Shown: piece by piece, positions 1 through 64,000 of the stretch
Layout of the letters: each line of letters begins with the position of its first letter
Position numbering within the stretch: position 1 is the stretch's first letter
Source of the DNA: an uncultured virus (IMG/VR IMGVR_UViG_3300044699_000169)
Lineage: Duplodnaviria > Heunggongvirae > Uroviricota > Caudoviricetes
DNA length: 64,000 nucleotides
IMG/VR virus record: IMGVR_UViG_3300044699_000169
Direction: 5' to 3' (one strand)
Made by a program: the position numbers and the translations under genes
Notes under the pieces: model-generated
Databases searched by the model: none
What the model was told of the DNA's origin: nothing
What the model saw: only the letters and a program-made list of their open reading frames with translations

Positions 1-405
1 GACCAGATCACGGTCTACGAGTACGAGGTCAAGGTCCCCTCCGTCCAGGCGGTTTTGCTTCGGAGCGCATGGCTGAGGCCGAAGGGATCCCTGGATCAGC
101 TTTCGAATCTCGCGGTCCAGGTGCTGGTTGACGGGCACATCGTTCACGAGCAGCCCCTGGAGCATCACCTCAGAATTGGACCTGAGGTGCCCCTCCAGAA
201 GAATGCGAGCTGGAACCACAACGCCATTGAACTCGACGACAAGGGCCAGGCCCTTCCCGAGAAGCACTACGGGGTTTTTTGCCCCAATGAGACGCTCGTC
301 CAGATCCGGGTGGTAAAGCGCAAGCGAGGCGTGGTGGAGTTCCAGGCCCGCTGCGGTCTCACCGCGGCGCTCTACTCGACCCGTTCGGGGGACATCTCCG
401 CATGA
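1..405 (+). CDS. hypothetical protein, 5'-truncated by window edge
   Basis: Open frame from base 1 to TGA overlapping the recombinase ATG (ATGA). Confidence 0.6.
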   Translation, partial: DQITVYEYEVKVPSVQAVLLRSAWLRPKGSLDQLSNLAVQVLVDGHIVHEQPLEHHLRIGPEVPLQKNASWNHNAIELDDKGQALPEKHYGVFCPNETLVQIRVVKRKRGVVEFQARCGLTAALYSTRSGDISA

Positions 406-1364
406 GCGGCGACCGACGCGGTCTCGTCCCGATCCAGAAGCCCAAGCCCGGCGCGATCGCCGTCGTACAGCCCGCCGTGGAAGCCGGGAAGGCGTTCCTG
501 TCGAAGAACACGATCCGCGCCTACACCCGGGACTGGCTGGACTTTTTCAAGGTCGAACGGCTCGATCAGGTGACCGTGCCGATGGCGATGGGCGTGAAGC
601 CCGACCACGTCGCCGACTTCCGGGACGAGTGCCTCGCCAAGGGCTTGGGGCCGGGGACCGTGAACCGGAAGCTTTCTTCCGTCCGGGCTTTCTTCGATCA
701 GCTGATCCTCCGGGGCCTGATGTCGATCAATCCCGCCCACCCGAAGCTTGTGCGGCCCCCCAAGCGCGGCACGGTCCAGAAAATGGAGGCGCTCTCAGCC
801 GCCGAAGCCAAAAGCTTCCTCCAGGCGATCGACCGGACCACCAAAATCGGCCGGCGGGACTACGCCGTCATCATGGTGGACCTGCACATGGGTCTGCGAC
901 GGTCCGAGGCGCTCGGGATCCGCGCCGAGCAGTTCCGCACCGTCGACGGGAAGGCCTGCATCGTCTTCCGATCCAAGGGCGAGAAGGAACGCATCATCTG
1001 GGTGAACCGGGATCTCGAGGAGGCCCTCGCCGTCTACGCCAAGGACCGAGGGGACGCCCCGGGATGGCTTTTCCCTGGTCGAAACCCCAAGAAGCACCTC
1101 TCCGGGGATCAGTTCTGGAGAATCGTCCAGAGCTACCTCGAGAAGGCCGGGATTACGAAGAAGGTCGGCACTCACGGGCTCCGCGCGACGTTCATCACCC
1201 ACAACCTGCTCAAAGGGACGCCGATCGACCAGATCCAGAAGACCGTCGGTCACGCCCGCGGCGAGACCACGCTCGGATACGCCAGGGACCTCGAGATGAT
1301 CAAGAGCCGGGCGCCTGAGGCGATGGAGGGAATGAACGCGGACGGGCCAAGGGAGGGGAAGTGA
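402..1364 (+). CDS. tyrosine recombinase/integrase (XerC/D-like)
   Basis: SAM-like N-domain (SKNTIRAY..TVNRKLSSVRAFF) and catalytic R (GLRRSE), K (SKGEK), HxxR (HGLRAT), H (VGH), Y (TTLGY). Confidence 0.92.
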   Translation: MSGDRRGLVPIQKPKPGAIAVVQPAVEAGKAFLSKNTIRAYTRDWLDFFKVERLDQVTVPMAMGVKPDHVADFRDECLAKGLGPGTVNRKLSSVRAFFDQLILRGLMSINPAHPKLVRPPKRGTVQKMEALSAAEAKSFLQAIDRTTKIGRRDYAVIMVDLHMGLRRSEALGIRAEQFRTVDGKACIVFRSKGEKERIIWVNRDLEEALAVYAKDRGDAPGWLFPGRNPKKHLSGDQFWRIVQSYLEKAGITKKVGTHGLRATFITHNLLKGTPIDQIQKTVGHARGETTLGYARDLEMIKSRAPEAMEGMNADGPREGK

Positions 1365-1813
1365 CCGACGAACGAATCTGCCGCTGGTGCTTCTCCGAGC
1401 TGCCTGAAGACTCCGAATCCCTCTGCCCGTCCTGCGCGGAGAAGGAAACGCTCCTCAAGGAAGGCCTCGCCACCGGTCCCGAGGAGTTCGGGAAAGAGGA
1501 TTTCGACCGGTTCCTTTGGAAGCTCGCGGCCTACGCAATAAAAGTGATGGAGCACCCGGAGGGCGGAACGCCCTGGACGATCGGACACATGCGGGACAGC
1601 CTGATGCTGGCGGTCCTGCAGGCGCTGCCGATGGACCACGTTTCCATGAGCTTCAAATTCAGCCCCGACCGAAAGCCCGGAGACCCTCCCAAGGACGTGG
1701 CCTATACGATCAAAAAACCGATCCCCAGGATCCTGCTCTTTAAGACCGTCGAGCGGCTGGGAATCTGGTCCCTCACCGAGAAGGACGAGCCCGACAACTT
1801 TGCGGGAGCCTGA
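1361..1813 (+). CDS. hypothetical protein with N-terminal CxxC..CxxC
   Basis: GTG start overlapping recombinase stop, GGAGG RBS, CRWC..CPSC. Confidence 0.7.
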   Translation: MTDERICRWCFSELPEDSESLCPSCAEKETLLKEGLATGPEEFGKEDFDRFLWKLAAYAIKVMEHPEGGTPWTIGHMRDSLMLAVLQALPMDHVSMSFKFSPDRKPGDPPKDVAYTIKKPIPRILLFKTVERLGIWSLTEKDEPDNFAGA

Positions 1814-1840
1814 AAACGTCGGATTTAATCGGAGAAAGCC

Positions 1841-2125
1841 ATGCTGAGCGACTTCTTCTGCACCATCGTCCTCTTCGGCTTCTTCGGTTTCCTGATCTAC
1901 TCGATTTTGACGCAGCCCAAGAGGACGCCCCGGATCCCCGAGGTGCCCGCGGCCCCGCCGGCTCCTCCTCCCCCGCCAAGCCCTGTCCAGGTCTGCTGCG
2001 TGATCTGCGACACGCCCGCCCGGACGGTCTCGCGCGAGGAATATCTCAAGCTCGAGGGCCCGGTCTACTGCTACTCGTGCCTCTGCGTGATCGAGGCTTA
2101 CAAGGCAAGGACCCAGAGATCTTGA
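1841..2125 (+). CDS. small membrane protein with Pro-rich linker and Zn-finger
   Basis: N-terminal hydrophobic helix, PPAPPPPP, CVIC..CYSC; GGAG RBS. Confidence 0.7.
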   Translation: MLSDFFCTIVLFGFFGFLIYSILTQPKRTPRIPEVPAAPPAPPPPPSPVQVCCVICDTPARTVSREEYLKLEGPVYCYSCLCVIEAYKARTQRS

Positions 2126-2167
2126 CGGTCCGGCGTCCATCGACCCAGAGGCAAAGCTGGAGCTTTA

Positions 2168-2539
2168 ATGGGGAATCTCGGAAAGGTCGATCTCCGCGGC
2201 ATCCACGAACGGACCGCTATCGAAATCCTGTTCGACGGGGGGCCGCTTTGCGTGGCGAACGCCTGGGACTGGACCGAGAACCGAATCCGCCGGGACCTCT
2301 TCCGAATCTACCACAAGAAGCTTGGATTCTCGCTTGGACCATTCTACGTCTCGATTCCGCTTGCCGAAGCCGGGATGAAGAAGGCAATCAAGCTCGGCAA
2401 GCACCTCTGGGAGGAAGATGCCCACTGGTTTTCCGAGCAAAAATGGCTCCACAAGTGGGTTGACGAGCAGCTCGGCAAGCCCGAAGATCTGGTGGGAGGA
2501 CACTGGGCCCCGGACCCGGAGGAGGAAAAGCAGCCGTGA
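2168..2539 (+). CDS. hypothetical protein
   Basis: Co-directional ORF coupled to next gene. Confidence 0.65.
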   Translation: MGNLGKVDLRGIHERTAIEILFDGGPLCVANAWDWTENRIRRDLFRIYHKKLGFSLGPFYVSIPLAEAGMKKAIKLGKHLWEEDAHWFSEQKWLHKWVDEQLGKPEDLVGGHWAPDPEEEKQP

Positions 2540-2727
2540 CCTATCTCTGCATTGCGCTTTGCGTCGTCACCGGCGCCGTGGCGTTCGTGGTTGGATTCAT
2601 CGTCGGATCCAAATTCACGAAGGGCTATCTCAAGGAGAATGGGCTCCTGCTCGAGACGCCGGCGCCGAAGCCCTGCGGAGAAGGCTGCGGTTGCTCAAAA
2701 AACCCAGGTTCTGGAGGGGGAAAATGA
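2536..2727 (+). CDS. small single-TM protein
   Basis: Hydrophobic N-terminus, GTGA overlap. Confidence 0.6.
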   Translation: MTYLCIALCVVTGAVAFVVGFIVGSKFTKGYLKENGLLLETPAPKPCGEGCGCSKNPGSGGGK

Positions 2728-3020
2728 CCGTCGACGAGCTCCTGGCGAAGGTGAATGACGGTTGGGGCTGGGCCACGATCGAACTCACCCGCACCGGGAA
2801 GGCCAACAAGTGGTTCGCCTTCCTGCAGTGCGTCGAGGTCTACGAAGAACACAAAGAAGTCGAGCAGATCTTCCGCCAGGCCGATCGCGCGAGCGACGCG
2901 CTCAAGGATCTGGTCGAATGGCTCCGGGGAAAGACCGTCCGCCACCGGGGCTCGAACGGCGGCGCTCCGGGCAACCTCGTCAAAGTCCCCAAGGATCTAA
3001 AGCACCTCGAGATCTCCTGA
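2724..3020 (+). CDS. hypothetical protein
   Basis: ATG 2724 after GGAGG, ATGA overlap with previous stop. Confidence 0.65.
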   Translation: MTVDELLAKVNDGWGWATIELTRTGKANKWFAFLQCVEVYEEHKEVEQIFRQADRASDALKDLVEWLRGKTVRHRGSNGGAPGNLVKVPKDLKHLEIS

Positions 3021-3080
3021 CCTAAAAGCACTCCAGTCCGCCCCCGTTTCGCGTTAAGATACCTCAAACGGGAGGAGACG

Positions 3081-3350
3081 ATGGCCAAAGACAAGATCAA
3101 GCAGATGGAGTTCGTGCTCGATGATCTCGAGCGCCCCGCCAGGAAGATGTTCGGAATCGCCTGGCTCGAGAATGGGCAGCTGCTCCTCAAGCTCGAGGGC
3201 CACGGCAACCAGAGCGAGGAAGGGGGCCCCATCATGGCCGTCCAACTCGATCATGGCATCGCCCGCCTGATCGTCTTCCGGGACATCAACAGCGAGGAAC
3301 CCACCGAATCGCTCGACCTCGACGGCGCACTCGAGAAGGCCCGGGACTAG
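3081..3350 (+). CDS. hypothetical protein
   Basis: GGAGG RBS, upstream TAAGAT. Confidence 0.7.
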   Translation: MAKDKIKQMEFVLDDLERPARKMFGIAWLENGQLLLKLEGHGNQSEEGGPIMAVQLDHGIARLIVFRDINSEEPTESLDLDGALEKARD

Positions 3351-3353
3351 TCC

Positions 3354-4841
3354 ATGGACGTCGACTGGCTGTCGCAATGGGGCAACTACATCGTCAGCCA
3401 CCGGACTCCAGCAAACTGGAAGGAGTACGGCCGGGAAGGCGGCGAGATGCTCGCCAAAAACGAATGGGATGAGTTCCTTTTCTATCGGGACCCTCACGAT
3501 CTGGCGCTCACTCCGAAAGCCGTCGCCGAGAAGGCCGACAAACTTGCCGAGCAGACCGTCGACGACTTCCGGCTCTACGGGATCCAGATGTGGGAGCAGT
3601 ACAGGGATCAGCACCACGGGACGTCGGCAGAACGGAAGATCTGGGTGAGCGCGTTCATCAAGGCATACACCGAGACGATGGACGCCCAGGTCGACGCGCT
3701 TATCCCCGACAAGCTCATGAAGAACCTGGACCTCTTCTGCACTCTCCTCTCCTGGATGCGCCTTGAAATGGACCACGGAGACGGCCGCGGGGAAACCTAT
3801 GGGCTACGCCTCTCAGGAAAGAAGAAGCCCGAACCAGAAAAGCCTCAGAAGCCAAAATACCGCCCCACCCGGAAGGAGCTTTACGCCGCCGCCGTCGCTT
3901 TCGCCAAGCGAAAGGTCCAGAGCGAGTGGAACCGATTCGTGACAAGGAAGAGCGACGGGGCTGGGTTCCGGAGCGGCATGCTCCATCACGAAATCAGCTT
4001 CAGGCACGACGAGGAATGGGACGTTTCGGATCTCGACCGGGACCACTTCAATGAGATCGTGGTCGACACCTTCCAGGAGGAGCTTGGAAAGAAGGCTCTC
4101 GAGCTCGCTCCAGCATCCGCCTGGAAGAACTCCTACCTGATCTGCACCCTCTACGACCAGATGCTCGCCCAGGGCCTGGTTAAAACGAAGGCAGATGAGC
4201 ATCACCGTGGGTTCTGGAGGAAAAAGAGCAGGGAAGACTACACGAAAGGCCGTGAGATCGCGGAGTGGAAGAGGTTTGAGACCGACAGGATCCGAAAGGA
4301 TCTCGAGAAGGAAGCCAAGCGCCAGGAGAAAGCCGCATCCAAGAAGGGCGGCGCCAAGATGTCCGGCCCAGCAAGTTCCGACGAAGCTCTCGTCATCGTC
4401 CACCTCTCGAGCCTGGATTCCTACACCCATTCCGCCAAGGAAGCCGGCGACGAATCCCTCGGAGATCTCCTGGCCGACGCCTTGATCGTGGAGATCAAGA
4501 AGCACCAAGGGCCGGTCTACATCGTCGACCAGGGATGGGAGCCTGATCGCTCAGAATCAAGACCCAGAATCCGGGTCCTGAACAGCCTCCAGCGGAAGGT
4601 CACCTGGATCCATTTCGACGAAGCCGAGCAGGATTGGGGAGAATTCGAGCGCGACGTCGTCAAGATCCTGAAGCGCGACGGGGTCCAGAAGGTGGTTCTC
4701 GCCGGCGTCTGGTTCCGGAAGGATCTTTCGAGCGGATGCGTCACCGAGGCCTATTTCATCCTCTCCAGGCACTTCGAAACCCGGGTAAACGACCGGATCT
4801 GCGGCCTTGAGGAAGACATCGACGAGTTGATCGAGGGGTAG
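3354..4841 (+). CDS. multidomain protein, C-terminal isochorismatase/cysteine-hydrolase-like domain
   Basis: 495-aa ORF; C-terminal ALVIVH..VVLAGVW..GCV pattern resembles cysteine hydrolases. Confidence 0.5.
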   Translation: MDVDWLSQWGNYIVSHRTPANWKEYGREGGEMLAKNEWDEFLFYRDPHDLALTPKAVAEKADKLAEQTVDDFRLYGIQMWEQYRDQHHGTSAERKIWVSAFIKAYTETMDAQVDALIPDKLMKNLDLFCTLLSWMRLEMDHGDGRGETYGLRLSGKKKPEPEKPQKPKYRPTRKELYAAAVAFAKRKVQSEWNRFVTRKSDGAGFRSGMLHHEISFRHDEEWDVSDLDRDHFNEIVVDTFQEELGKKALELAPASAWKNSYLICTLYDQMLAQGLVKTKADEHHRGFWRKKSREDYTKGREIAEWKRFETDRIRKDLEKEAKRQEKAASKKGGAKMSGPASSDEALVIVHLSSLDSYTHSAKEAGDESLGDLLADALIVEIKKHQGPVYIVDQGWEPDRSESRPRIRVLNSLQRKVTWIHFDEAEQDWGEFERDVVKILKRDGVQKVVLAGVWFRKDLSSGCVTEAYFILSRHFETRVNDRICGLEEDIDELIEG

Positions 4842-5792
4842 CTACTCTTCCTCGGGCCAGGAGACGTCCTGGGCCTCCATCTCCTCGATCTCTGAAACCG
4901 ACGCCACGACATCGTCGGTCGTTCCTTCGGGAAGTGGACGCAGAGAGATCTCGTCTCGGACCAGCGGCAGGGTGTGGAGCATCATGGCCTGCTGGAGGCA
5001 GAGAATGTTCTTCCCCTGACCAAGCTTCTTCCATGTCTCCGGATCGTCGCAGAAGCCTTCGATCTCGGATAGATGGATCGGTTGCTCAAGAACGTAATCT
5101 TCCCCGTTCTCGGACCACTCTCCAGGAGGAAGCTTCCCACCGGTCTTCTCGATCGCCTTCACAAGGTCGACGCCGAGCACCCAGGTGAGCGGAAGCGTGT
5201 AGGACTTCTGGACTGCCGCCGGCAGGAGCGCCTCCGGCGTCCGGAGATATGGAACCGGCGTGAACATCTGGATCAGAACGAGCTTGTCCTTGGCCCTCTC
5301 GACGTCCTCGAATCCAAGAATGACGCCAGGAAGGCCGCCTTCGTCGATTTCAACCAGTTGGCCCGGCTCCGGATCCTCGATGACGACGTCCTTTGAAGGG
5401 AACGTGTAGCAGAAAACGTTCTGGTCGACGTCGATGCATCCGCGATCGACAAGATCCCGGAAGACCGCGTCGGCGTGACTTACCTTATCCCCGGCCTCGA
5501 GGCGCTCCCGGAGATCCGGCGCGATCGGCGGGAAGGAGGCGGTGCCCTTCACGAACTTCTTCCGCCATTCGATCATCGTCATGGGCTTGTCGGAAACGCC
5601 CATCTTTCTCAGGAAGGGCCCGATGGGAATGGGCTCGTCGGCTCTCACCTTGTAGAAGATGAACCCGCCGCGTTCAGGCCGAATCTGGAGCTCGATCACT
5701 CCCGTAACGAAGAGAGGGACGGAGACGCGGTAGCCCACGACTGAATGCTCTCGCACTCTTCTCCGGAGATCTCCTGGGTTCCACTTAGGCAT
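4842..5792 (-). CDS. hypothetical protein
   Basis: 316-aa ORF coupled to upstream gene. Confidence 0.7.
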   Translation of the reverse strand: MPKWNPGDLRRRVREHSVVGYRVSVPLFVTGVIELQIRPERGGFIFYKVRADEPIPIGPFLRKMGVSDKPMTMIEWRKKFVKGTASFPPIAPDLRERLEAGDKVSHADAVFRDLVDRGCIDVDQNVFCYTFPSKDVVIEDPEPGQLVEIDEGGLPGVILGFEDVERAKDKLVLIQMFTPVPYLRTPEALLPAAVQKSYTLPLTWVLGVDLVKAIEKTGGKLPPGEWSENGEDYVLEQPIHLSEIEGFCDDPETWKKLGQGKNILCLQQAMMLHTLPLVRDEISLRPLPEGTTDDVVASVSEIEEMEAQDVSWPEEE

Positions 5793-6378
5793 CCTTGCGA
5801 ACTCCCATCTCCTTCAGGATCTTCCAGATGGATTTTTCCGGATCATTCGAGATGACCGCGTTCGGATACGTCTTCTCCTTCTTCTTTTTCGCGCCCGGAT
5901 GGTTCCCGATCACGACACGGATCTCGCCTTCGCTCATCCCGGAGTAGCCATGAATATCCGAAGCGCCCATCAGGACAAGCTCACGAATCTCCTCGGGAAG
6001 CTCCTCGAATTCGCCTCCCTGCTCCTGATGCAGCGTCCAGGCGCCCCACGCTTCCAGGATCTTCGGTCCCAGGATCGGCTCCGGAACCCAGAAGAGGTAC
6101 CCGGGCTTCGGAGGCGGAACGAAGGGTACGGAAATCCAGCGCTTTCTCCCTTCTGGAGCTTTGTGGGGAGGAGATTCTTCGTGGAAACGTCCCGCGCTTT
6201 CAACGGAACGCTTGAGATTTTCTTCGGTGACGTGAAGACTTCCTCGCTCGACGAAGAACACACCTTTGTCTCCGGTGGCGCTCTCCATGTCGATCACTTC
6301 AATCGCCGAGTTGTCTTCTGGGTCAAACCAGAGACCGCCATAGCTGACGTTCCGGTCGGCGTAGAGTTCGTAGAACAC
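5785..6378 (-). CDS. hypothetical protein
   Basis: 197-aa ORF abutting neighbours. Confidence 0.65.
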   Translation of the reverse strand: MFYELYADRNVSYGGLWFDPEDNSAIEVIDMESATGDKGVFFVERGSLHVTEENLKRSVESAGRFHEESPPHKAPEGRKRWISVPFVPPPKPGYLFWVPEPILGPKILEAWGAWTLHQEQGGEFEELPEEIRELVLMGASDIHGYSGMSEGEIRVVIGNHPGAKKKKEKTYPNAVISNDPEKSIWKILKEMGVRKDA

Positions 6379-6885
6379 CTACCGCCTCCGCCTGCGCTCG
6401 CGTCGTTCGTGCTCGCGGCGTTCCCGCTCGTAAATCTCTTTCATCGAGACATTCGTGAACTTGATGGCGTTCCGGAGCTCAGCGAGAATCGACTCAGATT
6501 CCCCGGAAGGCGGCTCAACATCCCACCTTTTCCTGCTCGTCACGGGCTCCTTCCCGGAGATCTCTTTGTAGAGTTCGGAGAGCGCCTCATCGACCATCTG
6601 AGGAAAATAGCCGTGGATATTCTGGTCCCGCTCGCCCTGCTTTTCGTAGACGCCGCCCAGATAAGCTTTCCCGTCAATTTTCCGTCCGTCGATAATGGTC
6701 TCAGCGCTCACCGTCACGTCGTGAGCGACGTAACCTTCCAGCCCTGGATCCGGACCGTCGCCGTCCCAGACATAGTGCAGATCCTCTTCCCAGGAGACGT
6801 CGATCGCGACGTGCGGAGCGATCTTGGCGAGGCCCGAGACGATGCCTTCTGGAGTCGTCGCGAAGAGGCGTTTTCCGACGGCCAT
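6379..6885 (-). CDS. hypothetical protein with Arg-rich C-terminus
   Basis: Probable start MAVGKRLF at 6885. Confidence 0.65.
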   Translation of the reverse strand: MAVGKRLFATTPEGIVSGLAKIAPHVAIDVSWEEDLHYVWDGDGPDPGLEGYVAHDVTVSAETIIDGRKIDGKAYLGGVYEKQGERDQNIHGYFPQMVDEALSELYKEISGKEPVTSRKRWDVEPPSGESESILAELRNAIKFTNVSMKEIYERERREHERRERRRRR

Positions 6886-6898
6886 CAGGGCCCTCTCC

Positions 6899-7231
6899 TC
6901 AGTCTTTTCGCCGAAGATCCCAGTGCTTCTTCCCGGAGTTCTCGTCCACCCACGTCTCCAGTTTTGGAATGAGCTCTTGGACCGTGGGGGCCTGCACGAT
7001 GAGAGGGCTGTATTTGTTGAACGAAGGACGCTCTCCTGGGGAAGATCTCGGAACTGAAAGAAGAGCGCCGGCTGGGAACTCCTCGTGATACCCCTGCCGA
7101 TCATCAAGAGCGAAAGGCTCTACGATCGGGCCGTAGAACTTCTTGTCATCGGAGTACCAGTAGAGCGCCTTGCTCCTGGGATCGGCTTCAACGTGGACCT
7201 TCATGACATCCTCATTGTACAGGACGCCCAT
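6899..7231 (-). CDS. hypothetical protein
   Basis: 110-aa ORF; true start may be 7204. Confidence 0.55.
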   Translation of the reverse strand: MGVLYNEDVMKVHVEADPRSKALYWYSDDKKFYGPIVEPFALDDRQGYHEEFPAGALLSVPRSSPGERPSFNKYSPLIVQAPTVQELIPKLETWVDENSGKKHWDLRRKD

Positions 7232-7293
7232 GAAACAGAAAGGGTTTCTCTTGCTGCCGGGGGGAGCTATAATCAGGCGATCGGAGGATTTCC

Positions 7294-7881
7294 ATGAACA
7301 TCATCGCGCGGAACGCCCTCTCCCCCTGGGCCGGCGGATTCCAGCACAAAGGCATGACCTTCCGACCGGCGACGCTTCGGCCCATGACTCCCATCCGAAT
7401 GGGACAGGCCGCGGGAGCCGTGAACCAGGCCACGCGCGATCAAACGCTCACCGTGCTCAACGACGCCTTCCAGAAGGGCGCGGCGATCGACTCCTGGCGC
7501 TCCGAGAACCCGGACTGGCAGCTGGCGATGCAGAAGGATGGCGATGAGGTCGCACGCCTGGCGACCGCGTCGGCGCCGCTCCTGGCCACCGCCCAGAAGG
7601 TCCAGAAAGCCCTTCAGAGCCCAGACCCGGCAGCCTGGACCGTCACCCAGCAGGAAATCACCGACGCAACCACCTGGGCCACCAACATCAATGCGATGTA
7701 CGGCCTGATCGCCAAGCACAGCACCACGCTGCGCCCCGTAACGTCGACGACCCCGGGAACCACCCCAGGAACCACGCCCGGATCCACGGCAGCGAAGACG
7801 GATTACACGATCCCGATCGCCATCGGCGCCGGCGCTTTGCTCCTGGGACTCCTCTTCTGGAAGACCCGCAGCGCCAACTAG
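7294..7881 (+). CDS. LGQ/MGQ-motif protein with C-terminal TM anchor
   Basis: GGAGG RBS, upstream TATAAT; IRMGQ motif, TTPG repeats, IAIGAGALLLGLLFWK tail. Confidence 0.8.
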   Translation: MNIIARNALSPWAGGFQHKGMTFRPATLRPMTPIRMGQAAGAVNQATRDQTLTVLNDAFQKGAAIDSWRSENPDWQLAMQKDGDEVARLATASAPLLATAQKVQKALQSPDPAAWTVTQQEITDATTWATNINAMYGLIAKHSTTLRPVTSTTPGTTPGTTPGSTAAKTDYTIPIAIGAGALLLGLLFWKTRSAN

Positions 7882-7885
7882 GGCT

Positions 7886-8581
7886 ATGAAGCTCTGGACG
7901 ACCATCGAGTTCGAGAAGCTTCCAGGAATCCTCAAGAACGGATTCGACAATCCCTACGCCGCGGAGATCGTCTTCTCGAACAACCCGGAAATTGAAGCTG
8001 ATCACGCCATGTCCATGCAAGGGGAGCTTGCCTTCATCGAAGCGGACATCCCCGACGACAAGCTGGACTTCTATTTCATGGATTGCATCGGAATGTATGG
8101 GGACGATCTCTCAAACATGGAGATGGACCTCGAGTATCTGATCGAGGAAGGCGCCCGCAAAAAGGAAATCGACCACCTCAGGAAGTTGATCAAGAAGGGT
8201 TCCGAGGCAAGGACGGTAACCGATGGGCTCGATGTTTTCGGATACGCCTGCCTGGGAAACGTCATTCCCCCGGAGATGCTCAAGCTTCTGGATCCGGAGA
8301 AGATGATCGAGGCCGTCCATACCGGAGACGAGAACGCCATCGCCAACGCGATCGAGACCTCGGAAGCGACTCCCTTCAAGTCACTGAATGCGGCTTTCTG
8401 GGTGTGGCTGATCACGATCATGAGCCAGATCTTCGGCGCCGGCTACGGAATGCAAGCGAGCGAGACCGAGGAGATCGTCAGGGGAGAGGCCGAGCAAGCC
8501 GAGGAGATCCGGAAAGCCGCCGCAAAAAGACCCCGAAAGAAGCGAAAGAGAAAAACGCCTGCCAAGGCTAAGGGCGAGTAA
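7886..8581 (+). CDS. hypothetical protein with basic C-terminal tail
   Basis: 231-aa ORF ending KKRPRKKRKRK. Confidence 0.7.
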   Translation: MKLWTTIEFEKLPGILKNGFDNPYAAEIVFSNNPEIEADHAMSMQGELAFIEADIPDDKLDFYFMDCIGMYGDDLSNMEMDLEYLIEEGARKKEIDHLRKLIKKGSEARTVTDGLDVFGYACLGNVIPPEMLKLLDPEKMIEAVHTGDENAIANAIETSEATPFKSLNAAFWVWLITIMSQIFGAGYGMQASETEEIVRGEAEQAEEIRKAAAKRPRKKRKRKTPAKAKGE

Positions 8582-8921
8582 TCTCCTCGAGCATCACGTC
8601 GAAGTACTTATCGCGGATCCGCCGATACGTGTTCTGGAAGTCCGCCCCGTGATCCGAATGGTCGATGTGGTCCGGGCCCAGGAGAACGTGCGCGGTCTCA
8701 TGGAGGACCGTGTCGGCAACAGCTTCTCCAGGCCTCTGAACGGCAACCCGCATCACGACTTGGCCGCTCTCGTCAAGAAGCGACGTCCCGAAAGTCGAAT
8801 CGAAGAACGCCGGTGCCGTGACGGTGCGTACTTCAGCCACGGGAATTGGTCCTCCCTCGAGAGTGATGATCATATTCGCCGTGTCGAGGATTCGTTTCCG
8901 GAGGGTAAGCTCGTCGAGCAT
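8568..8921 (-). CDS. zincin/SprT-like metallopeptidase
   Basis: VLHETAH (HExxH) and downstream HGADF. Confidence 0.7.
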   Translation of the reverse strand: MLDELTLRKRILDTANMIITLEGGPIPVAEVRTVTAPAFFDSTFGTSLLDESGQVVMRVAVQRPGEAVADTVLHETAHVLLGPDHIDHSDHGADFQNTYRRIRDKYFDVMLEEITRP

Positions 8922-9190
8922 CAGCCCTGCGCGGCCTCTCTCAGGCGCGTCAGAAGCGTCTCCCGGCGATCGCGGAGCTCGGCGGTGAGCTCGCCGGCGG
9001 CGGCTTGATCCTTCTCGAGCTGGATGAACTCGCAGGCCAGATCGTACTCCTGGACGTTGATCGCCCGGAGCGCGGCCGCGAGGTTATGGTCGTTCGCGTC
9101 CTCCATCATGTCGGCCGAGAAGTCTGCGATCGCCGGAGCGTCCCAGTCGAGCTGCATCGCCACATCCTGGGGTTTGATCTTTTTCGCCAT
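8921..9190 (-). CDS. hypothetical protein
   Basis: AAGGAGG RBS, coupled to peptidase. Confidence 0.7.
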   Translation of the reverse strand: MAKKIKPQDVAMQLDWDAPAIADFSADMMEDANDHNLAAALRAINVQEYDLACEFIQLEKDQAAAGELTAELRDRRETLLTRLREAAQG

Positions 9191-9199
9191 AACCCCTCC

Positions 9200-9579
9200 T
9201 TAGCGGGACCGCTCCATGGCACGCTTGGTCAGGATCGCGTTCCACTCCTGGGGTAGGTCGATGTACACGATGTGGACGGCGGGATTGATCGACTCCCAAT
9301 GGACGTTGCCCCAGCCTTCATCCGTCAGGATCTTCTGGACCTTTTCCCACTTTCTATTGTCGGCTGCAGAGCGATAAGGATCGTCGACCCATCCGTATTC
9401 GGTGCCCACCACGACAACGCGCGGATCCGGGTCGTGCCAGCCCTGCTTGACGCTGTCGAGTCCCAGCTGGGGCGCACGGACGAGAGGTGCTCTTCCTTCG
9501 CCGGGGGACCATAGACTTTGACGAAGGCGTCCTGGACCGCTGCGGTGAAGGCTTGGGCGAATTCTTCGATCTTGGTCAT
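9200..9579 (-). CDS. hypothetical protein (frameshifted in this read)
   Basis: MTKIEEFAQ start at 9579 joins ORF 9200..9412 only with a frameshift. Confidence 0.5.
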
Positions 9580-9581
9580 GG

Positions 9582-10096
9582 CTAATACCCAGAACCGGTC
9601 GGCGCAGTCCCCGTTGCCGCGCTCGGGCCGGTGATCAGGAGCGAGAGCGGGACGAGAAGCGCCTCGTGGATCGCCAGGAACGTCAGCGCTTGGTCGACCG
9701 GAGATCCGGTGATGTACCGGTATCCAAGGATCAGGTTGGCGACCGTGCCGATCGTAAATGCGCGGGCGAGATTTGATCCCTTGACTACGTAGTCCGAAAC
9801 GATACGGCCCGTCAGAAGGGCTGGAATCGTCCAGATCAGCTTGTTCCCGTAGTAGTTTGGCGGCGTCTTCTTCCCTTCGATGTTGGGAAAGACCTGATGG
9901 AGAAGAAGGTCGCCGGCGGCGAAGGCGCCCGTCACCAGGAAGAAGTTCCGGCCTCCTTGAGCTCTGGGAGACGTTCCTTGATCTCGGTTGCGATGTTCGC
10001 GCCCAAACGCGCTGGGGCCCATGGCCGCGGCGCCGCGGGCGTGTAGGAGAAGGGATTCCTGCTCTTTGCTGGGGGCGGGAGCGCAATCGTTTTCAT
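9582..10096 (-). CDS. multi-pass membrane protein (one apparent frameshift near 10025)
   Basis: GGAGG-ATG at 10096; several hydrophobic segments in the 9582..10022 frame. Confidence 0.55.
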
Positions 10097-10144
10097 CGAA
10101 CCTCCCTTTGGCTGCCTAAATATTCTATCGGGGGATTGGGGATT

Positions 10145-10987
10145 TTAACAGTCCAGCGTCTTGATCCGCTGCGGAACCTTCCGCTCCCCATCTTCCTCGA
10201 GGTAGCCGATAAGCTCCTGGAGGGAATGGAACCTGACTTCATCGCCATTCCTAAGCGTACAGCCGACCGAGTCGGGTTCTGGATCCGCCAGCGGAACGAT
10301 GTTGTACTCCGAGCAGAGAGGGAAGATCATCTGGTACTCTTCGTCGCCGTCGTGGTAGACGCGCACGGCGCCGTCGGTCTGAAAGAGAACCGCGTTGTGG
10401 CCGTACTTTTTGCCGTAGGAGATGATGTTCCGGCTCCAACCTCCTGGAGCGCCGACGGCCTGGAAGGCAAATCCCCACACCGTGCTGTAGGGCGAGTTGT
10501 CCGGATCGAGGTTCGTTCTGCAGTCGGCGATCTTCTTCTCCTTCGCCCAGGTCGAGAGATGAAGGCCGTAGAGTTCCGCGCCCTTCTCGAACGTGTCGAA
10601 GATGTCCTTCGTGAAATGGATTCCCCAGGTACCCGCTGGCATCCTCTGGGGCCAGCGGAACGTGAGGTAGGGAGCGGATCCGAATGGATCCTGCTCGACC
10701 CACGCGATCCCCTTCTCCTTGTCCCGAAGCCACTTCTCGTAGGATGCCAACTGCTCTGAGGTGAGGGATCCTGGATCGTCGTCCTCATGAACCTTGACGC
10801 CCGTTTCCTCTGCCCAGTCCTTGAAAAAGGAAATTGGAAAATCGAAAGGATCCAGGTCGATCGACAGGTAGTCGAAGAGGTACTTCTGGACCTTCCGAAC
10901 CTTCTGGACTGGAGGCTTCTTCATCAGGGCATCATCCTTCGGTCGACGAACCCAAGAAGCTTCGTCGGCTGGGTGTGGAATCCGCAC
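10145..10987 (-). CDS. hypothetical protein
   Basis: 280-aa ORF; real start probably near 10925. Confidence 0.6.
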   Translation of the reverse strand: MRIPHPADEASWVRRPKDDALMKKPPVQKVRKVQKYLFDYLSIDLDPFDFPISFFKDWAEETGVKVHEDDDPGSLTSEQLASYEKWLRDKEKGIAWVEQDPFGSAPYLTFRWPQRMPAGTWGIHFTKDIFDTFEKGAELYGLHLSTWAKEKKIADCRTNLDPDNSPYSTVWGFAFQAVGAPGGWSRNIISYGKKYGHNAVLFQTDGAVRVYHDGDEEYQMIFPLCSEYNIVPLADPEPDSVGCTLRNGDEVRFHSLQELIGYLEEDGERKVPQRIKTLDC

Positions 10988-11292
10988 TGCTCGGTGTCGT
11001 TCACCTTCCAGCTGTGAAGGACGCTTGGAGAGATGTTGCCCTTGGAATCTATGTCATGTCCCTTCGGTTCGCCGGCACCGCGACGACGGTAGAGCGTCAT
11101 GGCGTTTCCGCAGTCCGGGCAGCAGGCGTAGATCATGAGCCAGCGACATTTCTCGGCAACGCCGGCGGCGACGTATTCTGCCGTCCGGTCAACCCAGGCC
11201 CACTCTCCACGCTCGAGTTCGAAGGCATCCTTGATCAGGCCGTCGACGGCCTTGGCGGCGAGCTTGAACTCATACGCCCCGCTTTTTGGCAT
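10924..11292 (-). CDS. DUF6527-like Zn-binding protein
   Basis: CPDCG..ISPSV..CGFH pattern. Confidence 0.55.
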   Translation of the reverse strand: MPKSGAYEFKLAAKAVDGLIKDAFELERGEWAWVDRTAEYVAAGVAEKCRWLMIYACCPDCGNAMTLYRRRGAGEPKGHDIDSKGNISPSVLHSWKVNDTEQCGFHTQPTKLLGFVDRRMMP

Positions 11293-11464
11293 GAACTACC
11301 TCGGCGGGATGCAGAAGGTGACGAGACGCGTTCCCCTGGGCCGGTGCTTCTTCCGCCACGCCTCCGCACGGGCCTTCGTCTTGGCGGAAGAGGTCTTGAT
11401 CTCGAAGGACTTGATCACGCCTTCTCGCCTGTTGAAGACAGACCAGTAGCAGTCCTTCACGACC

Positions 11465-11737
11465 TCACCATCCCATCCCGCGCGGCAGGAGAACGACGTC
11501 GCCGACGAGGTCCAGGCCCGTCATCTGGCTGGCCGTCGGGTTCGGAGGAAGTCCCATCGGATGACCGTCCTCATTCGCGATCAGGACCATGCTCTTGGGC
11601 AGCTTGACGCGCTCCACGTAGCCGCCCACCATGTCCTGGAGCTCCTTGAGCTCGAATCTCGTTCCCTTCGACGGAAGCACTGGGATGATCGTCCCGTCCA
11701 CCTTGATCCACTGACCGACCTTCGCGGGCTTTACCAT
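11465..11737 (-). CDS. DUF3846 family protein
   Basis: LKELQDMVGGYVE..NEDG..LPPN..LVGDVVL signature. Confidence 0.8.
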   Translation of the reverse strand: MVKPAKVGQWIKVDGTIIPVLPSKGTRFELKELQDMVGGYVERVKLPKSMVLIANEDGHPMGLPPNPTASQMTGLDLVGDVVLLPRGMGW

Positions 11738-11738
11738 G

Positions 11739-12005
11739 TCAACCCTTTCGTATCCGCTTTGTCGTTCCGTTGGGGTCGATGAATTTTACGATATCGACGA
11801 ATATTTGACCCTGAAAAGACGACACGCTGTCCGGGCCAACGATGCGGGCGGCCTTCTCGGCAAAGGTCTGTTTGTCCTGGACAGACTTGAAGCCGTGGAA
11901 ATGCGCTGATCGGTCGGACGTCGAAACGTCCTCGGCATCGAACTGCTCGGCCAGTTCCCGAAGCAGCCGGTATTCCGCACTCACGACCGGCCTCTTCTTT
12001 CGCAT
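11739..12005 (-). CDS. hypothetical protein
   Basis: Probable start MRKKRP; abuts DUF3846 gene. Confidence 0.5.
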   Translation of the reverse strand: MRKKRPVVSAEYRLLRELAEQFDAEDVSTSDRSAHFHGFKSVQDKQTFAEKAARIVGPDSVSSFQGQIFVDIVKFIDPNGTTKRIRKG

Positions 12006-12178
12006 CGAAGCCCTTTGATACTTCACCGACGTCGCTTCCCGGCACGTTAGGCCGGACAACGCCGGGGAGGATTCTCCAATGATTGTACCTGGATCTGGAC
12101 AACCCTTCACTAGCTTCTGGTGACGTAGAAGATGTGCTCAATGCCGTACTGGGTCGCGATCCTAAAGCCTGGACTCGC

Positions 12179-15100
12179 TCATTGTGCGACCAGCTGCTTC
12201 AGGAAATCGAGCTGCCCGGAAGTCTCGGCATTGTAGAGCAGGGTCGGTTTTTCAGTCGCCGCCCATCGCTCGGATGCCCACCTTGAAAAGAACTCCCAGT
12301 CGTGAGCGTATCCGGCCTGGATCCGATCCTTCCACCAGCCGTACTTCCGGATAAGCGACTTCTTGTGGAGGACGCAGGATGTGTCGATCGAACCGCGCTT
12401 GGGCCCTTGGAAAATGAGATCCTTCCCGAGCGTCCGCATCGACGAGAAGGCATAGGCCGAATCGGTCGAGCGGAGCGCCGCATAGAGGCTCGAGATATGG
12501 TCCGGAGCCCACTCGTTGTCATCGTCCAGGTAGGCGATGAGTTCTGCGGAGGCGAACATGATCCCGTAGTTCCTGGGGACGGCTCCGCCGGCGCCGTGGT
12601 TCTTGGGGAGATTGATCCATCGAACGGCCGGGTTTTCGATCTTGAGGGATGGGCAGGCATCCCCGATTACGACGACCTCAAGATTCGGGTAGTCCTGGGC
12701 AAAGGCGGAAGCGATCGCCTTCTCGAGCAGTTCCTTCCGGTCGTAAGTCGCGATCACGGTCGAAACGAGCGGGCCGCAATGGATCTTGGCGATCCGATCG
12801 TCGTCCATGTGATCGTAGTCCAGGATCGGCCACTCCTGCGTCCAGCGGGCCTTGTACGAGGGGTCCGTAAAGTACGGCTCCTCTTTCATGAGCCTCTCGT
12901 AGAGACCGGAGGATTTTCCACGGCGCTCCTGGTCGTGCAGCGAGATGACGTGCTCGATCAGGGCATTCTTCACCATGGCCTGCCGCTTGGAGCCGATCAC
13001 CTTCTCGTGAACCTTGAAGACCCAGAGGATCTGAGGCAACGCCCGGAAGGCAAATGCCTTCGGAACGAAGGCTTTCCTTGCACCGTCTGGATAGACGGCA
13101 TCGAGCGGAGCAAGAAGGATATCCGCCGAGGTCTTCGAAAGAAGGGCCTCGAGATGTTCGATGGCATGAGCGTCGAGCCTTTCGTCCGGATCCATCATGA
13201 TGATCCAGTCGGCGCCTTCCCTGAACCTTTGAAGCGCAAGGTTCCTGGCGTCGCAGAAGTTCTCAAACGGACCGCTCTCGATCCGAACTCCGATGTCTCT
13301 GGCGATCTCTCGCGTCCGGTCGGTCGATCCGGTGTCAAGAAGGCACCAATCCCGGGTCACCTTCTCGAACTGCCGGAAGAAGCCTTCAATGGGACCGGCC
13401 TCGTCTTTGGCGATCGCGACCACGCGGATCCGGGGATGAAGCGTCTGGTATTTCAGGCGGTTCTCAGCGATCACCGCGTTCGGATCCAATCCAAGGGCCT
13501 TGAACGTGCTGTGACGCTCGTGGTCGACCCAGGTGCCGCCCACAATACGGGACTTCCATCCGCGCCGGGCGGCTTTCAGACAGAGGTCGTCGTCCTCCCA
13601 GGTGAGGAGGCGCGTATCGAACCCTCCAAGATCGAAGAACTTCGACTTCTCCATCATGAGGCATAGGCCCGTCACCATGTCGGGCCAAGTATCTCCCGAT
13701 GGCGTCTGCTCCCGGGGGATATCTCCCTGAGGAGGTTTGGCTCGGTTGCAGTAAGGAGCGACGATCGGCGAATCGTCTCCAACGGCCTCGATCAGCTTGA
13801 ACGGCGTCTGGTCCACGAACGCCGCGTCGTCGTTCAGGAAGCAGACGAGTTCCCGGGTGGCCTCCGTGGCGCCCAGGTTCGCGCCAGCGGCGAATCCGAG
13901 ATTCTTCTCGAGGAGGACCACCTGATCGGACAGCTCCTGGAGCTTTGGATCCGGCTCGACGCCGTTGGCAACGAGAATGATCTCCGATCCCGGGGACCAT
14001 GCCCGGACCGATTCCAGACAGCGGACGATCGCTGGATGCTGGGTGGCCTGCAGGATCACGTAGCTCACGTCGGTGGCTCCGCGCTGGCGCTGGGTTCCTT
14101 TCTGGGTGGTCTGCTTCGGATCGTACTTGTAGTGATAGAGAACCTTCTTGACCCTGGTCTGCTGCACGACGTCTTTTGAAGCCCGGACGGCCCATTCGAA
14201 ATCCTCGTCGATCGCGGAACGATCTTTCCGGTAGAGGTGTCGCCTCGAGATCTCCGTCCGGTATGCCATGACGTGATTGGGAAGCCGGTAGTAGGCATCC
14301 GCGGCGTTCTGGTCCTTGTACTCGATCCCGTATTTGCAGATCTTTGGCTCCGGGTCGTATCCGTGGACCATGACGTCGAAGACGACGCAATGGGCATCCG
14401 GATTGAACCGGATCGCCTGCAGCAGCGCGTCCACGTAGTCCGGGTCCACCTCGTCGTCGTCATCCACGAAGGCGATGAATTTTCCCTTGGCCGCGGCGAT
14501 CATGGAGTTGCGCTTCTCGGAGAGGTTCCTGGCCTTGTTGTCCAGGAAGCAGGAGATCTCGACGGGCTTCCCCTCGGCCTGAGAAAAAAGATCATCGAGG
14601 ACCGAGACGAGCGACGTCTTCATCCGGGACGGGATCGCCGGGACCGCCACGGTGAGAAGAATCTCACCGCCGCCGGACTTTGGAGCCAGACGCTTTTTGT
14701 TGAACGCGTCGAACTCCCTGAAGTAGTGGTTCCGCCCGAGCGCCAGATGGTCCTGGATCGACTTGTTCCGAGTGAACGTGGTGTTCCCCCAGTTGTCCTT
14801 GATCCGGTAAAGGTAGAGCATCCGGTCCAGGTGAAGACATTTGGACTGGAGGAAGAACCTGGCGTAGAGATCCCAGTCGTCGGCAACGGGAAGGTTCGGA
14901 TTGTAGCCGCCAAGCTCCCGGAACGTGGAGGCGCGGAAGGCCCGGACGTGATTGGGTCCGACGGTCAGGAAGTAGCCGAACTGATCCCAGTAGTTGGGCC
15001 CAAAGCGATCATAAATATTCGGGTTCAGGCACTCGAGCCACTTCTTCCCGCGATACTCCGTATCCCGATAGCGGTTCTTCCAGAAGTCGTCGTTGAATCT

Positions 15101-15781
15101 CTGGAAGCCTCCGCTTTCTAGAAAGTTCGAAGAGTTGGAGTAGATGAATCCGACGTCAGGATTCCCCTGGAAGGCTTTCACGAGCTCGGCGATCGCGGTA
15201 TCGACCAGGATGTCGTCGTGATCGAGCTCGACCAGATACTCTCCTCTCGACAGACGCGTCGCCTGATCCTTCACCGCGCCGATCTTCCCGATCGGGACTG
15301 CGCTCCGATATGGCCGGATCCGGGGATCCTCCTCGCTCGCCGAGGACAGCCTTTTCCAGGTCTCGTCGGTAGAAGCGTCGTCGATGACCACCCATTCCCA
15401 GTTCGTGTAGGTCTGATCGAGCAGCGACTGGTAGGCTTCCCGGAGATGATCGCCGGTGTTCTTCGTGCCCGTATAGACCGAGACGAGAGGGTTGTACTTC
15501 TGGTTCTCGGAGACCCCCCAGATGTTGAAGGAGTAGCACCCCTCCACCTGGCTTGAGACGTCCTCGCTCTTAGCTTTCGGATCGACGTGAATCCAGCGCT
15601 TCCTCCATTCGAAGGCGAAGTTGTTGAGAACTCCAGGGATGAAGCTCGAGGTCACGATCACGTCCGGACGGAAGGTGGCGATCGCCCCGACAAGGCCGGA
15701 GGCGCCGTCAAGATGCTTCACCTCATAGGGAAGCTTGAAGGGATGCCCTACGGTGAGGACTTTTATCCCGGCGGTCGGCAT
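12179..15781 (-). CDS. multi-domain GT2 glycosyltransferase (about five GT-A domains)
   Basis: Repeated GT2 motifs: VSVY..IDDASTD..LDHDD; FVDDDD; FLNDD..GGFD; DTGSTD..MDPDE; VSTVIATY..YLDDD. Confidence 0.9.
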   Translation of the reverse strand: MPTAGIKVLTVGHPFKLPYEVKHLDGASGLVGAIATFRPDVIVTSSFIPGVLNNFAFEWRKRWIHVDPKAKSEDVSSQVEGCYSFNIWGVSENQKYNPLVSVYTGTKNTGDHLREAYQSLLDQTYTNWEWVVIDDASTDETWKRLSSASEEDPRIRPYRSAVPIGKIGAVKDQATRLSRGEYLVELDHDDILVDTAIAELVKAFQGNPDVGFIYSNSSNFLESGGFQRFNDDFWKNRYRDTEYRGKKWLECLNPNIYDRFGPNYWDQFGYFLTVGPNHVRAFRASTFRELGGYNPNLPVADDWDLYARFFLQSKCLHLDRMLYLYRIKDNWGNTTFTRNKSIQDHLALGRNHYFREFDAFNKKRLAPKSGGGEILLTVAVPAIPSRMKTSLVSVLDDLFSQAEGKPVEISCFLDNKARNLSEKRNSMIAAAKGKFIAFVDDDDEVDPDYVDALLQAIRFNPDAHCVVFDVMVHGYDPEPKICKYGIEYKDQNAADAYYRLPNHVMAYRTEISRRHLYRKDRSAIDEDFEWAVRASKDVVQQTRVKKVLYHYKYDPKQTTQKGTQRQRGATDVSYVILQATQHPAIVRCLESVRAWSPGSEIILVANGVEPDPKLQELSDQVVLLEKNLGFAAGANLGATEATRELVCFLNDDAAFVDQTPFKLIEAVGDDSPIVAPYCNRAKPPQGDIPREQTPSGDTWPDMVTGLCLMMEKSKFFDLGGFDTRLLTWEDDDLCLKAARRGWKSRIVGGTWVDHERHSTFKALGLDPNAVIAENRLKYQTLHPRIRVVAIAKDEAGPIEGFFRQFEKVTRDWCLLDTGSTDRTREIARDIGVRIESGPFENFCDARNLALQRFREGADWIIMMDPDERLDAHAIEHLEALLSKTSADILLAPLDAVYPDGARKAFVPKAFAFRALPQILWVFKVHEKVIGSKRQAMVKNALIEHVISLHDQERRGKSSGLYERLMKEEPYFTDPSYKARWTQEWPILDYDHMDDDRIAKIHCGPLVSTVIATYDRKELLEKAIASAFAQDYPNLEVVVIGDACPSLKIENPAVRWINLPKNHGAGGAVPRNYGIMFASAELIAYLDDDNEWAPDHISSLYAALRSTDSAYAFSSMRTLGKDLIFQGPKRGSIDTSCVLHKKSLIRKYGWWKDRIQAGYAHDWEFFSRWASERWAATEKPTLLYNAETSGQLDFLKQLVAQ

Positions 15782-15876
15782 AGGTAGATGGGCGGATTAT
15801 ACGCCGTATACGCGGTATCCGCAAATGAATTCAGGGCGCGCCCGGTCCCTATGCGACCGGACGCGCCCCGGATAGG

Positions 15877-16776
15877 TCAGGACATCGCGGCCCATGCGGA
15901 ATAGCTGTCGATCGCCTGCCCGAGGAAAACTGACTGAGGGCTGGGCGACGGCGTGAACGCGGCTGAAATCAGGGCGTGCTCGGCTTCCATCTGCGCCTTG
16001 GTCATACCGAAGTAGGTCGTGTACGGCGGCTGGATGTCCTGGCATTCCGAGCCGCACAGAAGGCCGATGTTCCGGCCCACCTGGACAGCATAGTCGTACC
16101 ACGGCTGAAAGAGAGAGATCTGTCCGGGACCATCCGGAACGTTGTCCTGGGCGTGGTTCCGATAGGCCCCAACAACCACCTGGTCGAAGTTGTCCATCAG
16201 GAACTCCCCGTCCTGAGCCGTCTTCCCCTGGTAGGGGAAAGCCGGCCGCTGGCCGGAGTTGTCCTTGAGGAAGAAGGCCGCGAAGCAGCCGATCGGCAGA
16301 TCGAGCGTCTTGCGGATGTTCCGCCCAAGATCGCAGAGCTGCGGACATACGACGGACGCCTGGAGCTGCGGATCGGTCCAATACTCCACGTCCAGGTGGA
16401 ATCCGTCGAAGCGCTTCGTGATCGTGGGGGCGAGATCCTGGAACTTGAGCAGCGGGTAGATGATGTTCTTCTGGACCCACTGCTGATTTCCGCCCCAGTC
16501 GGTGTTGCCCGCGTAGGCGAAAACCTTGATCCCGGACAGGTGCATGTAATGGAGCGCGGTCTGCATCCGCGCAAGCTTCGTCGCGTTCCAGTTTGCCCCA
16601 CCTAGATACGAGTAGATGTCCTGGAAGACGAGGTTTGCGCCATTGGCCGAAAGAAAATTGAGAACGGCCTGGAGCTTCTGGTCGGTGCTGATGTTGTCGG
16701 GATTCAGATAGTCGTAGACGGCGCGAAGCACATTGTTGTTTTGTGGAACAGGCGGATTAACTGGGGTTACTGCCAT
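15877..16776 (-). CDS. putative TIM-barrel glycoside hydrolase-like protein
   Basis: FDGFHLDVE resembles the GH18-type DxxDxDxE strand; GAGGAGG RBS. Confidence 0.45.
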   Translation of the reverse strand: MAVTPVNPPVPQNNNVLRAVYDYLNPDNISTDQKLQAVLNFLSANGANLVFQDIYSYLGGANWNATKLARMQTALHYMHLSGIKVFAYAGNTDWGGNQQWVQKNIIYPLLKFQDLAPTITKRFDGFHLDVEYWTDPQLQASVVCPQLCDLGRNIRKTLDLPIGCFAAFFLKDNSGQRPAFPYQGKTAQDGEFLMDNFDQVVVGAYRNHAQDNVPDGPGQISLFQPWYDYAVQVGRNIGLLCGSECQDIQPPYTTYFGMTKAQMEAEHALISAAFTPSPSPQSVFLGQAIDSYSAWAAMS

Positions 16777-16836
16777 TGGAGAACCCTCCTCTCTTTGGAA
16801 ATTAGCTTTCGGAAGAATTCTAGCATAAGCACGAGA

Positions 16837-17814
16837 CTAATACTGGATCCACGAAAAGCCGGCGAACATCGTGGATGCCGTGACGACATCAGGTCGTTCG
16901 TTCAGAAATACGATCGCCGGACCTTCGACGAGGATCGGCACGGAGTACGCTCGCTGAAGATGGACCGTTCCGTGCCGGGTGGTGACATCGAGCGCTCGCT
17001 GAGGAAGAAGCGCGTTCACCGGGTTGATCGAGTTGAGCGTCATGCCGCCGGCGGCGACCGAAGCCGCCCCGTCGATGGCCAGGATGTTCGCCTTCTTTCC
17101 AAGCGGCACGTAGTGGTGGGCCCAGTAGGTCTGGTTGTCGCCGATGGCGATCGACCCTATGATGGTTCCGGCACCAGCGAGACCGGTTCGGAGCTCGATG
17201 GTGCCAAGATTCCCGCCGTTGGACCCGACTTCTACAACCTCCATCTTTTCGATGAGCGCGATGTTCGTGGCCACGGTGTTGACGCCGGTAGTTCCATTGA
17301 GCGTCACGGTCTCTTCAAAAGGCCCGTTCCCCGTGGCGTCGAAGTACGTGAGCTTTACTTTCCTGGCACCCGTGCCGGCAGCCGCATCGTTCACGTTCGT
17401 GCTTCTAAAGCTCCGTTGTGCGTTGTTCCCGGGCGGCGTGTATACGGTCGCGCGCACGGTCACGCTCGTGACCGCGGAAGTCCCGATGTAGCCGAACGAG
17501 CGACCGGAATTCTGACTGCTCAAGACCGATTGGCTAACTTCTGGCAATAAAGCCAGCGCGATGGCCTCGCCGGCATTCGTCACTGCCGTCGCTTGAGCTT
17601 GATAGTTGGTCGTGAAATCCGTGATGTCCGCAGGGTCAATTAGGAGGGCGCCCAGAGCCAGGTTCTGCGAAACAGCGTAGACCTGATAGGTCCCGTCCCC
17701 TTTTAGGGTGTATCCCATCCTGAAGGGTTTGACTGCAAACTGAGCCTTCAGGAAGGTCCAGCTTACCCACAGAACGTCATCTGCATTAAGGCTCATCAGT
17801 AAAGCTCCCGCCAA
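16837..17814 (-). CDS. putative virion structural protein
   Basis: Gly/Thr/Ala-rich beta-type composition among fibre-like genes. Confidence 0.55.
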   Translation of the reverse strand: MAGALLMSLNADDVLWVSWTFLKAQFAVKPFRMGYTLKGDGTYQVYAVSQNLALGALLIDPADITDFTTNYQAQATAVTNAGEAIALALLPEVSQSVLSSQNSGRSFGYIGTSAVTSVTVRATVYTPPGNNAQRSFRSTNVNDAAAGTGARKVKLTYFDATGNGPFEETVTLNGTTGVNTVATNIALIEKMEVVEVGSNGGNLGTIELRTGLAGAGTIIGSIAIGDNQTYWAHHYVPLGKKANILAIDGAASVAAGGMTLNSINPVNALLPQRALDVTTRHGTVHLQRAYSVPILVEGPAIVFLNERPDVVTASTMFAGFSWIQY

Positions 17815-17934
17815 TGCATGGCGCCGTATCCACTAAGATTGGCAAACGGGGTAATAACCATCGTCATCAGCTCAGGCGTGCCCGCAATATCAGAAGACAC
17901 CAGGCGCTTAGATTCGACGACCTCTGACGCGGCT

Positions 17935-19125
17935 CTAGGCTTGGCTGCTGAGAAATACCGCAGCAATCCTTACTCCTCCGGTCAGCGTAGCTCGTCCTGT
18001 TTCCATCTCCACCGCATCAGATACGCTCGTCACGACCGGAGTTCCGCCGGACAGCGTTCCGCCTCTATACAGTTCAAGCAGGGCACTCTGCCCTTGATCT
18101 GAAAGAAACTCGTATTGAGTCGCCTCGAAAGCGGCACGGTTGTAAGCTGTCTTCAGACGGATCGACATTACCGGCGTCGGCGTGCCGTTAGTAAAACTGC
18201 GTGACGGAAAAGTGGGCGGCAGCGCCGTGCTCGCCGCCCTTGTGATCCCTATCTGATCAAATCCCCCTTCCGCGAACACTGCAGCGCAGATCTGGAGCAT
18301 GTCCGTCGGCGACGCGGATACCGCCGTGTTCTCGATTTCCCACCTAACCGGGAGCATCGGCATCGTCGTCCAGACGGTCGTGAGCACGTTAGCCGAAAGG
18401 AACTCGTGGCAGTATACGATCCTCCCGCCGATCAGGAATCCCATGCGGACGCGGCCGGCGCCAAGCCATGCGAAGTCGATGACGAAGACCTGCACCTTCG
18501 TCATGTCGATCGTGATGCCGCTGGGATTATTCGGAGGTCCCGACCCGTCAAGCCGGTCGATGTTCCAGGCGGACTGGGCGACGGCGTTATCCACGGGAGC
18601 GCCGGACACAAAAGTCCGACGAACGACGCGTAGTGCGGAACCATTCTGCTCGAAAAACACCCCGTTGTTCGTATCGAAGTAGCCGATACGCTGACGCACG
18701 TTCGCCTTGATCGCCCCCATGAGGCCGGTCATGAAGATAAGCTGGCTCCGGCCTGGCTGATAGGGAACGTATGTCAGGCTCTGACGTACCACGCGGTCTC
18801 CAGAAGCCGTGGTCACGCTCAACCGCGTGGACGATTCATTCACAAGATACGTGGCCGTGCCTGCCCCGGTCAGTTGCGTGGCAAAGAAATTGGGAGCGTT
18901 GTCAAAGACCTGCTTCGCGTCCCAGAGGCCGAAGGGCTGTCCATTCCGGAACCGGTCGAACGCGTCGGTGACGTTCTCGGCGCCTTCGATGAACGAGGAG
19001 CCTTTGTAGTTCGTGAGGAAGGCCTGCGCGTTTCCGTCGGCTCGGCGACCGCCGATGACTCGCATGAACTTTCCGGTCAGCGGAGCGAACTGAGCGAAAA
19101 GACGCTCTACGAGGGTTGTTCCCAT
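17935..19125 (-). CDS. putative virion structural protein
   Basis: 396-aa ORF, YQPGRSQ..RIGYFD..WLGAGRVRMGF beta-rich pattern; C-terminus may be frameshifted. Confidence 0.6.
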   Translation of the reverse strand: MGTTLVERLFAQFAPLTGKFMRVIGGRRADGNAQAFLTNYKGSSFIEGAENVTDAFDRFRNGQPFGLWDAKQVFDNAPNFFATQLTGAGTATYLVNESSTRLSVTTASGDRVVRQSLTYVPYQPGRSQLIFMTGLMGAIKANVRQRIGYFDTNNGVFFEQNGSALRVVRRTFVSGAPVDNAVAQSAWNIDRLDGSGPPNNPSGITIDMTKVQVFVIDFAWLGAGRVRMGFLIGGRIVYCHEFLSANVLTTVWTTMPMLPVRWEIENTAVSASPTDMLQICAAVFAEGGFDQIGITRAASTALPPTFPSRSFTNGTPTPVMSIRLKTAYNRAAFEATQYEFLSDQGQSALLELYRGGTLSGGTPVVTSVSDAVEMETGRATLTGGVRIAAVFLSSQA

Positions 19126-19127
19126 AC

Positions 19128-19802
19128 CTAGCTTGCCTCCGCGAAAACATCTTCTCCGCCGGTTTCGGCAGAAGTCAATCTGATGGAAAGCCTATCTCCC
19201 GCGACGATCGAAACGGAGATTGCCACCGTCTTCAGAGCGAACGCCAGATCGGACGGCGTCCAGGAGAGGATCGCCCCTCCGATCGGCGCTCCATTGAGTT
19301 CAAGCTGAACAGTCGTCGTTCCTGAGCTTCCTGGGACGGCTCGACGACCGCTAAACGTCGTCAAGGTTTTTGCGCTCGATACAATCTCGCTCGCAGCGTT
19401 CAGGAATGGAATGTCAAAAGTGTCAAGTTCCTGACCTATCTCGAACTGGTAGACGGTTCCTTGTCCGCTGAAAGTCACCCAGACGGCGGCTCCGGCGGTA
19501 GGATCGACGAGAAAGTATACGACTCCGGTCGCGGTGTTTATCCACATCGAGCCGGTTGAGTAGAACAGTGTAGCGTCATCGTTTACCGTCGGCGGGACTA
19601 CGGCACTAACGTTGCTCTTAATGTTGACGTTGTGGGTGACGTTCGTGCTAAGGCCGTCGTCTTTCTTGTAGAAGACCTGCCCGGACGGAACGAAGACAAT
19701 GACGCTTCCGGAGAGACAGTCCACCGCGGTCAACCTTGGATCGGCATCGACCGTCAGAAGAAGTCTGTCGTCGCCAAGTTGTGTCGCGCCCGTGATCATC
19801 AA
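19128..19802 (-). CDS. tail-fibre-like protein
   Basis: PTVNDD..YSTGSMWINT..GAAVW motif typical of fibre proteins; coupled to collagen gene. Confidence 0.6.
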   Translation of the reverse strand: MMITGATQLGDDRLLLTVDADPRLTAVDCLSGSVIVFVPSGQVFYKKDDGLSTNVTHNVNIKSNVSAVVPPTVNDDATLFYSTGSMWINTATGVVYFLVDPTAGAAVWVTFSGQGTVYQFEIGQELDTFDIPFLNAASEIVSSAKTLTTFSGRRAVPGSSGTTTVQLELNGAPIGGAILSWTPSDLAFALKTVAISVSIVAGDRLSIRLTSAETGGEDVFAEAS

Positions 19803-21382
19803 CTCACCTGAATTACCGTATAGCAGGTGCGCCAGTTCACCGTGTCGGCAGCATCGCCTTCAACCGTTAGGATCACATCGTTTCCGGAGGTTGCAATATT
19901 GGCGTTCCATCCTCCGACTCCACCCGATTCTCGGGTAAACGGAGTGCCTACAGCACCTTCGATCGTCGCTCCACCTCCGCCTTCTCTGTAGGCAACAGCC
20001 TCGCGTACATATCCAGCGCGGGAGGCGGGAGCATTCGTCTGCCGAGCTACGGTTTCCGCACGAATGTAATAGACCGTATCGTCAGAAAGAGGGATTGTCG
20101 CGATCGTCGTAACCGTATTATCGGTCGTCGTAACGGTCGCACAGGTCTCACTGCCAGCACCTTGAAATCCCTGATTCCCCTGGTTTCCCTGATGGCCTTG
20201 ATTCCCCTGGTTTCCTTGGTTTCCCTGCGGTCCAGGGTTTGTTCCTTGGAATCCCTGGTTTCCTTGCGGCCCCTGGAACCCTTGATTTCCTTGGTTTCCC
20301 TGAGGGCCCTGCAGACCTTGCGGGCCAGCGTTCCCTTGGGATCCCTGGTTTCCCTGGTTCCCCTGCGGTCCGATATTTCCTTGGAACCCTTGGTTCCCTT
20401 GATTGCCCTGAGGCCCCTGGAGTCCTTGGTTGCCCTGATTCCCCTGCGGTCCTTCGTTCCCCTGGAATCCCTGCAGCCCCTGGTTTCCCTGATTGCCCTG
20501 TGGACCGACGTTTCCCTGATTTCCTTGGGCTCCCTGATTCCCCTGCAGCCCAGCATTTCCCTGGAATCCCTGATTACCCTGAGGCCCTTGGAGCCCTTGG
20601 CTCCCTTGATTGCCCTGGGGCCCTTCGTTCCCCTGGAATCCTTGATTGCCCTGATTCCCCTGAGGTCCGACATTCCCCTGGAATCCCTGATTCCCTTGTG
20701 GTCCCTGAACTCCCGCTTGGGACGGTCCCTGGAATCCCTGGTTCCCCTGGAGTCCTTGGTTGCCCTGATTCCCCTGCGGTCCTTCGTTCCCCTGGAATCC
20801 CTGCAGCCCCTGGTTTCCCTGATTGCCCTGCGGACCGACGTTTCCCTGATTTCCTTGGGCTCCCTGAAGACCTTGTGGACCGAAATTCCCCTGATTTCCC
20901 TGTGGACCGACGTTGCCTTGATTTCCCTGAGCTCCCTGCAGGCCCTGCGGACCGAACGCGCCCTGATTTCCCTGAGGACCGAGAGCGCCCTGACTTCCTT
21001 GGTTCCCCTGCAATCCCTGTGGACCGGAAACTCCTTGAGGGCCTTGCGGCCCGATGTTTCCTTGAGGCCCGACGTTTCCCTGAGGACCCTGCGCTCCCTG
21101 ATTTCCTTGAGGGCCCTGCGATCCGCCTCCGCCTCCAGCGGGACCTTGATTGCCCTGGTTGCCTTGATTTCCCTGAGTCCCGCTTCCTCCGCCTCCGGTG
21201 CCTGCCGGACCTTGAAAGCCGCGCTCGCCGCGGCCGCCGCCGCCGATGATCGCCGGTCCTTGGTAGCAACTAGACTGTTGAAAGCCGATGATGTCACGAA
21301 GGCGAACGGCGTCGTCGAGATCTTTGGGTGCGCCGAGCCGGCGGATCCGGCCCCACTTCATGTCTTTGTCGAGGTCGCTCAT
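19799..21382 (-). CDS. collagen-like (Gly-X-Gln) fibre protein
   Basis: About 110 G-X-Y triplets (GPQ/GNQ/GFQ/GLQ) followed by a globular C-terminal domain. Confidence 0.9.
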   Translation of the reverse strand: MSDLDKDMKWGRIRRLGAPKDLDDAVRLRDIIGFQQSSCYQGPAIIGGGGRGERGFQGPAGTGGGGSGTQGNQGNQGNQGPAGGGGGSQGPQGNQGAQGPQGNVGPQGNIGPQGPQGVSGPQGLQGNQGSQGALGPQGNQGAFGPQGLQGAQGNQGNVGPQGNQGNFGPQGLQGAQGNQGNVGPQGNQGNQGLQGFQGNEGPQGNQGNQGLQGNQGFQGPSQAGVQGPQGNQGFQGNVGPQGNQGNQGFQGNEGPQGNQGSQGLQGPQGNQGFQGNAGLQGNQGAQGNQGNVGPQGNQGNQGLQGFQGNEGPQGNQGNQGLQGPQGNQGNQGFQGNIGPQGNQGNQGSQGNAGPQGLQGPQGNQGNQGFQGPQGNQGFQGTNPGPQGNQGNQGNQGHQGNQGNQGFQGAGSETCATVTTTDNTVTTIATIPLSDDTVYYIRAETVARQTNAPASRAGYVREAVAYREGGGGATIEGAVGTPFTRESGGVGGWNANIATSGNDVILTVEGDAADTVNWRTCYTVIQVS

Positions 21383-21391
21383 GGCGAACGA

Positions 21392-22111
21392 CTACTTCTC
21401 TTTGACGACCATGTAGATCACTGCAGCGGTCGCGGCGAGAGCGGTAAAGATCGCAAAAGGAAGAAGGAAGGAAAAGTCTGTTGATTTTTTCTCTTCCGCC
21501 TGTGCGAGCTGGATCTGTACTGGGGATCTGTAGGTGTGACCGAGAGAAGACTTGAGGGAGGAGACCGCTTCCTGCTGACGGCGGGCATTCTCCTGCTTCA
21601 TGGAGAGCTCGCGCCGCATCATCTCGAGGCGCTTCTCTTCCATGTCCAGATACGCCCTCTGGGAATCCGCCTCGAGGGCCGCGCGATCGGCGGAAAGCTC
21701 CATCACCGAGAAGTCTCCGTCCGAAAAGCGGCGCATGTTCGCCATCGCTTCGGCGGTCAAGGTTTCGAGCCGACGAAGCGTTGCCAGGCCGCCCTGGGAA
21801 AGGTTAAGCGACTGTCCGGTCCTGCCCGCCTCCTCGATCGCGTCGATCACGCCCGAGAAGCTTTCGCCCTGCATCACGGCGAAGATCTCGATCACGATCG
21901 TCTCGACGCCGGCCTGCCGCGCAACGTTGCGGTTGTTGTGGACGAAATTAAGAAGGAGCTCCGCCGTCGAAACGGAATTCCTGGCGGCTCCCAAAAGCTC
22001 CACCGTCCGGGCCGCGTCGAAGGTCGTAAGAGGGGAAGCCGGCCCTTGCATCTGAGCCTGCGTGGCTCTTGCAATCCCAGAAAGAGGGTATCGAGGAACG
22101 GCCGTATTCAT
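21392..22111 (-). CDS. coiled-coil protein with C-terminal TM anchor
   Basis: IQLAQ motif, then FLLPFAIFTALAATAAVIYMVVKEK. Confidence 0.7.
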   Translation of the reverse strand: MNTAVPRYPLSGIARATQAQMQGPASPLTTFDAARTVELLGAARNSVSTAELLLNFVHNNRNVARQAGVETIVIEIFAVMQGESFSGVIDAIEEAGRTGQSLNLSQGGLATLRRLETLTAEAMANMRRFSDGDFSVMELSADRAALEADSQRAYLDMEEKRLEMMRRELSMKQENARRQQEAVSSLKSSLGHTYRSPVQIQLAQAEEKKSTDFSFLLPFAIFTALAATAAVIYMVVKEK

Positions 22112-22246
22112 CGGACTCCGATCCTGTCGGGGCAAAGGAGGCCTCTATGCACGATCGGCACCCCAATATTTGGAAGGCTCATAGAGAGTTTACAGGGGCA
22201 GAAAGCCGATTCCAATGGAAACCTGAAGTCGTGCCTCCAGGCCACC

Positions 22247-23077
22247 TCAGGGACAGCAGAATTCTGCCCCGTCTGGGATGTTCCCGTTCGCGAAGAAGAT
22301 GCTGTCGAAGGAGCCCTTCCCGTCGGCCTCGTCGTTGTCCGTGATGATGATGTCCATGACGGAAGGGGTTCCGGTAACAGGCCCAGGGGCGAAAGGTATA
22401 AGCAGAATATTCACACCGTCCACCGTCAGGGTGAGGTTGCCCAGGCCATCATCCTTGAGGATGACCGAGTGCGTCGCCCCCTGCACCGGCGTCCATGTGA
22501 ACGTATAGAGATTCGTCAGGTTTCCGGCAAAGCCAGTTCCATCACCCGTAAACTGGGCGAGAGCCACCGCGTTGCCGGCGCTGTCGAAGGCCCCGATGAT
22601 ATAGATTTTGTTGAAGGTCGGGGTAAAGTTGATCTCAGTGAACTGGAACCTCAACGTCCACGCTCCCGCCGGAGTCAGGACGGATTTTCTGATCTCGCCC
22701 TGAGGGAGGGACATGAAGAGTGGACCGCTCCCGAGGTAGACCTTCTGGTCCGCGAAGACAACGGTGCCTGGTGGAGTCTCCACGCTCCAGCCGACGTTTC
22801 CCGTGGTGAAGCAGTCGGCGAAGAGGTCGGCGGTGATGCACGCCGGAGTCGGAGGAGCTGGGGTCGGCGCTGGAGAAGGCGCGCCTCCCGCGCTGTTCGA
22901 AAATAGACCGCTTGCCGGGCCTCCCGTAGGACTGAACGCACTCCTCGAGACGGGCGCAACCCTTCGGTTCTCGACGACGAAGAAGCACTGCTGCTTCGAA
23001 GGCGGCTGATTCCTGGACGGCAGCGGGCAGACCTTCCGGATCAGAGGACGGTTGGGACGGTTCTGCTTCCTATCCAT
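22247..23077 (-). CDS. beta-sandwich/lectin-like putative virion protein
   Basis: Basic Cys N-terminus, PSPAPTPAPP linker, beta-rich domain ending FCCP; paralogue at 53919-54687. Confidence 0.6.
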   Translation of the reverse strand: MDRKQNRPNRPLIRKVCPLPSRNQPPSKQQCFFVVENRRVAPVSRSAFSPTGGPASGLFSNSAGGAPSPAPTPAPPTPACITADLFADCFTTGNVGWSVETPPGTVVFADQKVYLGSGPLFMSLPQGEIRKSVLTPAGAWTLRFQFTEINFTPTFNKIYIIGAFDSAGNAVALAQFTGDGTGFAGNLTNLYTFTWTPVQGATHSVILKDDGLGNLTLTVDGVNILLIPFAPGPVTGTPSVMDIIITDNDEADGKGSFDSIFFANGNIPDGAEFCCP

Positions 23078-23087
23078 CCCGATCCTC

Positions 23088-24083
23088 TTAATACGGACGC
23101 CGGACGAGCCTCACCTGCCCGAGCATCGCGCGGCCGCCCAGCGTCACGGGGACGCTGCTCGGCCCCATCCCGGCGGTGCCGAACGGCGCGCTGGGCGCCA
23201 TCCCAAATCCGCCGAAAGCGCCGATAGGCCGCGCGCCACTGTAGGTGGCCGGAGGGAATTTCCCCTTCTCGACACAGAGAAGGCTTCCGCCCACATTGTA
23301 GAGCTCTTTTCCTGGGGGGCACTGAGCCTCCGGAGCGATGGGAATCTGGCCGAGAAACGGTCCATTGATCATATCTTCTTCCTTTCGATGTCCCATCGTG
23401 AAAGGCGTTGCCGCGGCGGGAGCCATGTTGATGATGCCGCCGTATCCTCCGAAGCGCTGAAGCGCGTTGGCAGGAGAATATCCCGTCGCCACAGGAGGCG
23501 CATCCGGAACGCACCAGCCGCCTTCTGGAGGACGATGCTGTCCTTCAGGGCACGGCAGGCCCTGAGCCTGTTCTTCTCCTGGGAGCTCCTCAGGGATCAT
23601 TTCTTCAGGCTCGATCGTATGGGGATTGATGTATGGCGTTTCGGTCGGAGGAAGGAGCGATCTCGGATCGAAGCTTGGAACATCCATCGGCCCGATATCT
23701 TCGAGGGACTGGGGAGGCGTCTCGATCGGCGGCTGGAGCTGGGGCATTCCTTCGGATCCGGTCGTGGTGGTCGGCGGCGGCACCACCGGCTGCTGGATCG
23801 GAGTCCCTTCCCAGTAAGCTTTGTCGTACTTGAGGCACGCGTTGTACATTCTATACGCGTCGTCGTACTTCTTCCGTGCCTCCTCGAACTTCATCTGGGT
23901 ATAGGGATCGTTGACGAGATCCTCACGATACGGAGAGTTGGCCCGTCGCTGGATGCTCTGTTGGGAAAACGCGATTTCCTTCGCGGCCTCGTCCATCTTC
24001 CTCTTCCAATAGCCGCAGTCGACCGGCACATCGAATTGGCCGAGACGGCGAAGGGGAACCCGGCCGAGGAACGGTCCATGCAT
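23088..24083 (-). CDS. Pro-rich LGQ-motif protein
   Basis: GPFLGRVPLRRLGQ, GPFLGQIP, AMLGQVRL; paralogue of 60601-61407. Confidence 0.75.
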   Translation of the reverse strand: MHGPFLGRVPLRRLGQFDVPVDCGYWKRKMDEAAKEIAFSQQSIQRRANSPYREDLVNDPYTQMKFEEARKKYDDAYRMYNACLKYDKAYWEGTPIQQPVVPPPTTTTGSEGMPQLQPPIETPPQSLEDIGPMDVPSFDPRSLLPPTETPYINPHTIEPEEMIPEELPGEEQAQGLPCPEGQHRPPEGGWCVPDAPPVATGYSPANALQRFGGYGGIINMAPAAATPFTMGHRKEEDMINGPFLGQIPIAPEAQCPPGKELYNVGGSLLCVEKGKFPPATYSGARPIGAFGGFGMAPSAPFGTAGMGPSSVPVTLGGRAMLGQVRLVRRPY

Positions 24084-24098
24084 AGGTGTTCCCTTTCT

Positions 24099-24567
24099 TT
24101 AGACCCGGGCGAGATTTCTGATGATCCGGATCAGCCGCTCGAAATCCGCCGCCGTTTCGACGGTCCCGGAATCCTTGAGGTCTGGGACGAGCGTGTTCTC
24201 GATCCAGAGGACGAACTTCGCATCGTCCTTCGACATGCGCCCGGTGGGCTCTTCAGCCTCCCCGCCAAGGACCGGCGCCGGCAGCTTCTTGAGCGTGGCG
24301 AATCTCTTGATCGGAATAAGCGCCCGCTCGAACTCTCTCGCCGACGGCGCCACTCCACGACCGGTGATGTTGTTCATGAGCTGCGCGACGAGGTCTTCCA
24401 GCTTGGCCGCCGGACGCGTTCCAGCCGACCAGTAGGCCCAGCCGTCGGAGTTCTGATTGACGATATCGCGCCAGTCGCTCGAGAAACTTCACGTAGGGAA
24501 GGAAGACCGGGGTATATTGCCCGACCACCTCGAGCGCTCGGTCGATCTCGTACTCATTCAGTCGCAT
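24099..24567 (-). CDS. hypothetical protein (frameshifted in this read)
   Basis: MRLNEYEID start joins 24099..24377 only via frameshift. Confidence 0.5.
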
Positions 24568-24580
24568 TTTTGACCCCAGA

Positions 24581-25174
24581 TCACTTCACCAATTCTACGG
24601 CATCCGGGATCTCGATGTCCACAATCCTGCGGATCAGGCTGTCCTTCTTCCAGTTTTCTGGGTGGGAATCCGAATAGACGCCGACCGCCCAGACCCGGAG
24701 GCGATCCTTCTCGTCCGCTGGGATCGTAACTGATGCGACCAGGATGTCGTCGAAATGAGTCATCGTGGCGTCGAGACTGAGCGCGCGGAGCTCTGGGAGA
24801 CGCCTAAGCCTCGCCTTCCCGACGCTCTCCCGGATCCACCAATCGAACAGGCTCTTCACCTTCTCGTAGAACCACTCGACGCCGATCGGCTGCTTGCCGA
24901 TCGTCGTCAGTCTCGAGCGGATGATGATCTGGTAGGAGATCCCCACGATGAGCGCGCGGAGCATGGCGCTCTGGACTTCCTTCAAGGAGTCGATCTGGCC
25001 CCCGAAGTTGTAAAGAAGCATCGCGCCGCCAGCGTTGAGGATCCCAAAAGCCGTCGCCTGAGGAAGGAACGTGCGCGAAGGTCGTCCTTTCCAACGGTCG
25101 ATAAGATCAGAGGTCGTTCCGAGAAAGGCGAGGACCGAAGGCGAGGGCGTAAGGCATCCAAAAGGAGACGTCAT
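24581..25174 (-). CDS. membrane protein
   Basis: Several hydrophobic segments in the N-terminal half. Confidence 0.6.
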   Translation of the reverse strand: MTSPFGCLTPSPSVLAFLGTTSDLIDRWKGRPSRTFLPQATAFGILNAGGAMLLYNFGGQIDSLKEVQSAMLRALIVGISYQIIIRSRLTTIGKQPIGVEWFYEKVKSLFDWWIRESVGKARLRRLPELRALSLDATMTHFDDILVASVTIPADEKDRLRVWAVGVYSDSHPENWKKDSLIRRIVDIEIPDAVELVK

Positions 25175-25277
25175 TCCCGCTCGTCATAACTCAATGAGCG
25201 CCCTAACTTGAACTAGGGGACGTCACTCAAATCACGGTTTGATTATACCAAAGTGAACGTCAAATTAGGACGCGCTA

Positions 25278-25637
25278 CTAGATGCCGCCGGCCTTTTCCC
25301 GGCGGGCCCGGTCCCGGGCCTGTTTGAAGACGTTTGCGACTTCCGGCATCGCTGCAGCGGGAGCTGCGGCAGGCATGGGCATGGGTCGAATGATCTTGAA
25401 CGTCCCGCTCTTCTCCTTCTTTTCTTGGGCGACGGGAACGTCCAGGCAGACGTCTCCGGGAAGATAGAAGTCCCCTTCCTTTTTCGCGAAGCTCTTCGCG
25501 ACCAGACCGGAAACGGATGCCTCCACTTCGCTGGGACGCAGGAGAAGATCCGCGGCGAGCGCTGGGATCGTAGCGCGCCCCTGGGTCTTCAGATGAACCA
25601 GGATGGCGTATTCGACCGCGGTAAACGATTCGGACAT
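25278..25637 (-). CDS. winged-helix DNA-binding protein
   Basis: ILVHLKTQGRATIPALAADLLLRPSEVEASVSGLVAKSF wHTH pattern; GGAGAGG RBS. Confidence 0.6.
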   Translation of the reverse strand: MSESFTAVEYAILVHLKTQGRATIPALAADLLLRPSEVEASVSGLVAKSFAKKEGDFYLPGDVCLDVPVAQEKKEKSGTFKIIRPMPMPAAAPAAAMPEVANVFKQARDRARREKAGGI

Positions 25638-25770
25638 GGTCCTCTCCGGTTCGAGTTAGCGCCGCCCTCATCAATCATGCCCCGCCTGCACGAAGATGTC
25701 AACAGGCGGTCCATCTCAGGACGCGCTTCCACGCTATCTACGACAAATTCACTTGCTGGTAGCAGCCTTC

Positions 25771-26621
25771 CTAGCCGTTCACCAGGTTGTTGTCCAGCGC
25801 CACCGCCGTCTGCGCGAGCAGCTTTCCGAACACGACGCGCCGGTCTGCACGGCAACGTTCGTCTGAGCCAGGAATGTTGCCCCTGAACGTCGCGCCCGGA
25901 CCGATCGTGACGGCGTCCGGTGACCTGCCAGATCACGTTCGCGGGAACCGCCCCACCGATCATGATGATGTTCATCGCGGCAGCGAGATCGAGAGTCCCG
26001 TTGACCTGGAAGATCCAGGTGTCGTTGGGGCCTCCCGCCAGGATGAGGTCGGACGCGATCAGGACGTTGGAATTCCAGCGATACGTGCCTGGCGCAAGCG
26101 TGAGGCCGCCGATCAGGCCAGGCGTTGAGGCCTGTGACGTCGGGGACCCTGCTCGCGGCGTCGGTATACGCGGCTTCCATGTCCAGGACCGCTTGGGTGA
26201 GCATGGCGGGCGTCGGAGGCGCGTAGTCGGCAGCGTAGACCCGCCCATTGCCACCTGGGCCGAGGTCGAGAACTGTCCAGAGCCGTCGAGGACCAGAGCG
26301 AATCCGGTGATCGGCGGCAGCGGCGATCGGGACTCACGCCCATTTTGCCGATGATCTGAGAAGGTCGGGACGTTGGTGATGCCCGCCTTCGTCAGGATCT
26401 TGAAGAACGCGGCCGACAGGAGAGGTACCGGATCGGGGCCAAGCCTCGCGTCGATCGCCGCGGCGGCACCGGGAACATCCAGCGGAGACGTGAAGCGTCC
26501 GCCGTTGTTCCACGGAGTGGACGTGGGTCCTCCCCGAACGCGCCTCGATACGTACCGGGTTTGCAGGGAGGGCAAGGCGCTGGGGTGAAGCGACGTCTCG
26601 GGGGAATTGTCTTGGCGCCAT
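25771..26621 (-). CDS. ice-binding-like protein (DUF3494), frameshifted in this read
   Basis: Across frames: ILTKAGITNVP..GVSP..ITGFALVLD..AVLDMEAAYTDAASR..GGLTLAPGTYRW..WIFQV..NVIWQV..LAQT. Confidence 0.8.
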
Positions 26622-26701
26622 ATCACCTCTCCTGTCAAAATTTCTTCGTGAAGCCGACCTGCCTTACCTCATAAGAATGATCAAGCTTCCCATGGATTGT
26701 A

Positions 26702-28153
26702 TCAAGTCCCTTGCAAAGTATTGACCCAAAAAATCTCCTCGCCGACCGTGTACCGCACGCCGATCAGACCGCCATCGGAAGCGCCGGTCTGGAGGGACGG
26801 TGCCGTTGCGGTGAAGATACGGTTCGCAACGTCTTGATAGAGAGGATCGACGGTCTGATCGGTCGCATCCAGAGCCTTCCCTGTAGCAGAGAAGTTGAAG
26901 ACATCGTTGTGGTCTTCGGTGACGCCCGTGGCGCTGAACGTGATCCCGGTCCCGTTGCACGACATCGCCGAATCCTGGACCACGTAAGGCGTTCCGTTCG
27001 AGCGTCGCATCACCACGCCGCCGCCGCCCACGGTGGGAGAGGCGTAGACGCAGTTTCTGATCGTCATGCTTCCCGCGGCAAGGCGGAGCTCGTACCCAAT
27101 CCGGCAGTTATAGGCCACGCAATTACGGCAGCTCGTAGTTCCACCAAAGCCGATCGCGATACCGGGCAGGCCGTCATGCATGAAAGCCTGCGGGTTCCCG
27201 TTCGTGCCGATCTGGTCGCAGAGCACGTCTTCCACGATCGTGTTCGCGTTCTGGACGACCACGCCCTTCATGTTGCTGAGGGCGCTGGCCAAAACCGCAT
27301 CCTGGCGCACGATCTTGCAATTCTGGATCCAGACGTTCTGGAACCCGCCGATCGTGATCGCGCCCCACTGGAGGCCGCCGACGGCGGTCACGGCGGATGT
27401 GTTCAGGAACGAGCAGCGATGAACCCAGACGTTGTCGTTCACGGTCACGCCGTCGCCGAAGAGCGTAAGCCCGGGGCACCCGTCGCCGGCCGTCGCCGCG
27501 GGTTCCGAGAACGTGCAATCTTCCAGGATGATCCGGTCCAAGGAGGCTCCACCCGCCAGTTGGGACCAGAACACGATCCCGGTGCGGCCCAGATCGCTGA
27601 TGTTATGCGAGCCGCTGTTTCCGTTCCCGATGAAGGTGATACCTCGGAACCGAAGGCCGTTCACGGTCCCCTGGATGTCCACGGCATGGTCGAAGGGCCC
27701 CGAATTGGCCGTGATGGAAGGTGTTTGCCCAGCAGCCGCCCGAATCGTCAGGTCGATCGGGTTCATGATGGTAATGGCGTCGTAGTTGAGAGAGTCCGTG
27801 ATTTCGATGGTGTCTCCCGGAGACGCACTACCCACGGCCGCCGCGAGCGCGGCACCGCCGCCGGAAATGAAAAATGTTGCTGGGCCTTCTGGAATCGTAA
27901 AGCCGACTGGGGTGAGCGTATCTTCGAAGGTAACTGGAGGAGGGGGAGGCGCTGGGGTCGGTGTTGGGGATGGCGCTGGCGACGCAGGTTGTCCGGCAGA
28001 ATTAGAGAACGGGAAAAGAACCGACGTCGGGAAAGTCGCCATCCCCGGCCGGTATTGCCCTGGAACCGATGTCCATCCCTTTGGACAGTTCCTCGTCTGA
28101 GGGCGACCGGGACGACACTTTCCGGTTGTGCGGGGAGGGATTTTGTTTGGCAT
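26702..28153 (-). CDS. pectin-lyase-like right-handed beta-helix protein
   Basis: AAAVGSASPGDTIEI, parallel beta-helix repeats, VDPLY..SLQTGASDGGLIG C-terminus. Confidence 0.75.
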   Translation of the reverse strand: MPNKIPPRTTGKCRPGRPQTRNCPKGWTSVPGQYRPGMATFPTSVLFPFSNSAGQPASPAPSPTPTPAPPPPPVTFEDTLTPVGFTIPEGPATFFISGGGAALAAAVGSASPGDTIEITDSLNYDAITIMNPIDLTIRAAAGQTPSITANSGPFDHAVDIQGTVNGLRFRGITFIGNGNSGSHNISDLGRTGIVFWSQLAGGASLDRIILEDCTFSEPAATAGDGCPGLTLFGDGVTVNDNVWVHRCSFLNTSAVTAVGGLQWGAITIGGFQNVWIQNCKIVRQDAVLASALSNMKGVVVQNANTIVEDVLCDQIGTNGNPQAFMHDGLPGIAIGFGGTTSCRNCVAYNCRIGYELRLAAGSMTIRNCVYASPTVGGGGVVMRRSNGTPYVVQDSAMSCNGTGITFSATGVTEDHNDVFNFSATGKALDATDQTVDPLYQDVANRIFTATAPSLQTGASDGGLIGVRYTVGEEIFWVNTLQGT

Positions 28154-28291
28154 TTAAGTGGTCGGACCTGTGGTCCTCCCCATCGCATCCTTGACCTGAA
28201 TGAAGCCGTTGACCGAGGGCTTCGTAGTACGCCGATTGAACATGGCCACCTCGCGATGACCATAGAATTGTACCCCGATCGGATGCCGGTT

Positions 28292-28495
28292 TCACGACCT
28301 TCTGGACGGAGCCCTTTTCGACGCCACCAGAAGTACGTTGGTCGCTCCGGTGGGCGTCATGACATTGCTATCGCGGGTCAGGATCGGATGCTTGGCCAGG
28401 ACGTCGACCAGATCCTGAAGCGCCTTCTCCTCGTCGTCGGTCTGGGCAATCAGATAGATGCTTGGATCGGATCCCTTCCTGACCTGAACGATCAT
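28292..28495 (-). CDS. hypothetical protein
   Basis: Short ORF with AGGAG RBS. Confidence 0.5.
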   Translation of the reverse strand: MIVQVRKGSDPSIYLIAQTDDEEKALQDLVDVLAKHPILTRDSNVMTPTGATNVLLVASKRAPSRRS

Positions 28496-28595
28496 TTTTC
28501 GATCTCCTGAAGCGCCTCTCTAGCCAAGAACTCCGACTTCGACATCGCCTCTCCGGTCGAGCAGCCGCCGCAGATGGCGTAAGTTCCTTCGATGC

Positions 28596-28865
28596 TCATC
28601 GAGATTCTCCCTTAGTTTCCCCTCTCAACCCACCAGGAACATCGACCCACGCCATAAGCGTATCGCGCGGGTGAGTTCTCTCCTTTCCGTCTTCCCATAG
28701 GACGGTCACGTCCCATATATCGAGTTCCTGGCGGTCCGCGTCGACGACGTTCCAGCCGTGATCCTTCACCACGAGACCGTAGTAAGGATTGAAGCCGTCA
28801 TTGTGGGCCGAAGCCGCGGCAGGGCCGGTAAGCATGACCTCTTCGCCTTGCTCTAGATTTCTCAC
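28596..28865 (-). CDS. hypothetical protein
   Basis: GTGA overlap with upstream gene. Confidence 0.55.
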   Translation of the reverse strand: MRNLEQGEEVMLTGPAAASAHNDGFNPYYGLVVKDHGWNVVDADRQELDIWDVTVLWEDGKERTHPRDTLMAWVDVPGGLRGETKGESR

Positions 28866-29122
28866 GACGACCTACGCTCTCGCTTATAGGTATGAGGCTC
28901 GACTAAACGGACCTTCCGATTTCCGAAAGGCCGTCGCCCTGTTTTCCGGACGACGATTTCGATTTCGTCGCCGTCGACGGCGCCAGCCTCGTTGATCAGC
29001 GTCTCCAAAACGTTCTGGTCGCTTATAAGTTCGTCGGTCTTCGGATCGTGGAGATGATTCCTGTACGGACGATGGTCCCGTCTCTCGTTCCAATAATCCG
29101 TAAGCACGAAGGTTTTCGGCAT
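28862..29122 (-). CDS. hypothetical protein
   Basis: Start MPKTFV overlapping methyltransferase stop. Confidence 0.6.
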   Translation of the reverse strand: MPKTFVLTDYWNERRDHRPYRNHLHDPKTDELISDQNVLETLINEAGAVDGDEIEIVVRKTGRRPFGNRKVRLVEPHTYKRERRSS

Positions 29123-29610
29123 CAGAAGATCCTTTCCCAAACGAGCGCGGTCTCTCCTTCAAGGCCAGCATTTTTGAGGACCGGCTTGAAGCTCGAAAAA
29201 TGCGGCCCAAGATCGTTCTTGAAATTTTTCTTGAGACCGACGTACATGATGAATCTCGCGTGGCACTCGGCGGCCCGAAAGATCACTTCCTCGGCGAACT
29301 CCCCATGGCAGGGTCTGCAGATCATGACGACGGACTCTTCCTTGTAGTTATAGGCCTCGGCATTGGAGAGTTCGACCGGGAACTCTTCCCCACCTTCCCT
29401 GCGATTGATGTCGATCGCTACGACCTTCATCCCGAGCTCCGAGAGCGCTTTTGCGACATGGCCGCAGCCGGCGCCGACATCATAGATCAGGCGATCGCCG
29501 TAGGTCTCCTTCATCCACTTCAGGAACCTCTTGGTAGGTTCGAAGAACTTGAGCTTCGGAAGGGTCTTCCCGAGACCCATCAAGGCCGCCTGGAGTCTCA
29601 TGCTGATCAT
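29122..29610 (-). CDS. class I SAM-dependent methyltransferase
   Basis: IYDVGAGCG motif I, VVAIDIN. Confidence 0.75.
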   Translation of the reverse strand: MISMRLQAALMGLGKTLPKLKFFEPTKRFLKWMKETYGDRLIYDVGAGCGHVAKALSELGMKVVAIDINRREGGEEFPVELSNAEAYNYKEESVVMICRPCHGEFAEEVIFRAAECHARFIMYVGLKKNFKNDLGPHFSSFKPVLKNAGLEGETALVWERIF

Positions 29611-30184
29611 TTTGCCTCCGCGAACCACGCCGGGATCTTCTCTTCCTGGTCCCCGTCATAGAAGTCCCAGACGTTTTCACCTTGTCCAGGCCGAGTGACT
29701 CCATCTCAGGCTTCACGTAGGCCATGAAAGTATGCGACGAGACGACCACGACGAGCGCCGAGGGATGGTCGGACGCCCACCGGACAACCGCTCTTGAGTT
29801 GTCCTCCATGAGGGAGGTCCCCGGCATCATCCCGCCGAAGTCATAGATCACAAGATCCGCCGACAGGTCCGGTGGCACGCACCTGGGCGTCGAGAACTCG
29901 AGCGCGTGGTCCTTCAGGATCTCCGAGAACTTCTTCTTGTACTCCTCGATCTCTTCTTCCGGGGACTGGATGCTCGTCCCCATGAAATCGACAATGATCG
30001 CGACCTTGAGCTTCTTCCGGCCCAACTCGCCGAACGACCTCGCCGTCTTGGCCTTCAGAGCTTCATGATCGAGCTTTGGAGCACACTTCCTGTGGAAAAG
30101 GTTCCCCTTTCCATCCGAGAGAGGTTCCCATCCTCGAAATGACTTCTTGCAGACCGAGCAGACTTCCTTCGCGATGGGCTTCAT
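29607..30184 (-). CDS. hypothetical protein (C-terminal frameshift)
   Basis: CSVC..HRKC N-terminus; Rossmann-like DLVIYDFGG. Confidence 0.5.
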
Positions 30185-31001
30185 TTTCTGTCCCTGAAAT
30201 GTTTCTTCGCCTGCTTCTCGGCCGTCTCCCAGATCCCCATCCTCTCAAGCTGAGCCACTATCTGCTTCAAGGTACTCGACATCGGCCCACGACACTCCCT
30301 AGTCTCCGGGTCAACCACGCAATAGTGGCCGTATTGGATGATGGAAAGCTCGGAGCCTTTGACCGGACAGATCTTGGAAGACTTGATGGCTTTCTCGACC
30401 TCGGCGCCGTGACCGTTCTTCGGGTATCTCGAGACGTCCCCGCCGAAGCACCGGATGAGCCTGCTCCGCCTCCGGAATGGGACGTTCAGAATCACGCTGA
30501 CCGAATCGACCACCGGATACCAGTAGTTCGTCAGGAATTTCCAGAAGCGATTGGTCTGACCTCTACGGCGATTGTCCTTGGCGGTCCCAGCTCCGGCACG
30601 CGCGTGCTGTTCTCTAGACCAAGCTTGGTCCCGCTGGTGGGCGAGCACGAGCTTCATCCCTGGCGTCCCAAGGATCAGGTTGTCCGGGGAGTCATTTAAG
30701 GTCTGCCCGTCCTTTCGAAGGACGAGCTGGCCCTCGGGAATCGGCCCACGGTTCTTTTCCCACCACCAGCGCGAATACTGAATCCACTTCTTCTGGTACG
30801 GCCCGGTCATCTTGACCTTGATAAAACGGGTGTAGCGCCGGCGCCCGTTGGCGATCTCGCAGCGAATCACCACCGTCCGAGCGGCATGGGATCCTTCCGG
30901 CAACGCTTGGTCGCGGCTATCCGGACGGCGCCGTAGGGGTCCGAGATGAGGGTGCCGTCCGACCTTCTACGGGGCCTTTGGCTTTCCGGGAGGGACTTCA
31001 T
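30181..31001 (-). CDS. HNH-endonuclease-like protein (5' frameshift)
   Basis: RWWWEKNRGPIPEG..KDG..LND..NL pattern of HNH_3-like nucleases; catalytic His not evident. Confidence 0.5.
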
Positions 31002-31003
31002 GG

Positions 31004-31037
31004 CTTGAAGTATACGCCGTATACTTCAAGACTTCAA
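31004..31037 (-). promoter_or_regulatory. sigma70-type promoter overlapped by a perfect 13-bp inverted repeat
   Basis: Minus strand TTGAAG-17-TATACT; CTTGAAGTATACG-C-CGTATACTTCAAG at 31004-31030. Confidence 0.7.
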
Positions 31038-31047
31038 GAGCGTGATG

Positions 31048-31599
31048 CTAATGGGTTGCGTATTGGAGCGCGGCCATAAGGAGGTTCTGACTTGGAATCC
31101 GACGCCAACGCTCCACCACCCTTCCGCGCGCATCTGTTCTTGGGCCGACTTTCGGGAACGTCGGATCGACGGCAATCACGGCCTGCCAGAGCGTCATCCA
31201 TCCGTCAGCACCAACGATAATTGAATGGGCCTCTTCCCAAGTCTCCTCGGTCGGATGATAAAGAACGGCGCGGAGAGCTCTCTTGTATTCTGGTCTTAGC
31301 TTTCCGAAGACATTTCTGGCGAGCTCGAGTTCCCTTTCGATGTCAATTGGCCTTGGAGCCGCCTGCTCCCCTTCGGGTCCCGGGAGGCCTTCGATCGGCT
31401 TCCGAAGATAGGAATCTATATCCTGATCCGTCTTAACGAACCCTTCCCGCCAGAGTCGGACGAACGTTCTAACCTCCGGATCGTCGCACATGCCGAGGGT
31501 GCTCGTGTAGGATTTTCCCTTCGCGCCGATCTCTGCAAAGACGAAGCAGTGACCAGCCTCGTTCGTAAAGTCCCAGATCTTTCTGATCTTCTTCGGCAT
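31048..31599 (-). CDS. hypothetical protein
   Basis: 183-aa ORF, TAAGAT 6 nt before ATG. Confidence 0.7.
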   Translation of the reverse strand: MPKKIRKIWDFTNEAGHCFVFAEIGAKGKSYTSTLGMCDDPEVRTFVRLWREGFVKTDQDIDSYLRKPIEGLPGPEGEQAAPRPIDIERELELARNVFGKLRPEYKRALRAVLYHPTEETWEEAHSIIVGADGWMTLWQAVIAVDPTFPKVGPRTDARGRVVERWRRIPSQNLLMAALQYATH

Positions 31600-31618
31600 A
31601 TTCCTATCTTACAATGGC

Positions 31619-32005
31619 TCAGATAAGCGGGGCGATGTCGATCGCCAGGATCCTGGGCTTCCGAGCCATGATCGCCGCCGCCGTCCTGTGACGTCCTTCC
31701 AGGAGGGCGACCACGGGGCCAAGCCGTGAGTCGATGACGATCGGCGGGAACTTCCGGCGGCGCTTCATGGCGCTGGCGTAGTCTTCGATCAATCCTTCCG
31801 AGAGATTCTGATTCGGATCGTCGATCTCTAACGGATCGACATTGACGAGCTGAAGGAGTGGGGGTTCACTGTCGAATTTCTTCCGGGTATAGTCCTTTGG
31901 AATGCCGGTTCTCGCCTTGATGCCGATTAGGACGTCTTCCTGGACTTCACTATCCAGATCTTCCCACGGAACAAGCCCTGCCGGCTCGAGTACCCGCAAA
32001 CTCAT
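31619..32005 (-). CDS. ParB/Srx-like protein
   Basis: IEDYASAM..FPPIVI..LLEGRHRTAAA. Confidence 0.7.
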   Translation of the reverse strand: MSLRVLEPAGLVPWEDLDSEVQEDVLIGIKARTGIPKDYTRKKFDSEPPLLQLVNVDPLEIDDPNQNLSEGLIEDYASAMKRRRKFPPIVIDSRLGPVVALLEGRHRTAAAIMARKPRILAIDIAPLI

Positions 32006-32659
32006 CCGACGATCTCTCCTGGATAGCGAAGCATCCGCCCTCCCTCATACTGAGGCTTCGAGATGATTTCAAAGGCATCGTCCGGGGAGTCGATAACAAA
32101 ACGCTCGGGACCGTTCTTGTTCTCTAGGATCGCGGTTGCATCGGCCAAGATCTCGAGCTCCCGAGGGCCAAGCGTGTCGATCAGGACTTCCCAGCGGGAT
32201 CTCGGATTCTTCCGTTTCTTCTCCCTTCGCCCAGTCGACGCGCCAAGCGAACGCAAGGGCCCCGAGCACCTGGTTGGGCGTGGCGTGGCCCATTTTCGTC
32301 CGCCACCAGCTCTCCGGCTTCTTCTTGATCGCCTCGAGCGCCTGAGCCTTCCCGCGCTCGGTCACCCATAGCTGGGACATCTCGAGGCCTGCTTCATTCG
32401 CCGCGATGAGCGCCTCATGCGAGACGTCGAGCATTTTAATCGCGGCCTTCATGGCGCCCATGACGAAGGACACCTGCTTGAGGTCGTTCGCAAGGTCGTC
32501 CGGATCCGACGGCCACCGGCGCGAAGCTTCCTGGAAGAGCCGGACTCGGATCTCTGGCGTCGAAACTTCCTTGTTCGAAAAGAGCTCGGCGAGCATCGGG
32601 CCGTGCTCGGTCGCCCAAGCCCATCCAGCCTTGTATTCGGGTGTGTCGATCGGGGACAT
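32002..32659 (-). CDS. hypothetical protein (frameshifted)
   Basis: ORFs 32069..32659 and 32002..32256 join near 32230. Confidence 0.5.
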
Positions 32660-32660
32660 G

Positions 32661-33482
32661 CTATAGAACCTCGATCCCCTGGGCCTCCCCGCCCATCCAT
32701 GGATTTGCCGCGGCGGTCACCGCCCAGAGATCCTCCACGGAGGTTCCTTCCGGAGCCGAAGAATGGCCGGGGTCAAAAATGAGAAGCGGCGGACGCTCCT
32801 TCCGGTCTTCCCACCAGGCCTTCTGAAGCGGCTGCTCCTCGGTCGGATGGATCCGAGTCCCGAGATTCCCCTGGTGAACGTCAGCCAGGATGATGTCCTC
32901 GCGCCTCAAAGACTCAATGGCTTCGGCGACAGAGTAGGTGCCCTGATCGTTATAAAGCTTCCCGATCGCCTGCTGAGCTTCGTCGAAGTTCCTTTCCCTT
33001 CCCCTCTCGGTCTTTGCCTCGAGCCCCCGCCGCGTGTACTTGTTGTAGTTCTGGAGCTCATCGAGCCAGGTGCTACGACTTGAGAATCCTCCAAACGAAT
33101 AGTCGCTGAAGCTGAAGGGTCGAACCTCTTCCCGGATGATCACCCATCCGGTTCCTCGAGGGCCCTTTTGGAGTGGTTCCGGGATCCGCCAAACCCCGTA
33201 CCAACGGGCAAGACCGTTGAGGCGCTTATCAAGCTTCGTCTTCATGATCGCACTTACAACTGGCCCTTCGGTGGGGTCAGTGGAGATCTTGAGGACACGA
33301 TCCAACGGCCGCGCTTGATCGCCGGGCTGGTCGTAAGCTACATCCTTCGTCCAGAGCGGAAACACGCATCCGTAGCTTCCGCATCCGAACGGATTCTGCC
33401 AATCCACCCATCCCCCGGCGACGGCTTCAATCTTCTCCCGATAGAGGTCGATCGCCTTCCGTACCCCTGCTGGAAATCTCAC
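32661..33482 (-). CDS. protein-kinase-like enzyme
   Basis: GCGSYGCVF Gly loop, VLKIS, DVHQGN catalytic loop, IFDPG. Confidence 0.75.
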   Translation of the reverse strand: MRFPAGVRKAIDLYREKIEAVAGGWVDWQNPFGCGSYGCVFPLWTKDVAYDQPGDQARPLDRVLKISTDPTEGPVVSAIMKTKLDKRLNGLARWYGVWRIPEPLQKGPRGTGWVIIREEVRPFSFSDYSFGGFSSRSTWLDELQNYNKYTRRGLEAKTERGRERNFDEAQQAIGKLYNDQGTYSVAEAIESLRREDIILADVHQGNLGTRIHPTEEQPLQKAWWEDRKERPPLLIFDPGHSSAPEGTSVEDLWAVTAAANPWMGGEAQGIEVL

Positions 33483-34024
33483 TTTCCTCTCTTCTTCCTG
33501 GACTTCCTCATGGCACGGTTGATCTCCCGCTGATATTCCCGGTTCCGCTTGGCGATCTTCCTGTCGATCTCCTTACGGATCTTGGCGGCGGCTTTCTTGA
33601 CGTCAGGGGGAATCGGACGGAAGGACTCTGTGATCTTTTCGGGCTCAGGAGCCCCAGGACGAAGGCAGGCCTTCTCGGAGGCATGGAGAAGAATCCTCTG
33701 ATGATCCCAGAGCGCCCCCAGATCGTCCCTGATGAATTCCGCGATCACCGGAGGGACCGGCTCCGTGGAGATCTGCTTAACGATCTCCCCCAGATCCCTC
33801 GCGCGTCGGGCAAGCTTTCCGGCGACGGCCTTCACCTCTGGAAGGGCGCTCCCGATGCTCCTTGCAGACCCCTGAAGCGAGTAGAGCGACATTCCGACAC
33901 CGTTGAAGAGCCGCATCTCCTTCTTCGGCAGGACGGTTGTCTTGAGATCGTGAAGGGCGCAGTCGATCTGCTCGACATGCTTGGCCAGGCTATAGCACTG
34001 GGCGGCTTTTTCGTCGGCCATCAA
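33479..34024 (-). CDS. hypothetical protein with basic tail
   Basis: Coupled ORF. Confidence 0.65.
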   Translation of the reverse strand: MMADEKAAQCYSLAKHVEQIDCALHDLKTTVLPKKEMRLFNGVGMSLYSLQGSARSIGSALPEVKAVAGKLARRARDLGEIVKQISTEPVPPVIAEFIRDDLGALWDHQRILLHASEKACLRPGAPEPEKITESFRPIPPDVKKAAAKIRKEIDRKIAKRNREYQREINRAMRKSRKKRGK

Positions 34025-34683
34025 ACCCTCGCGGTTTCTCCCTCGTAGATCCAGTCTATCGCAAGGGAGACGGGGAGTCTACCGTGCCAGAGAAGCTCGG
34101 GCGGCTCCGATCTGCTGTGATGCTTTTTGAGCGCCTTCGCCGCCGCAGCTCCCGTCTTGTCGTGCTTCTCTTGGATGTCGCCAAACATCGAAATGATGGC
34201 GTCCTCCGCGGCGTCGACGGTCTCGAACTTCTTCATCACGATCTTCTTGAGACCCGCCCAGTAGGCTGGCGCGAGATCCTTCTCCCTAAAGAAGGCTCCG
34301 CGCTGAATGAGATCCGCCGAGTCGAAGACAAATCCGGTGGGATTCCTTCCGGCCCACACGGGCCATTGTCCGACCTGAAGGAAGACGTTCTCCGCGTCCA
34401 TCGCCAGAAGGTCGATGCAGCCCAGCTGCGTGAATGTGTGCAAGGAGCCGGGAGACTCGCTCGCGAAATGCTCGATACGATCGGCGATCAGCCGAAAGAG
34501 CCCTTTCCAGGCGATCGGATCGACCAGCTTCCCTTTCAGCTGGTGGGCAAGGTTTTCCATCTCCGACGAGCACTTCTCGTGAAAGATCTCCGTGTTGAGT
34601 CGGTCGATCGCCGGAATGATCTCTCCGGAGTCCGAGATCTCTTGAAATGCTTCTTTCGGAACCCAGTGGTAGGCGGGGATCAC
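34021..34683 (-). CDS. hypothetical protein, possible ART-like fold
   Basis: AYHW..I..G.I.P start and E.LWHGRLPVS end. Confidence 0.45.
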   Translation of the reverse strand: MIPAYHWVPKEAFQEISDSGEIIPAIDRLNTEIFHEKCSSEMENLAHQLKGKLVDPIAWKGLFRLIADRIEHFASESPGSLHTFTQLGCIDLLAMDAENVFLQVGQWPVWAGRNPTGFVFDSADLIQRGAFFREKDLAPAYWAGLKKIVMKKFETVDAAEDAIISMFGDIQEKHDKTGAAAAKALKKHHSRSEPPELLWHGRLPVSLAIDWIYEGETARV

Positions 34684-34995
34684 TTACTTCCCGAATAGGA
34701 GAAGCCCAAGGACTCCGGCAACTGCGCCGCCTCCGATAATCGTCCCCCAGTCCGTTCCGGTGGGCTCCGTCAGATTAATGAGCTCCCCTTTGACCTGCTC
34801 GAGCTCCTGGACGCTCTTCTCGGAGATCCCGTACTCGAGGCATCGGTCGCAAGCCGCCTGAAGGGAGTCGATCGTCTTAGGCTCAATGGATGCCGGCGGG
34901 ATGGTATCGCAGATCCTTCTACACTCCTGCGAGAGAGCCATGCACTGCTGGAACAGGACTGGATTCTGCCCAAACCGCGCCGCTTGCCCGATCAT
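34684..34995 (-). CDS. small LGQ-type protein with C-terminal TM anchor
   Basis: IGQAARFGQ; IIGGGAVAGVLGLLLFGK. Confidence 0.7.
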   Translation of the reverse strand: MIGQAARFGQNPVLFQQCMALSQECRRICDTIPPASIEPKTIDSLQAACDRCLEYGISEKSVQELEQVKGELINLTEPTGTDWGTIIGGGAVAGVLGLLLFGK

Positions 34996-35759
34996 ATCCG
35001 CCTCAGATGTCTGAGATTGACCACCGGATATCTACGCTGGCCCGACATGGCGAAGGAGGGTGCGGTCATCGCGCCTTCCGCTCCAAAAGCGGTGCTTGAG
35101 AAGTTCTGAGCGGAGGTGGTCAAATCCACCGGCGTGGTCCCGAAGCTGGTAGCTCCGTACCAGGAACCGTAGGCGGGAGATTTGGGAACGGATGCGACCG
35201 ACTTGTAACAGCAGTTGCTTCCGGGAACCGTCTTCTCCATCCCTTCTGGGCAGGAGTCTCCTGGAGCGGCCCACACGGTGTCGCGGGGGCAATCTTCCAG
35301 CTGCTCTTGCGTCGGCTCTGGCGGATAGCTATACGGAGGATGCCCCTCTTCTCCAAAGGGAATTCCGGTCGAAACCGGAGCGTGACCTCCAGGGAATGCT
35401 GGCGGCAGCGTTGGAACTGGAGGCGGAATCTCATCCCCGGCCTCCACTGAAATCGGAGGCATACCGGTCCCCGGCATGTCAACCCCGCTCACGATCTCAG
35501 GCGGAGGGGGCGGAGGGGGCGGAGGAGGCGGCGGAGGAGGAGCTGGGGGATACTGTGGAGGATGATAAACCTCCTGCCCTTTGAAAGGAGCCTCCTCCCT
35601 TTCCTTCTGTTCCTGCCGAAGCCGGCTCAGTTTGTCCTTCAGAGCGTTGATTTCGTTGTTGTAGTCCTCGAGCATTCCGCCAAGACGACGTGCTGGGAGA
35701 GGGCCGCGGAAAGGGGCGGCCAACTTCACTTGCCCCAGGAAGGCTGCTCTTTGGAACAT
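34992..35759 (-). CDS. Pro-rich LGQ-motif protein
   Basis: FLGQVKL, RRLGG, poly-Pro tract, small Cys domain. Confidence 0.7.
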   Translation of the reverse strand: MFQRAAFLGQVKLAAPFRGPLPARRLGGMLEDYNNEINALKDKLSRLRQEQKEREEAPFKGQEVYHPPQYPPAPPPPPPPPPPPPPPEIVSGVDMPGTGMPPISVEAGDEIPPPVPTLPPAFPGGHAPVSTGIPFGEEGHPPYSYPPEPTQEQLEDCPRDTVWAAPGDSCPEGMEKTVPGSNCCYKSVASVPKSPAYGSWYGATSFGTTPVDLTTSAQNFSSTAFGAEGAMTAPSFAMSGQRRYPVVNLRHLRRI

Positions 35760-35808
35760 GTGGTACCCCTATTATGCCCTTAGTCGGACACAATCTCAAC
35801 GAGATCCA

Positions 35809-36861
35809 TCACGAAGAAGCCGTCTCGATGGGCCAAAACTCCCTGAAATAAGCGTCCACGTAGGAATGCACATCTGCCTTTGGATCGACCTCAAGACTCC
35901 CCGGATCTCCGTGGACCGTTTCCATTTTGGAGACCTTCTTTTCGGCCTCTCGGATCGGAGCCCATTTTCTTGACCATGGAAGCCAGACTTCGATTTGATC
36001 CGGAGGAATCGCTCGTTCTATGAACCAGTCAGACGCTTGGAAGGTATCCTGCTCTGCATCCTTCAGGTTTTCTGAATCAACGCGAAGAAGGATGGGATCG
36101 GGGGACCGTCCATGCTCCACGAGATTCTTTGAGAAATGAACGGCAGTATAGAACGCGGTACTCAAGACGTTGTCGCTGAAGAATACCTTCCCCTTCGACC
36201 ACTTCCCAAGCTTCCCGGACCACCGAGGATTTTCGCTCGGAAGAAGGCCAAGACGGGAGATGTTCCAGATCCGATCGGCGAACGTCGAGTGGTAGAGGTG
36301 TCCTGGGGGAGCTCCCTGTTGGCCTCTTGGGCCGCGGCGGATGGTTCCCATTTCCGGGCTTTCAAAGGCCTCCATGTCCCAGGCCTCGGCCGAGCGACGC
36401 TTGGCGCGGCCGCCTTCTTCGTCCTTCCTCTCGTTTTCCGCCATGAGAGGATCGACCACCGGAAGGATCGAATGGACATAGTCGAACATCGGGATACCGA
36501 ATTTCAGGGAGATTTCTGCATAAGCGTTGAAGTCCGAAAGAAGCACCGGAACCTCGGACAGCTTTGCGACGCGCGCGGCGGTCGTGCGGTGCGACCCGTC
36601 CATCATGGTCGTGGTCGCGCCTTTGGAAACCACCGGATATGGCATGTCCTCTGGCCAGCCGCCCTCCTCGCTCAAAACCCGGGCGATCTTGTTGACGTAC
36701 TTTGGATCGACGAGTTCCTCGACCTGAATTTCCCATGGATTGATGAAGCCCTTCTCGACCGAAAGGTCAAGGCCCTCTTTCTTGGCGAACTCGAGAATGT
36801 CCCGGATCAAAGGATCCTTTAGGCCCTCGCGCCAGGACGCCCCTAATCCTCGCATGGCCAC
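35809..36861 (-). CDS. ParB-like domain fused to ADP-ribosyltransferase-like domain
   Basis: MDGSHRTTAA; LYHST..I..GLLP..VFFS..ILLRV..IPPDQIEV (Tpt1/KptA-like ART pattern). Confidence 0.65.
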   Translation of the reverse strand: MAMRGLGASWREGLKDPLIRDILEFAKKEGLDLSVEKGFINPWEIQVEELVDPKYVNKIARVLSEEGGWPEDMPYPVVSKGATTTMMDGSHRTTAARVAKLSEVPVLLSDFNAYAEISLKFGIPMFDYVHSILPVVDPLMAENERKDEEGGRAKRRSAEAWDMEAFESPEMGTIRRGPRGQQGAPPGHLYHSTFADRIWNISRLGLLPSENPRWSGKLGKWSKGKVFFSDNVLSTAFYTAVHFSKNLVEHGRSPDPILLRVDSENLKDAEQDTFQASDWFIERAIPPDQIEVWLPWSRKWAPIREAEKKVSKMETVHGDPGSLEVDPKADVHSYVDAYFREFWPIETASS

Positions 36862-37322
36862 TTCCTGACGGACATTACCTCGATCATATCCCCGTGTCCG
36901 AGCGCCCGCAAATGCTCGAGGGCGTCCTTCGACCAGGGCTTCTTAACGCCGGCGAGCCACTGATCCATCAAGATGAATCGGCCGACCCAGCCTTCCCCGG
37001 CATCGAAGAGATCCTGAGCGATGAATGGCGGGGCTTTCGGGAAGTAGCGGCTCGATCGGATCTTCTCGGCGACTGCCGGAGGAGCGACGATCACCGGGAT
37101 CGTGGCGAGTTCCGTCCGGATGGCTGCGGAAAGGCGATGGCTTCCCGTCAGAGCTTGGTAGACCCCGCTTTCTTCCTGGAGGACAAGAAGCGGACGTCCG
37201 AGCCAGCCGCTCCTCTTCATGGACCGAATTAGCTGGGAGAGGAGCTCAGGATCCCGCGGCTCATGGACGGGACGTATCTCTTGTGGAGAGATACAGATGA
37301 CGTCCCCGGACGCGATGTCCAT
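36843..37322 (-). CDS. ParB/Srx-like protein
   Basis: LIRSMKRSGW..PLLV..LTGSHRLSAA. Confidence 0.75.
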   Translation of the reverse strand: MDIASGDVICISPQEIRPVHEPRDPELLSQLIRSMKRSGWLGRPLLVLQEESGVYQALTGSHRLSAAIRTELATIPVIVAPPAVAEKIRSSRYFPKAPPFIAQDLFDAGEGWVGRFILMDQWLAGVKKPWSKDALEHLRALGHGDMIEVMSVRKWPCED

Positions 37323-37332
37323 AACCTGGACG

Positions 37333-37773
37333 TCAGATCAGCTGGGTCATCCCGTAGACGACGCCGGCGAGGACCGCTCCGCCGACCAGGACGTTCACAA
37401 CGTCGTCATTCGGAGGGGCACCGCTGGCCGGGGCCACGACGCCGGGCGCGCTTCCTGCAGTCGAGAGGTACTTTGAGATCTCGTTCAGGAAGTCCGACTT
37501 CTCCATGGCACCGACAGCCCGGTGGACTTCCTTTCCGTTGGAGAAGAAGACCGTGGTCGGGACGCCGGTGAGGCCGTACTGAGCGGCCTTCTGCTGGTTC
37601 TGGTCGGTGTTCGCCTGGATCATGGCGATCTTGTCGCCCATCTGGGAGGCGACGTCCGCGAAGATCGGCCCGAACCTCTGACAGTTGGGGCAGCGATCGT
37701 TCCAGAACTCGACGATCGCAAGCGGTGCGCTCGAGACCGCCTGATCGAAGGTTGCGTCGGTCACGCTTTGCAT
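37333..37773 (-). CDS. thioredoxin-like protein with C-terminal TM anchor
   Basis: VEFWNDRCPNC, GVPT; GGAVLAGVVYG tail. Confidence 0.85.
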   Translation of the reverse strand: MQSVTDATFDQAVSSAPLAIVEFWNDRCPNCQRFGPIFADVASQMGDKIAMIQANTDQNQQKAAQYGLTGVPTTVFFSNGKEVHRAVGAMEKSDFLNEISKYLSTAGSAPGVVAPASGAPPNDDVVNVLVGGAVLAGVVYGMTQLI

Positions 37774-37782
37774 GTCTGCCTC

Positions 37783-38604
37783 CTAGAGGATTTCTTCGAG
37801 CTCCATAAACCGATAGGTCAGATTTTGCCCGCCCGCTCGGACGGTCCAGTTTACCCACCACCGATGGGCTCCCGCGGGGACGCCGGCGCGAGGCATCGCG
37901 GTCTCAAGAGTATCCTGGTTCGCAGTGTCGCCAATGGAGCCCGTATTGCTGTTCCACTGGTTCTTCGCCTGAGAGCGAGTGATGAGCGTACCGTCCAGCC
38001 TCAAGGTCCCTTGCAGGCCCGAGAGATTTGAGAGCTGCTGGGCGGAGCCTGCCGCCTTGACTCTAACCACGCTGCTTCTGGGGTGATAAAGGGGAAGGAT
38101 GACTTCAGGGTCATCGCCAGAGGTTGCAGTCGAATCCTGAGCAGCCTGCGACGCGGCGTAGATTCCACGCCGAGCGAAGTAGTATGCGTAAATCCGTCCC
38201 TTGCTCGCCGATGAACTGTCGAGCTTGCCCATATCTCTCACGGTGGTATCACCGTTGAAGACCATGACGAGAGCCAGAGGGATGAACCCTACATCCGGGG
38301 TCGGGGCATCGGCAGTCCCAATCGCGGCGGCCGTCCCAGCCTTCGCGTTGAGAGTGGTTCCATTCCACTGGATCATATCGCAACGGGTAAGGCCGACACC
38401 TGGAGGGGCCCCGATCGCGACGCTTTGGTCCGGGACGGTTTCCTTCATGCCGCTACGGATGACGGTGAGGCTCACGGAACGAACGCTCAACGCCGGAACA
38501 GCTTGGGCCAGGATCTCTCCGGTATAGATTCCGTCGACGAGGCCCACATTCTGGCCGTCGACGAATTCGGCCGAGACTCCGGTTCCGGTCCTCTGTGTGG
38601 CCAT
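37783..38604 (-). CDS. putative virion structural protein
   Basis: RCDMI..KAGT..APTPD..IPLALV fibre N-terminal-like pattern. Confidence 0.55.
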   Translation of the reverse strand: MATQRTGTGVSAEFVDGQNVGLVDGIYTGEILAQAVPALSVRSVSLTVIRSGMKETVPDQSVAIGAPPGVGLTRCDMIQWNGTTLNAKAGTAAAIGTADAPTPDVGFIPLALVMVFNGDTTVRDMGKLDSSSASKGRIYAYYFARRGIYAASQAAQDSTATSGDDPEVILPLYHPRSSVVRVKAAGSAQQLSNLSGLQGTLRLDGTLITRSQAKNQWNSNTGSIGDTANQDTLETAMPRAGVPAGAHRWWVNWTVRAGGQNLTYRFMELEEIL

Positions 38605-38607
38605 CTA

Positions 38608-38811
38608 TTACCCCTGTGCCTTTCGCGCTTTGGCTTTGGCCATAAGCTCCGTCCGGACGTTCTTGATATAGACGACGATCGAGCTCTTGTACTGGCAGTT
38701 CAAACAAGCCACCAGCCCCAGTGGCTTATTCGGATTGACCGTTTTTCTCTGGAGCTTGCCCCCACATTTCGGGCACGGCCTGGGCAAAGACATCACTTGA
38801 GGGTAGGGCAT
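38608..38811 (-). CDS. small Zn-ribbon protein
   Basis: CPKCGG..CLNC; AAGGAG RBS. Confidence 0.65.
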   Translation of the reverse strand: MPYPQVMSLPRPCPKCGGKLQRKTVNPNKPLGLVACLNCQYKSSIVVYIKNVRTELMAKAKARKAQG

Positions 38812-38821
38812 CGTCGCTCCT

Positions 38822-40637
38822 TTACCAGGTCACTTCGCCATTCATTCCGAGACGCAGATCGTAAGTCGTCGGAAGGCCGGCGGTAGCGCTTTGGACCTCA
38901 ATTGAGTACCGGGTGTAGGGCGGCCGCGCGGTGCCTACGTTGTTCGTTGGATCGAGGCGTAAGTCGCCGCCCGCGGCCACCAGGGTGGTCACGGTGCTCG
39001 TCACTCCGAACTGGTCGACGCCCGTCTCCCGAACGTTCATGCCGTTTACGCCGGTATTCTTGATCGTGCCGATTCCCTGAACGCCGCTAGTGGCGAGCTG
39101 ATTAGTGATCGTAGTGAAGGCGTTTACTGTCGCTCCGGTGGTCCGGAACTGCGAAAGTCCGTTAAAGGTGTTTCGGACACCGACGAAGACGGAAGCGACT
39201 CCGGCACCACCGATAAGCGGATTGGGGTTGCCGTTGAGGCCGAGACAGTCGTTGTAGACGTTCCGGTCCGCATTGATTCCAACTTCGAGAATTGGAGGAC
39301 AACCCCAGTTGTCCGTGTCGAAGTCGCAGCCGAGGACGAAGTTGTTTGGTCCGTTGAACCGGATGCCCGCCGTCGAGGCCGCAGAGAGGCCACGGAAGGC
39401 GCATCCCTTGATCACGAGTCGGAGCTGGTATAGATGTACGCCGTGATTCCACCGCCGGTGGCCGAGAACGTGCAGCCCTCAATGCTGACGTCTCCGCCAG
39501 CGGTTCCGAAGAATGCGGTGATGCCCCCAGAAACCGGGAAAACCGCAGGAGAAGTGACCTCCCCATGGAACGCGACGCCCACGAACGCGGACCTGGTGTT
39601 GTTTCCTCCCGTTTCGATCCGATCATTTACCCACCAGCCACCCGTGACGTTCATGCCCGCGGTTTCGATGAACCATAGTCCCAGCACATCGCAGTTTATG
39701 AAGTGCGTCGTCGTGGTGTATTCGTCGCCGGCCGCGAACTGGCCGAACATGAAGATGATCTGGGGCGTCCCACTGAAGTTAAAGAAGCGGGACCGCTCGG
39801 CATGGATCGTCCCCAGGCCGTCTTCGCCCGTGTAGGAAACGCTGGCAATCGTAGAAGCTGGCGTCGAGTGCGCCGAACGTGTCACCGCCGATCGTGCCTC
39901 CGACGGCGCTGAACTCGTCAACGATAAATCTCGTGCCGTAGAACGAGGCGCTTACGAGCAATCCGCCGGTATTGTCCCTGCAAAGGACGCCGCTTCCATC
40001 CGCAATGGGGACGAACCACGAATCGTAGACATTGATGTAGAGAGCGTTCAGAACGTTTTCATCCGCATCAACCACGTCGATCGGGACCTGGACCCCCTCC
40101 GTCCGGACACTCTTGATCGTGGGTTGTCCGAAGGCGTTTGCGTCCTCGACACTCAGGAATCGCTGGTTGGCGACCGATGTCCCGATAACCTTGAAATGCT
40201 GGAAGCTATAGGCTTCTCTGCGCCGTCAGTCCGTTGGGGATCGTGAAGGCGGAGATCGCATTCGCGCCCAAGTCGAAGATCGTCCCATCACCAGAGCCGA
40301 TGATATCCACCGGCTTGTCCGGCAAAGTGTTCGTGAGTGTCAGCGGGTAAGTGCCCTGCTTAACGTAGATCCGGCCGCCTTCCGCAGGAAGGGCCAGGAT
40401 CGCGGCTGCGACCGTGAGGTCCGTTCCATCTCCGGCAATCAAGCTGACAACTCTGGTTGCCGCATATACATCCGATCCCGCACCCGCTGGAGCCCACTTC
40501 AAGCCTGTTGGTTGGGTCGAATCCGCGGTCAAGACCTGGCCGTCGGGGCCTACCGGAAGCGGCGTCATGCTGGCGGCGCCAGCCACGCTGCTCCCGACCA
40601 GGATTGATCCTTTAATCTGAGTTTCCGGGAAGCTCAT
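38822..40637 (-). CDS. modular fibre/tailspike-like protein A (frameshifted)
   Basis: MSFPETQIKG head plus AATRVVSLIAGDGTD..EGG.IYVKQGTY module, then beta-helix fragments in several frames. Confidence 0.6.
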
Positions 40638-40673
40638 GATGCACCACCGTCTTGGAGAGCTCCGTCGACGAGT

Positions 40674-40908
40674 CTAGTGGACATAATTAAACGAATTCAT
40701 TCCCGAACTGAGCGATAATATTTTCCTTGGTCTGAGCATCGTCGCCTTCGACAAAGACCTGCCTCCACCCATTGTAGGAGATCGGGAAGTAGCCGAGCTT
40801 CTTCGTCTGCGGATGAGCTCGGTGAGGAGTCCGAAGCTCACAGATCCGGTCGTTATATCCAAGGACCACTTTCTGTGGAAGGCACTCGGCACAGTAAGCA
40901 ACTAGCAT
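40674..40908 (-). CDS. small hypothetical protein
   Basis: GGGGAG RBS, CAEC; frame ambiguous. Confidence 0.4.
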
Positions 40909-40917
40909 GGCTCCCCC

Positions 40918-42748
40918 TTAGGTTCCGAGCACGCCGCCGGGCATCGGGAAGAATGTTATACCAAGCAATCGTGGTACCCGAAACGTCCACTCGGTAGTCG
41001 TACACCTGGAAGGATCCCGCCGGGATAGCTGTTCCCGCGAAGTCATACGGGTCGAGCGTCAGCTTAGCGCCCGGACTACCACCGTGGACTTCGTGAAAGT
41101 GCCCAGGGTATCGAGGCGGAAGGTCTCCTGGACCGTGATGTTGTTCACACCGTTGTTCTGGATGTAACCCTTCACCATCGCCAGACCGTATGGATTCCGA
41201 TACCAGACGATGAGGCTGTTTGTCCGCCGTCCCGCCGACGGAGGCGCTCCCGGCAACGCCGGTCGTCCCCTGAATGGTCGATCCGTTTCCACGAGGGAGG
41301 ATCGGATCCACGATGGGGCCGCCGCCGGTCTTGTTCGTGAACAGACGGTTGTTGTTGTTCGTAATAGCTCGCGCCACCGCCGCCTGTCTCGTTGACGTTC
41401 GGTCCGGTGGTCGGCGCGAACGTGAAATAGTTGTCGGTGATGATGTTCTCGCCGCTATTGAGCAGGATCGTCCCGTTCACAGGGGGGGAAGCACTCGGAG
41501 AAATCGTTTCGAGAATTCTGGTAGAGACCTCAACATCAATGATCTGCGGAGGAGTCGTCTGCCGAACCGGAACCGGTTGTTGCGGATCACCGCCTGCTCA
41601 TTCTGAATTTGAATACCGAAGGGATGAGCGACAGGCCAGGGATTCCGCACTTCGATGAGCTGGTTGTCGCCGACCACGACACCAGCGCCGAAGATCCCGA
41701 TGGGGCAGTCCTGAAGCCAGTTCGAGAAGAAGTTCGATCCAGCCTCTTCGGCCTCGAAGTAGATGCCACGGCACGCCGAGTCCCGAACGGTACCCGGGTT
41801 GAGGCCCTCGAAACTGCCGAAGAGGAAGTAAGTGACCGTCAAGTTGGACGTCGTCGTTGTTCCAGAGGGTGCTGTTGAAGCACTCGAACGTAGCGAAGTC
41901 GCTTTCGCCCGTCCCGATGGACATCTCGCAACTGTCGAGATAGCAGTCGCCGAACCAAGTGTCGTCAGCAAGTCTTCCAAAGAGCGGGGCCGTCCGGAGC
42001 GCGGGGATGGCGAACAGCGAGTCCCGATGAACTCGACCTCGGTGAGCCAGCGCGAGGAAGTCCGAAGCTCGAGTTGTGTAGGATGACGCTGTTGTTGGTC
42101 GAGCAGGGACGAATTCGGCACCGGAAAAGATGGAAGCGAGGATCGTCCTGCCAGAGGCGGAGGATGCCGAAGAGGTGCTCGCAGAGTCGATGGTCAGCTC
42201 CACGCCCGTCGTGACGATGTTCTCCATGTAGACTTCGGCCAGGCCATTGTTGTCCCGTACTGGACGACGGTCTGGCCGGCCACTTCGGTGCCGGTGACAA
42301 GGAAGTTGTCCAAGACGATAGGCGTGTTGGCGGTGTAGCCCGTTGGAATGGTGAAGGCTGGGATGGCATTCGCACCCAGGCTGATGATCGTGCCGCTTCC
42401 AGAACCCCTTATTGTGACAGGCTTCCCTGCGGGTAGAGCAATGGTAGCGGCCAAAGGGTATGTGCCTTGCTTGACATAGATCAAACCACCTTCGGCAGGC
42501 AATGCGAGGATCGCCGCAGCGATGGTAAGGTCGGTCCCATCTCCTGGGACCAAGCTGACGACTCTGGTGGCCGCGTAGATATCCGATCCGCCGCCCGCTG
42601 GAGCCCACTTCAATCCTGTGGGCTGGGTTCGAATCCGCGGTCAAGACCTGGCCATCGGGGCCACTGGAAGCGGAGTCATGCTGGCGGCACCCGCCACGCT
42701 GCTCCCAACCAGGATTGATCCTTTAATCTGGGTTTCCGGGAAGCTCAT
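40918..42748 (-). CDS. modular fibre/tailspike-like protein B (frameshifted)
   Basis: 5' ~300 nt nearly identical to protein A start; beta-helix-like fragments. Confidence 0.6.
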
Positions 42749-44396
42749 GATTGCACCGCTAAATAATGATCCACCCTGTTCCATTGGACTGGATTCGCAG
42801 GGCCTGCCACTGGGTGGTCAGAAGCTGGGTCGCAACGCCGTCGATTAGTTTCGGCGGCATCCGGGTCGATCGTCACGTTGTTCGCGCTCGCGTCGATCTT
42901 CTTGATCGTGTAGACGATCTTGTTGACCCGGCAGCCGGCGGCAGCGTGATCGTGCGCGCGCCGCCGCTTGCGTCCACCTCGATCGTGCGGGAATAGCCGG
43001 TGGAGAAGCGTGTTGACCGCGACCGTCGCGGTTCCTTCGTTGTTGACGAGGCTGTTGTCACCGATGATCACGGAGTTCTGGAAGAACGGATCGTTCCCAT
43101 CGTACCTGTTGAAGTCCGCCGTTCCGATCTCCTCGACATCAAGGCCGCTGTTCCCGTCGACGATGCAGTTCTGGCTGGCAATCCGGACTCTCTGAGAGGT
43201 CGTGGATCCGAAGGAGCACCCCTCAAGGACGACGGCATTCGCAGCGGCCAGGATGTCGATGAACCTTGCGATCACCGCGTTCGTATCGAAGACGGAATCT
43301 CCGATGATGCTTCCCTGGGCGCCCACGGACAGGGTTCCGTTCAGGATCCGGCAACGATCCATCTGGACGTAGTTGACGTCGCCCGCGCCCGGAATCCACA
43401 CCTCGGAATTGACCCACGCCAGATCCGGGTTGTTTGCGAATCCGCCACGAGGAACGACTCCGGTGAACGACGCGATCGTGTTGCTGGCGCGCCACTCGCC
43501 CGGACCATCCAGTGGCGCGAGGTCGCAAGGTTCGCCACACGGAAGAAGCAGTCCGTCGTGTGGACGAGCGGGAAGTCGGTCCCGGCGACCAGGAACGGCT
43601 TCTCCATGTTGTCGACCGTGACGTCCGACATCGTGACCGATTCAGTCGACGACCCGCCAATGTTAAATTCGAAAGCGACCTGCCCGGCAACGCCGCCGCC
43701 CAAGATCCGCATTCTTCCAAAGGTATACCTCTGGTTGAAGTTGATCGTGAACGCGGAGATTACATTCGCGCCCAGGCTGAGGATCGTTCCGTCTCCGCTC
43801 CCCAGGAACACGATCGGCTTGTTCGTGGGAACCAGAGATGCGGCGAGCGGGTAGATTCCTTGTTTGATATAGATGTAGCCTCCCTCAGCAGGGAGGGCTG
43901 CGATCGCCGCGGCGATCGTCAGATCAGTCCCGTCTCCTGCGATCAGGCTGACGACGCGGGTGGCGGCGAAGATGTCAGGGTTGAGCGCCCCCTGGAAGCC
44001 CTGATTTCCCTGGTTTCCCTGGTTTCCTTGAGGTCCCTGTACGCCGCTGCCTTGAAGACCCTGGAATCCCTGTGGACCTTGGACGCCCTGGAAACCTTGA
44101 GGACCCTGGTTTCCCTGAGGCCCTGGGGATCCGCTTCCGGATCCCTGAAAACCTTGGAAACCCTGGGATCCCTGGGAACCGGTTCCGCCTCCTCCAGTTC
44201 CGGCTGGACCTTGAAAGCCACGTTCTCCGCGACCGCCACCGCCTCCAAACCCCTGAAACCCACCGGCGGCCGGCGCTGGACGTGGACAGAGAAGGTCGGT
44301 GAGCTCGCAGAGGTCGATGATCTGGAGAGTGTCACGACCCCACAAGATACGTCCGTTACGCATCTTGACGGAGCCGTTTTTCAGCAGTTCAGCCAT
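42745..44396 (-). CDS. collagen plus beta-helix fibre protein C (frameshifted)
   Basis: GGGGRGERGFQGPAGTGGGG and GXQ repeats, AATRVVSLIAGDGTD module, IKKIDASANNVTI C-terminal module. Confidence 0.65.
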
Positions 44397-44432
44397 ATTT
44401 CAAACCCTATCTGAAATTTCTCGCCTAAGCCG

Positions 44433-45305
44433 CTACACCGCGATCGTGAACGTGTACTGCCCGATGATCGTCTGCCCGTTTTCCGACGATCACCGGGCCG
44501 GTCAGGTCTCGGAGCATCATGGTCGTGCGGTTGGCTGCGCCGAGACTGTCTCCCATCTCCGGGAAGAGGCCCATCTCCTCGACCGTAAAACGATCCGCCC
44601 GTACCGTTGAGGATCTGGCCGGTCACAGTGAAGATGGTGTTCGTCGAGTCCTCGACGACGAGTGCGACCGCGACCGCCGCCTCCGTGGTGGGCCCCAGAA
44701 GCACGCCCTGGAGGTTGAACTGCGTGGTCGAAAGCGCCGCCGACGAGTTCCCGAACTTGATCTTGGCGAGGCCGCTGATGATCGCGATGACGCCCGCGTT
44801 GCCGGCGTTGCTCTTGGTGCGGGTCAGGAACGTCGCCCCCGCATCGTCCGTCAGCGTCTCGTTCAGGTTGATCGCGCTGTCGAGGTTCTGGAAGATGCCC
44901 CTCATCCAGAATCCGAAATTCCGCGTGAAGGAGTGGGACGGACCTTCGATCTTCTTCACCCACTTCCTCGTCACCGGGTGACGGAAGGGTACTTCCCTCT
45001 CCGTGTTCGTTCAGGATCTTGACTGCCCACTTCGCGAAGATGCCCATACCGGCAGGCACCGCTGGAAGGCGCAGCCCTTTCACGCGGCGGGGAGGATGGG
45101 CCAGTCCACTCTTGAGCGCCTGGGCTACCGGGATTTCTTCCGGCAGGAGCAGCGACTTCGAGGGCTTGAGGACCACGGACTTCGTCGCGACCGAGCCGAC
45201 ATCGTGGGTGTTCGAGACCAGGGTACGTGCCACCTTTCCCGGAGCTGGAATGTCCCCAGGAAGGATGATGCTCTTTACCGCCTTGGGTCTCAGGTTCTTG
45301 TCCAT
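44433..45305 (-). CDS. putative structural protein (frameshifted), paralogue of 45329-46141
   Basis: AAGGAAGG RBS; SHSFTRNF matches SRSYIRNF in neighbour. Confidence 0.55.
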
Positions 45306-45328
45306 CTGGCGTTCCTTCCTTCTATCAG

Positions 45329-46141
45329 TTAGACCGGGAAATCCAGCGTATACCGAGGCGCGATGACGCCGCCCGTGGCGACGGGCGTGCTGGTGATGCC
45401 GTCGTAGGCGATCAGAGTGATGTCCGGGACGACCGATCTGTTCACGGCGTTCGAGATGAAGAACAGCCAGAGGCCGATCTCCGTGACATTGACCGTCACG
45501 GCCTGAGAGTTCGTAATGCCCGTCGTGATTTCCAGCGTCGTCGTCGAGGTATTCTGGACGCTGGTACGGACGTTGTTCCTCGAGCTGATGATTGGACCGA
45601 CCGGGGCAACCAGCGCGTTCCGCGTATGGCTCTCCAGGGGAACGCCGTTGCCGATCTGGAAGCCTGCTCCCGACAATTCGGGGTTGGCAGTCGCGCCGAA
45701 TGACCCGGGAGAAAGACTGACTTCAGGCGTCAACCCGAGACCGCCGATGCCCGTCCCGTTGTTGAGCATGACGGTGACGCTGCCGCCGCCTGAATCCACC
45801 AATTGCACGTTCTGACCGAACAGGTTCCGAAGGATGCGGGCGAAGTTGCGGATGTAGGACCGGGACTCCCACTTCCTGGCGATCTGGAAATCCTTTTTTG
45901 GCGTGTAGACGCGGACTTCGCCCGTCAGTCGTCCGATGTGGCCGAAGCCTGCGATGTCCTTGACCGGCAGGACCGCGTTGAAGTCCTCCTCATTGACGCG
46001 CTCGAACCTCCGCTTCCCTGGGAACTGACGGAGGAAGGTCGTGTCGGGTTTTGCCTTCCCGACGCGAAAGAGGGTCTTCAACTGTCTCTGAGAGAGCGGA
46101 ACAATCGCCTCTCTGGGCTCAGTGATGAGCGAGGACGCCAT
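45329..46141 (-). CDS. putative structural protein
   Basis: VNVTEIGL..LIAYD..YTLDF fibre/baseplate-like pattern. Confidence 0.6.
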   Translation of the reverse strand: MASSLITEPREAIVPLSQRQLKTLFRVGKAKPDTTFLRQFPGKRRFERVNEEDFNAVLPVKDIAGFGHIGRLTGEVRVYTPKKDFQIARKWESRSYIRNFARILRNLFGQNVQLVDSGGGSVTVMLNNGTGIGGLGLTPEVSLSPGSFGATANPELSGAGFQIGNGVPLESHTRNALVAPVGPIISSRNNVRTSVQNTSTTTLEITTGITNSQAVTVNVTEIGLWLFFISNAVNRSVVPDITLIAYDGITSTPVATGGVIAPRYTLDFPV

Positions 46142-46155
46142 AAAAATTTCTCCTT

Positions 46156-46500
46156 CTACACGACGGACGTAGATGTAGCAACGCCCACCGTGGGCGCTTC
46201 GCCAGCGGGAACGTCGGGAGTTACGAGAGAGTTCGAGGTCAGCAGGGGAATGGACTGTAGCGCGTTTACGGAGAGCGTCTCCGCAAACGCCACTCCAATC
46301 GTGGGCGTTTCTGCCGCCGGAGAGGAGACTGAACCAAGATCCGGCACCGCGATCAGGCTGCGCGCCAGTTGAATGAGAGGCTGAGCGAACGCGATCTTCT
46401 GGACCCCGACCGTCATGGTGCCGCCCTGAGCAAAGGCGATGTCTCCCGCCCTCATCGCTCTCAGGGATTGAATCTGCGGATCGGGGAGAAATTTGCTCAT
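46156..46500 (-). CDS. hypothetical protein
   Basis: Internal PT(I/V)GV repeats. Confidence 0.55.
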   Translation of the reverse strand: MSKFLPDPQIQSLRAMRAGDIAFAQGGTMTVGVQKIAFAQPLIQLARSLIAVPDLGSVSSPAAETPTIGVAFAETLSVNALQSIPLLTSNSLVTPDVPAGEAPTVGVATSTSVV

Positions 46501-46614
46501 GCTACACCACGCTCACCGTATGGCTCACGCCGACCGTCGGCGGCGGCGGCTCGACGATCTGCGGATTCGTGGACGATGTATCCACAACGACGATCGGGCT
46601 TATGATCACGGTGC

Positions 46615-46917
46615 TCATACCGCGAACCCCTTTCCGGTCGGATACTCGACCGTCAGCTTGTCGATACCCCCGTCCGATCCGAGGTCCCCGATGCGCTGCT
46701 GGACGCACAGAAGCCGAAGGAAGTCGATCAGGGAAATCGTGACCGAACCCGTGGCAACGCACGCGGCATGGTGGACCATGACGTTCGACACCTGCCCATC
46801 GTGAGACGGGCTTCCGGTGGCCTTGTCGTTCCACACGTCCATGATCGGCTGCCCGCACACGTCGCACGCGACGAGGGGTCTATCGAGGATTGAGTCCGAG
46901 TAGAGCTTGAAGGCCAT
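46615..46917 (-). CDS. hypothetical Zn-binding protein
   Basis: GGAGG RBS; CDVC..HAAC. Confidence 0.65.
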   Translation of the reverse strand: MAFKLYSDSILDRPLVACDVCGQPIMDVWNDKATGSPSHDGQVSNVMVHHAACVATGSVTISLIDFLRLLCVQQRIGDLGSDGGIDKLTVEYPTGKGFAV

Positions 46918-46926
46918 TCGATCCTC

Positions 46927-47262
46927 CTACGGTCCGATATCCCAGCCATGGGGGCGCTCGCTGATGACGCCAAGGGTGGACGCTTTGACTGAGATGACGC
47001 GGCCCGCCGGCAGCACCATCGGTCCATGTTCGTAGGTCGATTGGGGCTGGATCGACAGTTTCGTCTCAACGTCCGCGTCCGTCCCAGCTGCCACGCTCGT
47101 CTTGTTCCAGATCGTGAGTTGGATCGAGGACAGGGAATCATTGTTCACGAAGCGAAGCACTGGGATATCGAACTCATGATTGGCCGGAACAGGGCCAATG
47201 ATGTTCGTTTCCACATCGGGAACAAGTCCCGGCGCAATGTCCAGGGCAACAGTCGTAGCCAC
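46927..47262 (-). CDS. hypothetical beta-rich protein
   Basis: Coupled to upstream gene, GGAGG RBS. Confidence 0.65.
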   Translation of the reverse strand: MATTVALDIAPGLVPDVETNIIGPVPANHEFDIPVLRFVNNDSLSSIQLTIWNKTSVAAGTDADVETKLSIQPQSTYEHGPMVLPAGRVISVKASTLGVISERPHGWDIGP

Positions 47263-47492
47263 TAGCCGCCTCCAGTCACGCCGACGTTGTGGAACATGCT
47301 AAAGCGGAAGATGTCCCGGGGATCTATGGCGGCGGTCGGCGCGGTCGCATACTTGAGGCCCGTTGGAGATGTCGAATCCGCCGTCAGCACCGTTCCGTCG
47401 GGACCCGGCAAAAGGGGGGTCATGCTCGCGGCCCCGGGGACGCTGCTCCCAACCAGGATCGTGCCTTTGACCTGGGATTCTGGGAAGCTCAT
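47262..47492 (-). CDS. stand-alone MSFPE head module protein
   Basis: MSFPESQVKGTILVGSS..GPDGTVLTADSTSPTGLKY, same module as proteins A and B. Confidence 0.7.
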   Translation of the reverse strand: MSFPESQVKGTILVGSSVPGAASMTPLLPGPDGTVLTADSTSPTGLKYATAPTAAIDPRDIFRFSMFHNVGVTGGG

Positions 47493-47501
47493 AAGACAAT
47501 A

Positions 47502-48170
47502 CTATCCAAAAATCACGTCATCGAACAGCGCCAGCTGAAGGAAGACGTCGGCGTCCCCAGCGTCGTCTCTCTGGTCGAGCACCCTGGCGTAGTGCTCGGG
47601 AAACTTCTGCTTCATCAGCATGAGGCCCCTCTTGATGGCCGGAAGGTCCAGGACGTGCGCTTCGTCCCCCTCAGTGTCCCGAATGATAAGCTGACCCCCT
47701 GGGATCGTGGGGATCAGCTGCGACCAGTGGTAGTACTGCTCGGACCCATCTTCCCGGCGAGGCTGCATCCTGCCGCCTTCCTTGAAGTCGGCCATCTTGG
47801 TGCCAGGCGGAAGCTTTTTCCCGTCGATCCGGTACCAATAGTTCGATCCACCTTCGAAGGCATTGGAGAGAAGGTCCCGAACCATCTGTTCGGTCTTCGG
47901 ATCGAGGCGCTCCTCCACGCGGGACACGTCCGGGCGACCTTTCTCGAGGATCCCGAAACGATCGCCCAGGGTGCTCTTGAGTTGCTCGAGGGAAAGGGAC
48001 ATCGACTCGTCGATCACGCTGATCGACGGCTCGGTGATCTCTCCGGCGGCTGCGTACTCCCCCAGGAGATCCTTGAGCTCGTTGAATTCTGAGTTCGTGA
48101 GTTTCGCGAAATACCCATCCGGACCGTCGCCGGTCACGAACCTGACGTCGTAGATGTCACGCTTGGACAT
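47502..48170 (-). CDS. hypothetical phage protein
   Basis: AFEGGSNYW..DAGDADVFLQLALFDDVIFG. Confidence 0.7.
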   Translation of the reverse strand: MSKRDIYDVRFVTGDGPDGYFAKLTNSEFNELKDLLGEYAAAGEITEPSISVIDESMSLSLEQLKSTLGDRFGILEKGRPDVSRVEERLDPKTEQMVRDLLSNAFEGGSNYWYRIDGKKLPPGTKMADFKEGGRMQPRREDGSEQYYHWSQLIPTIPGGQLIIRDTEGDEAHVLDLPAIKRGLMLMKQKFPEHYARVLDQRDDAGDADVFLQLALFDDVIFG

Positions 48171-48171
48171 C

Positions 48172-48561
48172 TCAACTCTCGATCTCGAAACCCATGGCCT
48201 GGAGCTCCTCGGCAGAGATGTCCTCGTACTGGCCGATGAAGGCTTCGCCATCCTCGAGCGTGGTGTAGACGTGCTCACGACGGAGCTCTTTTCCGGTGGC
48301 GTCGATCAGAGCTTCGGAGAGGGCTTCCAGGTACTCGTCCACGATCTCCCCTTCGAAGCCTTCCTTCGCAGCCTCATTCCACTCCTTGGACGGGAAGGCT
48401 TCGCGCGCCATACGCTCAATGGTCTGGTAGGATCCGATCCAGTGCATCCGGTCGATGCGGTTCTTTTCCGTGCGTCGCCACTTCTCCGCACGAAGATCGG
48501 AAAGAAGGCCGGGAATGTCCCACTGACGCCGGATCGTCGTCAGGAGCTTCTTCTGGTTCAT
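48172..48561 (-). CDS. hypothetical protein
   Basis: GGAGAG RBS. Confidence 0.65.
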   Translation of the reverse strand: MNQKKLLTTIRRQWDIPGLLSDLRAEKWRRTEKNRIDRMHWIGSYQTIERMAREAFPSKEWNEAAKEGFEGEIVDEYLEALSEALIDATGKELRREHVYTTLEDGEAFIGQYEDISAEELQAMGFEIES

Positions 48562-48605
48562 GATCCGGCCACTCTCCGATCGTCCACGATGGAAACGGCC
48601 TTCTC

Positions 48606-48977
48606 TTAGAAGAAGAAGCTTCCGCTGTAGGGCCTCACGTAGAGAACCGGCTGGCGAGGAACGGCCGGCTGCTCAGGCTCGCAGATGAACCGCTCTTCGC
48701 CGTCCTCTTCTTCCGTCTTCTTGCAGATGTAGCGCGGCCGCGCAGGCTCGGCAGGCGGATAGAAGTACGGCTGATTCCAGTAGAAGGGGTAGCTCGGACC
48801 GGAGAAGAACGTCGGGAAGAACGGGAATCTGCCGAAATTGGTACCGGTGTCGCTCGTGTTCCCGTCGGAAGGCGCTGGGGAGGACGAAGGGCCTGGGGAA
48901 GCTGCTGGGGAAGGCCCTCCGTTCTGGCCAAGCCTCACGGAAACCTGGGGAAGGAAGCCCTGTCTCGTCATATGCAT
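48606..48977 (-). CDS. Pro/aromatic-rich LGQ-motif protein
   Basis: GFLPQVSVRLGQNG. Confidence 0.65.
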   Translation of the reverse strand: MHMTRQGFLPQVSVRLGQNGGPSPAASPGPSSSPAPSDGNTSDTGTNFGRFPFFPTFFSGPSYPFYWNQPYFYPPAEPARPRYICKKTEEEDGEERFICEPEQPAVPRQPVLYVRPYSGSFFF

Positions 48978-49026
48978 TCTCCCTCTATCCCATCAAGATA
49001 CCATCCGCCAAGTTCAAAAGGTAGGG

Positions 49027-49635
49027 TTACGCGTTAAGTTCGACGACGTTGTCGCTCGAGTCGAGGATCGCGTAGCCGCCATCCCAGCCGGGCTGGGTGA
49101 AGCCGCCGTCGCTCATGGCGTGATCGGCTGGATCCACCGTACATCCGAAGGGGCCTGAGCGTCGGTTGATGGGTCCGGTCCTCGGGCCCACGTACTCGAC
49201 CCAGTAGGTGTTCTCGTGACCCGACTCTTCTGGCGGCGCGCCCCAGACCGTCTCTGAAGGATGCCGGTTGCTCCAGGTGGCGATCACGATCTGGCCGTTG
49301 CAGTCGTCGGGATCGCAGAAATCCCAGCCCTTTTCAGGCTTGACGAGATCTCCCTCCCAGCCTTCGACACGGACCCGGAAGCGGTCCTTCTTGAGGTAGA
49401 TCGCCGACTGACGCCGGCTTGGGAAGACCTGGATGCTTCCCCAGTGGTAACGCTGTATGCGCGGACCGGTGGCGACGATCACGCGCTCAAGCACCTTTCG
49501 GCGTTCTGGGTTGGTTTTTTCCTCTTCCTTGAGCTTCATCGCGATGATCTCGCACTGCGACTCACCGCTCATGCAGCTGATCCGCCCGGATCGTGCTGGG
49601 GCGCCACTCATGAATGACCTCTCAATCGTTCCCAA
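49027..49635 (-). CDS. hypothetical protein
   Basis: 202-aa ORF, start uncertain. Confidence 0.55.
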   Translation of the reverse strand: MGTIERSFMSGAPARSGRISCMSGESQCEIIAMKLKEEEKTNPERRKVLERVIVATGPRIQRYHWGSIQVFPSRRQSAIYLKKDRFRVRVEGWEGDLVKPEKGWDFCDPDDCNGQIVIATWSNRHPSETVWGAPPEESGHENTYWVEYVGPRTGPINRRSGPFGCTVDPADHAMSDGGFTQPGWDGGYAILDSSDNVVELNA

Positions 49636-49675
49636 AAGAATAGCATGAAGACGCGTCCGTCTCCACGCTTACCCG

Positions 49676-49963
49676 TCACGAGAAAGCTTCCTCTCGAGCT
49701 CGATCAGGTCCCGGAAGCTCTATCTTCAGGATTTCTCCGGAAAGAATTAGAGCATGGAGCTGCTCCATTCTGTCGGGCTTTCCGAGGTAGTAATCCTGGA
49801 TCGCTCCGGCCTTTTTGTACTTCTCGAGCATCTTAGCGATCTCTTCAGCCTGCCCCATAGTGAGCTCGGCGATGAAGGGCTTCGTTTCGTAGGTCGGAAA
49901 CTTCAGACGGGCAACGAAGGAGAGTTTTCTAGCCGCAGGAGCCACTAGATCACCACCGCCCAT
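49676..49963 (-). CDS. hypothetical protein
   Basis: Start uncertain. Confidence 0.45.
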   Translation of the reverse strand: MGGGDLVAPAARKLSFVARLKFPTYETKPFIAELTMGQAEEIAKMLEKYKKAGAIQDYYLGKPDRMEQLHALILSGEILKIELPGPDRAREEAFS

Positions 49964-50172
49964 CCGGACAACCGAATCAAGTCGCTGAAACTGCAATTTG
50001 CGCGCTTGCACGAAAACAGCGCCATCAGGGTTCCGTCCTCGTTGATGTTGTCAAGTTCGACCAAGACGATCCCTGAACAATCAGGGCAGGAGAAGAAAAC
50101 CCTCTTCTTCCCGGTCTTCCAGAGATACCAGGTGCCCGCCGTAAGGGCAGTGTCGTATCGCAAGTCCCGCAC
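49945..50172 (-). CDS. small Cys-containing protein
   Basis: CPDC..C...C pattern similar to 10924-11292. Confidence 0.5.
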   Translation of the reverse strand: MRDLRYDTALTAGTWYLWKTGKKRVFFSCPDCSGIVLVELDNINEDGTLMALFSCKRANCSFSDLIRLSGWAVVI

Positions 50173-50276
50173 TTCTTGGGCCTCCTTAACCAGAAGGCCC
50201 CCGGTCGCATGTTCATTTTACGAGAACCTGAGCTCGAGAGCTAGATTCGAAGAGAAGAGGACTGGCGTGAGATTTT

Positions 50277-50626
50277 TGGTGGAGGCGGCGGGAGTCGCAC
50301 CCGCGTCCTGGAGAGATTCACGAAGGCGTCTACGCGCGTAGGCGGCGATTTGTTCTCGGTCTCGGGACGATCACCGCCGATCTTCCGTCGACCATATTCC
50401 GGATTGTTTCTTGGAAACCCTTTCCCGGACTCTTCGGGCTTCCCAGCCGATTTTTAACGTCGCATCCCGCCGATCGGCGTAAGCTGGCGCGACGTCGCGG
50501 TCAGGCCGCGAGGGACAGCTGGCGCTTGCCAGTTAGGGTTTTGGTCTCGTTTTTACGCAGCCTCGAGACCGACTGCGGCGCGCGGCTTGTCCGATCCGCA
50601 CTCCAGTCGAAAACTAGTTCGCCCCC
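50277..50626 (-). ncRNA. ssrA: tmRNA, tag peptide (A)GKRQLSLAA
   Basis: 5' GGGGGCG pairs with 3' CGCCTCC-ACCA including G3-U70; TTCGAC after D-like loop; tag ORF 50530-50501 ending LAA-TGA. Confidence 0.93.
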
Positions 50627-50684
50627 GGTTTAGAAAGATCGACGCTCGGACGTTTTCGTCCAAGCAGTTTAATGTTCTTCTGTT

Positions 50685-51008
50685 CTATCGAACGAAGTAC
50701 CAGCGGAGCGGGAAAGTCCGCGCCGCGGTCGGGGCGAGGATGCCCGTCAGCCCGATCAGGGCCGCCAGTCCCGCCGCGACCCCGCCCGCCCATCCGGCAA
50801 CCTTGAGGAAGCCCTTATCCGTATGCGTGGCGGTGTAGATCGACGCATACGAGGCGGCCGCCGCGAGGCTCGTCCAGATGATGCCTTCAGGGACCAGCGG
50901 AGGCTGTATCACCGGTTCATCGGCAAGGATGGGCACGGCCTGTGCGAGACGAGCCGGCCGATACGCTGGGGGCTGAAACGCGACGGGCCTGAAAGTTGGA
51001 GCGTACAT
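50685..51008 (-). CDS. LAQ-motif two-TM protein
   Basis: AAGGAGG RBS; RPARLAQ; two hydrophobic helices. Confidence 0.7.
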   Translation of the reverse strand: MYAPTFRPVAFQPPAYRPARLAQAVPILADEPVIQPPLVPEGIIWTSLAAAASYASIYTATHTDKGFLKVAGWAGGVAAGLAALIGLTGILAPTAARTFPLRWYFVR

Positions 51009-51059
51009 GAATTGTTTCCTCCTTACCCCCATATCCTATCCTTAACCGATCAGCAACGG

Positions 51060-51098
51060 AAAGAAAAACAGCCCGGACGTTTCCATCCGGGCTGTTTC
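51060..51098 (-). terminator. intrinsic terminator after HNH gene
   Basis: AAACAGCCCGGA/TCCGGGCTGTTT stem followed by TTTTTCTTT on minus strand. Confidence 0.7.
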
Positions 51099-51114
51099 GA
51101 TCCGCGTCTGACGA

Positions 51115-51726
51115 TCAGGGTTCGAGCTCGACCTCCCAGTATGCACGGCCGAGGAACTGCTCCCAGCTCTCGCGCCGGGCCTTGGGATGGACCTGGGCGA
51201 GCGTCTTCCAGCTTGGCTTCTTCGGCGTCTTGCGAGGAGTCATCCCGGCCTGCTCGAGCGTCTTGTCGGCCTTGCGCTTGTTGCACTCGACGCACGCGAG
51301 CAGACAGTTCTCCCAGGTCGACGTCCCGCCGCGGCTCCGAGGAATCACATGGTCGATCGTGAGCTCCTCCGGACCCGGCTGCTTCCCGCAGTACTGGCAG
51401 GTGTATCGGTCGCGCTTGAAGATGTTCTTCCGCGAGAAGACCACCGACCGCTCGCCACGTCCTTCGTACTCCGTGAGGACGACCACCTCGGGCGGGACGA
51501 TCGCCAGATGCTGGGAGCGGATCAGGCCGTCGCCGACGACCTTCATCGCCTTGGAGACTTCTCCCCAGGAAATCAGGTCATGCCGGTCGAACGTGGCCGG
51601 GTCGATGACGAAAGCCGATCCCTTGGCGACCAGGCCGATCGCGTCCTTGACGGACGTCGTCTGGATGGGATCCCAGCGCCGGTTCAGCACCAGCACCGTG
51701 CGGTCGAGCGCCTTCAAGGCCTCCAC
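51115..51726 (-). CDS. HNH endonuclease (McrA-like)
   Basis: AAGGAGGT-GTG; VLVLN..FSRKNIFKRDRYTCQYCG..TIDHVIPRSRGG..WEN..C..CN. Confidence 0.92.
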   Translation of the reverse strand: MEALKALDRTVLVLNRRWDPIQTTSVKDAIGLVAKGSAFVIDPATFDRHDLISWGEVSKAMKVVGDGLIRSQHLAIVPPEVVVLTEYEGRGERSVVFSRKNIFKRDRYTCQYCGKQPGPEELTIDHVIPRSRGGTSTWENCLLACVECNKRKADKTLEQAGMTPRKTPKKPSWKTLAQVHPKARRESWEQFLGRAYWEVELEP

Positions 51727-51782
51727 GGGCCACCTCCTTGCAGACCTGAGAAAATCGGGCTGGAACGATTCTATCTCGATTC

Positions 51783-51857
51783 TGGTACCCCGGCCAGGAG
51801 TCGCGCCTGGACTTGCGGCTTCGGAGACCGCCGTGCGATCTGTTACACCACCGGGGC
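51783..51857 (-). tRNA. tRNA-Arg(CCG)
   Basis: Cloverleaf, loop CTCCGAA, CCA. Confidence 0.85.
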
Positions 51858-52118
51858 CTGCTCGAGGTATTCGACGATCACGTCTCCGTGGCATGACATC
51901 GGATGGCAGTGGCATCCGAGCTTTTTCCCACGAAGCGCTTCCACATTGGCGCGGAAGGCGTGATCGTTCTTGATCTTGAAGTTGAAATCGGCCCGGTAGA
52001 GCCGAATCACCTCTTGGCGATCACCATCCGGGCCAAGCATGTACGGATTCCCGAACGTGGATCCGCGTCCGATGTAGACGTCGCAGGGGCTGTACCGAAT
52101 ATTGACGACTTGAGTCAC
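51843..52118 (-). CDS. DUF4326 protein
   Basis: VYIGRGSTFGNPY..LRGKKLGCHCHP..CHGDVI. Confidence 0.88.
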   Translation of the reverse strand: MTQVVNIRYSPCDVYIGRGSTFGNPYMLGPDGDRQEVIRLYRADFNFKIKNDHAFRANVEALRGKKLGCHCHPMSCHGDVIVEYLEQAPVV

Positions 52119-52137
52119 CGTACCCAGTATACAATCT

Positions 52138-52213
52138 TGGAACCCCCACCAGGAGTCGCACCTGGACCTCGCACGTTCGAAGCGTGCGATGCGATCTGCT
52201 ACACCATGGGGGC
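52138..52213 (-). tRNA. tRNA-Arg(TCG)
   Basis: Loop CTTCGAA, CCA. Confidence 0.85.
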
Positions 52214-52216
52214 GTG

Positions 52217-52291
52217 TGGTCTCCCAGGAGGGAATCGAACCCTCACCTCCACCTTCGCAGAGTGGCGGGCAATCCGTTACCCCACCGGGAG
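52217..52291 (-). tRNA. tRNA-Arg(GCG)
   Basis: Loop CTGCGAA, CCA. Confidence 0.85.
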
Positions 52292-52299
52292 ATGAATCT

Positions 52300-52373
52300 T
52301 GGAGCCCCCGCCCGGAGTCGCACCGGGCCTTGCGATGTAGGAGATCGCCGGGCGTCTACTACCCCACGGGGGC
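52300..52373 (-). tRNA. tRNA-Arg(CCT)
   Basis: Loop CTCCTAC, CCA. Confidence 0.85.
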
Positions 52374-52374
52374 T

Positions 52375-52451
52375 TGGTCAGGGACCCCGGACTCGCACCG
52401 GGCCTATGCCTGCTTCCAAGGCAGGTAGGGCGCTATCTCCCCATGTCCCTG
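52375..52451 (-). tRNA. tRNA-Pro(TGG)
   Basis: Loop CTTGGAA, CCA. Confidence 0.85.
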
Positions 52452-52457
52452 AAATAT

Positions 52458-52533
52458 TGGTGGGCCGTGCGAGTGTCGATCTCGCGTCAGGCGTTTATGA
52501 GACGCTCGCTCTTTGCCGTTGAGCTAACGGCCC
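52458..52533 (-). tRNA. tRNA(CAT), probably Ile2
   Basis: Loop CTCATAA, GGGCC acceptor. Confidence 0.75.
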
Positions 52534-52543
52534 TCGAGAATAT

Positions 52544-52623
52544 TGGTCCGGGCGGCAGGATTTGAACCTGCGTTACTCCTGTATCCGAAACAGGCGGGTT
52601 AAGCCAGGCTACCCCACGCCCGG
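52544..52623 (-). tRNA. tRNA-Pro(CGG)
   Basis: Loop TTCGGAT, CCA. Confidence 0.85.
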
Positions 52624-52631
52624 ATGAAGTT

Positions 52632-52709
52632 TGGTACACGGGGCGGGATTCGAACCCGCACTACCGACGTTCTCAGCGTCGTGACTCCTGCCAGTTGGTC
52701 TACCCGTGC
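52632..52709 (-). tRNA. tRNA-Leu(GAG), short variable arm
   Basis: Loop CTGAGAA, CCA. Confidence 0.85.
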
Positions 52710-52842
52710 AAGTGTTTTTCGAGTAACTTTTTTTGCCCTTCTGGCTCACTTTTGAACAACATACCTTCCCGGAGAGAGGGGCCCAGTTCCCTATCTCTGA
52801 GGCCGCAGGGATCGCCAGACCTCTGCGGCCTCGTTTTTTTTT

Positions 52843-52916
52843 TGGTGCCCCGCGAGGGAGTTGCACCCCCATCACCTGTATGTGAGACAGGCATTCTGCT
52901 GTTGAAATAGCGGGGC
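52843..52916 (-). tRNA. tRNA-Val(CAC)
   Basis: Loop CTCACAT, CCA. Confidence 0.85.
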
Positions 52917-52917
52917 T

Positions 52918-53000
52918 TGGTGCGGTCGAGAGGATTCGGACCTCCACCCTTTCGGACTGGCTTCTGAGACCAGCGCGTCTACCAGTTCCGCCACGACCGC
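52918..53000 (-). tRNA. tRNA-Leu(CAG)
   Basis: Loop CTCAGAA, variable hairpin, CCA. Confidence 0.88.
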
Positions 53001-53008
53001 AAATCTTT

Positions 53009-53084
53009 TGGTGGGCCTGGAGGGATTTGCACCCCCAAAATCTCGCTCCTAAGGCGAGCGCGTATGCTGTTCCGCCACAGGCCC
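53009..53084 (-). tRNA. tRNA-Leu(TAG), short variable arm
   Basis: Loop CTTAGGA, CCA. Confidence 0.85.
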
Positions 53085-53088
53085 GGGA

Positions 53089-53165
53089 TGGTGCCGCCGG
53101 CGGGACTCGCACCCGCAAGATCCCGGTTTTGAATCGGGCGCGTCTGCTAGTTGCGCCACGGCGGC
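53089..53165 (-). tRNA. tRNA-Leu(CAA), short variable arm
   Basis: Loop TTCAAAA, CCA. Confidence 0.85.
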
Positions 53166-53172
53166 AAATTAT

Positions 53173-53544
53173 TCAGGCGGAAGAAGCTCTCCAAGCCCTG
53201 TTGTATGCAACGCTGACTTCCCGGCATGGTGTACAACGACAGCCTCTACGATATCCGGTTCTCGTGCCGTGCCGAATTGGCCTCCAGCGTTCTTTGGCAG
53301 TCTTCTTTCGGTGGCACCGATCGCAAAGTACTTGGCACTTTGTAAGCTCCGCGTTTCGCCTGGCTTCGGACCAAGACCAGACCCGATGGGTTACTTTTCT
53401 GGAAGGATCTTTATGATCAACCTTCAGATCCCTCCAGGATCCACAGTGCCTACATGGACCATTCTTCTTGATCCACGTTGATTTTCGGCGAGCGATCCAT
53501 TCACGCTGGTATGACCGTTGCTGCCGGACACTTCCATAAGGCAT
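53173..53544 (-). CDS. HNH endonuclease-like protein inside tRNA array
   Basis: CRHCGS..VDHKDP..KCQVLCDRCH..HGT..Y..GCRC..C. Confidence 0.8.
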   Translation of the reverse strand: MPYGSVRQQRSYQREWIARRKSTWIKKNGPCRHCGSWRDLKVDHKDPSRKVTHRVWSWSEARRNAELTKCQVLCDRCHRKKTAKERWRPIRHGTRTGYRRGCRCTPCREVSVAYNRAWRASSA

Positions 53545-53604
53545 GAAACCCCCTCAACCCCACGATGCTGGGATTGTACAGGAGGATCCGAAAGAACTCA
53601 ATTT

Positions 53605-53655
53605 TGGTGCGCTCGGAGGGACTTGCACCCTCAAAAGCCCGGGTAAGAGCCGGGG
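53605..53655 (-). pseudogene. 3' two-thirds of tRNA-Lys(CTT); D-arm and 5' acceptor strand not found
   Basis: Anticodon arm CCCGG-CTCTTAC-CCGGG, T arm and CCA present. Confidence 0.6.
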
Positions 53656-53826
53656 GGCTGTCGATTTCCGCGGGGTCGGACGTGTTAAGCGCATCCTGCG
53701 GTGTTCAGACAAACCTCATTGGAGTCGATCTTCCGCGGGGCTTCCGGACGTGTTAAGCGCATCCTGCAGATATGTTTTCCTGCAGGATCGCCCGGAGTCC
53801 CTCGAGGGATCGACTTCGAAATTTTC

Positions 53827-53901
53827 TGGGTGGCCTCCGGAGGATTTGCAACCCCATCCCCCGGGTAAAAGCCGGGTCATCTGCTGTTGATCTTCGGAGG
53901 C
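53827..53901 (-). tRNA. tRNA-Lys(TTT), 3' part noisy
   Basis: CCCGG-CTTTTAC-CCGGG. Confidence 0.7.
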
Positions 53902-53918
53902 GGATCGGGGAGATGTTT

Positions 53919-54687
53919 TTAAGCGGGAGATTTTCCGTCCGGGCAGCAGTAGACATCGCTCGGAGGGAGAGTTCCCGTGAGACGAATGCCGATAGAAGGG
54001 TCGCTGCCCCCTTGAGCGGTCCACCAAAGTTCACAACCGCAAACACAAAAGCTGGGCCGAATGGCGCTGGCACAATGACGCCGCCAACAACGAGCGGGAT
54101 CATGACCTGTCGATGTATAGAGTTGGAATCCCAAGCAGGGAAACGTTCAGCCCACCGTATGGCCCGCACCGTTTCCCTTTGGCGTCCAGGTGCCGTTGTA
54201 AACCGTTGTCCCGCCGATCTGAACGAACGCAGTGCCGTCGCCGCGCAATGGATTCCGGCGATTCCGTTTCCCGTCGAATCAATAGGTCCCATGCCGTACT
54301 GCATGTTCGGCGATACGATCAGCGGCCCTGGAACTTCCTTGAACGCACCTGTACTGAAATCCCAACGCCGGGGAACTCCGAGAGGCGGCTTGAAGATTAC
54401 TGAGGCACCAGAATCCGGATCCATCAAGACGTTCTGGCCCAGTGAAGACTACGCTTCCGACTACTGTCGCCCATCCGCAGTTTCCCGCCTCGTCACAGCC
54501 CTTAAAAACATTCGCTGAAGAGATTTGCCTCTCGGCAGGAAATCGCAGGAGCTGAACCGCGAGCGGATGAGCCTGACGGCCATAGCCCGCTCGCGGGACC
54601 TCCCAGAGGAGTGACCAGACGCCTTGGGACGCATCGTCCAGATATGGCACGAACGAAATTTACGGGGCAGTACTTTCTTCCGGCCAT
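53919..54687 (-). CDS. frameshifted paralogue of 22247-23077
   Basis: ANVFKGC..GNCGW..GSVVF vs ADLFADC..GNVGW..GTVVF; DVYCCP vs AEFCCP. Confidence 0.55.
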
Positions 54688-54728
54688 GAGACTACTCTAC
54701 CCCTGCAGAAGAGAAGTTTCAAAGCATT

Positions 54729-54805
54729 TGGGTAGCCCGCGTCGGAGTCGCACCCGACATCCTCTGATCGAAAGGCAGAGATCCTACTGTTAGACGAGCG
54801 GGGCC
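54729..54805 (-). tRNA. tRNA-Glu(TTC)
   Basis: Loop CTTTCGA, TCGTCTA D-arm start. Confidence 0.75.
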
Positions 54806-54812
54806 ATGATCG

Positions 54813-55013
54813 GTTCCACAAGGGGGTGGCCTGGTTCGCCATCTGACGATGGTTCGTCACCCTTGCTCCGGGCAGCGTGGACTATGTACACTGCCGTCCC
54901 GGGGGGCCGCTTATTCTGCCTCGACGACCTACCTCGCGATCTGCGCCCTTTCGGCGCGGCCGATAGATCGTTGGAATTCGATTCCCGCGCGGCAGGCCAC
55001 CCTCTTGTGGGAA
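54813..55013 (-). ncRNA. unclassified ~200-nt structured RNA
   Basis: 18-bp closing stem CCACAAGAGGGTGGCCTG/CAGGCCACCCCCTTGTGG with internal hairpins; strand assumed. Confidence 0.55.
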
Positions 55014-55090
55014 ACGAAAGTAAGATCTCCTGGTGTTTTGGGATCTGGGTTGTAGCTAAAATTCTTCCTGAAGCTCGAAAGGAGAGCGGA

Positions 55091-55589
55091 ATGTTCCAGG
55101 AAGACCTTCTTGAGACAGCTCCCGTTTCAGGGATCCCCGTTCACGCGCACCCGCATGGGCCAGAATGGACCGCTCCCCGATGTGCCTGCCCCGGAACCCG
55201 CACCGATGCCGGAACCTGAACCCGCGCCGGAGCCCGCTCCAGAACCGGAGCCTCTCCCCCTTCCCCCTCCTCCTCCCCCAGCAGACTGCAAGCGCCTCGG
55301 AGTTCCCTTCAGAGAGAACGGATCGTGCCTCCAGCTCTTCGAATGCAAGCAGCCGGATGGAACGATCACCTACAAGAAGGAGCCCGCAAGCTGCCCTCCT
55401 CGGCCTCGTCCTCCGATCTACTACTTTCCGTACATTCCCCCGATCTACTACTCGCCCTACCCTCCAGAATCTCGGGAAGCGGCTTTCGAATTCGATGCCG
55501 GAGAGAAGAAGACCACGATCGAAGAAGCTGCGCCATATGCTCTCGGCGCCGTCGGGATCGCGGCCGCGCTCTACGCGATCTTCAGCTAA
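55091..55589 (+). CDS. Pro-rich MGQ-motif protein with C-terminal TM anchor (5' frameshift)
   Basis: AAGGAG-ATG 55091; RTRMGQNG; PEPAP repeats; ALGAVGIAAALYAIFS. Confidence 0.7.
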
Positions 55590-55592
55590 ATC

Positions 55593-55666
55593 TGGCAGGC
55601 CGCCAGGGATTCGCACCCTGTCCGCCGGTTTGAAGGACCAGCATCCTACTCATAGACGAGCGGCCC
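55593..55666 (-). tRNA. tRNA-Glu(TTC) with C33
   Basis: CTGGT-CCTTCAA-ACCGG, G73, CCA. Confidence 0.7.
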
Positions 55667-55671
55667 AAGAT

Positions 55672-55745
55672 TGGTAGCCTCAGCGAGATTCGCACTCGCT
55701 CCTGCACCTTGAGAGGGTGCCGACCTACTCATAGTCGATGAGGCC
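55672..55745 (-). tRNA. tRNA-Glu(CTC)
   Basis: Loop CTCTCAA. Confidence 0.85.
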
Positions 55746-55746
55746 G

Positions 55747-55822
55747 TGGTACCCCCCGGCAGGAATTGCACCCGCACTTCCGAGGTAGAAGCTCGGCGCG
55801 CTATCTGTTACGCGACAGGGGC
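55747..55822 (-). tRNA. tRNA-Arg(TCT)
   Basis: Loop CTTCTAC. Confidence 0.82.
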
Positions 55823-55827
55823 AAGAT

Positions 55828-55913
55828 TGGCACCACGGGTAGGATTCGAACCTACATACTCTTTCGAGCGCCTCATTAACAGTGAGGTGGGCTACCGATT
55901 ACCCGACCGTGGT
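55828..55913 (-). tRNA. tRNA-Asn(GTT) with long variable arm
   Basis: Loop CTGTTAA; variable region CGCTCGAAAGAGTAT. Confidence 0.85.
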
Positions 55914-55914
55914 A

Positions 55915-55990
55915 TGGAGCCGGTGGCGAGCTCTGCCCTCGCCGCCTCCGAGTTACGAACTCGGCGCTCTGCTGAATGAGCTACACCGGC
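55915..55990 (-). tRNA. tRNA-Thr(CGT)
   Basis: Loop TTCGTAA. Confidence 0.82.
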
Positions 55991-56000
55991 TTGAAGTTTT

Positions 56001-56075
56001 TGGAGCACCGTCCGGGGATCGAGCCCGGTCATGACCGCTTTGCAGGCGGCCGCGTTCCCATTTCGCCAACGGTGC
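56001..56075 (-). tRNA. tRNA-Cys(GCA)
   Basis: Loop CTGCAAA, U73. Confidence 0.85.
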
Positions 56076-56078
56076 AAG

Positions 56079-56154
56079 TGGTAGCGGGAGGGGGAGTTGA
56101 ACCCGCCGTCTCGGAGTTATGAGCCCCGCGTGATGACCGTATCACTACCCCGCA
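56079..56154 (-). tRNA. tRNA-fMet(CAT)
   Basis: 1-72 mismatch, GGG anticodon stem, loop CTCATAA. Confidence 0.78.
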
Positions 56155-56231
56155 TCGGAGATCGCCGACCGGAAGCCGTCGTGCTGAGCACGCTATCCTG
56201 GCTCGATCGAACGACTGGTGACCTTCAATAT

Positions 56232-56322
56232 TGGCGGAAGGTGCGAGAGTCGAACTCGCCGCCCGTCTTAGGGGCCCGTGTTTAGCAAACACGTCTCGCT
56301 AACCGATATCGAGCTACCTTCC
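56232..56322 (-). tRNA. tRNA-Ser(GCT)
   Basis: Loop TTGCTAA, long arm, G73. Confidence 0.88.
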
Positions 56323-56323
56323 A

Positions 56324-56411
56324 TGGCGGAGGCGACAGGAGTCGAACCTGCACGGCCGGTTAAAGCCGGCTCGCTTCCAACGAGCTGGGCCTGCCAGTGC
56401 CCAACGCCTCC
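56324..56411 (-). tRNA. tRNA-Ser(GGA)
   Basis: Loop TTGGAAG, long arm. Confidence 0.85.
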
Positions 56412-56485
56412 ATGAGGCCGGACTTGATGGATCCAGCTCGAGGGCGAAATCACAGAGAAGCTCGCCCACCATCTCTGATCAGTTT

Positions 56486-56573
56486 TGGCGGAGACGGCGT
56501 GACTTGCACACGCGCTCCCTTTCGGGGTCCACCGCTTTCAAGGCGGGGCGGCACGCTCACTGCCTTCGTCTCC
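56486..56573 (-). tRNA. tRNA-Ser(TGA)
   Basis: Loop CTTGAAA, long arm. Confidence 0.85.
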
Positions 56574-56654
56574 GTGTGGTAGAATTTTCACAGCCTTCGA
56601 AAGGCGTTTCCCTCTCCCGAGCCCAGGCACTTCGCCTGGGCTCGAATTTTTTTT

Positions 56655-56748
56655 TGGCGGAGAGCTGAGGTCTTGATCCCCATGCCCGGTTGTGCCGGGC
56701 ACCATCCCGTTTCGAGCGGGCGGCGAGTTCTCACTCGCTTAACTCTCC
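56655..56748 (-). tRNA. tRNA-Ser(CGA)
   Basis: Loop CTCGAAA, long arm. Confidence 0.82.
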
Positions 56749-56749
56749 A

Positions 56750-56824
56750 TGGTACCAGCCGACGGATCTGCCCCGTCACTTTCGGCTTATGAAACCGACG
56801 TCATTCTCGTTAGACCAGGCTGGC
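56750..56824 (-). tRNA. tRNA-Met(CAT), elongator-like
   Basis: Loop TTCATAA. Confidence 0.75.
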
Positions 56825-56907
56825 GGATCTTGGTAGAATTTCTCCTATACATACCGCCTTTGGGCCAGGGGAATAGAGATCTCCATTCTCCTGGCCTTTG
56901 TTTTTTC

Positions 56908-56982
56908 TGGAGCTGGCGACCGGTCTTGCACCGGCATCTGTCCGCTTACAAAGCGGGGGCTCTGCTGTTGAGCTACGCCAGC
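56908..56982 (-). tRNA. tRNA-Thr(TGT)
   Basis: Loop TTTGTAA. Confidence 0.85.
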
Positions 56983-57048
56983 GTGTGATACAATCCGATC
57001 ACTAGACCCGCCCAGGGCCCGGGGTTGTTCCCCGGGCTTTTTTATTTC

Positions 57049-57124
57049 TGGAGCCGGCGGCGGGTGCTGCCCCCGCACCTCGGCATTACCAATGCCGCAT
57101 TCAGAGCTGCTAAACTACGCCGGC
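57049..57124 (-). tRNA. tRNA-Thr(GGT)
   Basis: Loop TTGGTAA. Confidence 0.82.
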
Positions 57125-57237
57125 GTGAACAACGGGAGCGGGGCCCGGGTCAGCCCCTCGCGAAGGCGCACACCCTCGATCCTTGCCAGCCCGAGCCCCG
57201 CCACCAGAGTTAGGGGTCTGAGTGGTCCGGTCGATTT

Positions 57238-57435
57238 CAGTGTACACCGCCGATGAATCTGCTGAAGGCGTAAAGGACGAGCGCTGCGAGGACCGAGGAT
57301 CCAGAGCCAGCATCCGAGCGGCATCCGCGACACCATCCCGCTTCCGTCGTAGGGCCTATCGGGAGGTTTCCTGGAGGTCTTCTCCTGGCGCTGCATTTCC
57401 GCAGCACGTCTCAGGATCTCTTCCTTGCGACTCAT
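57238..57435 (-). CDS. small membrane protein (one apparent extra base)
   Basis: MSRKEEILRR..GCWLWIL, then VLAALVLYAFSRFIGGVH-stop in shifted frame. Confidence 0.5.
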
Positions 57436-57453
57436 GGAAGCATCTTACAAGAT

Positions 57454-57527
57454 TGGTGGGCACGGCTGGAATTGCACCAGCATCTCATCCATGTCACGGA
57501 TGCATTCTGCTTTTGAAATACGCGCCC
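57454..57527 (-). tRNA. tRNA-Val(GAC)
   Basis: Loop GTGACAT. Confidence 0.82.
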
Positions 57528-57530
57528 GAA

Positions 57531-57832
57531 CGAAGCGTTCGCTGACCTCGGTTTAGCCCCCACACTCGCCTGCTGGACGCTTTAGCCGGTACTTCAGAGC
57601 CCGCGCTCCCTTTATGGCGTCTCTCGCTTTCGCGGCAGGGCTGACACAAATCTTGGAAGCTCTTCACTTCCCCGGCCCGGCCATGATCATCTCCAAAAGG
57701 CATGTGGTCGAATAGCGGACCCGAAGGCCCTGCCACTCCTTCGTCCTCCGAGGCGGCTTGAGACATGGAGACTTACGTGGGTCGTTTCGCGCCGTGATCG
57801 CGTCGACTTTCACCGACAGACCGAACGCTTCG
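57531..57832 (-). ncRNA. unclassified ~300-nt structured RNA
   Basis: Ends CGAAGCGTTCG/CGAACGCTTCG pair perfectly; fills the Pro-Val spacer; strand assumed. Confidence 0.55.
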
Positions 57833-57838
57833 AAGATC

Positions 57839-57915
57839 TGGTCGGGCTCCGCGGACTTGCACCGCGCTTACTCCTGCACCCCAAGCAGGCGGGTCGCTAT
57901 CTACCCCTGAGCCCG
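57839..57915 (-). tRNA. tRNA-Pro(GGG)
   Basis: Loop TTGGGGT. Confidence 0.85.
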
Positions 57916-58125
57916 TTATGGATCAAGACTTCGGTGCATGGCGTCCTTCATGCGCTGACGATATTCGTCCCAACGCTTGGTCTTCTTGGGGCACACGGCG
58001 CAGGCGATCGCTGCCTTGAGCGTGGAGCTCCAGACCCAGTGATGGATCCCGAAGACGCAAAGCAACCTGGAGAGCCAATTGAATTTCGAGCTCTCAACTC
58101 TCCAGGACGGATCGACATGAGGCAT
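57916..58125 (-). CDS. small phage protein (DUF1660-like)
   Basis: RLLCVFGIHHW..CAVC. Confidence 0.6.
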   Translation of the reverse strand: MPHVDPSWRVESSKFNWLSRLLCVFGIHHWVWSSTLKAAIACAVCPKKTKRWDEYRQRMKDAMHRSLDP

Positions 58126-58148
58126 CGTCCCCATTGTACATCGAATCT

Positions 58149-58222
58149 TGGAGGGACCAGTGGGAGTCGAACCCACCCTGGCCGGGTCACAGCCGACCGT
58201 GCCGCCGCAACACTTTGGCCCC
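58149..58222 (-). tRNA. tRNA-His(GTG)
   Basis: Loop CTGTGAC. Confidence 0.82.
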
Positions 58223-58230
58223 ATAAGATT

Positions 58231-58305
58231 TGGTCGGCGTGGATGGTTCCGCCCCATCTTCTTCCGGTTATCAACCGGATGCTCTAGCTACTGAGCTACA
58301 CGCCG
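58231..58305 (-). tRNA. tRNA-Ile(GAT)
   Basis: Loop TTGATAA. Confidence 0.82.
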
Positions 58306-58315
58306 ATGAAAATCT

Positions 58316-58389
58316 TGGACGGGGTGACCGGTAATGATCCGGCTTCTCCTCCTTGGCAAAGAGGCGCACTACCTTTGTGCTACACCCCG
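58316..58389 (-). tRNA. tRNA-Gly(GCC)
   Basis: Loop TTGCCAA, U73. Confidence 0.82.
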
Positions 58390-58399
58390 AAAAATTTTC

Positions 58400-58478
58400 T
58401 GGTTGCCCGGGAAGGAATCGAACCTTCGTCCACCCGCTTCAAAGGCGGAGCTCCGATACCAACACAGAGTGCCGGGCA
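58400..58478 (-). tRNA. tRNA-Gln(TTG)
   Basis: Loop CTTTGAA, U1-A72. Confidence 0.82.
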
Positions 58479-58479
58479 A

Positions 58480-58572
58480 TGGTGGGAGCTGGAGGAGTTG
58501 AACCTCTCGTCCTTAACCGCCGCTCTTGTTTTGGGACAACGGTTTTACAGACCGCCGAGCGGACCAGCGCCC
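58480..58572 (-). tRNA. atypical tRNA-Tyr(GTA) lacking a D hairpin
   Basis: GCGGT-CTGTAAA-ACCGT, T arm, ACCA; D region about 9 nt, variable region about 30 nt. Confidence 0.7.
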
Positions 58573-58581
58573 AGGGAAATT

Positions 58582-58657
58582 TGGTGGATCCGGCGAGCTT
58601 TGCTCTCGCTACCTCCTGCTTGCAAAGCAGGCGCTCTCCTGATTGAGCTACGGACCC
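58582..58657 (-). tRNA. tRNA-Ala(TGC)
   Basis: Loop TTTGCAA, G3-U70. Confidence 0.85.
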
Positions 58658-58664
58658 GAAAGAT

Positions 58665-58739
58665 TGGTGGACCCAGGCGGTTCCGCCCCGCCGTCTGCCG
58701 ATTGCGAACCGGCCGCTCTCCTGATTGAGCTATGGGCCC
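58665..58739 (-). tRNA. tRNA-Ala(CGC)
   Basis: Loop TTCGCAA, G3-U70. Confidence 0.85.
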
Positions 58740-58740
58740 G

Positions 58741-58815
58741 TAGCAGAGGCAGGATTTGAACCTGCAAGCCCCAGGTTATGAGCCTGGTGAGGTCACCGGA
58801 TGCCTCTCCTCTGCA
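58741..58815 (-). tRNA. tRNA(CAT), initiator-like, CCA not encoded
   Basis: Loop CTCATAA, 1-72 mismatch. Confidence 0.72.
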
Positions 58816-58820
58816 AGATT

Positions 58821-58894
58821 TGGTGGATCCAGGGAGAATCGCACTCCCGCCTCGAGCGTGCCACGCTCGCGTCCTCCTGCTAGACGATGGACCC
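58821..58894 (-). tRNA. tRNA-Ala(GGC)
   Basis: Loop GTGGCAC, G3-U70. Confidence 0.82.
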
Positions 58895-58969
58895 TGGTGC
58901 CGGCCTCCGGTGCTGCCCCGGACGCCTCCCGCTTTTCAGACGGGCGCTCTACTGCTGAGCTAGACCGGC
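58895..58969 (-). tRNA. tRNA-Phe(GAA)
   Basis: Loop CTGAAAA. Confidence 0.82.
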
Positions 58970-59140
58970 GAGTAATTCTTCTGCCCGAAGCACGATCCCG
59001 AGCGCGTAGGCCCAACGTCTGAACCCTGGAATCTCGAGCTCGTATCTTTCGATGATCGTTTCCCCGGCCCTCCAGCCGTCTCTCCGGATCGTCCACCCAT
59101 ACTCGGTGAGCGCCTGGATCCGCTTCTCCCGATCGTCCAT
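58949..59140 (-). CDS. small hypothetical protein
   Basis: GGAGG RBS; stop falls inside tRNA-Phe. Confidence 0.45.
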   Translation of the reverse strand: MDDREKRIQALTEYGWTIRRDGWRAGETIIERYELEIPGFRRWAYALGIVLRAEELLAGLAQQ

Positions 59141-59229
59141 GCAGCACCTCCACAGGTATCGCGTCTGGATCGAGAGGGGTGTGACAAAGAATGAAAAATA
59201 GGCTAGAATCCCCCGGCAAGGGGGAACTT

Positions 59230-59551
59230 ATGAGCGAACTGCTGCAGGTCACGGACAAGAACTTCGACGAGGCGCTCAAGGCGCCGCTGGCGATCATTGA
59301 GTTCTGGGCGCCCTGGTGCCCGGGCTGCAAGGCCGCCAAGCCCACGATCGCCAAGATCGCCGGCGAGCTCCAAGGTCAGGTGCTCGTCGTCGGAGCCGAC
59401 ATCGACGAAGCGCCAAAAGCCACCGAGAGGCACGAGGTCACCTCGATCCCGACGCTCGTCTTCTTCAGGGACGGCAAGGAGTTCTACCGCATCGACGGGA
59501 CGACTCCTACCGGCGCCTCATGCCCGACATCAAGAGCCGATTCGGATCTGA
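59230..59551 (+). CDS. trxA: thioredoxin (C-terminal frameshift in this read)
   Basis: EFWAPWCPGCK, SIPTLVFFRDGK. Confidence 0.85.
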
Positions 59552-59555
59552 AGAT

Positions 59556-59631
59556 TGGTTCCCACGCCAGGATTCGAACCTGGAATCTCCACGGTCAGAA
59601 CGTGGCGTCCTACCGGTTAGACGACGTGGGA
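59556..59631 (-). tRNA. tRNA-Gln(CTG)
   Basis: Loop TTCTGAC. Confidence 0.88.
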
Positions 59632-59716
59632 GTAAAGGGCGACACGCACCAGCGAGCGCGCGTTCGACTTGTCGGTGCAGGCTCATCGCGCGGAGCCCGT
59701 TACATCGCCCGAAGCT

Positions 59717-59792
59717 TGGCGCCCCTGATGGGATTCGAACCCACGGTCTCCTCCGTGACAGGGAGGCGGGGACTCCACTCCCCTACAGAGGC
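59717..59792 (-). tRNA. tRNA-Asp(GTC)
   Basis: Loop CTGTCAC, G73. Confidence 0.88.
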
Positions 59793-59803
59793 GTTTTCAA
59801 TTT

Positions 59804-59877
59804 TGGCATGCCGGAGAGGAGTCGCACCTCTACCCGCTGACTTGGAAACAGCGATGCTGCTGCTACACCACCGGCAT
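59804..59877 (-). tRNA. tRNA-Trp(CCA)
   Basis: Loop TTCCAAG, G73. Confidence 0.8.
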
Positions 59878-59878
59878 G

Positions 59879-59953
59879 TGGAGCGGGCAGCGGGACTTGC
59901 ACCCGCGATCTTCTCCTTGGGAAGGAGACGCGTTGCTTCTACGCTACGCCCGC
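59879..59953 (-). tRNA. tRNA-Gly(CCC)
   Basis: Loop TTCCCAA. Confidence 0.85.
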
Positions 59954-59956
59954 ATG

Positions 59957-60030
59957 TGGACCGCCTGACCGGAGTCGCACCGGCATCATCTGGGTGGAAA
60001 CCAGACGCTCTGCTGTTGAGCTACAGGCGG
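59957..60030 (-). tRNA. tRNA-Gly(TCC), first tRNA of the array
   Basis: Loop TTTCCAC. Confidence 0.85.
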
Positions 60031-60049
60031 ACGAAAGGCGCGTCACCGC

Positions 60050-60078
60050 TTGAAGATTTCATCCCCCTCGCGTATACT
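60050..60078 (+). promoter_or_regulatory. sigma70-type promoter for a plus-strand structured RNA
   Basis: TTGAAG-17-TATACT. Confidence 0.6.
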
Positions 60079-60294
60079 CGCTTCCCGAGCGTGTGACGGC
60101 CTGGCATTGAGGTCGGGGAGGCCCACCCTTCCCGGATGGGCCTCCCCTTCCGATCTTTGTCGTTCCAGCCCGATTTTCAAGTGCGGCGCGCGCCAACGCG
60201 CCGCGGCTTCCTGGCTCAGGGGCCCGGCCGGAGCCGATGGCGTCCTGAGTCCCTGGTATCCGCCCACCGACCTTCCAAGGTCGGTGGGTACAAC

Positions 60295-60339
60295 AAAAAA
60301 ACCCCCGCGTCCTTTCGGGCGCGGGGGTTTCAGTTTTTT
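60295..60339. terminator. bidirectional intrinsic terminator / attenuator hairpin
   Basis: Minus strand CCCCCGCGCCC-GAAA-GGACGCGGGGG plus U7; plus strand followed by TTTCAGTTTTTT. Confidence 0.85.
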
Positions 60340-60349
60340 CGAGCTCTTG

Positions 60350-60511
60350 TTACATCACCATCGCCCCCGCGCCCGTCTGTTCGATGGTTCGATTCCCGGC
60401 GGGCTTGCTGCACGTCGCCGGGGAATACGAACCCACGAACAGAGACCAAGCCTGCCGATGGAGGATCTCCATCGTTGGCCTTTGGTCTCGGACGCAGGGT
60501 AGTGATCTCAC
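60350..60511 (-). CDS. putative codon-sampling attenuator leader peptide (53 aa)
   Basis: AAGGAG at 60528-60523, GTG start; MRSLPCVRDQRPTMEILHRQAWSLFVGSYSPATCSKPAGNRTIEQTGAGAMVM; codons 46-50 are complementary to the terminator 5' arm. Confidence 0.65.
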   Translation of the reverse strand: MRSLPCVRDQRPTMEILHRQAWSLFVGSYSPATCSKPAGNRTIEQTGAGAMVM

Positions 60512-60552
60512 GGAAGGTCCGTCTCCTTGTTCGGTGGTCCTGTTACATGAAC

Positions 60553-60581
60553 AACGTAGCCGCCGAAAGGTTCGGTGTCAA
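60553..60581 (-). promoter_or_regulatory. sigma70-type promoter at head of tRNA array
   Basis: TTGACA-17-TACGTT with upstream T8 tract. Confidence 0.8.
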
Positions 60582-60600
60582 GCGGAAAAAAAATCGAATT

Positions 60601-61407
60601 CTAGAAGGCGCCAGGACGACGCACGAGATGGACCTGGCCGAGCATTGCCCGCCCCATCGTGAAAGGGGTCGCCGTCGTCATCGGCGTCGTCAAAGCCGAC
60701 GATACGAGACCCGACGAAACACACATGCCGCCGCGGACGAGCCTCGCGGTGCCTGCCGGCAACCGCTAGTTCTCCAGTCAACGCTGGCGACCGGTGGCGG
60801 AGTTTCGATGAGCTCGGCGGCTCAGGCGAGGGACTGGCTCGCCCGTCGGATACGGAATCTCCTCGGGCCACTCGTTCAATTCGTGCGGCGCAGTGCTGGG
60901 GCCTCCAGTCGACGGAAGGAACATCCAGGGGGCTGAGTTGCAATTGCTCTTCGAGCGAAGTCGATGGGATTTGGAATTTCCTGGAGGCCAGTTCGTAGCC
61001 AGACTCCGTTCCGAAATCCACGGGCGCAGTGTTCCATTTCTCTTCAAGAGCGGCGATCTTATCGAGACACCCGTTGTAGGCGTCCACCGCATCGGTGTAA
61101 GTCTGATATTCCGTATCTCCAGATTCTTCTCTGTCGATAGTAATGGCTCTTGTGCGTCCTCCATGTTCGCTGTAAGGATCTCGCATTCCTGTTCTTTTCC
61201 TTGAATTTTCGAGGCGTGGAGCGCCCTGCGCTCCATCTCTCTGGCGACTCCTCGGAAAATGGAGCGTGAAGGAGGTATCTCTTCGGGACTGGAGCTGGCT
61301 CTACCGGTAATGCGATGGTACGCGCCCCACGGATCCGTGAATTCGACTTGACCCAAAGACCGAGATCCGGGAACTCTGAGAGGAACCCGACCCAAGAACG
61401 GGCGCAT
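60601..61407 (-). CDS. LGQ-motif protein, paralogue of 23088-24083 (frameshifted)
   Basis: MRPFLGRVPLR..SLGQ start; ends ATPFTMGRAMLGQVHLVRRPGAF-stop in another frame. Confidence 0.65.
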
Positions 61408-61423
61408 AGGCTTTCCTCCGAAC

Positions 61424-61618
61424 CTATCGGGAACGCCGCCCGCCGCCGAGCGTCGTCGTTGTGGGACGGCAAAGGCCGCGAGGGCCCACCTTCATTCCGG
61501 GAGGACATTTCGGGGGCCCAGCGTAAGCCGGCGGGAGGCCGCCGCCCCAGGAAGACGGGCCCAAATTGAGCGGAACCTGACCGATGGACTTTGCTGGGGT
61601 GGGCTTGGAGTTCGTCAT
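61424..61618 (-). CDS. small Pro-rich IGQ-motif protein
   Basis: AAGGAG RBS; SIGQVPL, CPPG..GLC. Confidence 0.55.
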   Translation of the reverse strand: MTNSKPTPAKSIGQVPLNLGPSSWGGGLPPAYAGPPKCPPGMKVGPRGLCRPTTTTLGGGRRSR

Positions 61619-61684
61619 ATCCCGAAATCTCCTTACGATCTGCACTCTACCACGGAGCCGTCAAAATGGCCAAGGCATTCGAGA

Positions 61685-62713
61685 TCAGAGGGGTCCACCG
61701 CTTCTCTTGAATGCCCCAAACGGCATCGTCCAGGCGGCGCCGGCCTGGGCGTATCCGTGTGGGAGTTCGTCGCTCATCGCCATTCGGATCATGTCAGGAT
61801 CGTCAGGGACGTAGCTACGGCCCTTTGACGCGATGCGCTCGATGTCACCTCCCTGCTGGATCGTGCGACCGAACTGGCGCTCATAGTTCAAGATCCGCCA
61901 GAACATCCGAGGGTTCACTGCGTTCGCACTCGCCCACTGGTCTGGATTCCCGAAGATGCAGAACATGCACGAGACGCGGCCCCATCCCAGGTAGTAGGCC
62001 GGATGAGGTCGGATCCCCCAACGTTGGATGATTTCCCAGACGCGCTCTTCGGGCCAGTCGATGATCGCGCGCCACTGATCGACCCGACGAGACTGCGTGG
62101 TCGACTTGTGCTTCTCGACCTCGGCATAGCGGGCTGCGTGTTGTTCGATTCCTGGCGGCGCTCTCCGTGAGTCTCATAGATATCTTCCCGCTCTTGAAGC
62201 GCGGATTCATTATTGATCGCAGAATTTGCAACGTCGATCTTGAGGATTGCCGAGCACCACCGGGTCCGGAGGTCCGCCACCGCAGCAGAGAAACATGAGG
62301 CGCGTGTTTGGGCTCCCCCGGTCCCGCCGGCCTGTCCGATCGAGGCCGTCTGGGAGCTGGAACCCGATCTTCGCCGTCGGTGCATCCTGTTTGTTGATCT
62401 CCCCGCTCGAATCCGCCTTCCCGCCACTGGAACTTGATCGGAAGCCCAAGGCCCGGGCGACGTCCTTGCAGTAGCTCTCCGTACAAGGCCAGTCAAAGAA
62501 GCGCGGGTCGATGCCGGACGCCCATCGACGGCCTGAGTGCCAGAGCTCGATCTGTCCTCTCCCTCTCGGGATCCCCCCGCAGCTCTAGGGCGTGAAGCAC
62601 GCAGGCTGAGAGAGTCCTTCCCCCCAGAAAAGGGACACGATGACGTGGTCATAACCGTCAAGGGGAAGGAAGCTCCGGACGTGTCTCGCCGGATTCTCGG
62701 TCGGAAGAGGCAT
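61685..62713 (-). CDS. PAPS reductase family (PP-loop) protein, frameshifted
   Basis: YDHVIVS.SGGKDSL; RWCSAILKID; AYYLGWGRVSCMFCIF. Confidence 0.75.
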
Positions 62714-63009
62714 CTTAGAATCCGTTCAGATCCCTGAAGTCTTGATAGGATCCCCACGTCCTGGCGTCGCAGAATTTCCCGAATCAGATCCTCCAGATCG
62801 TTGGGCGTCTCGATGGATTTCTATCTCAGTTTCTCTACGCGTCGCCAGCCATCTCAATCGGAAAGGCTGCAACGCCGTGCCATTCGTTCCCGGGTCCGAT
62901 CCGAACGTGAATGTCAATGTCGGAGGATCCGTCTTCCACGAGCCTCAGAGTTGCCGGCCCGACGCGCCTGAACATGTCCTACAGCGACTATTCGTCGCCT
63001 CTCTCCACG

Positions 63010-63225
63010 TCAATCCAGTACTTGGCCTTGTTGATCCATTGGCGGGCCCGGTCGAGGATGACCGGATCCGGCTTCCGGTCGGAGGGGATCCTCGCCAGCA
63101 TCTCCTGGGACGTCGCTCAGAATCGACATGGCCCACAGGCCTGGATTTTCGAACTTGGGCTTCTCGGAAATGACCTGGTCGAGGGTCATTCCGAACATCT
63201 GGCGCTGCCGATCTTCGTCTGCCAC
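63010..63225 (-). CDS. hypothetical protein
   Basis: RQMFG..AMSILSD..; likely frameshifted. Confidence 0.45.
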   Translation of the reverse strand: MADEDRQRQMFGMTLDQVISEKPKFENPGLWAMSILSDVPGDAGEDPLRPEAGSGHPRPGPPMDQQGQVLD

Positions 63226-63234
63226 GATGAACCT

Positions 63235-63618
63235 CTACTTGACCTTCCCAAAGAAGCACTGGTTCTTTGACGCGTTTCTCGGCTTCGCTGATGACCCCCA
63301 GGACGCGCGAAAACCCTGGTGGAGGAGACGCGTCCGATTTTTCCTCTGGCCCTCGTCTCCATTGCTTTCCTTATCGCCAGCCTGGGCTCCTCGATGGCTC
63401 GAACGATCCGGCGCGACGTGCTTGGCGAAATCAGCTCGCTCTTTCCCCTGCTTCTCGAGATCGAGCTTCGCGATGAAGAGGTAGTGATCCGCGGCCGACA
63501 AATCGCCTTTGTGGAGACTCCCCGTCGCCGCACGCACCCGCTCATAGGCGGTGGCAAGGGCCGCACCCCTTGAAAAGCACAGCGCGGTAGGTTTCTTGAG
63601 GCGTCTGGGTTTCGCCAC
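63235..63618 (-). CDS. basic hypothetical protein
   Basis: Lys/Arg-rich ORF, possibly frameshifted. Confidence 0.45.
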   Translation of the reverse strand: MAKPRRLKKPTALCFSRGAALATAYERVRAATGSLHKGDLSAADHYLFIAKLDLEKQGKERADFAKHVAPDRSSHRGAQAGDKESNGDEGQRKNRTRLLHQGFRASWGSSAKPRNASKNQCFFGKVK

Positions 63619-63621
63619 GAT

Positions 63622-63798
63622 CTACTTCTTGGGCTTGATACCCATCTTGTTGAGCTTGCCGATCGCGCAGGCCTTGAGCTTCTTCTTGGCCTGCTCCGCG
63701 CCCTTGACGCCCTTCTTCATCATCCTGGGTTGAGGACCGAGCTCCTTGACGCAGGAGCTGTACGCCGTCAGATGGGGGTTCACCGCCTTTTTGGCCAT
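63622..63798 (-). CDS. small Lys-rich protein (58 aa)
   Basis: AAGGAG RBS; MAKKAVNPHLTAYSSCVKELG..MGIKPKK; below ORF-track cutoff. Confidence 0.65.
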   Translation of the reverse strand: MAKKAVNPHLTAYSSCVKELGPQPRMMKKGVKGAEQAKKKLKACAIGKLNKMGIKPKK

Positions 63799-64000
63799 CG
63801 AGATCTCCTTTCGAACGGGACTATTCTATCCCCATTTTCATGGGAGCACAATGATGTCCGAGAGTTCCTTCTCCCAGGCAATCTGCTCAAGACGAAGCGG
63901 GTGCTCGTGGAACTCGCTCGGATCGTGGTCCCACATAAAGATCTCCGGCTTGGGATCGGATGGGCCGGAAAGCTCCGGAACGATCGGCTCCTCGGCCTCA

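Follow-up and report, generated by a model that had tools for sequence, protein, structure and literature searches.

How can a phage tRNA array depart from what textbooks treat as the "universal" contact of G18 with U55 in the elbow of the L-shaped molecule? The question arises in the window, a 64,000-nucleotide stretch of an uncultured soil phage of the Caudoviricetes (IMG/VR IMGVR_UViG_3300044699_000169), where the minus strand of positions 50277-60030 holds a tmRNA and 46 tRNA-like genes at about 5.6 tRNA genes per kb. This array very probably comprises phage tRNAs and a tmRNA with two elbow designs side by side, the swapped (A18/G55) genes working in infection.

ARAGORN at default settings returned 35 tRNAs and the tmRNA. 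Six further tRNAs reached the Rfam gathering score (58898-58969, 58668-58739, 58585-58657, 57052-57124, 56753-56824 and 55918-55990), and two matched Rfam more weakly (53832-53901 and 54733-54804). Ser-CGA (56655-56748), Lys-CTT (about 53605-53692) and a Tyr-like element (58480-58573) came only from relaxed ARAGORN or our own parse. Together these sources give 46 tRNAs, the same total as in the first-pass annotation; 4-5 of them look degenerate. A loop-blind cloverleaf scan of the remaining window on both strands produced no match at or above the cut-off. The G55 genes are listed below with D loop / T loop; all are swapped except where noted, and evidence is ARAGORN, Rfam and parse unless given.

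59957..60030, minus: tRNA-Gly(TCC), AACAGCA / TGCGACT
59879..59953, minus: tRNA-Gly(CCC), AGAAGCA / TGCAAGT
59804..59877, minus: tRNA-Trp(CCA), AGCAGCA / TGCGACT
58895..58969, minus: tRNA-Phe(GAA), G54/G58, AGCAGTA / GGCAGCA; Rfam 44.8 bits, missed by ARAGORN, anticodon by own parse
58821..58894, minus: tRNA-Ala(GGC), AGCAGGA / TGCGATT, G3:U70
58665..58739, minus: tRNA-Ala(CGC), G54/G58, AATCAGGA / GGCGGAA, G3:U70; Rfam 47.9 bits, parse
58582..58657, minus: tRNA-Ala(TGC), A54, AATCAGGA / AGCAAAG, G3:U70; Rfam 58 bits, parse
58231..58305, minus: tRNA-Ile(GAT), G54/G58, AGTAGCTA / GGCGGAA
57839..57915, minus: tRNA-Pro(GGG), AGATAGCG / TGCAAGT; ARAGORN, parse
57454..57527, minus: tRNA-Val(GAC), AAAAGCA / TGCAATT
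57049..57124, minus: tRNA-Thr(GGT), G54/G58, AGCAGCTCT / GGCAGCA; Rfam 45 bits, missed by ARAGORN, parse
56908..56982, minus: tRNA-Thr(TGT), AACAGCA / TGCAAGA
56750..56824, minus: tRNA-Met(CAT) b, G54/G58, AACGAGAA / GGCAGAT; Rfam 44.8 bits, parse
56486..56573, minus: tRNA-Ser(TGA), GTGAGCG / TGCAAGT; ARAGORN, parse
55915..55990, minus: tRNA-Thr(CGT), G54/G58, ATTCAGCA / GGCAGAG; Rfam 46.3 bits, missed by ARAGORN, parse
55747..55822, minus: tRNA-Arg(TCT), AACAGATA / TGCAATT; ARAGORN, Rfam; acceptor register ambiguous (G1xG72 or one extra base)
55672..55745, minus: tRNA-Glu(CTC), ATGAGTA / TGCGAAT
55593..55666, minus: tRNA-Glu(TTC), ATGAGTA / TGCGAAT
54729..54804, minus: second Glu(TTC)-like gene, AACAGTA / TGCGACT; Rfam 29.3 bits, model R1 44.7 bits; possibly degenerate (bulged acceptor, 3' end ACCCA)
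53829..53901, minus: Lys(TTT)-like gene, AACAGCA / TGCAAAT; Rfam 36.2 bits, parse; T stem shorter by one base, 3' end ACCCA
53605..53692, minus: Lys(CTT)-like gene, G55, T loop TGCAAGT; ARAGORN -ps80, model R1 32 bits; D region aberrant and enlarged, position 18 not assignable
53089..53165, minus: tRNA-Leu(CAA), AACTAGCAG / TGCGAGT, short variable loop
53009..53084, minus: tRNA-Leu(TAG), AACAGCAT / TGCAAAT, short variable loop
52843..52916, minus: tRNA-Val(CAC), AACAGCA / TGCAACT
52375..52451, minus: tRNA-Pro(TGG), AGATAGCG / TGCGAGT; ARAGORN, parse
52300..52373, minus: tRNA-Arg(CCT), AGTAGAC / TGCGACT, A20; ARAGORN, parse
52138..52213, minus: tRNA-Arg(TCG), AGCAGATC / TGCGACT, A20
51783..51857, minus: tRNA-Arg(CCG), C54, AACAGATC / CGCGACT, A20

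The genes with a pyrimidine at position 55 follow, canonical except where described and with the same default evidence.

59717..59792, minus: tRNA-Asp(GTC), AGTGGAGT / TTCGAAT
59556..59631, minus: tRNA-Gln(CTG), AACCGGTA / TTCGAAT
58740..58815, minus: tRNA-Met(CAT) a, TTCAAAT, U1xU72 mismatch, without encoded CCA
58480..58573, minus: Tyr-like element, T arm canonical (TTCAACT); weak Rfam tRNA-Sec match, parse, fold z = -1.36; acceptor stem, CCA and CUGUAAA loop present, without a normal D arm
58400..58478, minus: tRNA-Gln(TTG), TTCGATT; ARAGORN, parse
58316..58389, minus: tRNA-Gly(GCC), G18G19 and U55, A54/U58, AAAGGTA / ATCATTA
58149..58222, minus: tRNA-His(GTG), TTCGACT
56655..56748, minus: tRNA-Ser(CGA)-like, D loop A-G, T loop ATCAAGA (U55); ARAGORN at -ps80 only, parse
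56324..56411, minus: tRNA-Ser(GGA), TTCGACT; ARAGORN, parse
56232..56322, minus: tRNA-Ser(GCT), TTCGACT; ARAGORN, parse
56079..56154, minus: tRNA-Met(CAT) c, TTCAACT, U1xU72 mismatch (initiator-like)
56001..56075, minus: tRNA-Cys(GCA), G18G19 and U55, C54, CTCGATC
55828..55913, minus: tRNA-Asn(GTT), TTCGAAT, variable region 15 nt
52918..53000, minus: tRNA-Leu(CAG), G18G19 and C55, TCCGAAT
52632..52709, minus: tRNA-Leu(GAG), TTCGAAT, short variable loop
52544..52623, minus: tRNA-Pro(CGG), TTCAAAT
52458..52533, minus: tRNA-Met(CAT) d, G18G19 and U55, A54, ATCGACA
52217..52291, minus: tRNA-Arg(GCG), AACGGATT / TTCGATT, A20

The swap is real. Exactly 28 of the 46 T loops carry G55, where the first-pass annotation had estimated about 28 (TGCGA 10, TGCAA 10, GGCAG 4, GGCGG 2, AGCAA 1, CGCGA 1), and 18 carry a pyrimidine (TTCGA 9, TTCAA 4, and one each of ATCAT, ATCAA, ATCGA, CTCGA and TCCGA). 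By our own rule, position 19 was the base able to pair with position 56, and position 18 was read from this anchor, with at least one base between 14-15 and 18 and at least one between 19 and 21. A covariance-model alignment placed the D-loop columns inconsistently. The resulting counts were A18/G55 27, G18/G55 0, A18/Y55 1 and G18/Y55 17, so the association for which the earlier reading had proposed a contingency test was found (Fisher p = 1.6e-11, or 4.1e-11 without the Tyr-like element, whose D region is unreliable). The claim that AG accompanies G55 held in 27 of 28 genes, including every example named, the remaining gene being Lys-CTT with its aberrant D arm; G18-G19 was retained in 17 of 18 pyrimidine-55 genes, as had also been claimed, and here too all the named examples agreed. 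The sole exception, Ser-CGA, is weakly detected and possibly decayed. Independently of alignment, the D loop contained no GG in 24/28 G55 genes versus 1/18 of the others (p = 5.4e-8). Position 54 also varies: eight swapped genes lack U54, and in all six cases of G54, each with G55, it was accompanied by G58. Descent of the swapped genes as a young paralogue family was ruled out by stem identity, which was 0.451 within and 0.440 between classes.

Our parse revealed an encoded N73-CCA 3' end in 42/46 genes, G3:U70 in 3/3 Ala genes, A20 in 5/5 Arg genes, and both C1:G72 and A73 in 3/3 Pro genes; these identity elements and CCA ends suggest that the swapped genes are working tRNAs. Ala, Val, Thr, Glu, Lys, Phe, Ile and Trp are represented by swapped genes only, and the swapped tRNAs would serve translation during infection.

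The pattern extends beyond this phage. External tRNA sets were collected by seeding with a single A18 D-arm word, and the seed neighbours found by the loop-blind cloverleaf scan were counted without selection on their elbow. Many of the external arrays are related to one another (many belong to Verrucomicrobiota), which means that the high counts do not represent separate events: among 120 distinct neighbours in viral contigs, A18/G55 68, G18/G55 0, A18/Y55 0 and G18/Y55 45, and among 616 in bacterial and archaeal genomes 406, 7, 0 and 118, the rest being unassigned in both sets. G54/G58 occurred with G55 in 16/17 and 76/78 cases, respectively. In other arrays position 56 co-varies with position 19 (such pairs occur in L036 and L035), and the tertiary contact is therefore under selection. 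With regard to the first-pass remark that phage tRNA arrays are known to contain non-canonical T-loops, arrays of five cultured phages had the canonical elbow in 60/60 parsed tRNAs, a further cultured phage had 2/16 swapped, and two plasmid arrays were entirely canonical. Together with the 18 canonical genes of the window's array, the wholly canonical phage and plasmid arrays indicate that array or phage tRNAs do not generally require the swap. Our literature search found no paper describing an A18/G55 swap for tRNAs.

Near-perfect covariation in the window, in hundreds of other tRNAs and in tmRNAs leaves the compensated alternative elbow proposed by the first-pass annotation well supported as the core reading. 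The canonical design, retained by eighteen genes, sets G18 against U55 (or pseudouridine 55) and includes G19:C56. The compensated alternative, present in 28 tRNA genes and the tmRNA, has a T loop N-G-C-R-N, mostly UGCRA, with A rather than G as the D-loop base expected to slot between positions 57 and 58. The outer G19:C56 pair presents the flat surface that the ribosome, RNase P and other partners recognise. C56 is present in 46/46 genes and G19:C56 is retained throughout, from which we infer that the L shape and docking surface should be preserved in the swapped tRNAs.

What might such an elbow offer? TruB acts on U55, which makes pseudouridine 55 impossible in G55 tRNAs; from established enzymology, A18 likewise cannot serve as a Gm18 site, and m5U54 is excluded in the eight swapped genes without U54. 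Swapped D loops are also shorter and contain fewer U (mean 0.89 versus 1.82 in the window; zero U in 9/27 versus 1/17, p = 0.0075), a trend in the same direction in both external sets. These features may constitute a modification-poor syndrome. The likeliest advantage, put forward tentatively, would be firm folding of the elbow with no help from host modification enzymes or chaperones, which would suit tRNAs mass-produced from a mobile element across varied hosts. Evasion of host nucleases is a less favoured explanation than modification independence with help in folding. The 84 window ORFs scanned included no visible tRNA-modifying or tRNA-processing gene, and the window links the swap to no particular enzyme. 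The swap points to a second workable tRNA build, one without a possible pseudouridine 55.

The claim that the tmRNA carries both changes was borne out by its Rfam RF00023 alignment.

50277..50626, minus: one-piece tmRNA, tag GKRQLSLAA, swap in the tRNA-like domain; ARAGORN, Rfam RF00023 123 bits (gathering score 47)

UAG replaces UGG in its D-loop analogue and the T loop is UGCGA; where the Rfam consensus has cuGGaUUCGAC, the gene has cUAGUUUUCGAC, and GGGUGCGA stands in place of GGGUUCGA. Among parseable viral-contig tmRNAs, T-loop position 2 was G in 55/55 with UAG versus 0/30 with UGG (p = 1.2e-23). The two-piece tmRNA of Caulobacter crescentus reportedly works in vivo, to judge from a paper title. 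A passage in PMC1168896 gives this molecule a G at the U55 equivalent.

A likeness is found among riboswitches. A review describes G18-pseudouridine 55 as a pair with a single hydrogen bond (PMC4810234), whereas a preprint describes UGNRA T-loops in which the intercalated adenine contacts the sugar edge of G through two hydrogen bonds. In riboswitches this adenine is supplied by the partner loop, and the G that it contacts is the second base of the T-loop. A18/G55 reads, in sequence terms, as the signature of this general T-loop motif, and according to the preprint UGNRA with an intercalated adenine is the normal design among riboswitches.

The tRNA genes examined here lie in phage DNA. A PHROGs search of 40 ORFs returned HNH endonucleases, a tail-fibre-like protein and a structural protein of the virion (phrog_1645, E = 5e-88). 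The domains that Pfam recognised across 84 window ORFs were confined to glycosyltransferase, collagen-like, ice-binding-like, integrase, HNH, ParB-N, DUF4326 and thioredoxin; the encoded proteins include an integrase, collagen-like proteins and a large glycosyltransferase. No tRNA-related enzyme was recognised by Pfam in these 84 ORFs, and the PHROGs search of 40 ORFs added virion, tail-fibre and HNH families. G+C content is about 60% throughout. The minus strand carries a dense run of tRNA genes with a one-piece tmRNA at 50277-60030, in which 46 tRNA genes occupy 51783-60030 (8.25 kb), about 5.6 per kb. This places the run among tRNA array units, which the available text of PMC4758250 defines as at least 20 tRNA genes at a density of at least 2 per kb. 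Searches of the GenBank phage set and of plasmids turned up no close relative of the array. Protein-coding genes in or around the array, and a second HNH-type ORF elsewhere, are the following:

51115-51915, minus strand: HNH endonuclease gene adjoining the array; its longest ORF overlaps tRNA-Arg(CCG)
51843-52118, minus strand: DUF4326 protein gene, within or beside the array
59191-60096, plus strand: thioredoxin gene, on the strand opposite to the array
30181-30903: second HNH-type ORF, from the Pfam and PHROGs scans

ARAGORN with default settings called 35 tRNAs, and the Rfam model RF00005 called 33 at its gathering score of 29 bits, six of them missed by default ARAGORN. Laxer filters gave 36 Rfam matches of at least 29 bits, seven further genes came from ARAGORN, and Ser-CGA, Lys-CTT and a Tyr-like element, all below the Rfam threshold, were added by relaxed ARAGORN and our own parse. 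The six clear genes missed by default ARAGORN, which score 45-58 bits with Rfam, all lack U54 (T loops GGCAG, GGCGG and AGCAA):

58895-58969, minus strand: tRNA gene called by Rfam
58665-58739, minus strand: tRNA gene called by Rfam
58582-58657, minus strand: tRNA gene called by Rfam
57049-57124, minus strand: tRNA gene called by Rfam
56750-56824, minus strand: tRNA gene called by Rfam
55915-55990, minus strand: tRNA gene called by Rfam

If these tRNAs work, gene finders under-call them: default ARAGORN missed 6/6 clear genes with G54 or A54 together with G55. tRNAs of this kind are likely to be under-annotated in phage genomes.

Positions 18 and 55 were read from a structure-anchored parse, because MAFFT alignments and a derived covariance model place D-loop bases inconsistently when loop lengths differ; reading the two positions straight from alignments was rejected on this ground. 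The covariance model, built from 36 window genes, found 43 array members at E ≤ 3.8e-5, with D loops aligned too loosely for column reading. Each gene was instead parsed solely from the pairing of its acceptor, D, anticodon and T stems, leaving loop sequence unused. So that no base was favoured, position 19 was assigned to whichever D-loop base at the usual spacing complements position 56, and position 18 to the base before it. A de novo loop-blind scan for the cloverleaf, with a 7-bp acceptor stem, a 5-bp T stem, a 7-nt T loop and a 7-nt anticodon loop, found 39/46 array genes at scores of at least 18.8, the other seven being parsed with relaxed rules; on both strands of the rest of the window it gave ten matches, the best at 17.4.

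By this parse, G stands at position 55 in 28 of the 46 genes (TGCGA in 10, TGCAA in 10, GGCAG in 4, GGCGG in 2, AGCAA and CGCGA in 1 each), and a pyrimidine (Y) in the other 18 (17 U and 1 C). Position 18 follows position 55 closely: 27 genes are A18/G55, 17 are G18/Y55, one is A18/Y55 and none is G18/G55, position 18 of Lys-CTT being ambiguous (Fisher p = 1.6e-11; p = 4.1e-11 without the doubtful Tyr-like element). An alignment-free test, comparing the presence of 'GG' anywhere in the D loop with position 55, gave p = 5.4e-8. C56 is present in 46/46 genes and a G is available at position 19 in 45/46, with Lys-CTT ambiguous. The array departs from the canonical combination of G18 with U55, as 28/46 genes have G55 and 27 of those have A18. 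By every feature tested except the G18/U55 contact, the window genes are tRNAs and a tmRNA. The first-pass annotation had counted 46 tRNA genes, about 28 of them with G55, and had reported, with named D-loop and T-loop examples, that positions 18 and 55 change together. ARAGORN, Rfam and relaxed ARAGORN with our own parse jointly return the same total, the G55 count is reproduced as 28/46, every named example is correct, and the association is present after the structure-anchored parse.

Two further changes accompany the swap, that is, the joint presence of A18 and G55. G54 is found with G58 in 6/6 window cases, all of them with G55. Swapped D loops are shorter and poor in U (0.89 vs 1.82 U per loop; no U in 9/27 vs 1/17), with the same direction in the viral-contig and genome-contig sets considered later, and therefore offer fewer possible dihydrouridine sites.

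Several members of the array are unusual in other respects. The tRNA-Leu genes CAA and TAG (53009-53165, minus strand) and GAG (52632-52709, minus strand) have a 5-nt variable loop and tRNA-Leu(CAG) has an 11-nt variable region; bacterial tRNA-Leu usually has a long variable arm. tRNA-Asn(GTT) at 55828-55913 (minus strand) has a 15-nt variable region, unusual for Asn, and tRNA-Glu(TTC) at 55593-55666 (minus strand) has the anticodon loop CCUUCAA, with C33 in place of the usual U. Two of the four CAT tRNAs (58740-58815 and 56079-56154, minus strand) are initiator-like, with a U1xU72 mismatch atop the acceptor stem; that at 58740-58815 has no encoded CCA and abuts the next tRNA. The Tyr-like element at 58480-58573 (minus strand) lacks a normal D arm, but its acceptor stem is good, its T arm canonical, and it has CCA and the loop CUGUAAA. 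Six bases near its 5' end complement six others within the long region past the anticodon arm, and folding gave no convincing cloverleaf for the element (z = -1.36). Because Tyr is otherwise missing from the set, this element may be an odd tRNA-Tyr. The array also holds a raiA-motif RNA (Rfam RF03072) at 57533-57830 on the same minus strand, between tRNA-Pro(GGG) and tRNA-Val(GAC), with a score of 104.3 bits (gathering score 101.3; E = 1.7e-24); tRNA processing would release it.

The tmRNA shares the swap. Its RF00023 score is 123 bits, where the gathering score is 47; it matches the full-length model and has a tRNA-like domain and an LAA-ending frame for the tag GKRQLSLAA. The Rfam alignment sets its UAG at the consensus uGG and its UGCGA at the consensus UUCGA, bearing out the first-pass claim that both elbow changes occur in this RNA. 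The same pairing holds in viral contigs at large. tmRNAs with 5' UAG have G at T-loop position 2 in 55/55 parseable cases (51 permuted two-piece and 4 standard), with 23 more for which no 3' part was found, whereas those with 5' UGG have it in 0/30 (29 U and 1 C), with 57 lacking a located 3' part (p = 1.2e-23). Some of these viral-contig tmRNAs may be host genes at prophage borders.

In the canonical elbow, residue 18 intercalates between 57 and 58, position 56 pairs with 19, and a single hydrogen bond joins G18 to pseudouridine 55, according to the accessible part of PMC4810234. Its elements are G18 with pseudouridine 55, G19:C56, a reverse Hoogsteen T54:A58 pair and the stack A58-G18-R57-G19. 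The window genes share with it the cloverleaf, the 7-nt T loop, C56 (46/46) with G19, and a purine at position 57. U54/A58 is kept in 20/28 swapped genes and six have G54/G58. What has changed is G55 for U and A18 for G in 27-28 genes and the tmRNA, making pseudouridine 55 and Gm18 impossible. From the enzymology of these modifications, the swapped RNAs cannot carry either of the two, and eight cannot carry m5U54 either.

T loops of riboswitches offer a model for the altered contact. Their consensus is UGNRA or CGNRA, and the base that intercalates is adenine, with a frequency of 99.96% in the FMN alignment; two hydrogen bonds tie it to the sugar edge of the position-2 G. tRNA is set apart by U at position 2, and a GGAAG rRNA variant is mentioned (10.1101/2022.12.26.521914, for all of these points in its available text). 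G at position 2 and a purine at position 4 occur in 28/28 swapped tRNAs and in the tmRNA, while positions 1 and 5 are U/A in 20/28, C/A in 1, G/G in 6 and A/A in 1; the G/G and A/A loops fit other T-loop variants, not UGNRA. At the level of sequence, A18 is at the right place for intercalation in 27/28. By analogy, A18 would stack between T-loop positions 4 and 5 and bond to the sugar edge of G55, and the L shape and docking surface of swapped tRNAs would be preserved.

Several features bear on whether the G55 genes work. N73-CCA ends 42/46 genes in our parse, anticodon loops are regular and 7 nt long, and identity elements are retained (G3:U70 in 3/3 Ala, A20 in 5/5 Arg, C1:G72 with A73 in 3/3 Pro, together with the expected discriminator bases). 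Against the Rfam tRNA model, with its gathering score of 29, 22/28 G55 genes score 40.5-61.1 bits; the remainder comprises three found by ARAGORN only, two near the cut-off (36.2 and 29.3 bits) and Lys-CTT without an Rfam match. Eight amino acids are served only by swapped genes. Near-identical copies of stretches of the array occur in soil, rhizosphere and root metagenome assemblies (20 runs from 17 named studies, none RNA); when contigs from four DNA runs were aligned to the array, one 1664-base stretch, across 56908-58572, had 3 differences and 3 gaps. The array middle, 53200-55050, varies between strains: contigs skip 53165-53842, 53901-54801 or 53906-55048, and none covers 53948-54790. 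The aberrant genes Lys-CTT, Lys-TTT and the second Glu-TTC lie in this segment. Four to five members look degenerate, namely Lys-CTT (in its D region), Lys-TTT and the second Glu-TTC (both ending in ACCCA), Ser-CGA and the Tyr-like element, and Ser-CGA is the one gene that breaks the 18/55 rule. A 22-base direct repeat surrounds the 5' part of Lys-CTT, and a small ORF at 53173-53544 is HNH-like by eye, without a Pfam match. Overall, the identity elements, the encoded CCA, the sole coverage of eight amino acids and the persistence of the genes speak in favour of functional swapped tRNAs. For an Anabaena array, the accessible part of PMC8421152 reports 23/26 tRNAs detected and charged in vivo.

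Ancestry was considered as a source of the covariation. Recent paralogy was rejected, as stem identity is about the same within classes (0.451) as between them (0.440) for the swapped and canonical genes of the window. The nearest neighbour by identity belongs to the same class in 27/40 cases against 20.3 expected, weakly above chance (p ~0.05). Swapped and canonical genes are interleaved along the array, and the Arg, Leu, Pro, Gly and Ser isoacceptor families each contain both kinds of elbow.

The rule extends to other arrays. A search seeded with one A18-type D-arm word gave 41 seed loci in viral contigs, whose seeded tRNAs were 19 G55, 2 U55 and 20 unparsed, and at least 122 in one-per-species genomes (65 G55, 1 U55, 56 unparsed). 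The contig of the window itself is absent from the viral-contig matches. The other tRNAs beside these seeds carry more weight than the seeds themselves because they were not picked by their elbow.

Elbow states of distinct tRNAs neighbouring the seed loci
Viral contigs, 120 neighbours: A18/G55, 68; G18/G55, 0; A18/Y55, 0; G18/Y55, 45; remainder ambiguous
Genome contigs, 616 neighbours: A18/G55, 406; G18/G55, 7; A18/Y55, 0; G18/Y55, 118; remainder ambiguous

Mixed 18/55 states are almost absent from both sets, in which the counts overstate the number of independent events because the arrays are partly related to one another. G54/G58 goes with G55 in 16/17 and 76/78 cases of the two sets. Two of the outside arrays (L036, on a viral contig, and L035) contain T loops whose position 56 is U, A or G, and the facing D loops supply a complementary base for position 19; this Watson-Crick covariation of 19 with 56 indicates that the loop-loop contact is maintained. 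Rfam gave 254 matches at the gathering score on 16 array loci, of which the best 150 were all tRNA (RF00005), with no raiA-like RNA among them.

A Prosthecobacter genome separates arrays from hosts. Its dispersed tRNAs are canonical in 18/18 parsed cases (19 regions fetched), whereas the 24 tRNAs of its array include 21 A18/G55, two G55 with an ambiguous position 18 and one canonical. Single-copy tRNAs with the swap occur in some Patescibacteria and Streptomyces contigs. Arrays as such need not be swapped: that of a Nostoc sp. C057 plasmid, which has an adjoining HNH gene, is canonical in 18/18 and that of the Paenibacillus plasmid pSC2 in 29/29. Among cultured phages, the Bacillus phages Goe3 and FADO, the Mycobacterium phage ScoobyDoobyDoo and the Xanthomonas phage DIBBI are canonical in 44/44 and the Roseobacter phage DSS3P8 in 16/16, giving 60/60 parsed tRNAs for the five. 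These canonical controls and the split within Prosthecobacter indicate that the swap marks certain accessory or mobile arrays, not a host lineage and not phage tRNAs in general. The sole swapped carrier among the cultured phages examined is the Erythrobacter phage XM05 (PV416404.1, here L439), a possible laboratory system, in which 2/16 tRNAs are swapped, two Val tRNAs among 14 canonical ones:

L439 3728-3800: tRNA-Val with A18 and a GGCAGGA T loop
L439 3994-4066: tRNA-Val with A18 and a GGCAGGA T loop

The purpose of the swap is the weakest step of the explanation. The reading we lean towards, tentatively and short of calling it probable, is independence from host modification enzymes and folding helpers, because several modification sites are lost at once and the swap sits on mobile arrays that must work in different cells. 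Another reading sees escape from an attack on the elbow or T loop, whether it comes from the host's defences, from the toxin of a competitor or from a phage-made enzyme for clearing host tRNAs; G55 would remove the recognised UUC or T-pseudouridine-C feature, and A18 would be the compensating change. One toxin is known to cut between positions 54 and 55. Mobile arrays are enriched in the swap, which the dispersed tRNAs of the same cell lack (Prosthecobacter, 21/24 swapped in the array vs 18/18 canonical among dispersed tRNAs), and a near-complete tRNA set with a tmRNA fits the replacement of a damaged host pool. Phage tRNAs are also described as evading anticodon nucleases by loop mutations in the available text of PMC10264068, which nevertheless leaves the T loop, the D loop and the elbow unmentioned, and the anti-phage tRNases named in the accessible part of PMC13056530 target the anticodon arm. 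The phage itself has 18 canonical tRNAs that would stay exposed, including its only Asp, Asn, Gln, His, Cys and initiator-like genes, and HNH-type DNA endonucleases are the only nucleases recognised in the window (Pfam, 84 ORFs; PHROGs, 40). Escape is, on the whole, unlikely. The idea that the swap is a near-neutral second stable state, with two fitness peaks separated by unfit single mutants, lineages that stay where they have crossed and a pattern that is mainly ancestry, is on the doubtful side. The rarity of mixed states does fit strong epistasis (1/46 in the window; 0 A18/Y55 and 7 G18/G55 in 736 neighbours), both designs coexist within one array, some single-copy Patescibacteria and Streptomyces tRNAs carry the swap, and the weak excess of same-class nearest neighbours agrees with it. 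However, the swap recurs in tRNAs for many amino acids, each family retaining its own identity elements; short, U-poor D loops and partial loss of U54 go along with it, and it is strongly enriched in arrays over dispersed genes of the same genome; together these suggest a shared pressure, not drift.

It is very improbable that the G55 genes are pseudogenes, decoys or tRNA mimics that do not decode. The four to five aberrant members, the six G54/A54 genes that default ARAGORN misses and the strain-variable middle of the array could be taken that way, but most G55 genes score well with Rfam (22/28), keep regular anticodon loops, synthetase identity elements and encoded CCA, alone cover eight amino acids, and persist as near-identical copies across several studies. 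A cause at the DNA level, in which an altered GTTCGA box shields tRNA genes from homing endonucleases that travel with arrays and A18 is the repair at the RNA level, likewise has little chance of being right. An HNH gene does adjoin the array (51115-51915), a second HNH-type ORF is present, HNH genes are conserved beside L-arrays, and T4 SegB prefers to cut within tRNA genes (the last two points from the available text of PMC8421152); yet the Nostoc plasmid array is canonical beside its HNH neighbour, 18 canonical genes lie within the window array itself, and the swap is also found in tmRNAs and in single-copy tRNAs away from arrays. Independence from host modification and folding helpers can be carried further: A18/G55, frequently combined with U-poor D loops and with G54/G58 or A54/U58, could be a distinct tRNA and tmRNA chassis free of the usual core modifications, which mobile elements such as phages and transferable arrays would use to translate without the host helpers of core tRNA maturation and folding (TruB, TrmA, TrmH, Dus), and which may also keep chassis tRNAs from host systems that read the T-pseudouridine-C corner. 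We regard this broader proposal as possible rather than probable. Were it true, G18 with pseudouridine 55 would be a cellular convention and not a structural necessity, and the swapped elbow a ready-made orthogonal handle separating mobile from host tRNAs.

Pseudouridine 55, made by TruB, is among the most conserved RNA modifications. Reviews, in their available parts, treat G18 with pseudouridine 55 as universal tRNA architecture. In the window, this universal contact is systematically replaced by a matched alternative in a near-complete tRNA set and a tmRNA, and the rule holds in hundreds of mobile-array tRNAs. If swapped tRNAs work, the elbow has at least two designs, and a large class of natural tRNAs is so built that pseudouridine 55 is dispensable. 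As a clean natural experiment, the swap bears on the reason for elbow modification in cells, and it may aid orthogonal tRNA engineering. No description of an A18/G55 tRNA elbow was found in the full-text literature, a coverage that largely excludes subscription journals and supplements. New points are how large and how mixed the set is, the covariation in tmRNAs, the coupling of G54 with G58, the scarcity of U in the D loops, and a phage carrier that can be cultured.

Known systems share parts of this picture. Phage tRNAs that escape anticodon nucleases are likewise phage-encoded and depart from the host consensus at conserved positions, but their changes, as far as the available accounts go, lie in the anticodon loop and answer a known attacker, whereas the window has a compensated elbow pair and no known attacker. 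Dense co-oriented genes, encoded CCA and an HNH neighbour are common to the window and to tRNA array units, the L-arrays (for example, the trn operon of Anabaena PCC 7120) and clusters of tRNA genes in phages. Of L-array features, the HNH neighbour is the sole shared one recorded, and the accessible part of PMC8421152 makes no mention of the elbow. A general link to L-arrays was rejected on the Nostoc C057 and Paenibacillus pSC2 arrays, canonical in 47/47, so that the swap marks only some array lineages. For tmRNA, a 2005 comparative study reports in its available text a G at the equivalent of E. coli U342 (the U55 equivalent) in the two-piece tmRNA of Caulobacter crescentus and GG at 341-342 in the mitochondrial tmRNA of Reclinomonas americana, without mention there of a matching D-loop change (PMC1168896). 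The G at this position is shared, and the UAG/G viral tmRNAs are mostly permuted (51/55), whereas the window tmRNA is a standard one-piece molecule inside a phage tRNA array. A further likeness is to the general T-loop motif of rRNA and of the loop-receptor pairs in FMN and cobalamin riboswitches, with which the swapped genes share G at position 2, a purine at 4 and an A from the partner loop, and in 20/28 cases U1/A5; the GGCAG and GGCGG loops resemble the GGAAG T loop of rRNA. Unlike these, and with the likeness being one of sequence, the window motif sits in a tRNA or tmRNA elbow and keeps the tRNA-specific Watson-Crick pair of C56 (position 3) with G19. The UGNRA loop, A18 and G19:C56 together therefore mean that the swapped phage tRNAs carry the general T-loop solution with the tRNA-specific G19:C56 face retained, and the alternative contact places a known RNA motif in a new setting.

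Follow-up and report, generated by a model that had tools for sequence, protein, structure and literature searches.

Amino-acid operons are attenuated by leaders such as trpL and hisL, and by the multivalent leaders of ilv and thr. Translation in general is sensed by other leaders, among them that of pyrBI and the peptides that respond to antibiotics, and T-boxes sense tRNA. Phage tRNA arrays are usually viewed either as constant aids to codon usage or as substitutes for tRNAs that host defenses destroy. To our knowledge, control of their expression is largely uncharted, and we know of no translation-sensing leader of the pyrBI or antibiotic type located before tRNA genes; literature searches returned no description of a leader-peptide attenuator gating phage tRNA genes. 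We analyzed a 64-kb stretch of soil-phage DNA (the window), in which a short ORF and a terminator precede a large tRNA array on the minus strand. Judging from the sequence, we modestly favor the reading that this leader is a ribosome-mediated (leader-peptide) transcription attenuator heading the phage tRNA operon; we infer that transcription starts at the promoter, that ribosomes translate the ORF, and that the terminator and the switch work.

The leader was compared among 11 sequences, the window and 10 metagenome contigs, which comprise five versions and two haplotypes, about 94% alike (leader alignment, 349 columns). In the window, a sigma-70-type promoter, TTGACA-17-TACGTT (60553..60581, minus strand), has no mismatches to TTGACA-N17-TANNNT. 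Directly upstream of its -35 hexamer, a T8 tract (60586..60593, minus strand) can be read in the sequence, which may be UP-element-like; a T6-T8 run is found at this place in 11/11 sequences. Because the -10 hexamer matches the consensus at only 3/6 positions, a consensus promoter scan made no call there. As in attenuators, a ribosome-binding site and a start codon lie near the promoter: a Shine-Dalgarno-like AAGGAG (60523..60528, minus strand) is followed, after 11 nt, by a GTG at 60511 that opens a listed ORF of 53 codons plus TAA (60350..60511, minus strand; 54 codons plus TGA in haplotype B). The 11-nt spacing is borderline, lying outside the 4-10 nt measured in 16 phage genes in which a 5-6-mer Shine-Dalgarno sequence precedes the ORF's first start codon. 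An intrinsic terminator is predicted at 60330-60295 (-24.4 kcal/mol, U7), 265 nt upstream of the first tRNA. The promoter, AAGGAG, 53-codon ORF and U7 terminator were all present where the original prediction had placed them. The coding log-odds of the whole ORF are neutral, at 0.015 per codon versus 0.09-0.32 for genes. Codons 14-53 are gene-like, with a mean log frequency of -3.91 versus -3.84 in coding windows, and fall within the top 10.6% of non-coding windows by the same measure. Gene callers predicted the ORF on few contigs, and there solely from an internal start, and the peptide matched no Pfam family.

The array downstream (51783..60030, minus strand; ARAGORN and Rfam) consists of 46 tRNA genes with 42 anticodons covering all 20 amino acids, of which 35 were called by ARAGORN at default settings, 7 by relaxed ARAGORN, and 4 were identified manually at Rfam hits. 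A raiA-motif RNA, an opposite-strand thioredoxin gene, and HNH and DUF4326 genes interrupt the array. The spacer from the terminator to the first tRNA (60031..60294, minus strand) is structured, with five hairpins (z-score of -10.3 for 517 nt). In its helix 60098-60093 / 60046-60041, two pairs are changed on both sides in a compensatory manner, and several spacer G.U pairs are compatible with the minus strand only. This covariation and these G.U pairs indicate that a functional minus-strand RNA exists downstream of the terminator. A 19-nt perfect inverted repeat brackets the array, with its 5' arm at 60160..60178 (minus strand) and the other arm just beyond the last tRNA (51750..51768); together, the repeat and the covarying helix point to one long transcript starting upstream of 60178. 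The promoter scan called no other sigma-70-like site on the minus strand from the terminator to 54722, and inside the array promoter-like sites occur at 54722-54694 and 53601-53573. The latter was considered as the promoter of a leader and dropped; it heads an inserted HNH-like gene.

These data also bear on a quite improbable alternative, namely that the leader is a separate small RNA gene producing a structured RNA of ~250 nt, or a constitutive terminator, and that the tRNAs are transcribed from other, unrecognized promoters. The strength of the terminator and its U7 would fit such a gene, phage-specific promoters would evade a sigma-70 scan, and trans action has a precedent in attenuator-derived RNAs, which are reported to be able to act in this way (PMC6614838). 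Yet the scan called nothing promoter-like on the minus strand between the terminator and the first tRNA (265 nt), and the single long transcript indicated by the repeat and the covarying helix would begin upstream of 60178. The minimum-energy fold of the full transcript, a compact four-way junction closed by A:D (segments described below) in both haplotypes, likewise suits a small RNA, but a static fold leaves unexplained the perfect B:C helix and the correction of mismatches in B:C and A:D.

Four segments of the leader, all on the minus strand, can pair in alternative ways. Segment A (60489..60499, codons 5-8), the equivalent of attenuator segment 1, pairs with B or D. Segment B (60364..60375, codons 46-50, CGGGCGCGGGGG) corresponds to segment 2 and would be the 5' strand of the antiterminator, segment C (60316..60327) corresponds to segment 3 and is the 5' arm of the terminator, and segment D (60295..60312), the equivalent of segment 4, comprises the 3' arm (60312-60302) and U7 (60301-60295). 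The calculated duplex energies are -22.8 kcal/mol for A:B, -29.7 for B:C, -21.8 for C:D and -22.7 for A:D, and by these assignments the cross pairs B:C and A:D beat A:B and C:D. The sequence CGGGCGCGGGGG (60375-60364) complements 60327-60316 perfectly over 12 bp, the terminator's own stem C:D carries one C.A mismatch, and wherever A:B or C:D has a mismatch, B:C and A:D restore the pair. None of 1000 shuffles equalled the best helix between C and the 215 nt upstream, 4/1000 matched the helix between the 5' region and the B region, and the z-score of the leader fold was -8.3. The 12-bp antiterminator is therefore stronger than the terminator stem (-29.7 versus -21.8 kcal/mol), as had been proposed, and the attenuator geometry came out stronger than claimed, because the extra segment A completes the 1:2 / 2:3 / 3:4 layout. 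Segments A and B are separated by 112 nt, which hairpins P2 (60442..60488) and P3 (60378..60441) span according to folding; the arms of P3 resemble a tRNA T-arm and its complement. These hairpins, very stable and conserved, take up 112 nt of the ORF and are superfluous in the classical model.

The terminator stem pairs better on the plus strand, where a G.U replaces the C.A, and a promoter-like site on that strand (60050-60078) points toward it. A plus-strand terminator was rejected, as conservation of the U tract adjoining the stem is confined to the minus strand, which is also the strand that accommodates the G.U pairs in A:B, in P2 and in the hairpins farther downstream. Across 60030-60640, the Rfam 15 covariance models gave nothing at the gathering score, solely weak terminator-hairpin matches (E 0.006-10), and inspection by eye for consensus features revealed no convincing T-box-type bulge, boxA-like element or put-like hairpin pair.

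A:B (P1), P2 and P3 form a three-way junction with junctions of just 0-2 nt. In an unlikely alternative reading, this junction binds a protein, RNA or metabolite that stabilizes or opens A:B, and the reading frame and AGGAG are incidental. Such a platform, in which the 3' strand of P1 is shared with the antiterminator, would be riboswitch-like, its stems are under selection, and an open frame is cheap here. In fact, 28% of shuffles of the leader ORF were stop-free, meaning that a 53-codon open frame is common in this sequence, and on the opposite strand the same DNA contains ORFs 150 and 266 codons long. Short junctions and variable loops are, however, the opposite of a ligand pocket, and Rfam offered no match for such an RNA even at E up to 10. 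The ligand-binding reading also leaves unexplained the codon diversity, the gene-like codons 14-53 and the conserved AGGAG and start codon.

In the ribosome-mediated attenuator that we favor, the host-type promoter at 60581-60553 would start an RNA of ~250 nt ending at C:D and U7. Without a ribosome, either A:B and then C:D or B:C and then A:D would form, D would always be paired, and the helix abutting U7 would stop transcription. A ribosome reaching the end of the ORF would cover B, so that C:D would form and transcription would terminate. A ribosome lingering on the first dozen codons would instead hide A, allowing B:C to form, leaving D single-stranded and permitting read-through into the 46 tRNA genes. 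The signal would be slow decoding, that is, scarcity of usable tRNA, and negative feedback would likely follow once the array is expressed.

The ribosome was modelled as a 30-nt mask in equilibrium folding of the leader. In the absence of a ribosome, D paired with A or C with a probability of 0.91. A P site within codons 3-11 lowered this value to 0.01-0.15 in the window, and to 0.01-0.42 and 0.02-0.68 in the relatives L013 and L016, respectively; with the P site at codons 13-52, it stayed at 0.80-0.91. The sensitive stretch is distinctive in codon usage: codons 3-13 are rich in rare codons (geometric-mean RSCU, 0.78 versus 1.23), and A-site codons with RSCU below 0.7 make up 5/11 there versus 6/40 later. 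Since the rare codons near the leader start (TCA, CTA or AGA, CGA, CAA and CCA) have their readers encoded in the array, slow decoding is the likely signal. The original prediction had stalling at any codon free the antiterminator. Equilibrium folding with the ribosome mask freed the 3' arm of the terminator solely at P-site codons 3-11 and left the terminator paired at 13-52.

The same mechanism in its broader form, in which stalling almost anywhere along the 53 codons would flip the switch and the leader samples nearly every array tRNA, is possible but rather doubtful. The equilibrium result for codons 13-52 stands against it, although on kinetic grounds a ribosome between A and B would unfold P2 and P3 and delay the long-range A:B and A:D helices, whereas the local B:C helix could form immediately. 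The diversity of the ORF argues in its favor. On recounting, we obtained the same 39 distinct codons in 53 sense codons, the same representation of all 20 amino acids and the same stretch of 31 codons (codons 2-32) in which no codon is used twice. The ORF calls on 36/42 array anticodons, so that the broad coverage proposed for it stands and the earlier figure, 37 of about 44, does not. GTA and TTA are among the 22 codons absent from the ORF, and Val-TAC and Leu-TAA tRNAs are absent among the array's 42 distinct anticodons, both as originally noted. Among 5000 stop-free dinucleotide shuffles of the leader ORF, at least 39 distinct codons (P=0.031), at least 36 anticodons called (P=0.0002) and all 20 amino acids (P=0.018) were seldom reached, and a non-repeating run of at least 31 codons appeared in 0/5000. 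Compared with all 49,059 stop-free 53-codon windows in the 64 kb, the distinct codons, the non-repeating run and the anticodons called gave P values of 0.0033, 0.00045 and 0.0004, respectively.

Codon and anticodon diversity is far above that of ORF shuffles, which favors a leader sensing nearly all codons. The 31-codon run, however, is ordinary as the maximum of the whole 64-kb window: 21/60 Markov simulations of 64 kb contain a run of at least 31, and the next-longest runs in the window are 29, 28 and 28. The proposed codon diversity is accordingly rare against the leader's own shuffles and 53-codon windows, but not as a 64-kb maximum. All 11 versions call on 35-36 anticodons despite 9 codon differences, and in a random-change simulation at least 36 anticodons were retained in 9%. 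In 9/10 relatives, the non-repeating run shrinks to 24-25, and CTA, a rare codon singled out in the original prediction, is lost from haplotype B. The homologues therefore keep the open frame (11/11) and the anticodon coverage, and lose the 31-codon run.

Near-identical DNA was found in 20 runs from soil, roots and rhizosphere, representing 15 studies; among the 22 runs listed for the sequence none was an RNA run, and the four examined were DNA contigs. The leader is about 94% conserved, versus 70-78% for the upstream DNA. Invariant in 11/11 sequences are the promoter including its spacer, AGGAG, GTG, segments A-D, the P3 stems and U7, whereas the bases beside AGGAG and the loops and spacers of the leader vary. 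Variable sites fall at 11/159 paired versus 21/93 unpaired positions (Fisher P=6e-4). In P3 both arms are invariant, and variation is confined to the apical loop (60412, 60408); in P2 the basal stem is retained, and the apical part is altered in haplotype B by a 3-nt insertion. The outer A:B helix (60506-60500 with 60360-60354) is missing in haplotype B and L016, and no covarying pair was found in A, B, C, D, P2 or P3 among relatives at least 94% alike in the leader.

The reading frame is open in 11/11 sequences across 12 substitutions and one in-frame 3-nt insertion, with the stop rebuilt 3 nt on, and a third peptide variant, P0002, is open too. Retention of the ORF is nevertheless weak evidence, because in a neutral simulation the frame stays stop-free in 61% and an indel is in frame by chance 1 time in 3; the frame would survive by chance in about 1 case in 5, among relatives too similar for covariation. 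The haplotype changes in the ORF comprise 7 non-synonymous and 3 synonymous ones, distributed 2/5/4 over the codon positions, and the peptide sequence is under no constraint.

That the leader is a decayed set of tRNA-derived inverted repeats without regulatory function, or a small protein gene, is very improbable. Short stretches of the leader do look like tRNA parts, sense or antisense: 18/21 bases agree between 60506-60486 and the antisense of the 5' end of tRNA-Met (56079-56154), and T-arm-like 15-16-mers occur in the leader. The leader is, however, better conserved than the DNA upstream, its variation avoids stems, no tRNA was called in it, and the peptide of a supposed small protein gene is not conserved and belongs to no family. 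A tRNA pseudogene within the ORF was also considered and dropped; neither ARAGORN, also with relaxed settings, nor Rfam called one, and the resemblances are merely 15-21 nt long. Further relatives were not returned by blastn against a phage collection, by searches of viral contigs with a 21-mer of P3 and a 26-mer of tRNA-Gly, or by protein scans with ORF 60578-61186, which is probably not a gene, and ORF 61685-61966. The virion protein had only relatives at about 40% identity.

Leaders before other phage tRNA arrays were also examined. In the cultured Erythrobacter phage vB_EliS-L02 (OL955261.1), three promoter-led leader ORFs precede tRNA blocks and match the amino acids of their own blocks at 20/27, 15/19 and 22/26 (shuffle P <0.0002, 0.0022 and 0.0004), versus just 0-7 for other blocks. 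The soil-phage leader mirrors its array as well (36/42 anticodons, P=2e-4; 20 amino acids, P=0.018). Because the L02 leaders match their own blocks, this kind of element appears to exist elsewhere, and a codon-matched leader before a tRNA block can be read in the genome of an unrelated cultured phage. Like the soil-phage leader, the L02 leaders have a sigma-70-like promoter, a T-rich stretch upstream of it and a short tRNA-matched ORF, with AAGGA 14 nt before the start, and leader 1 has a strong terminator 6 nt upstream of the first tRNA, resembling that of the soil phage. The two systems share no sequence similarity, and L02 has three leaders for three partial blocks, whereas the soil phage has one leader for a complete set. 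An antiterminator in L02 leader 1 was judged marginal, being weak (-18.6 kcal/mol) and equalled in 54/1000 shuffles. The L02 leaders mirror their blocks along the whole length and not just at the start, which favors sensing at nearly every codon. The main text of the L02 paper uses none of the terms terminator, attenuat- or leader (PMC9127768). In Roseobacter phage DSS3P8, 0/10 tRNA gaps with an ORF of 15-70 codons hold a block-matched leader, so that the expectation of such ORFs before other arrays held for L02 and failed for DSS3P8.

If the attenuator reading is correct, tRNA supply would govern tRNA synthesis in a feedback loop through a leader that reads decoding speed, the attenuation principle would reach beyond amino-acid operons to the translation apparatus, and the leader would provide a compact sensor of tRNA availability transferable to reporters. 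Its occurrence in 20 runs from 15 studies suggests that the element is common in nature, and L02, with its cultured host, offers an experimental system for the analogue. Were nearly every codon sensed, tRNA shortage caused by host shut-off, anticodon nucleases or starvation would elicit a full replacement set on demand, and the array would be shut off again once decoding recovers; together with the L02 leaders, this would amount to a widespread, undescribed regulation of tRNA genes by translation speed.

Among the known systems, trpL/hisL-type attenuators share with the soil-phage leader the promoter, the short ORF, the 1:2 / 2:3 / 3:4 segments and the intrinsic terminator with its U tract, as well as a segment 1 that lies within the ORF and a stop codon whose position would let a ribosome ending translation cover segment 2. 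Runs of codons for one sensed amino acid are absent from the leader ORF, and because it lacks such regulatory runs it is a variant, not a full member, of the leader-peptide attenuators. Unlike these attenuators, it precedes tRNA genes and not biosynthetic enzymes, and it combines near-maximal codon diversity with a rare-codon cluster over segment 1 and no single-codon runs. Two conserved hairpins fill the 112 nt between its segments 1 and 2, its segment 1 can also pair with segment 4, and its ORF is long, at 53-54 codons. With pyrBI-type leaders, it would share a signal that is the position or speed of the ribosome and not the charging of one tRNA; those leaders, however, gate enzymes, resistance genes or toxins, and in them the ribosome reads through the terminator, or Rho is involved. 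As in T-boxes and HK022 put, a structured leader RNA would set the fate of a downstream terminator. Unlike a T-box, the soil-phage leader has no Rfam T-box match and no bulged antiterminator, and whereas the segments of the soil-phage leader would compete with the terminator for pairing, elements of the put type do not.

The window is phage DNA with a G+C content of about 0.60, encoding a collagen-repeat tail fibre, a phrog_1645 virion protein and an HNH endonuclease. Its minus strand carries 46 tRNA genes at 51783-60030: 35 were found by ARAGORN with default settings, 7 with relaxed settings, and 4 (Thr-CGT, Thr-GGT, Phe-GAA and Tyr-GTA) were picked out manually among Rfam tRNA matches. Together they have 42 distinct anticodons covering all 20 amino acids; as originally predicted, Val-TAC and Leu-TAA are absent from the 46 genes. 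A tmRNA gene lies beyond the array (50277-50626; ARAGORN and Rfam). Every tRNA gene inspected has a terminal CCA, and in many cases a common ATCTTG-like spacer motif comes next; this motif, repeat family D3, has 10 copies in 51783-60030. The array also holds a raiA-motif RNA (57533-57830, minus strand; RF03072, 104.3 bits, gathering score 101.3, E 3.5e-25) between tRNA-Pro(GGG) and tRNA-Val(GAC). Mid-array on the opposite strand is a thioredoxin gene (59191-59550, plus strand; Pfam E 8.5e-23), where a promoter-like GTGACA-17-TAGAAT (59181-59209) was found and 266-274 nt are skipped by some metagenome contigs. Other genes are inserted in or beside the array (53173-53544, 51115-51915 and 51843-52118, all minus strand); an HNH-like ORF, with motifs read by eye and its own promoter-like TTGAGT-17-TACAAT, an HNH endonuclease (Pfam) and a DUF4326 protein are encoded there. 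A 19-nt perfect inverted repeat flanks the whole 8.4-kb array, one arm (60178-60160, minus strand) within the leader and the other (51750-51768, plus strand) directly past the last tRNA; complementarity stops at 19 nt. Were the array transcribed as one long RNA, these arms could pair into a 19-bp stem resembling the processing stems that flank rRNAs.

Every feature of the original prediction was recovered in place on the minus strand: a promoter sequence match, TTGACA-17-TACGTT (60581-60553); AAGGAG (60528-60523); a 53-codon leader ORF (60511-60350); a terminator with U7 (60330-60295); and 60375-60364, which is complementary to 60327-60316 over 12 bp without a mismatch. Promoter activity and termination are inferred. 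The promoter scan covered sigma-70-type sites. Shine-Dalgarno sites precede 29 of 62 likely phage genes, and the leader's spacing of 11 nt to its GTG is borderline compared with 4-10 nt in the 16 genes with 5-6-mer motifs. The terminator is bidirectional, and a plus-strand promoter-like TTGAAG-17-TATACT (60050-60078), kept in both families of leader sequence (haplotypes), faces it at 60299-60330; transcription from this site could cross the spacer and yield an antisense RNA about 250 nt long. Parts of the leader resemble pieces of tRNA (60506-60486, 60437-60422 and 60397-60383): one stretch is antisense to the 5' end of tRNA-Met (56079-56154) at 18 of 21 bases, and there is a T-arm-like 16-mer together with its complement. 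The switch may have been built from tRNA-gene fragments.

We then analyzed the pairings available to this RNA. The predicted fold of the stretch from about 60546 to 60288 (259 nt) is much more stable than those of shuffled sequences (z -8.3), and the same holds for the 517 nt that reach to the first tRNA (z -10.3). To the segments B (60375-60364), C (60327-60316) and D (60312-60302, the terminator 3' arm) of the original prediction we added segment A (codons 5-8, 60499-60489), which pairs with B; all four are on the minus strand. A:B closes a three-way junction holding two long hairpins, P2 (60488-60442) and P3 (60441-60378). The A:B duplex (-22.8 kcal/mol) has two G.U pairs and C:D (-21.8 kcal/mol) one C.A mismatch, and every flaw is mended in the cross pairs B:C (-29.7 kcal/mol, perfect) and A:D (-22.7 kcal/mol). 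No shuffle of the upstream 215 nt (0/1000) gave a pairing with C as good as that of B, and 4 of 1000 equalled the pairing between the 5' region and the B region. The predicted geometry, with B:C perfect and stronger than C:D, stands; with A, the modelled segments provide the full 1:2, 2:3 and 3:4 set of a classical attenuator, from which the leader differs in that segment 1 can additionally pair with segment 4.

The original prediction held that a ribosome stalled at any codon would cause antitermination. We folded RNAs ending at the 3' end of D at equilibrium, masking 30 nt around the P site as a simple stand-in for the ribosome, and read out the probability that D pairs with A or C. Without a ribosome, this value was 0.91 in the window, in a haplotype B locus and in a recombinant locus. 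With the P site at codons 3-11 it fell to 0.01-0.15, 0.01-0.42 and 0.02-0.68, respectively, and at codons 13-52 it was 0.80-0.91, 0.81-0.91 and 0.80-0.91. A second run with slightly different RNA ends showed the same trend. Because D loses its pairing only at codons 3-11, what the model supports is a switch open only as long as the ribosome hides A. The attenuator layout is present, and opening by a stall at any codon is neither supported nor contradicted by equilibrium mask modelling, beyond whose reach kinetic and steric effects lie; a ribosome that has moved deeper into the ORF might yet block the long-range A:B and A:D helices. We consider any-codon opening, which is counted within our estimate for attenuation as a whole, doubtful. 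A-site codons in the sensitive stretch include TCA, CTA (AGA in haplotype B), CGA, CAA and CCA, with RSCU values of 0.15-0.69 in the 62 likely phage genes. Values below 0.7 were found for 5 of 11 codons in this stretch versus 6 of 40 later ones, and its rare codons are all read by array tRNAs.

In the leader ORF, all 20 amino acids are encoded by 39 distinct codons, with no repeat from codon 2 to codon 32. By the wobble rules applied here, it calls on 36 of 42 anticodons, where the original prediction counted 37 of about 44. We compared the ORF with 5000 stop-free dinucleotide shuffles and with all 49,059 stop-free 53-codon windows within the 64 kb. At least 39 distinct codons occurred with P=0.031 and P=0.0033, respectively; a non-repeating run of at least 31 in 0/5000 shuffles and with P=0.00045; at least 36 anticodons with P=0.0002 and P=0.0004; and all 20 amino acids with P=0.018 and P=0.0068. 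The other two frames are ordinary (runs of 18 and 17). As the maximum of 64 kb, the run is ordinary: it heads a continuous distribution in which the next loci have 29, 28 and 28, and 21 of 60 Markov-simulated 64-kb sequences contained a run of at least 31. The diversity is therefore notable if the site was chosen first and not if the site was picked for diversity. The missing GTA and TTA say little, since both are A/T-rich in a G+C-rich sequence and are 2 of 22 unused codons.

Near-identical DNA was found in 20 soil, root and rhizosphere runs from 15 studies, none recorded as an RNA run, and the second haplotype in contigs from four runs. A metagenome-contig scan anchored on the first tRNA yielded 10 loci, two on contigs of 156 and 98 kb; together with the window, these represent five leader versions, which fall into two haplotype families and are about 94% alike. 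Upstream of 60790, similarity drops to 70-78% or the DNA cannot be aligned. At 60760-61240, almost no contig cover was seen in four runs, one contig diverges at 60759, and 60793-61011 does not align in haplotype B loci; the DNA immediately preceding the conserved promoter is variable. Nothing in 60600-61685 is convincing as a gene. The promoter and its spacer, AGGAG, GTG, segments A-D, both P3 arms and U7 are invariant in all 11 sequences. Variable sites fall at 11 of 159 paired versus 21 of 93 unpaired positions (Fisher P=6e-4); the outer 7 bp of A:B are absent from haplotype B and the recombinant L016. No pair within the switch covaries among these relatives, which are too close to part structure from frame. 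As a rival reading, an RNA switch with a non-ribosomal trigger is judged unlikely.

The ORF is open in all 11 sequences (53 or 54 codons) despite 12 substitutions and a 3-nt insertion that preserves the frame; immediately ahead of the stop, two 1-nt insertions shift it by 3 nt and change it from TAA to TGA. In haplotype B, codon 2 is ATG. This conservation lends real but weak support to leader translation, weak because 61% of equally diverged copies in a neutral simulation also stayed stop-free (9% with at least 36 anticodons). The peptide as such is not conserved: the codon changes (7 non-synonymous, 3 synonymous) spread across all codon positions. A protein search found two clusters only, both called from an internal start and one of them a third leader variant, 83% identical. 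Coding log-odds were neutral for the whole ORF (0.015 per codon, versus 0.09-0.32 in genes), and codons 14-53 alone were gene-like (top 10.6% of non-coding windows, 24th percentile of coding windows). That the element is a set of tRNA-derived relics or a small protein gene seems very improbable.

Downstream of the terminator, the helix 60098-60093/60046-60041 shows two compensatory changes, and many G.U pairs there are compatible with the minus strand only, on which grounds RNA reaching past the terminator is under selection. These observations bear on the alternative that the promoter and terminator delimit a separate small RNA, with the tRNAs started elsewhere, which we regard as decidedly unlikely. 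With modest confidence, we conclude that the element is probably a ribosome-mediated attenuator preceding the tRNA array.

A phage-collection search with the array returned single-tRNA matches only, one of which led to Erythrobacter phage vB_EliS-L02 (OL955261.1). A term search of the main text of its paper (PMC9127768) found no terminator, attenuat- or leader. Its array has three strong sigma-70-like promoters, each followed by a short ORF (28, 20 and 27 codons; leaders at 8185-8420, 9776-9958 and 11354-11505). Each ORF is composed largely of residues for which its own downstream block supplies tRNAs (20/27, 15/19 and 22/26; shuffle P <0.0002, 0.0022 and 0.0004), compared with 0-7 matches to other blocks. 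Leader 1 has a strong terminator past the ORF, 6 nt upstream of tRNA-Pro; leaders 1 and 2 have a common 5' hairpin and AAGGA 14 nt upstream of ATG, and the leader 3 ORF starts at about the transcription start. Separately, a very structured RNA of about 560 nt (6380-6940, plus strand), which appears to be non-coding and matches no Rfam family at gathering score, separates a promoter-like TTGACA site from the array's first tRNA-Glu. Erythrobacter phage XM05 has homologous leaders. The block-matched design is not universal, because none of the 10 ORF-bearing tRNA gaps of Roseobacter phage DSS3P8 has an ORF matched to its block. By analogy, a leader mirroring its block ahead of a complete tRNA set would use nearly everything, as the window's ORF does.

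Full-text searches of literature other than subscription journals turned up no account of phage tRNA genes being controlled by a leader peptide. The element would work on the principle of trp- and his-type attenuation. There, runs of a single regulatory codon are a defining feature of the leader, whereas the leader here has none and would gate tRNA genes; on these two grounds, we set it apart as a candidate variant of trp/his-type attenuation.
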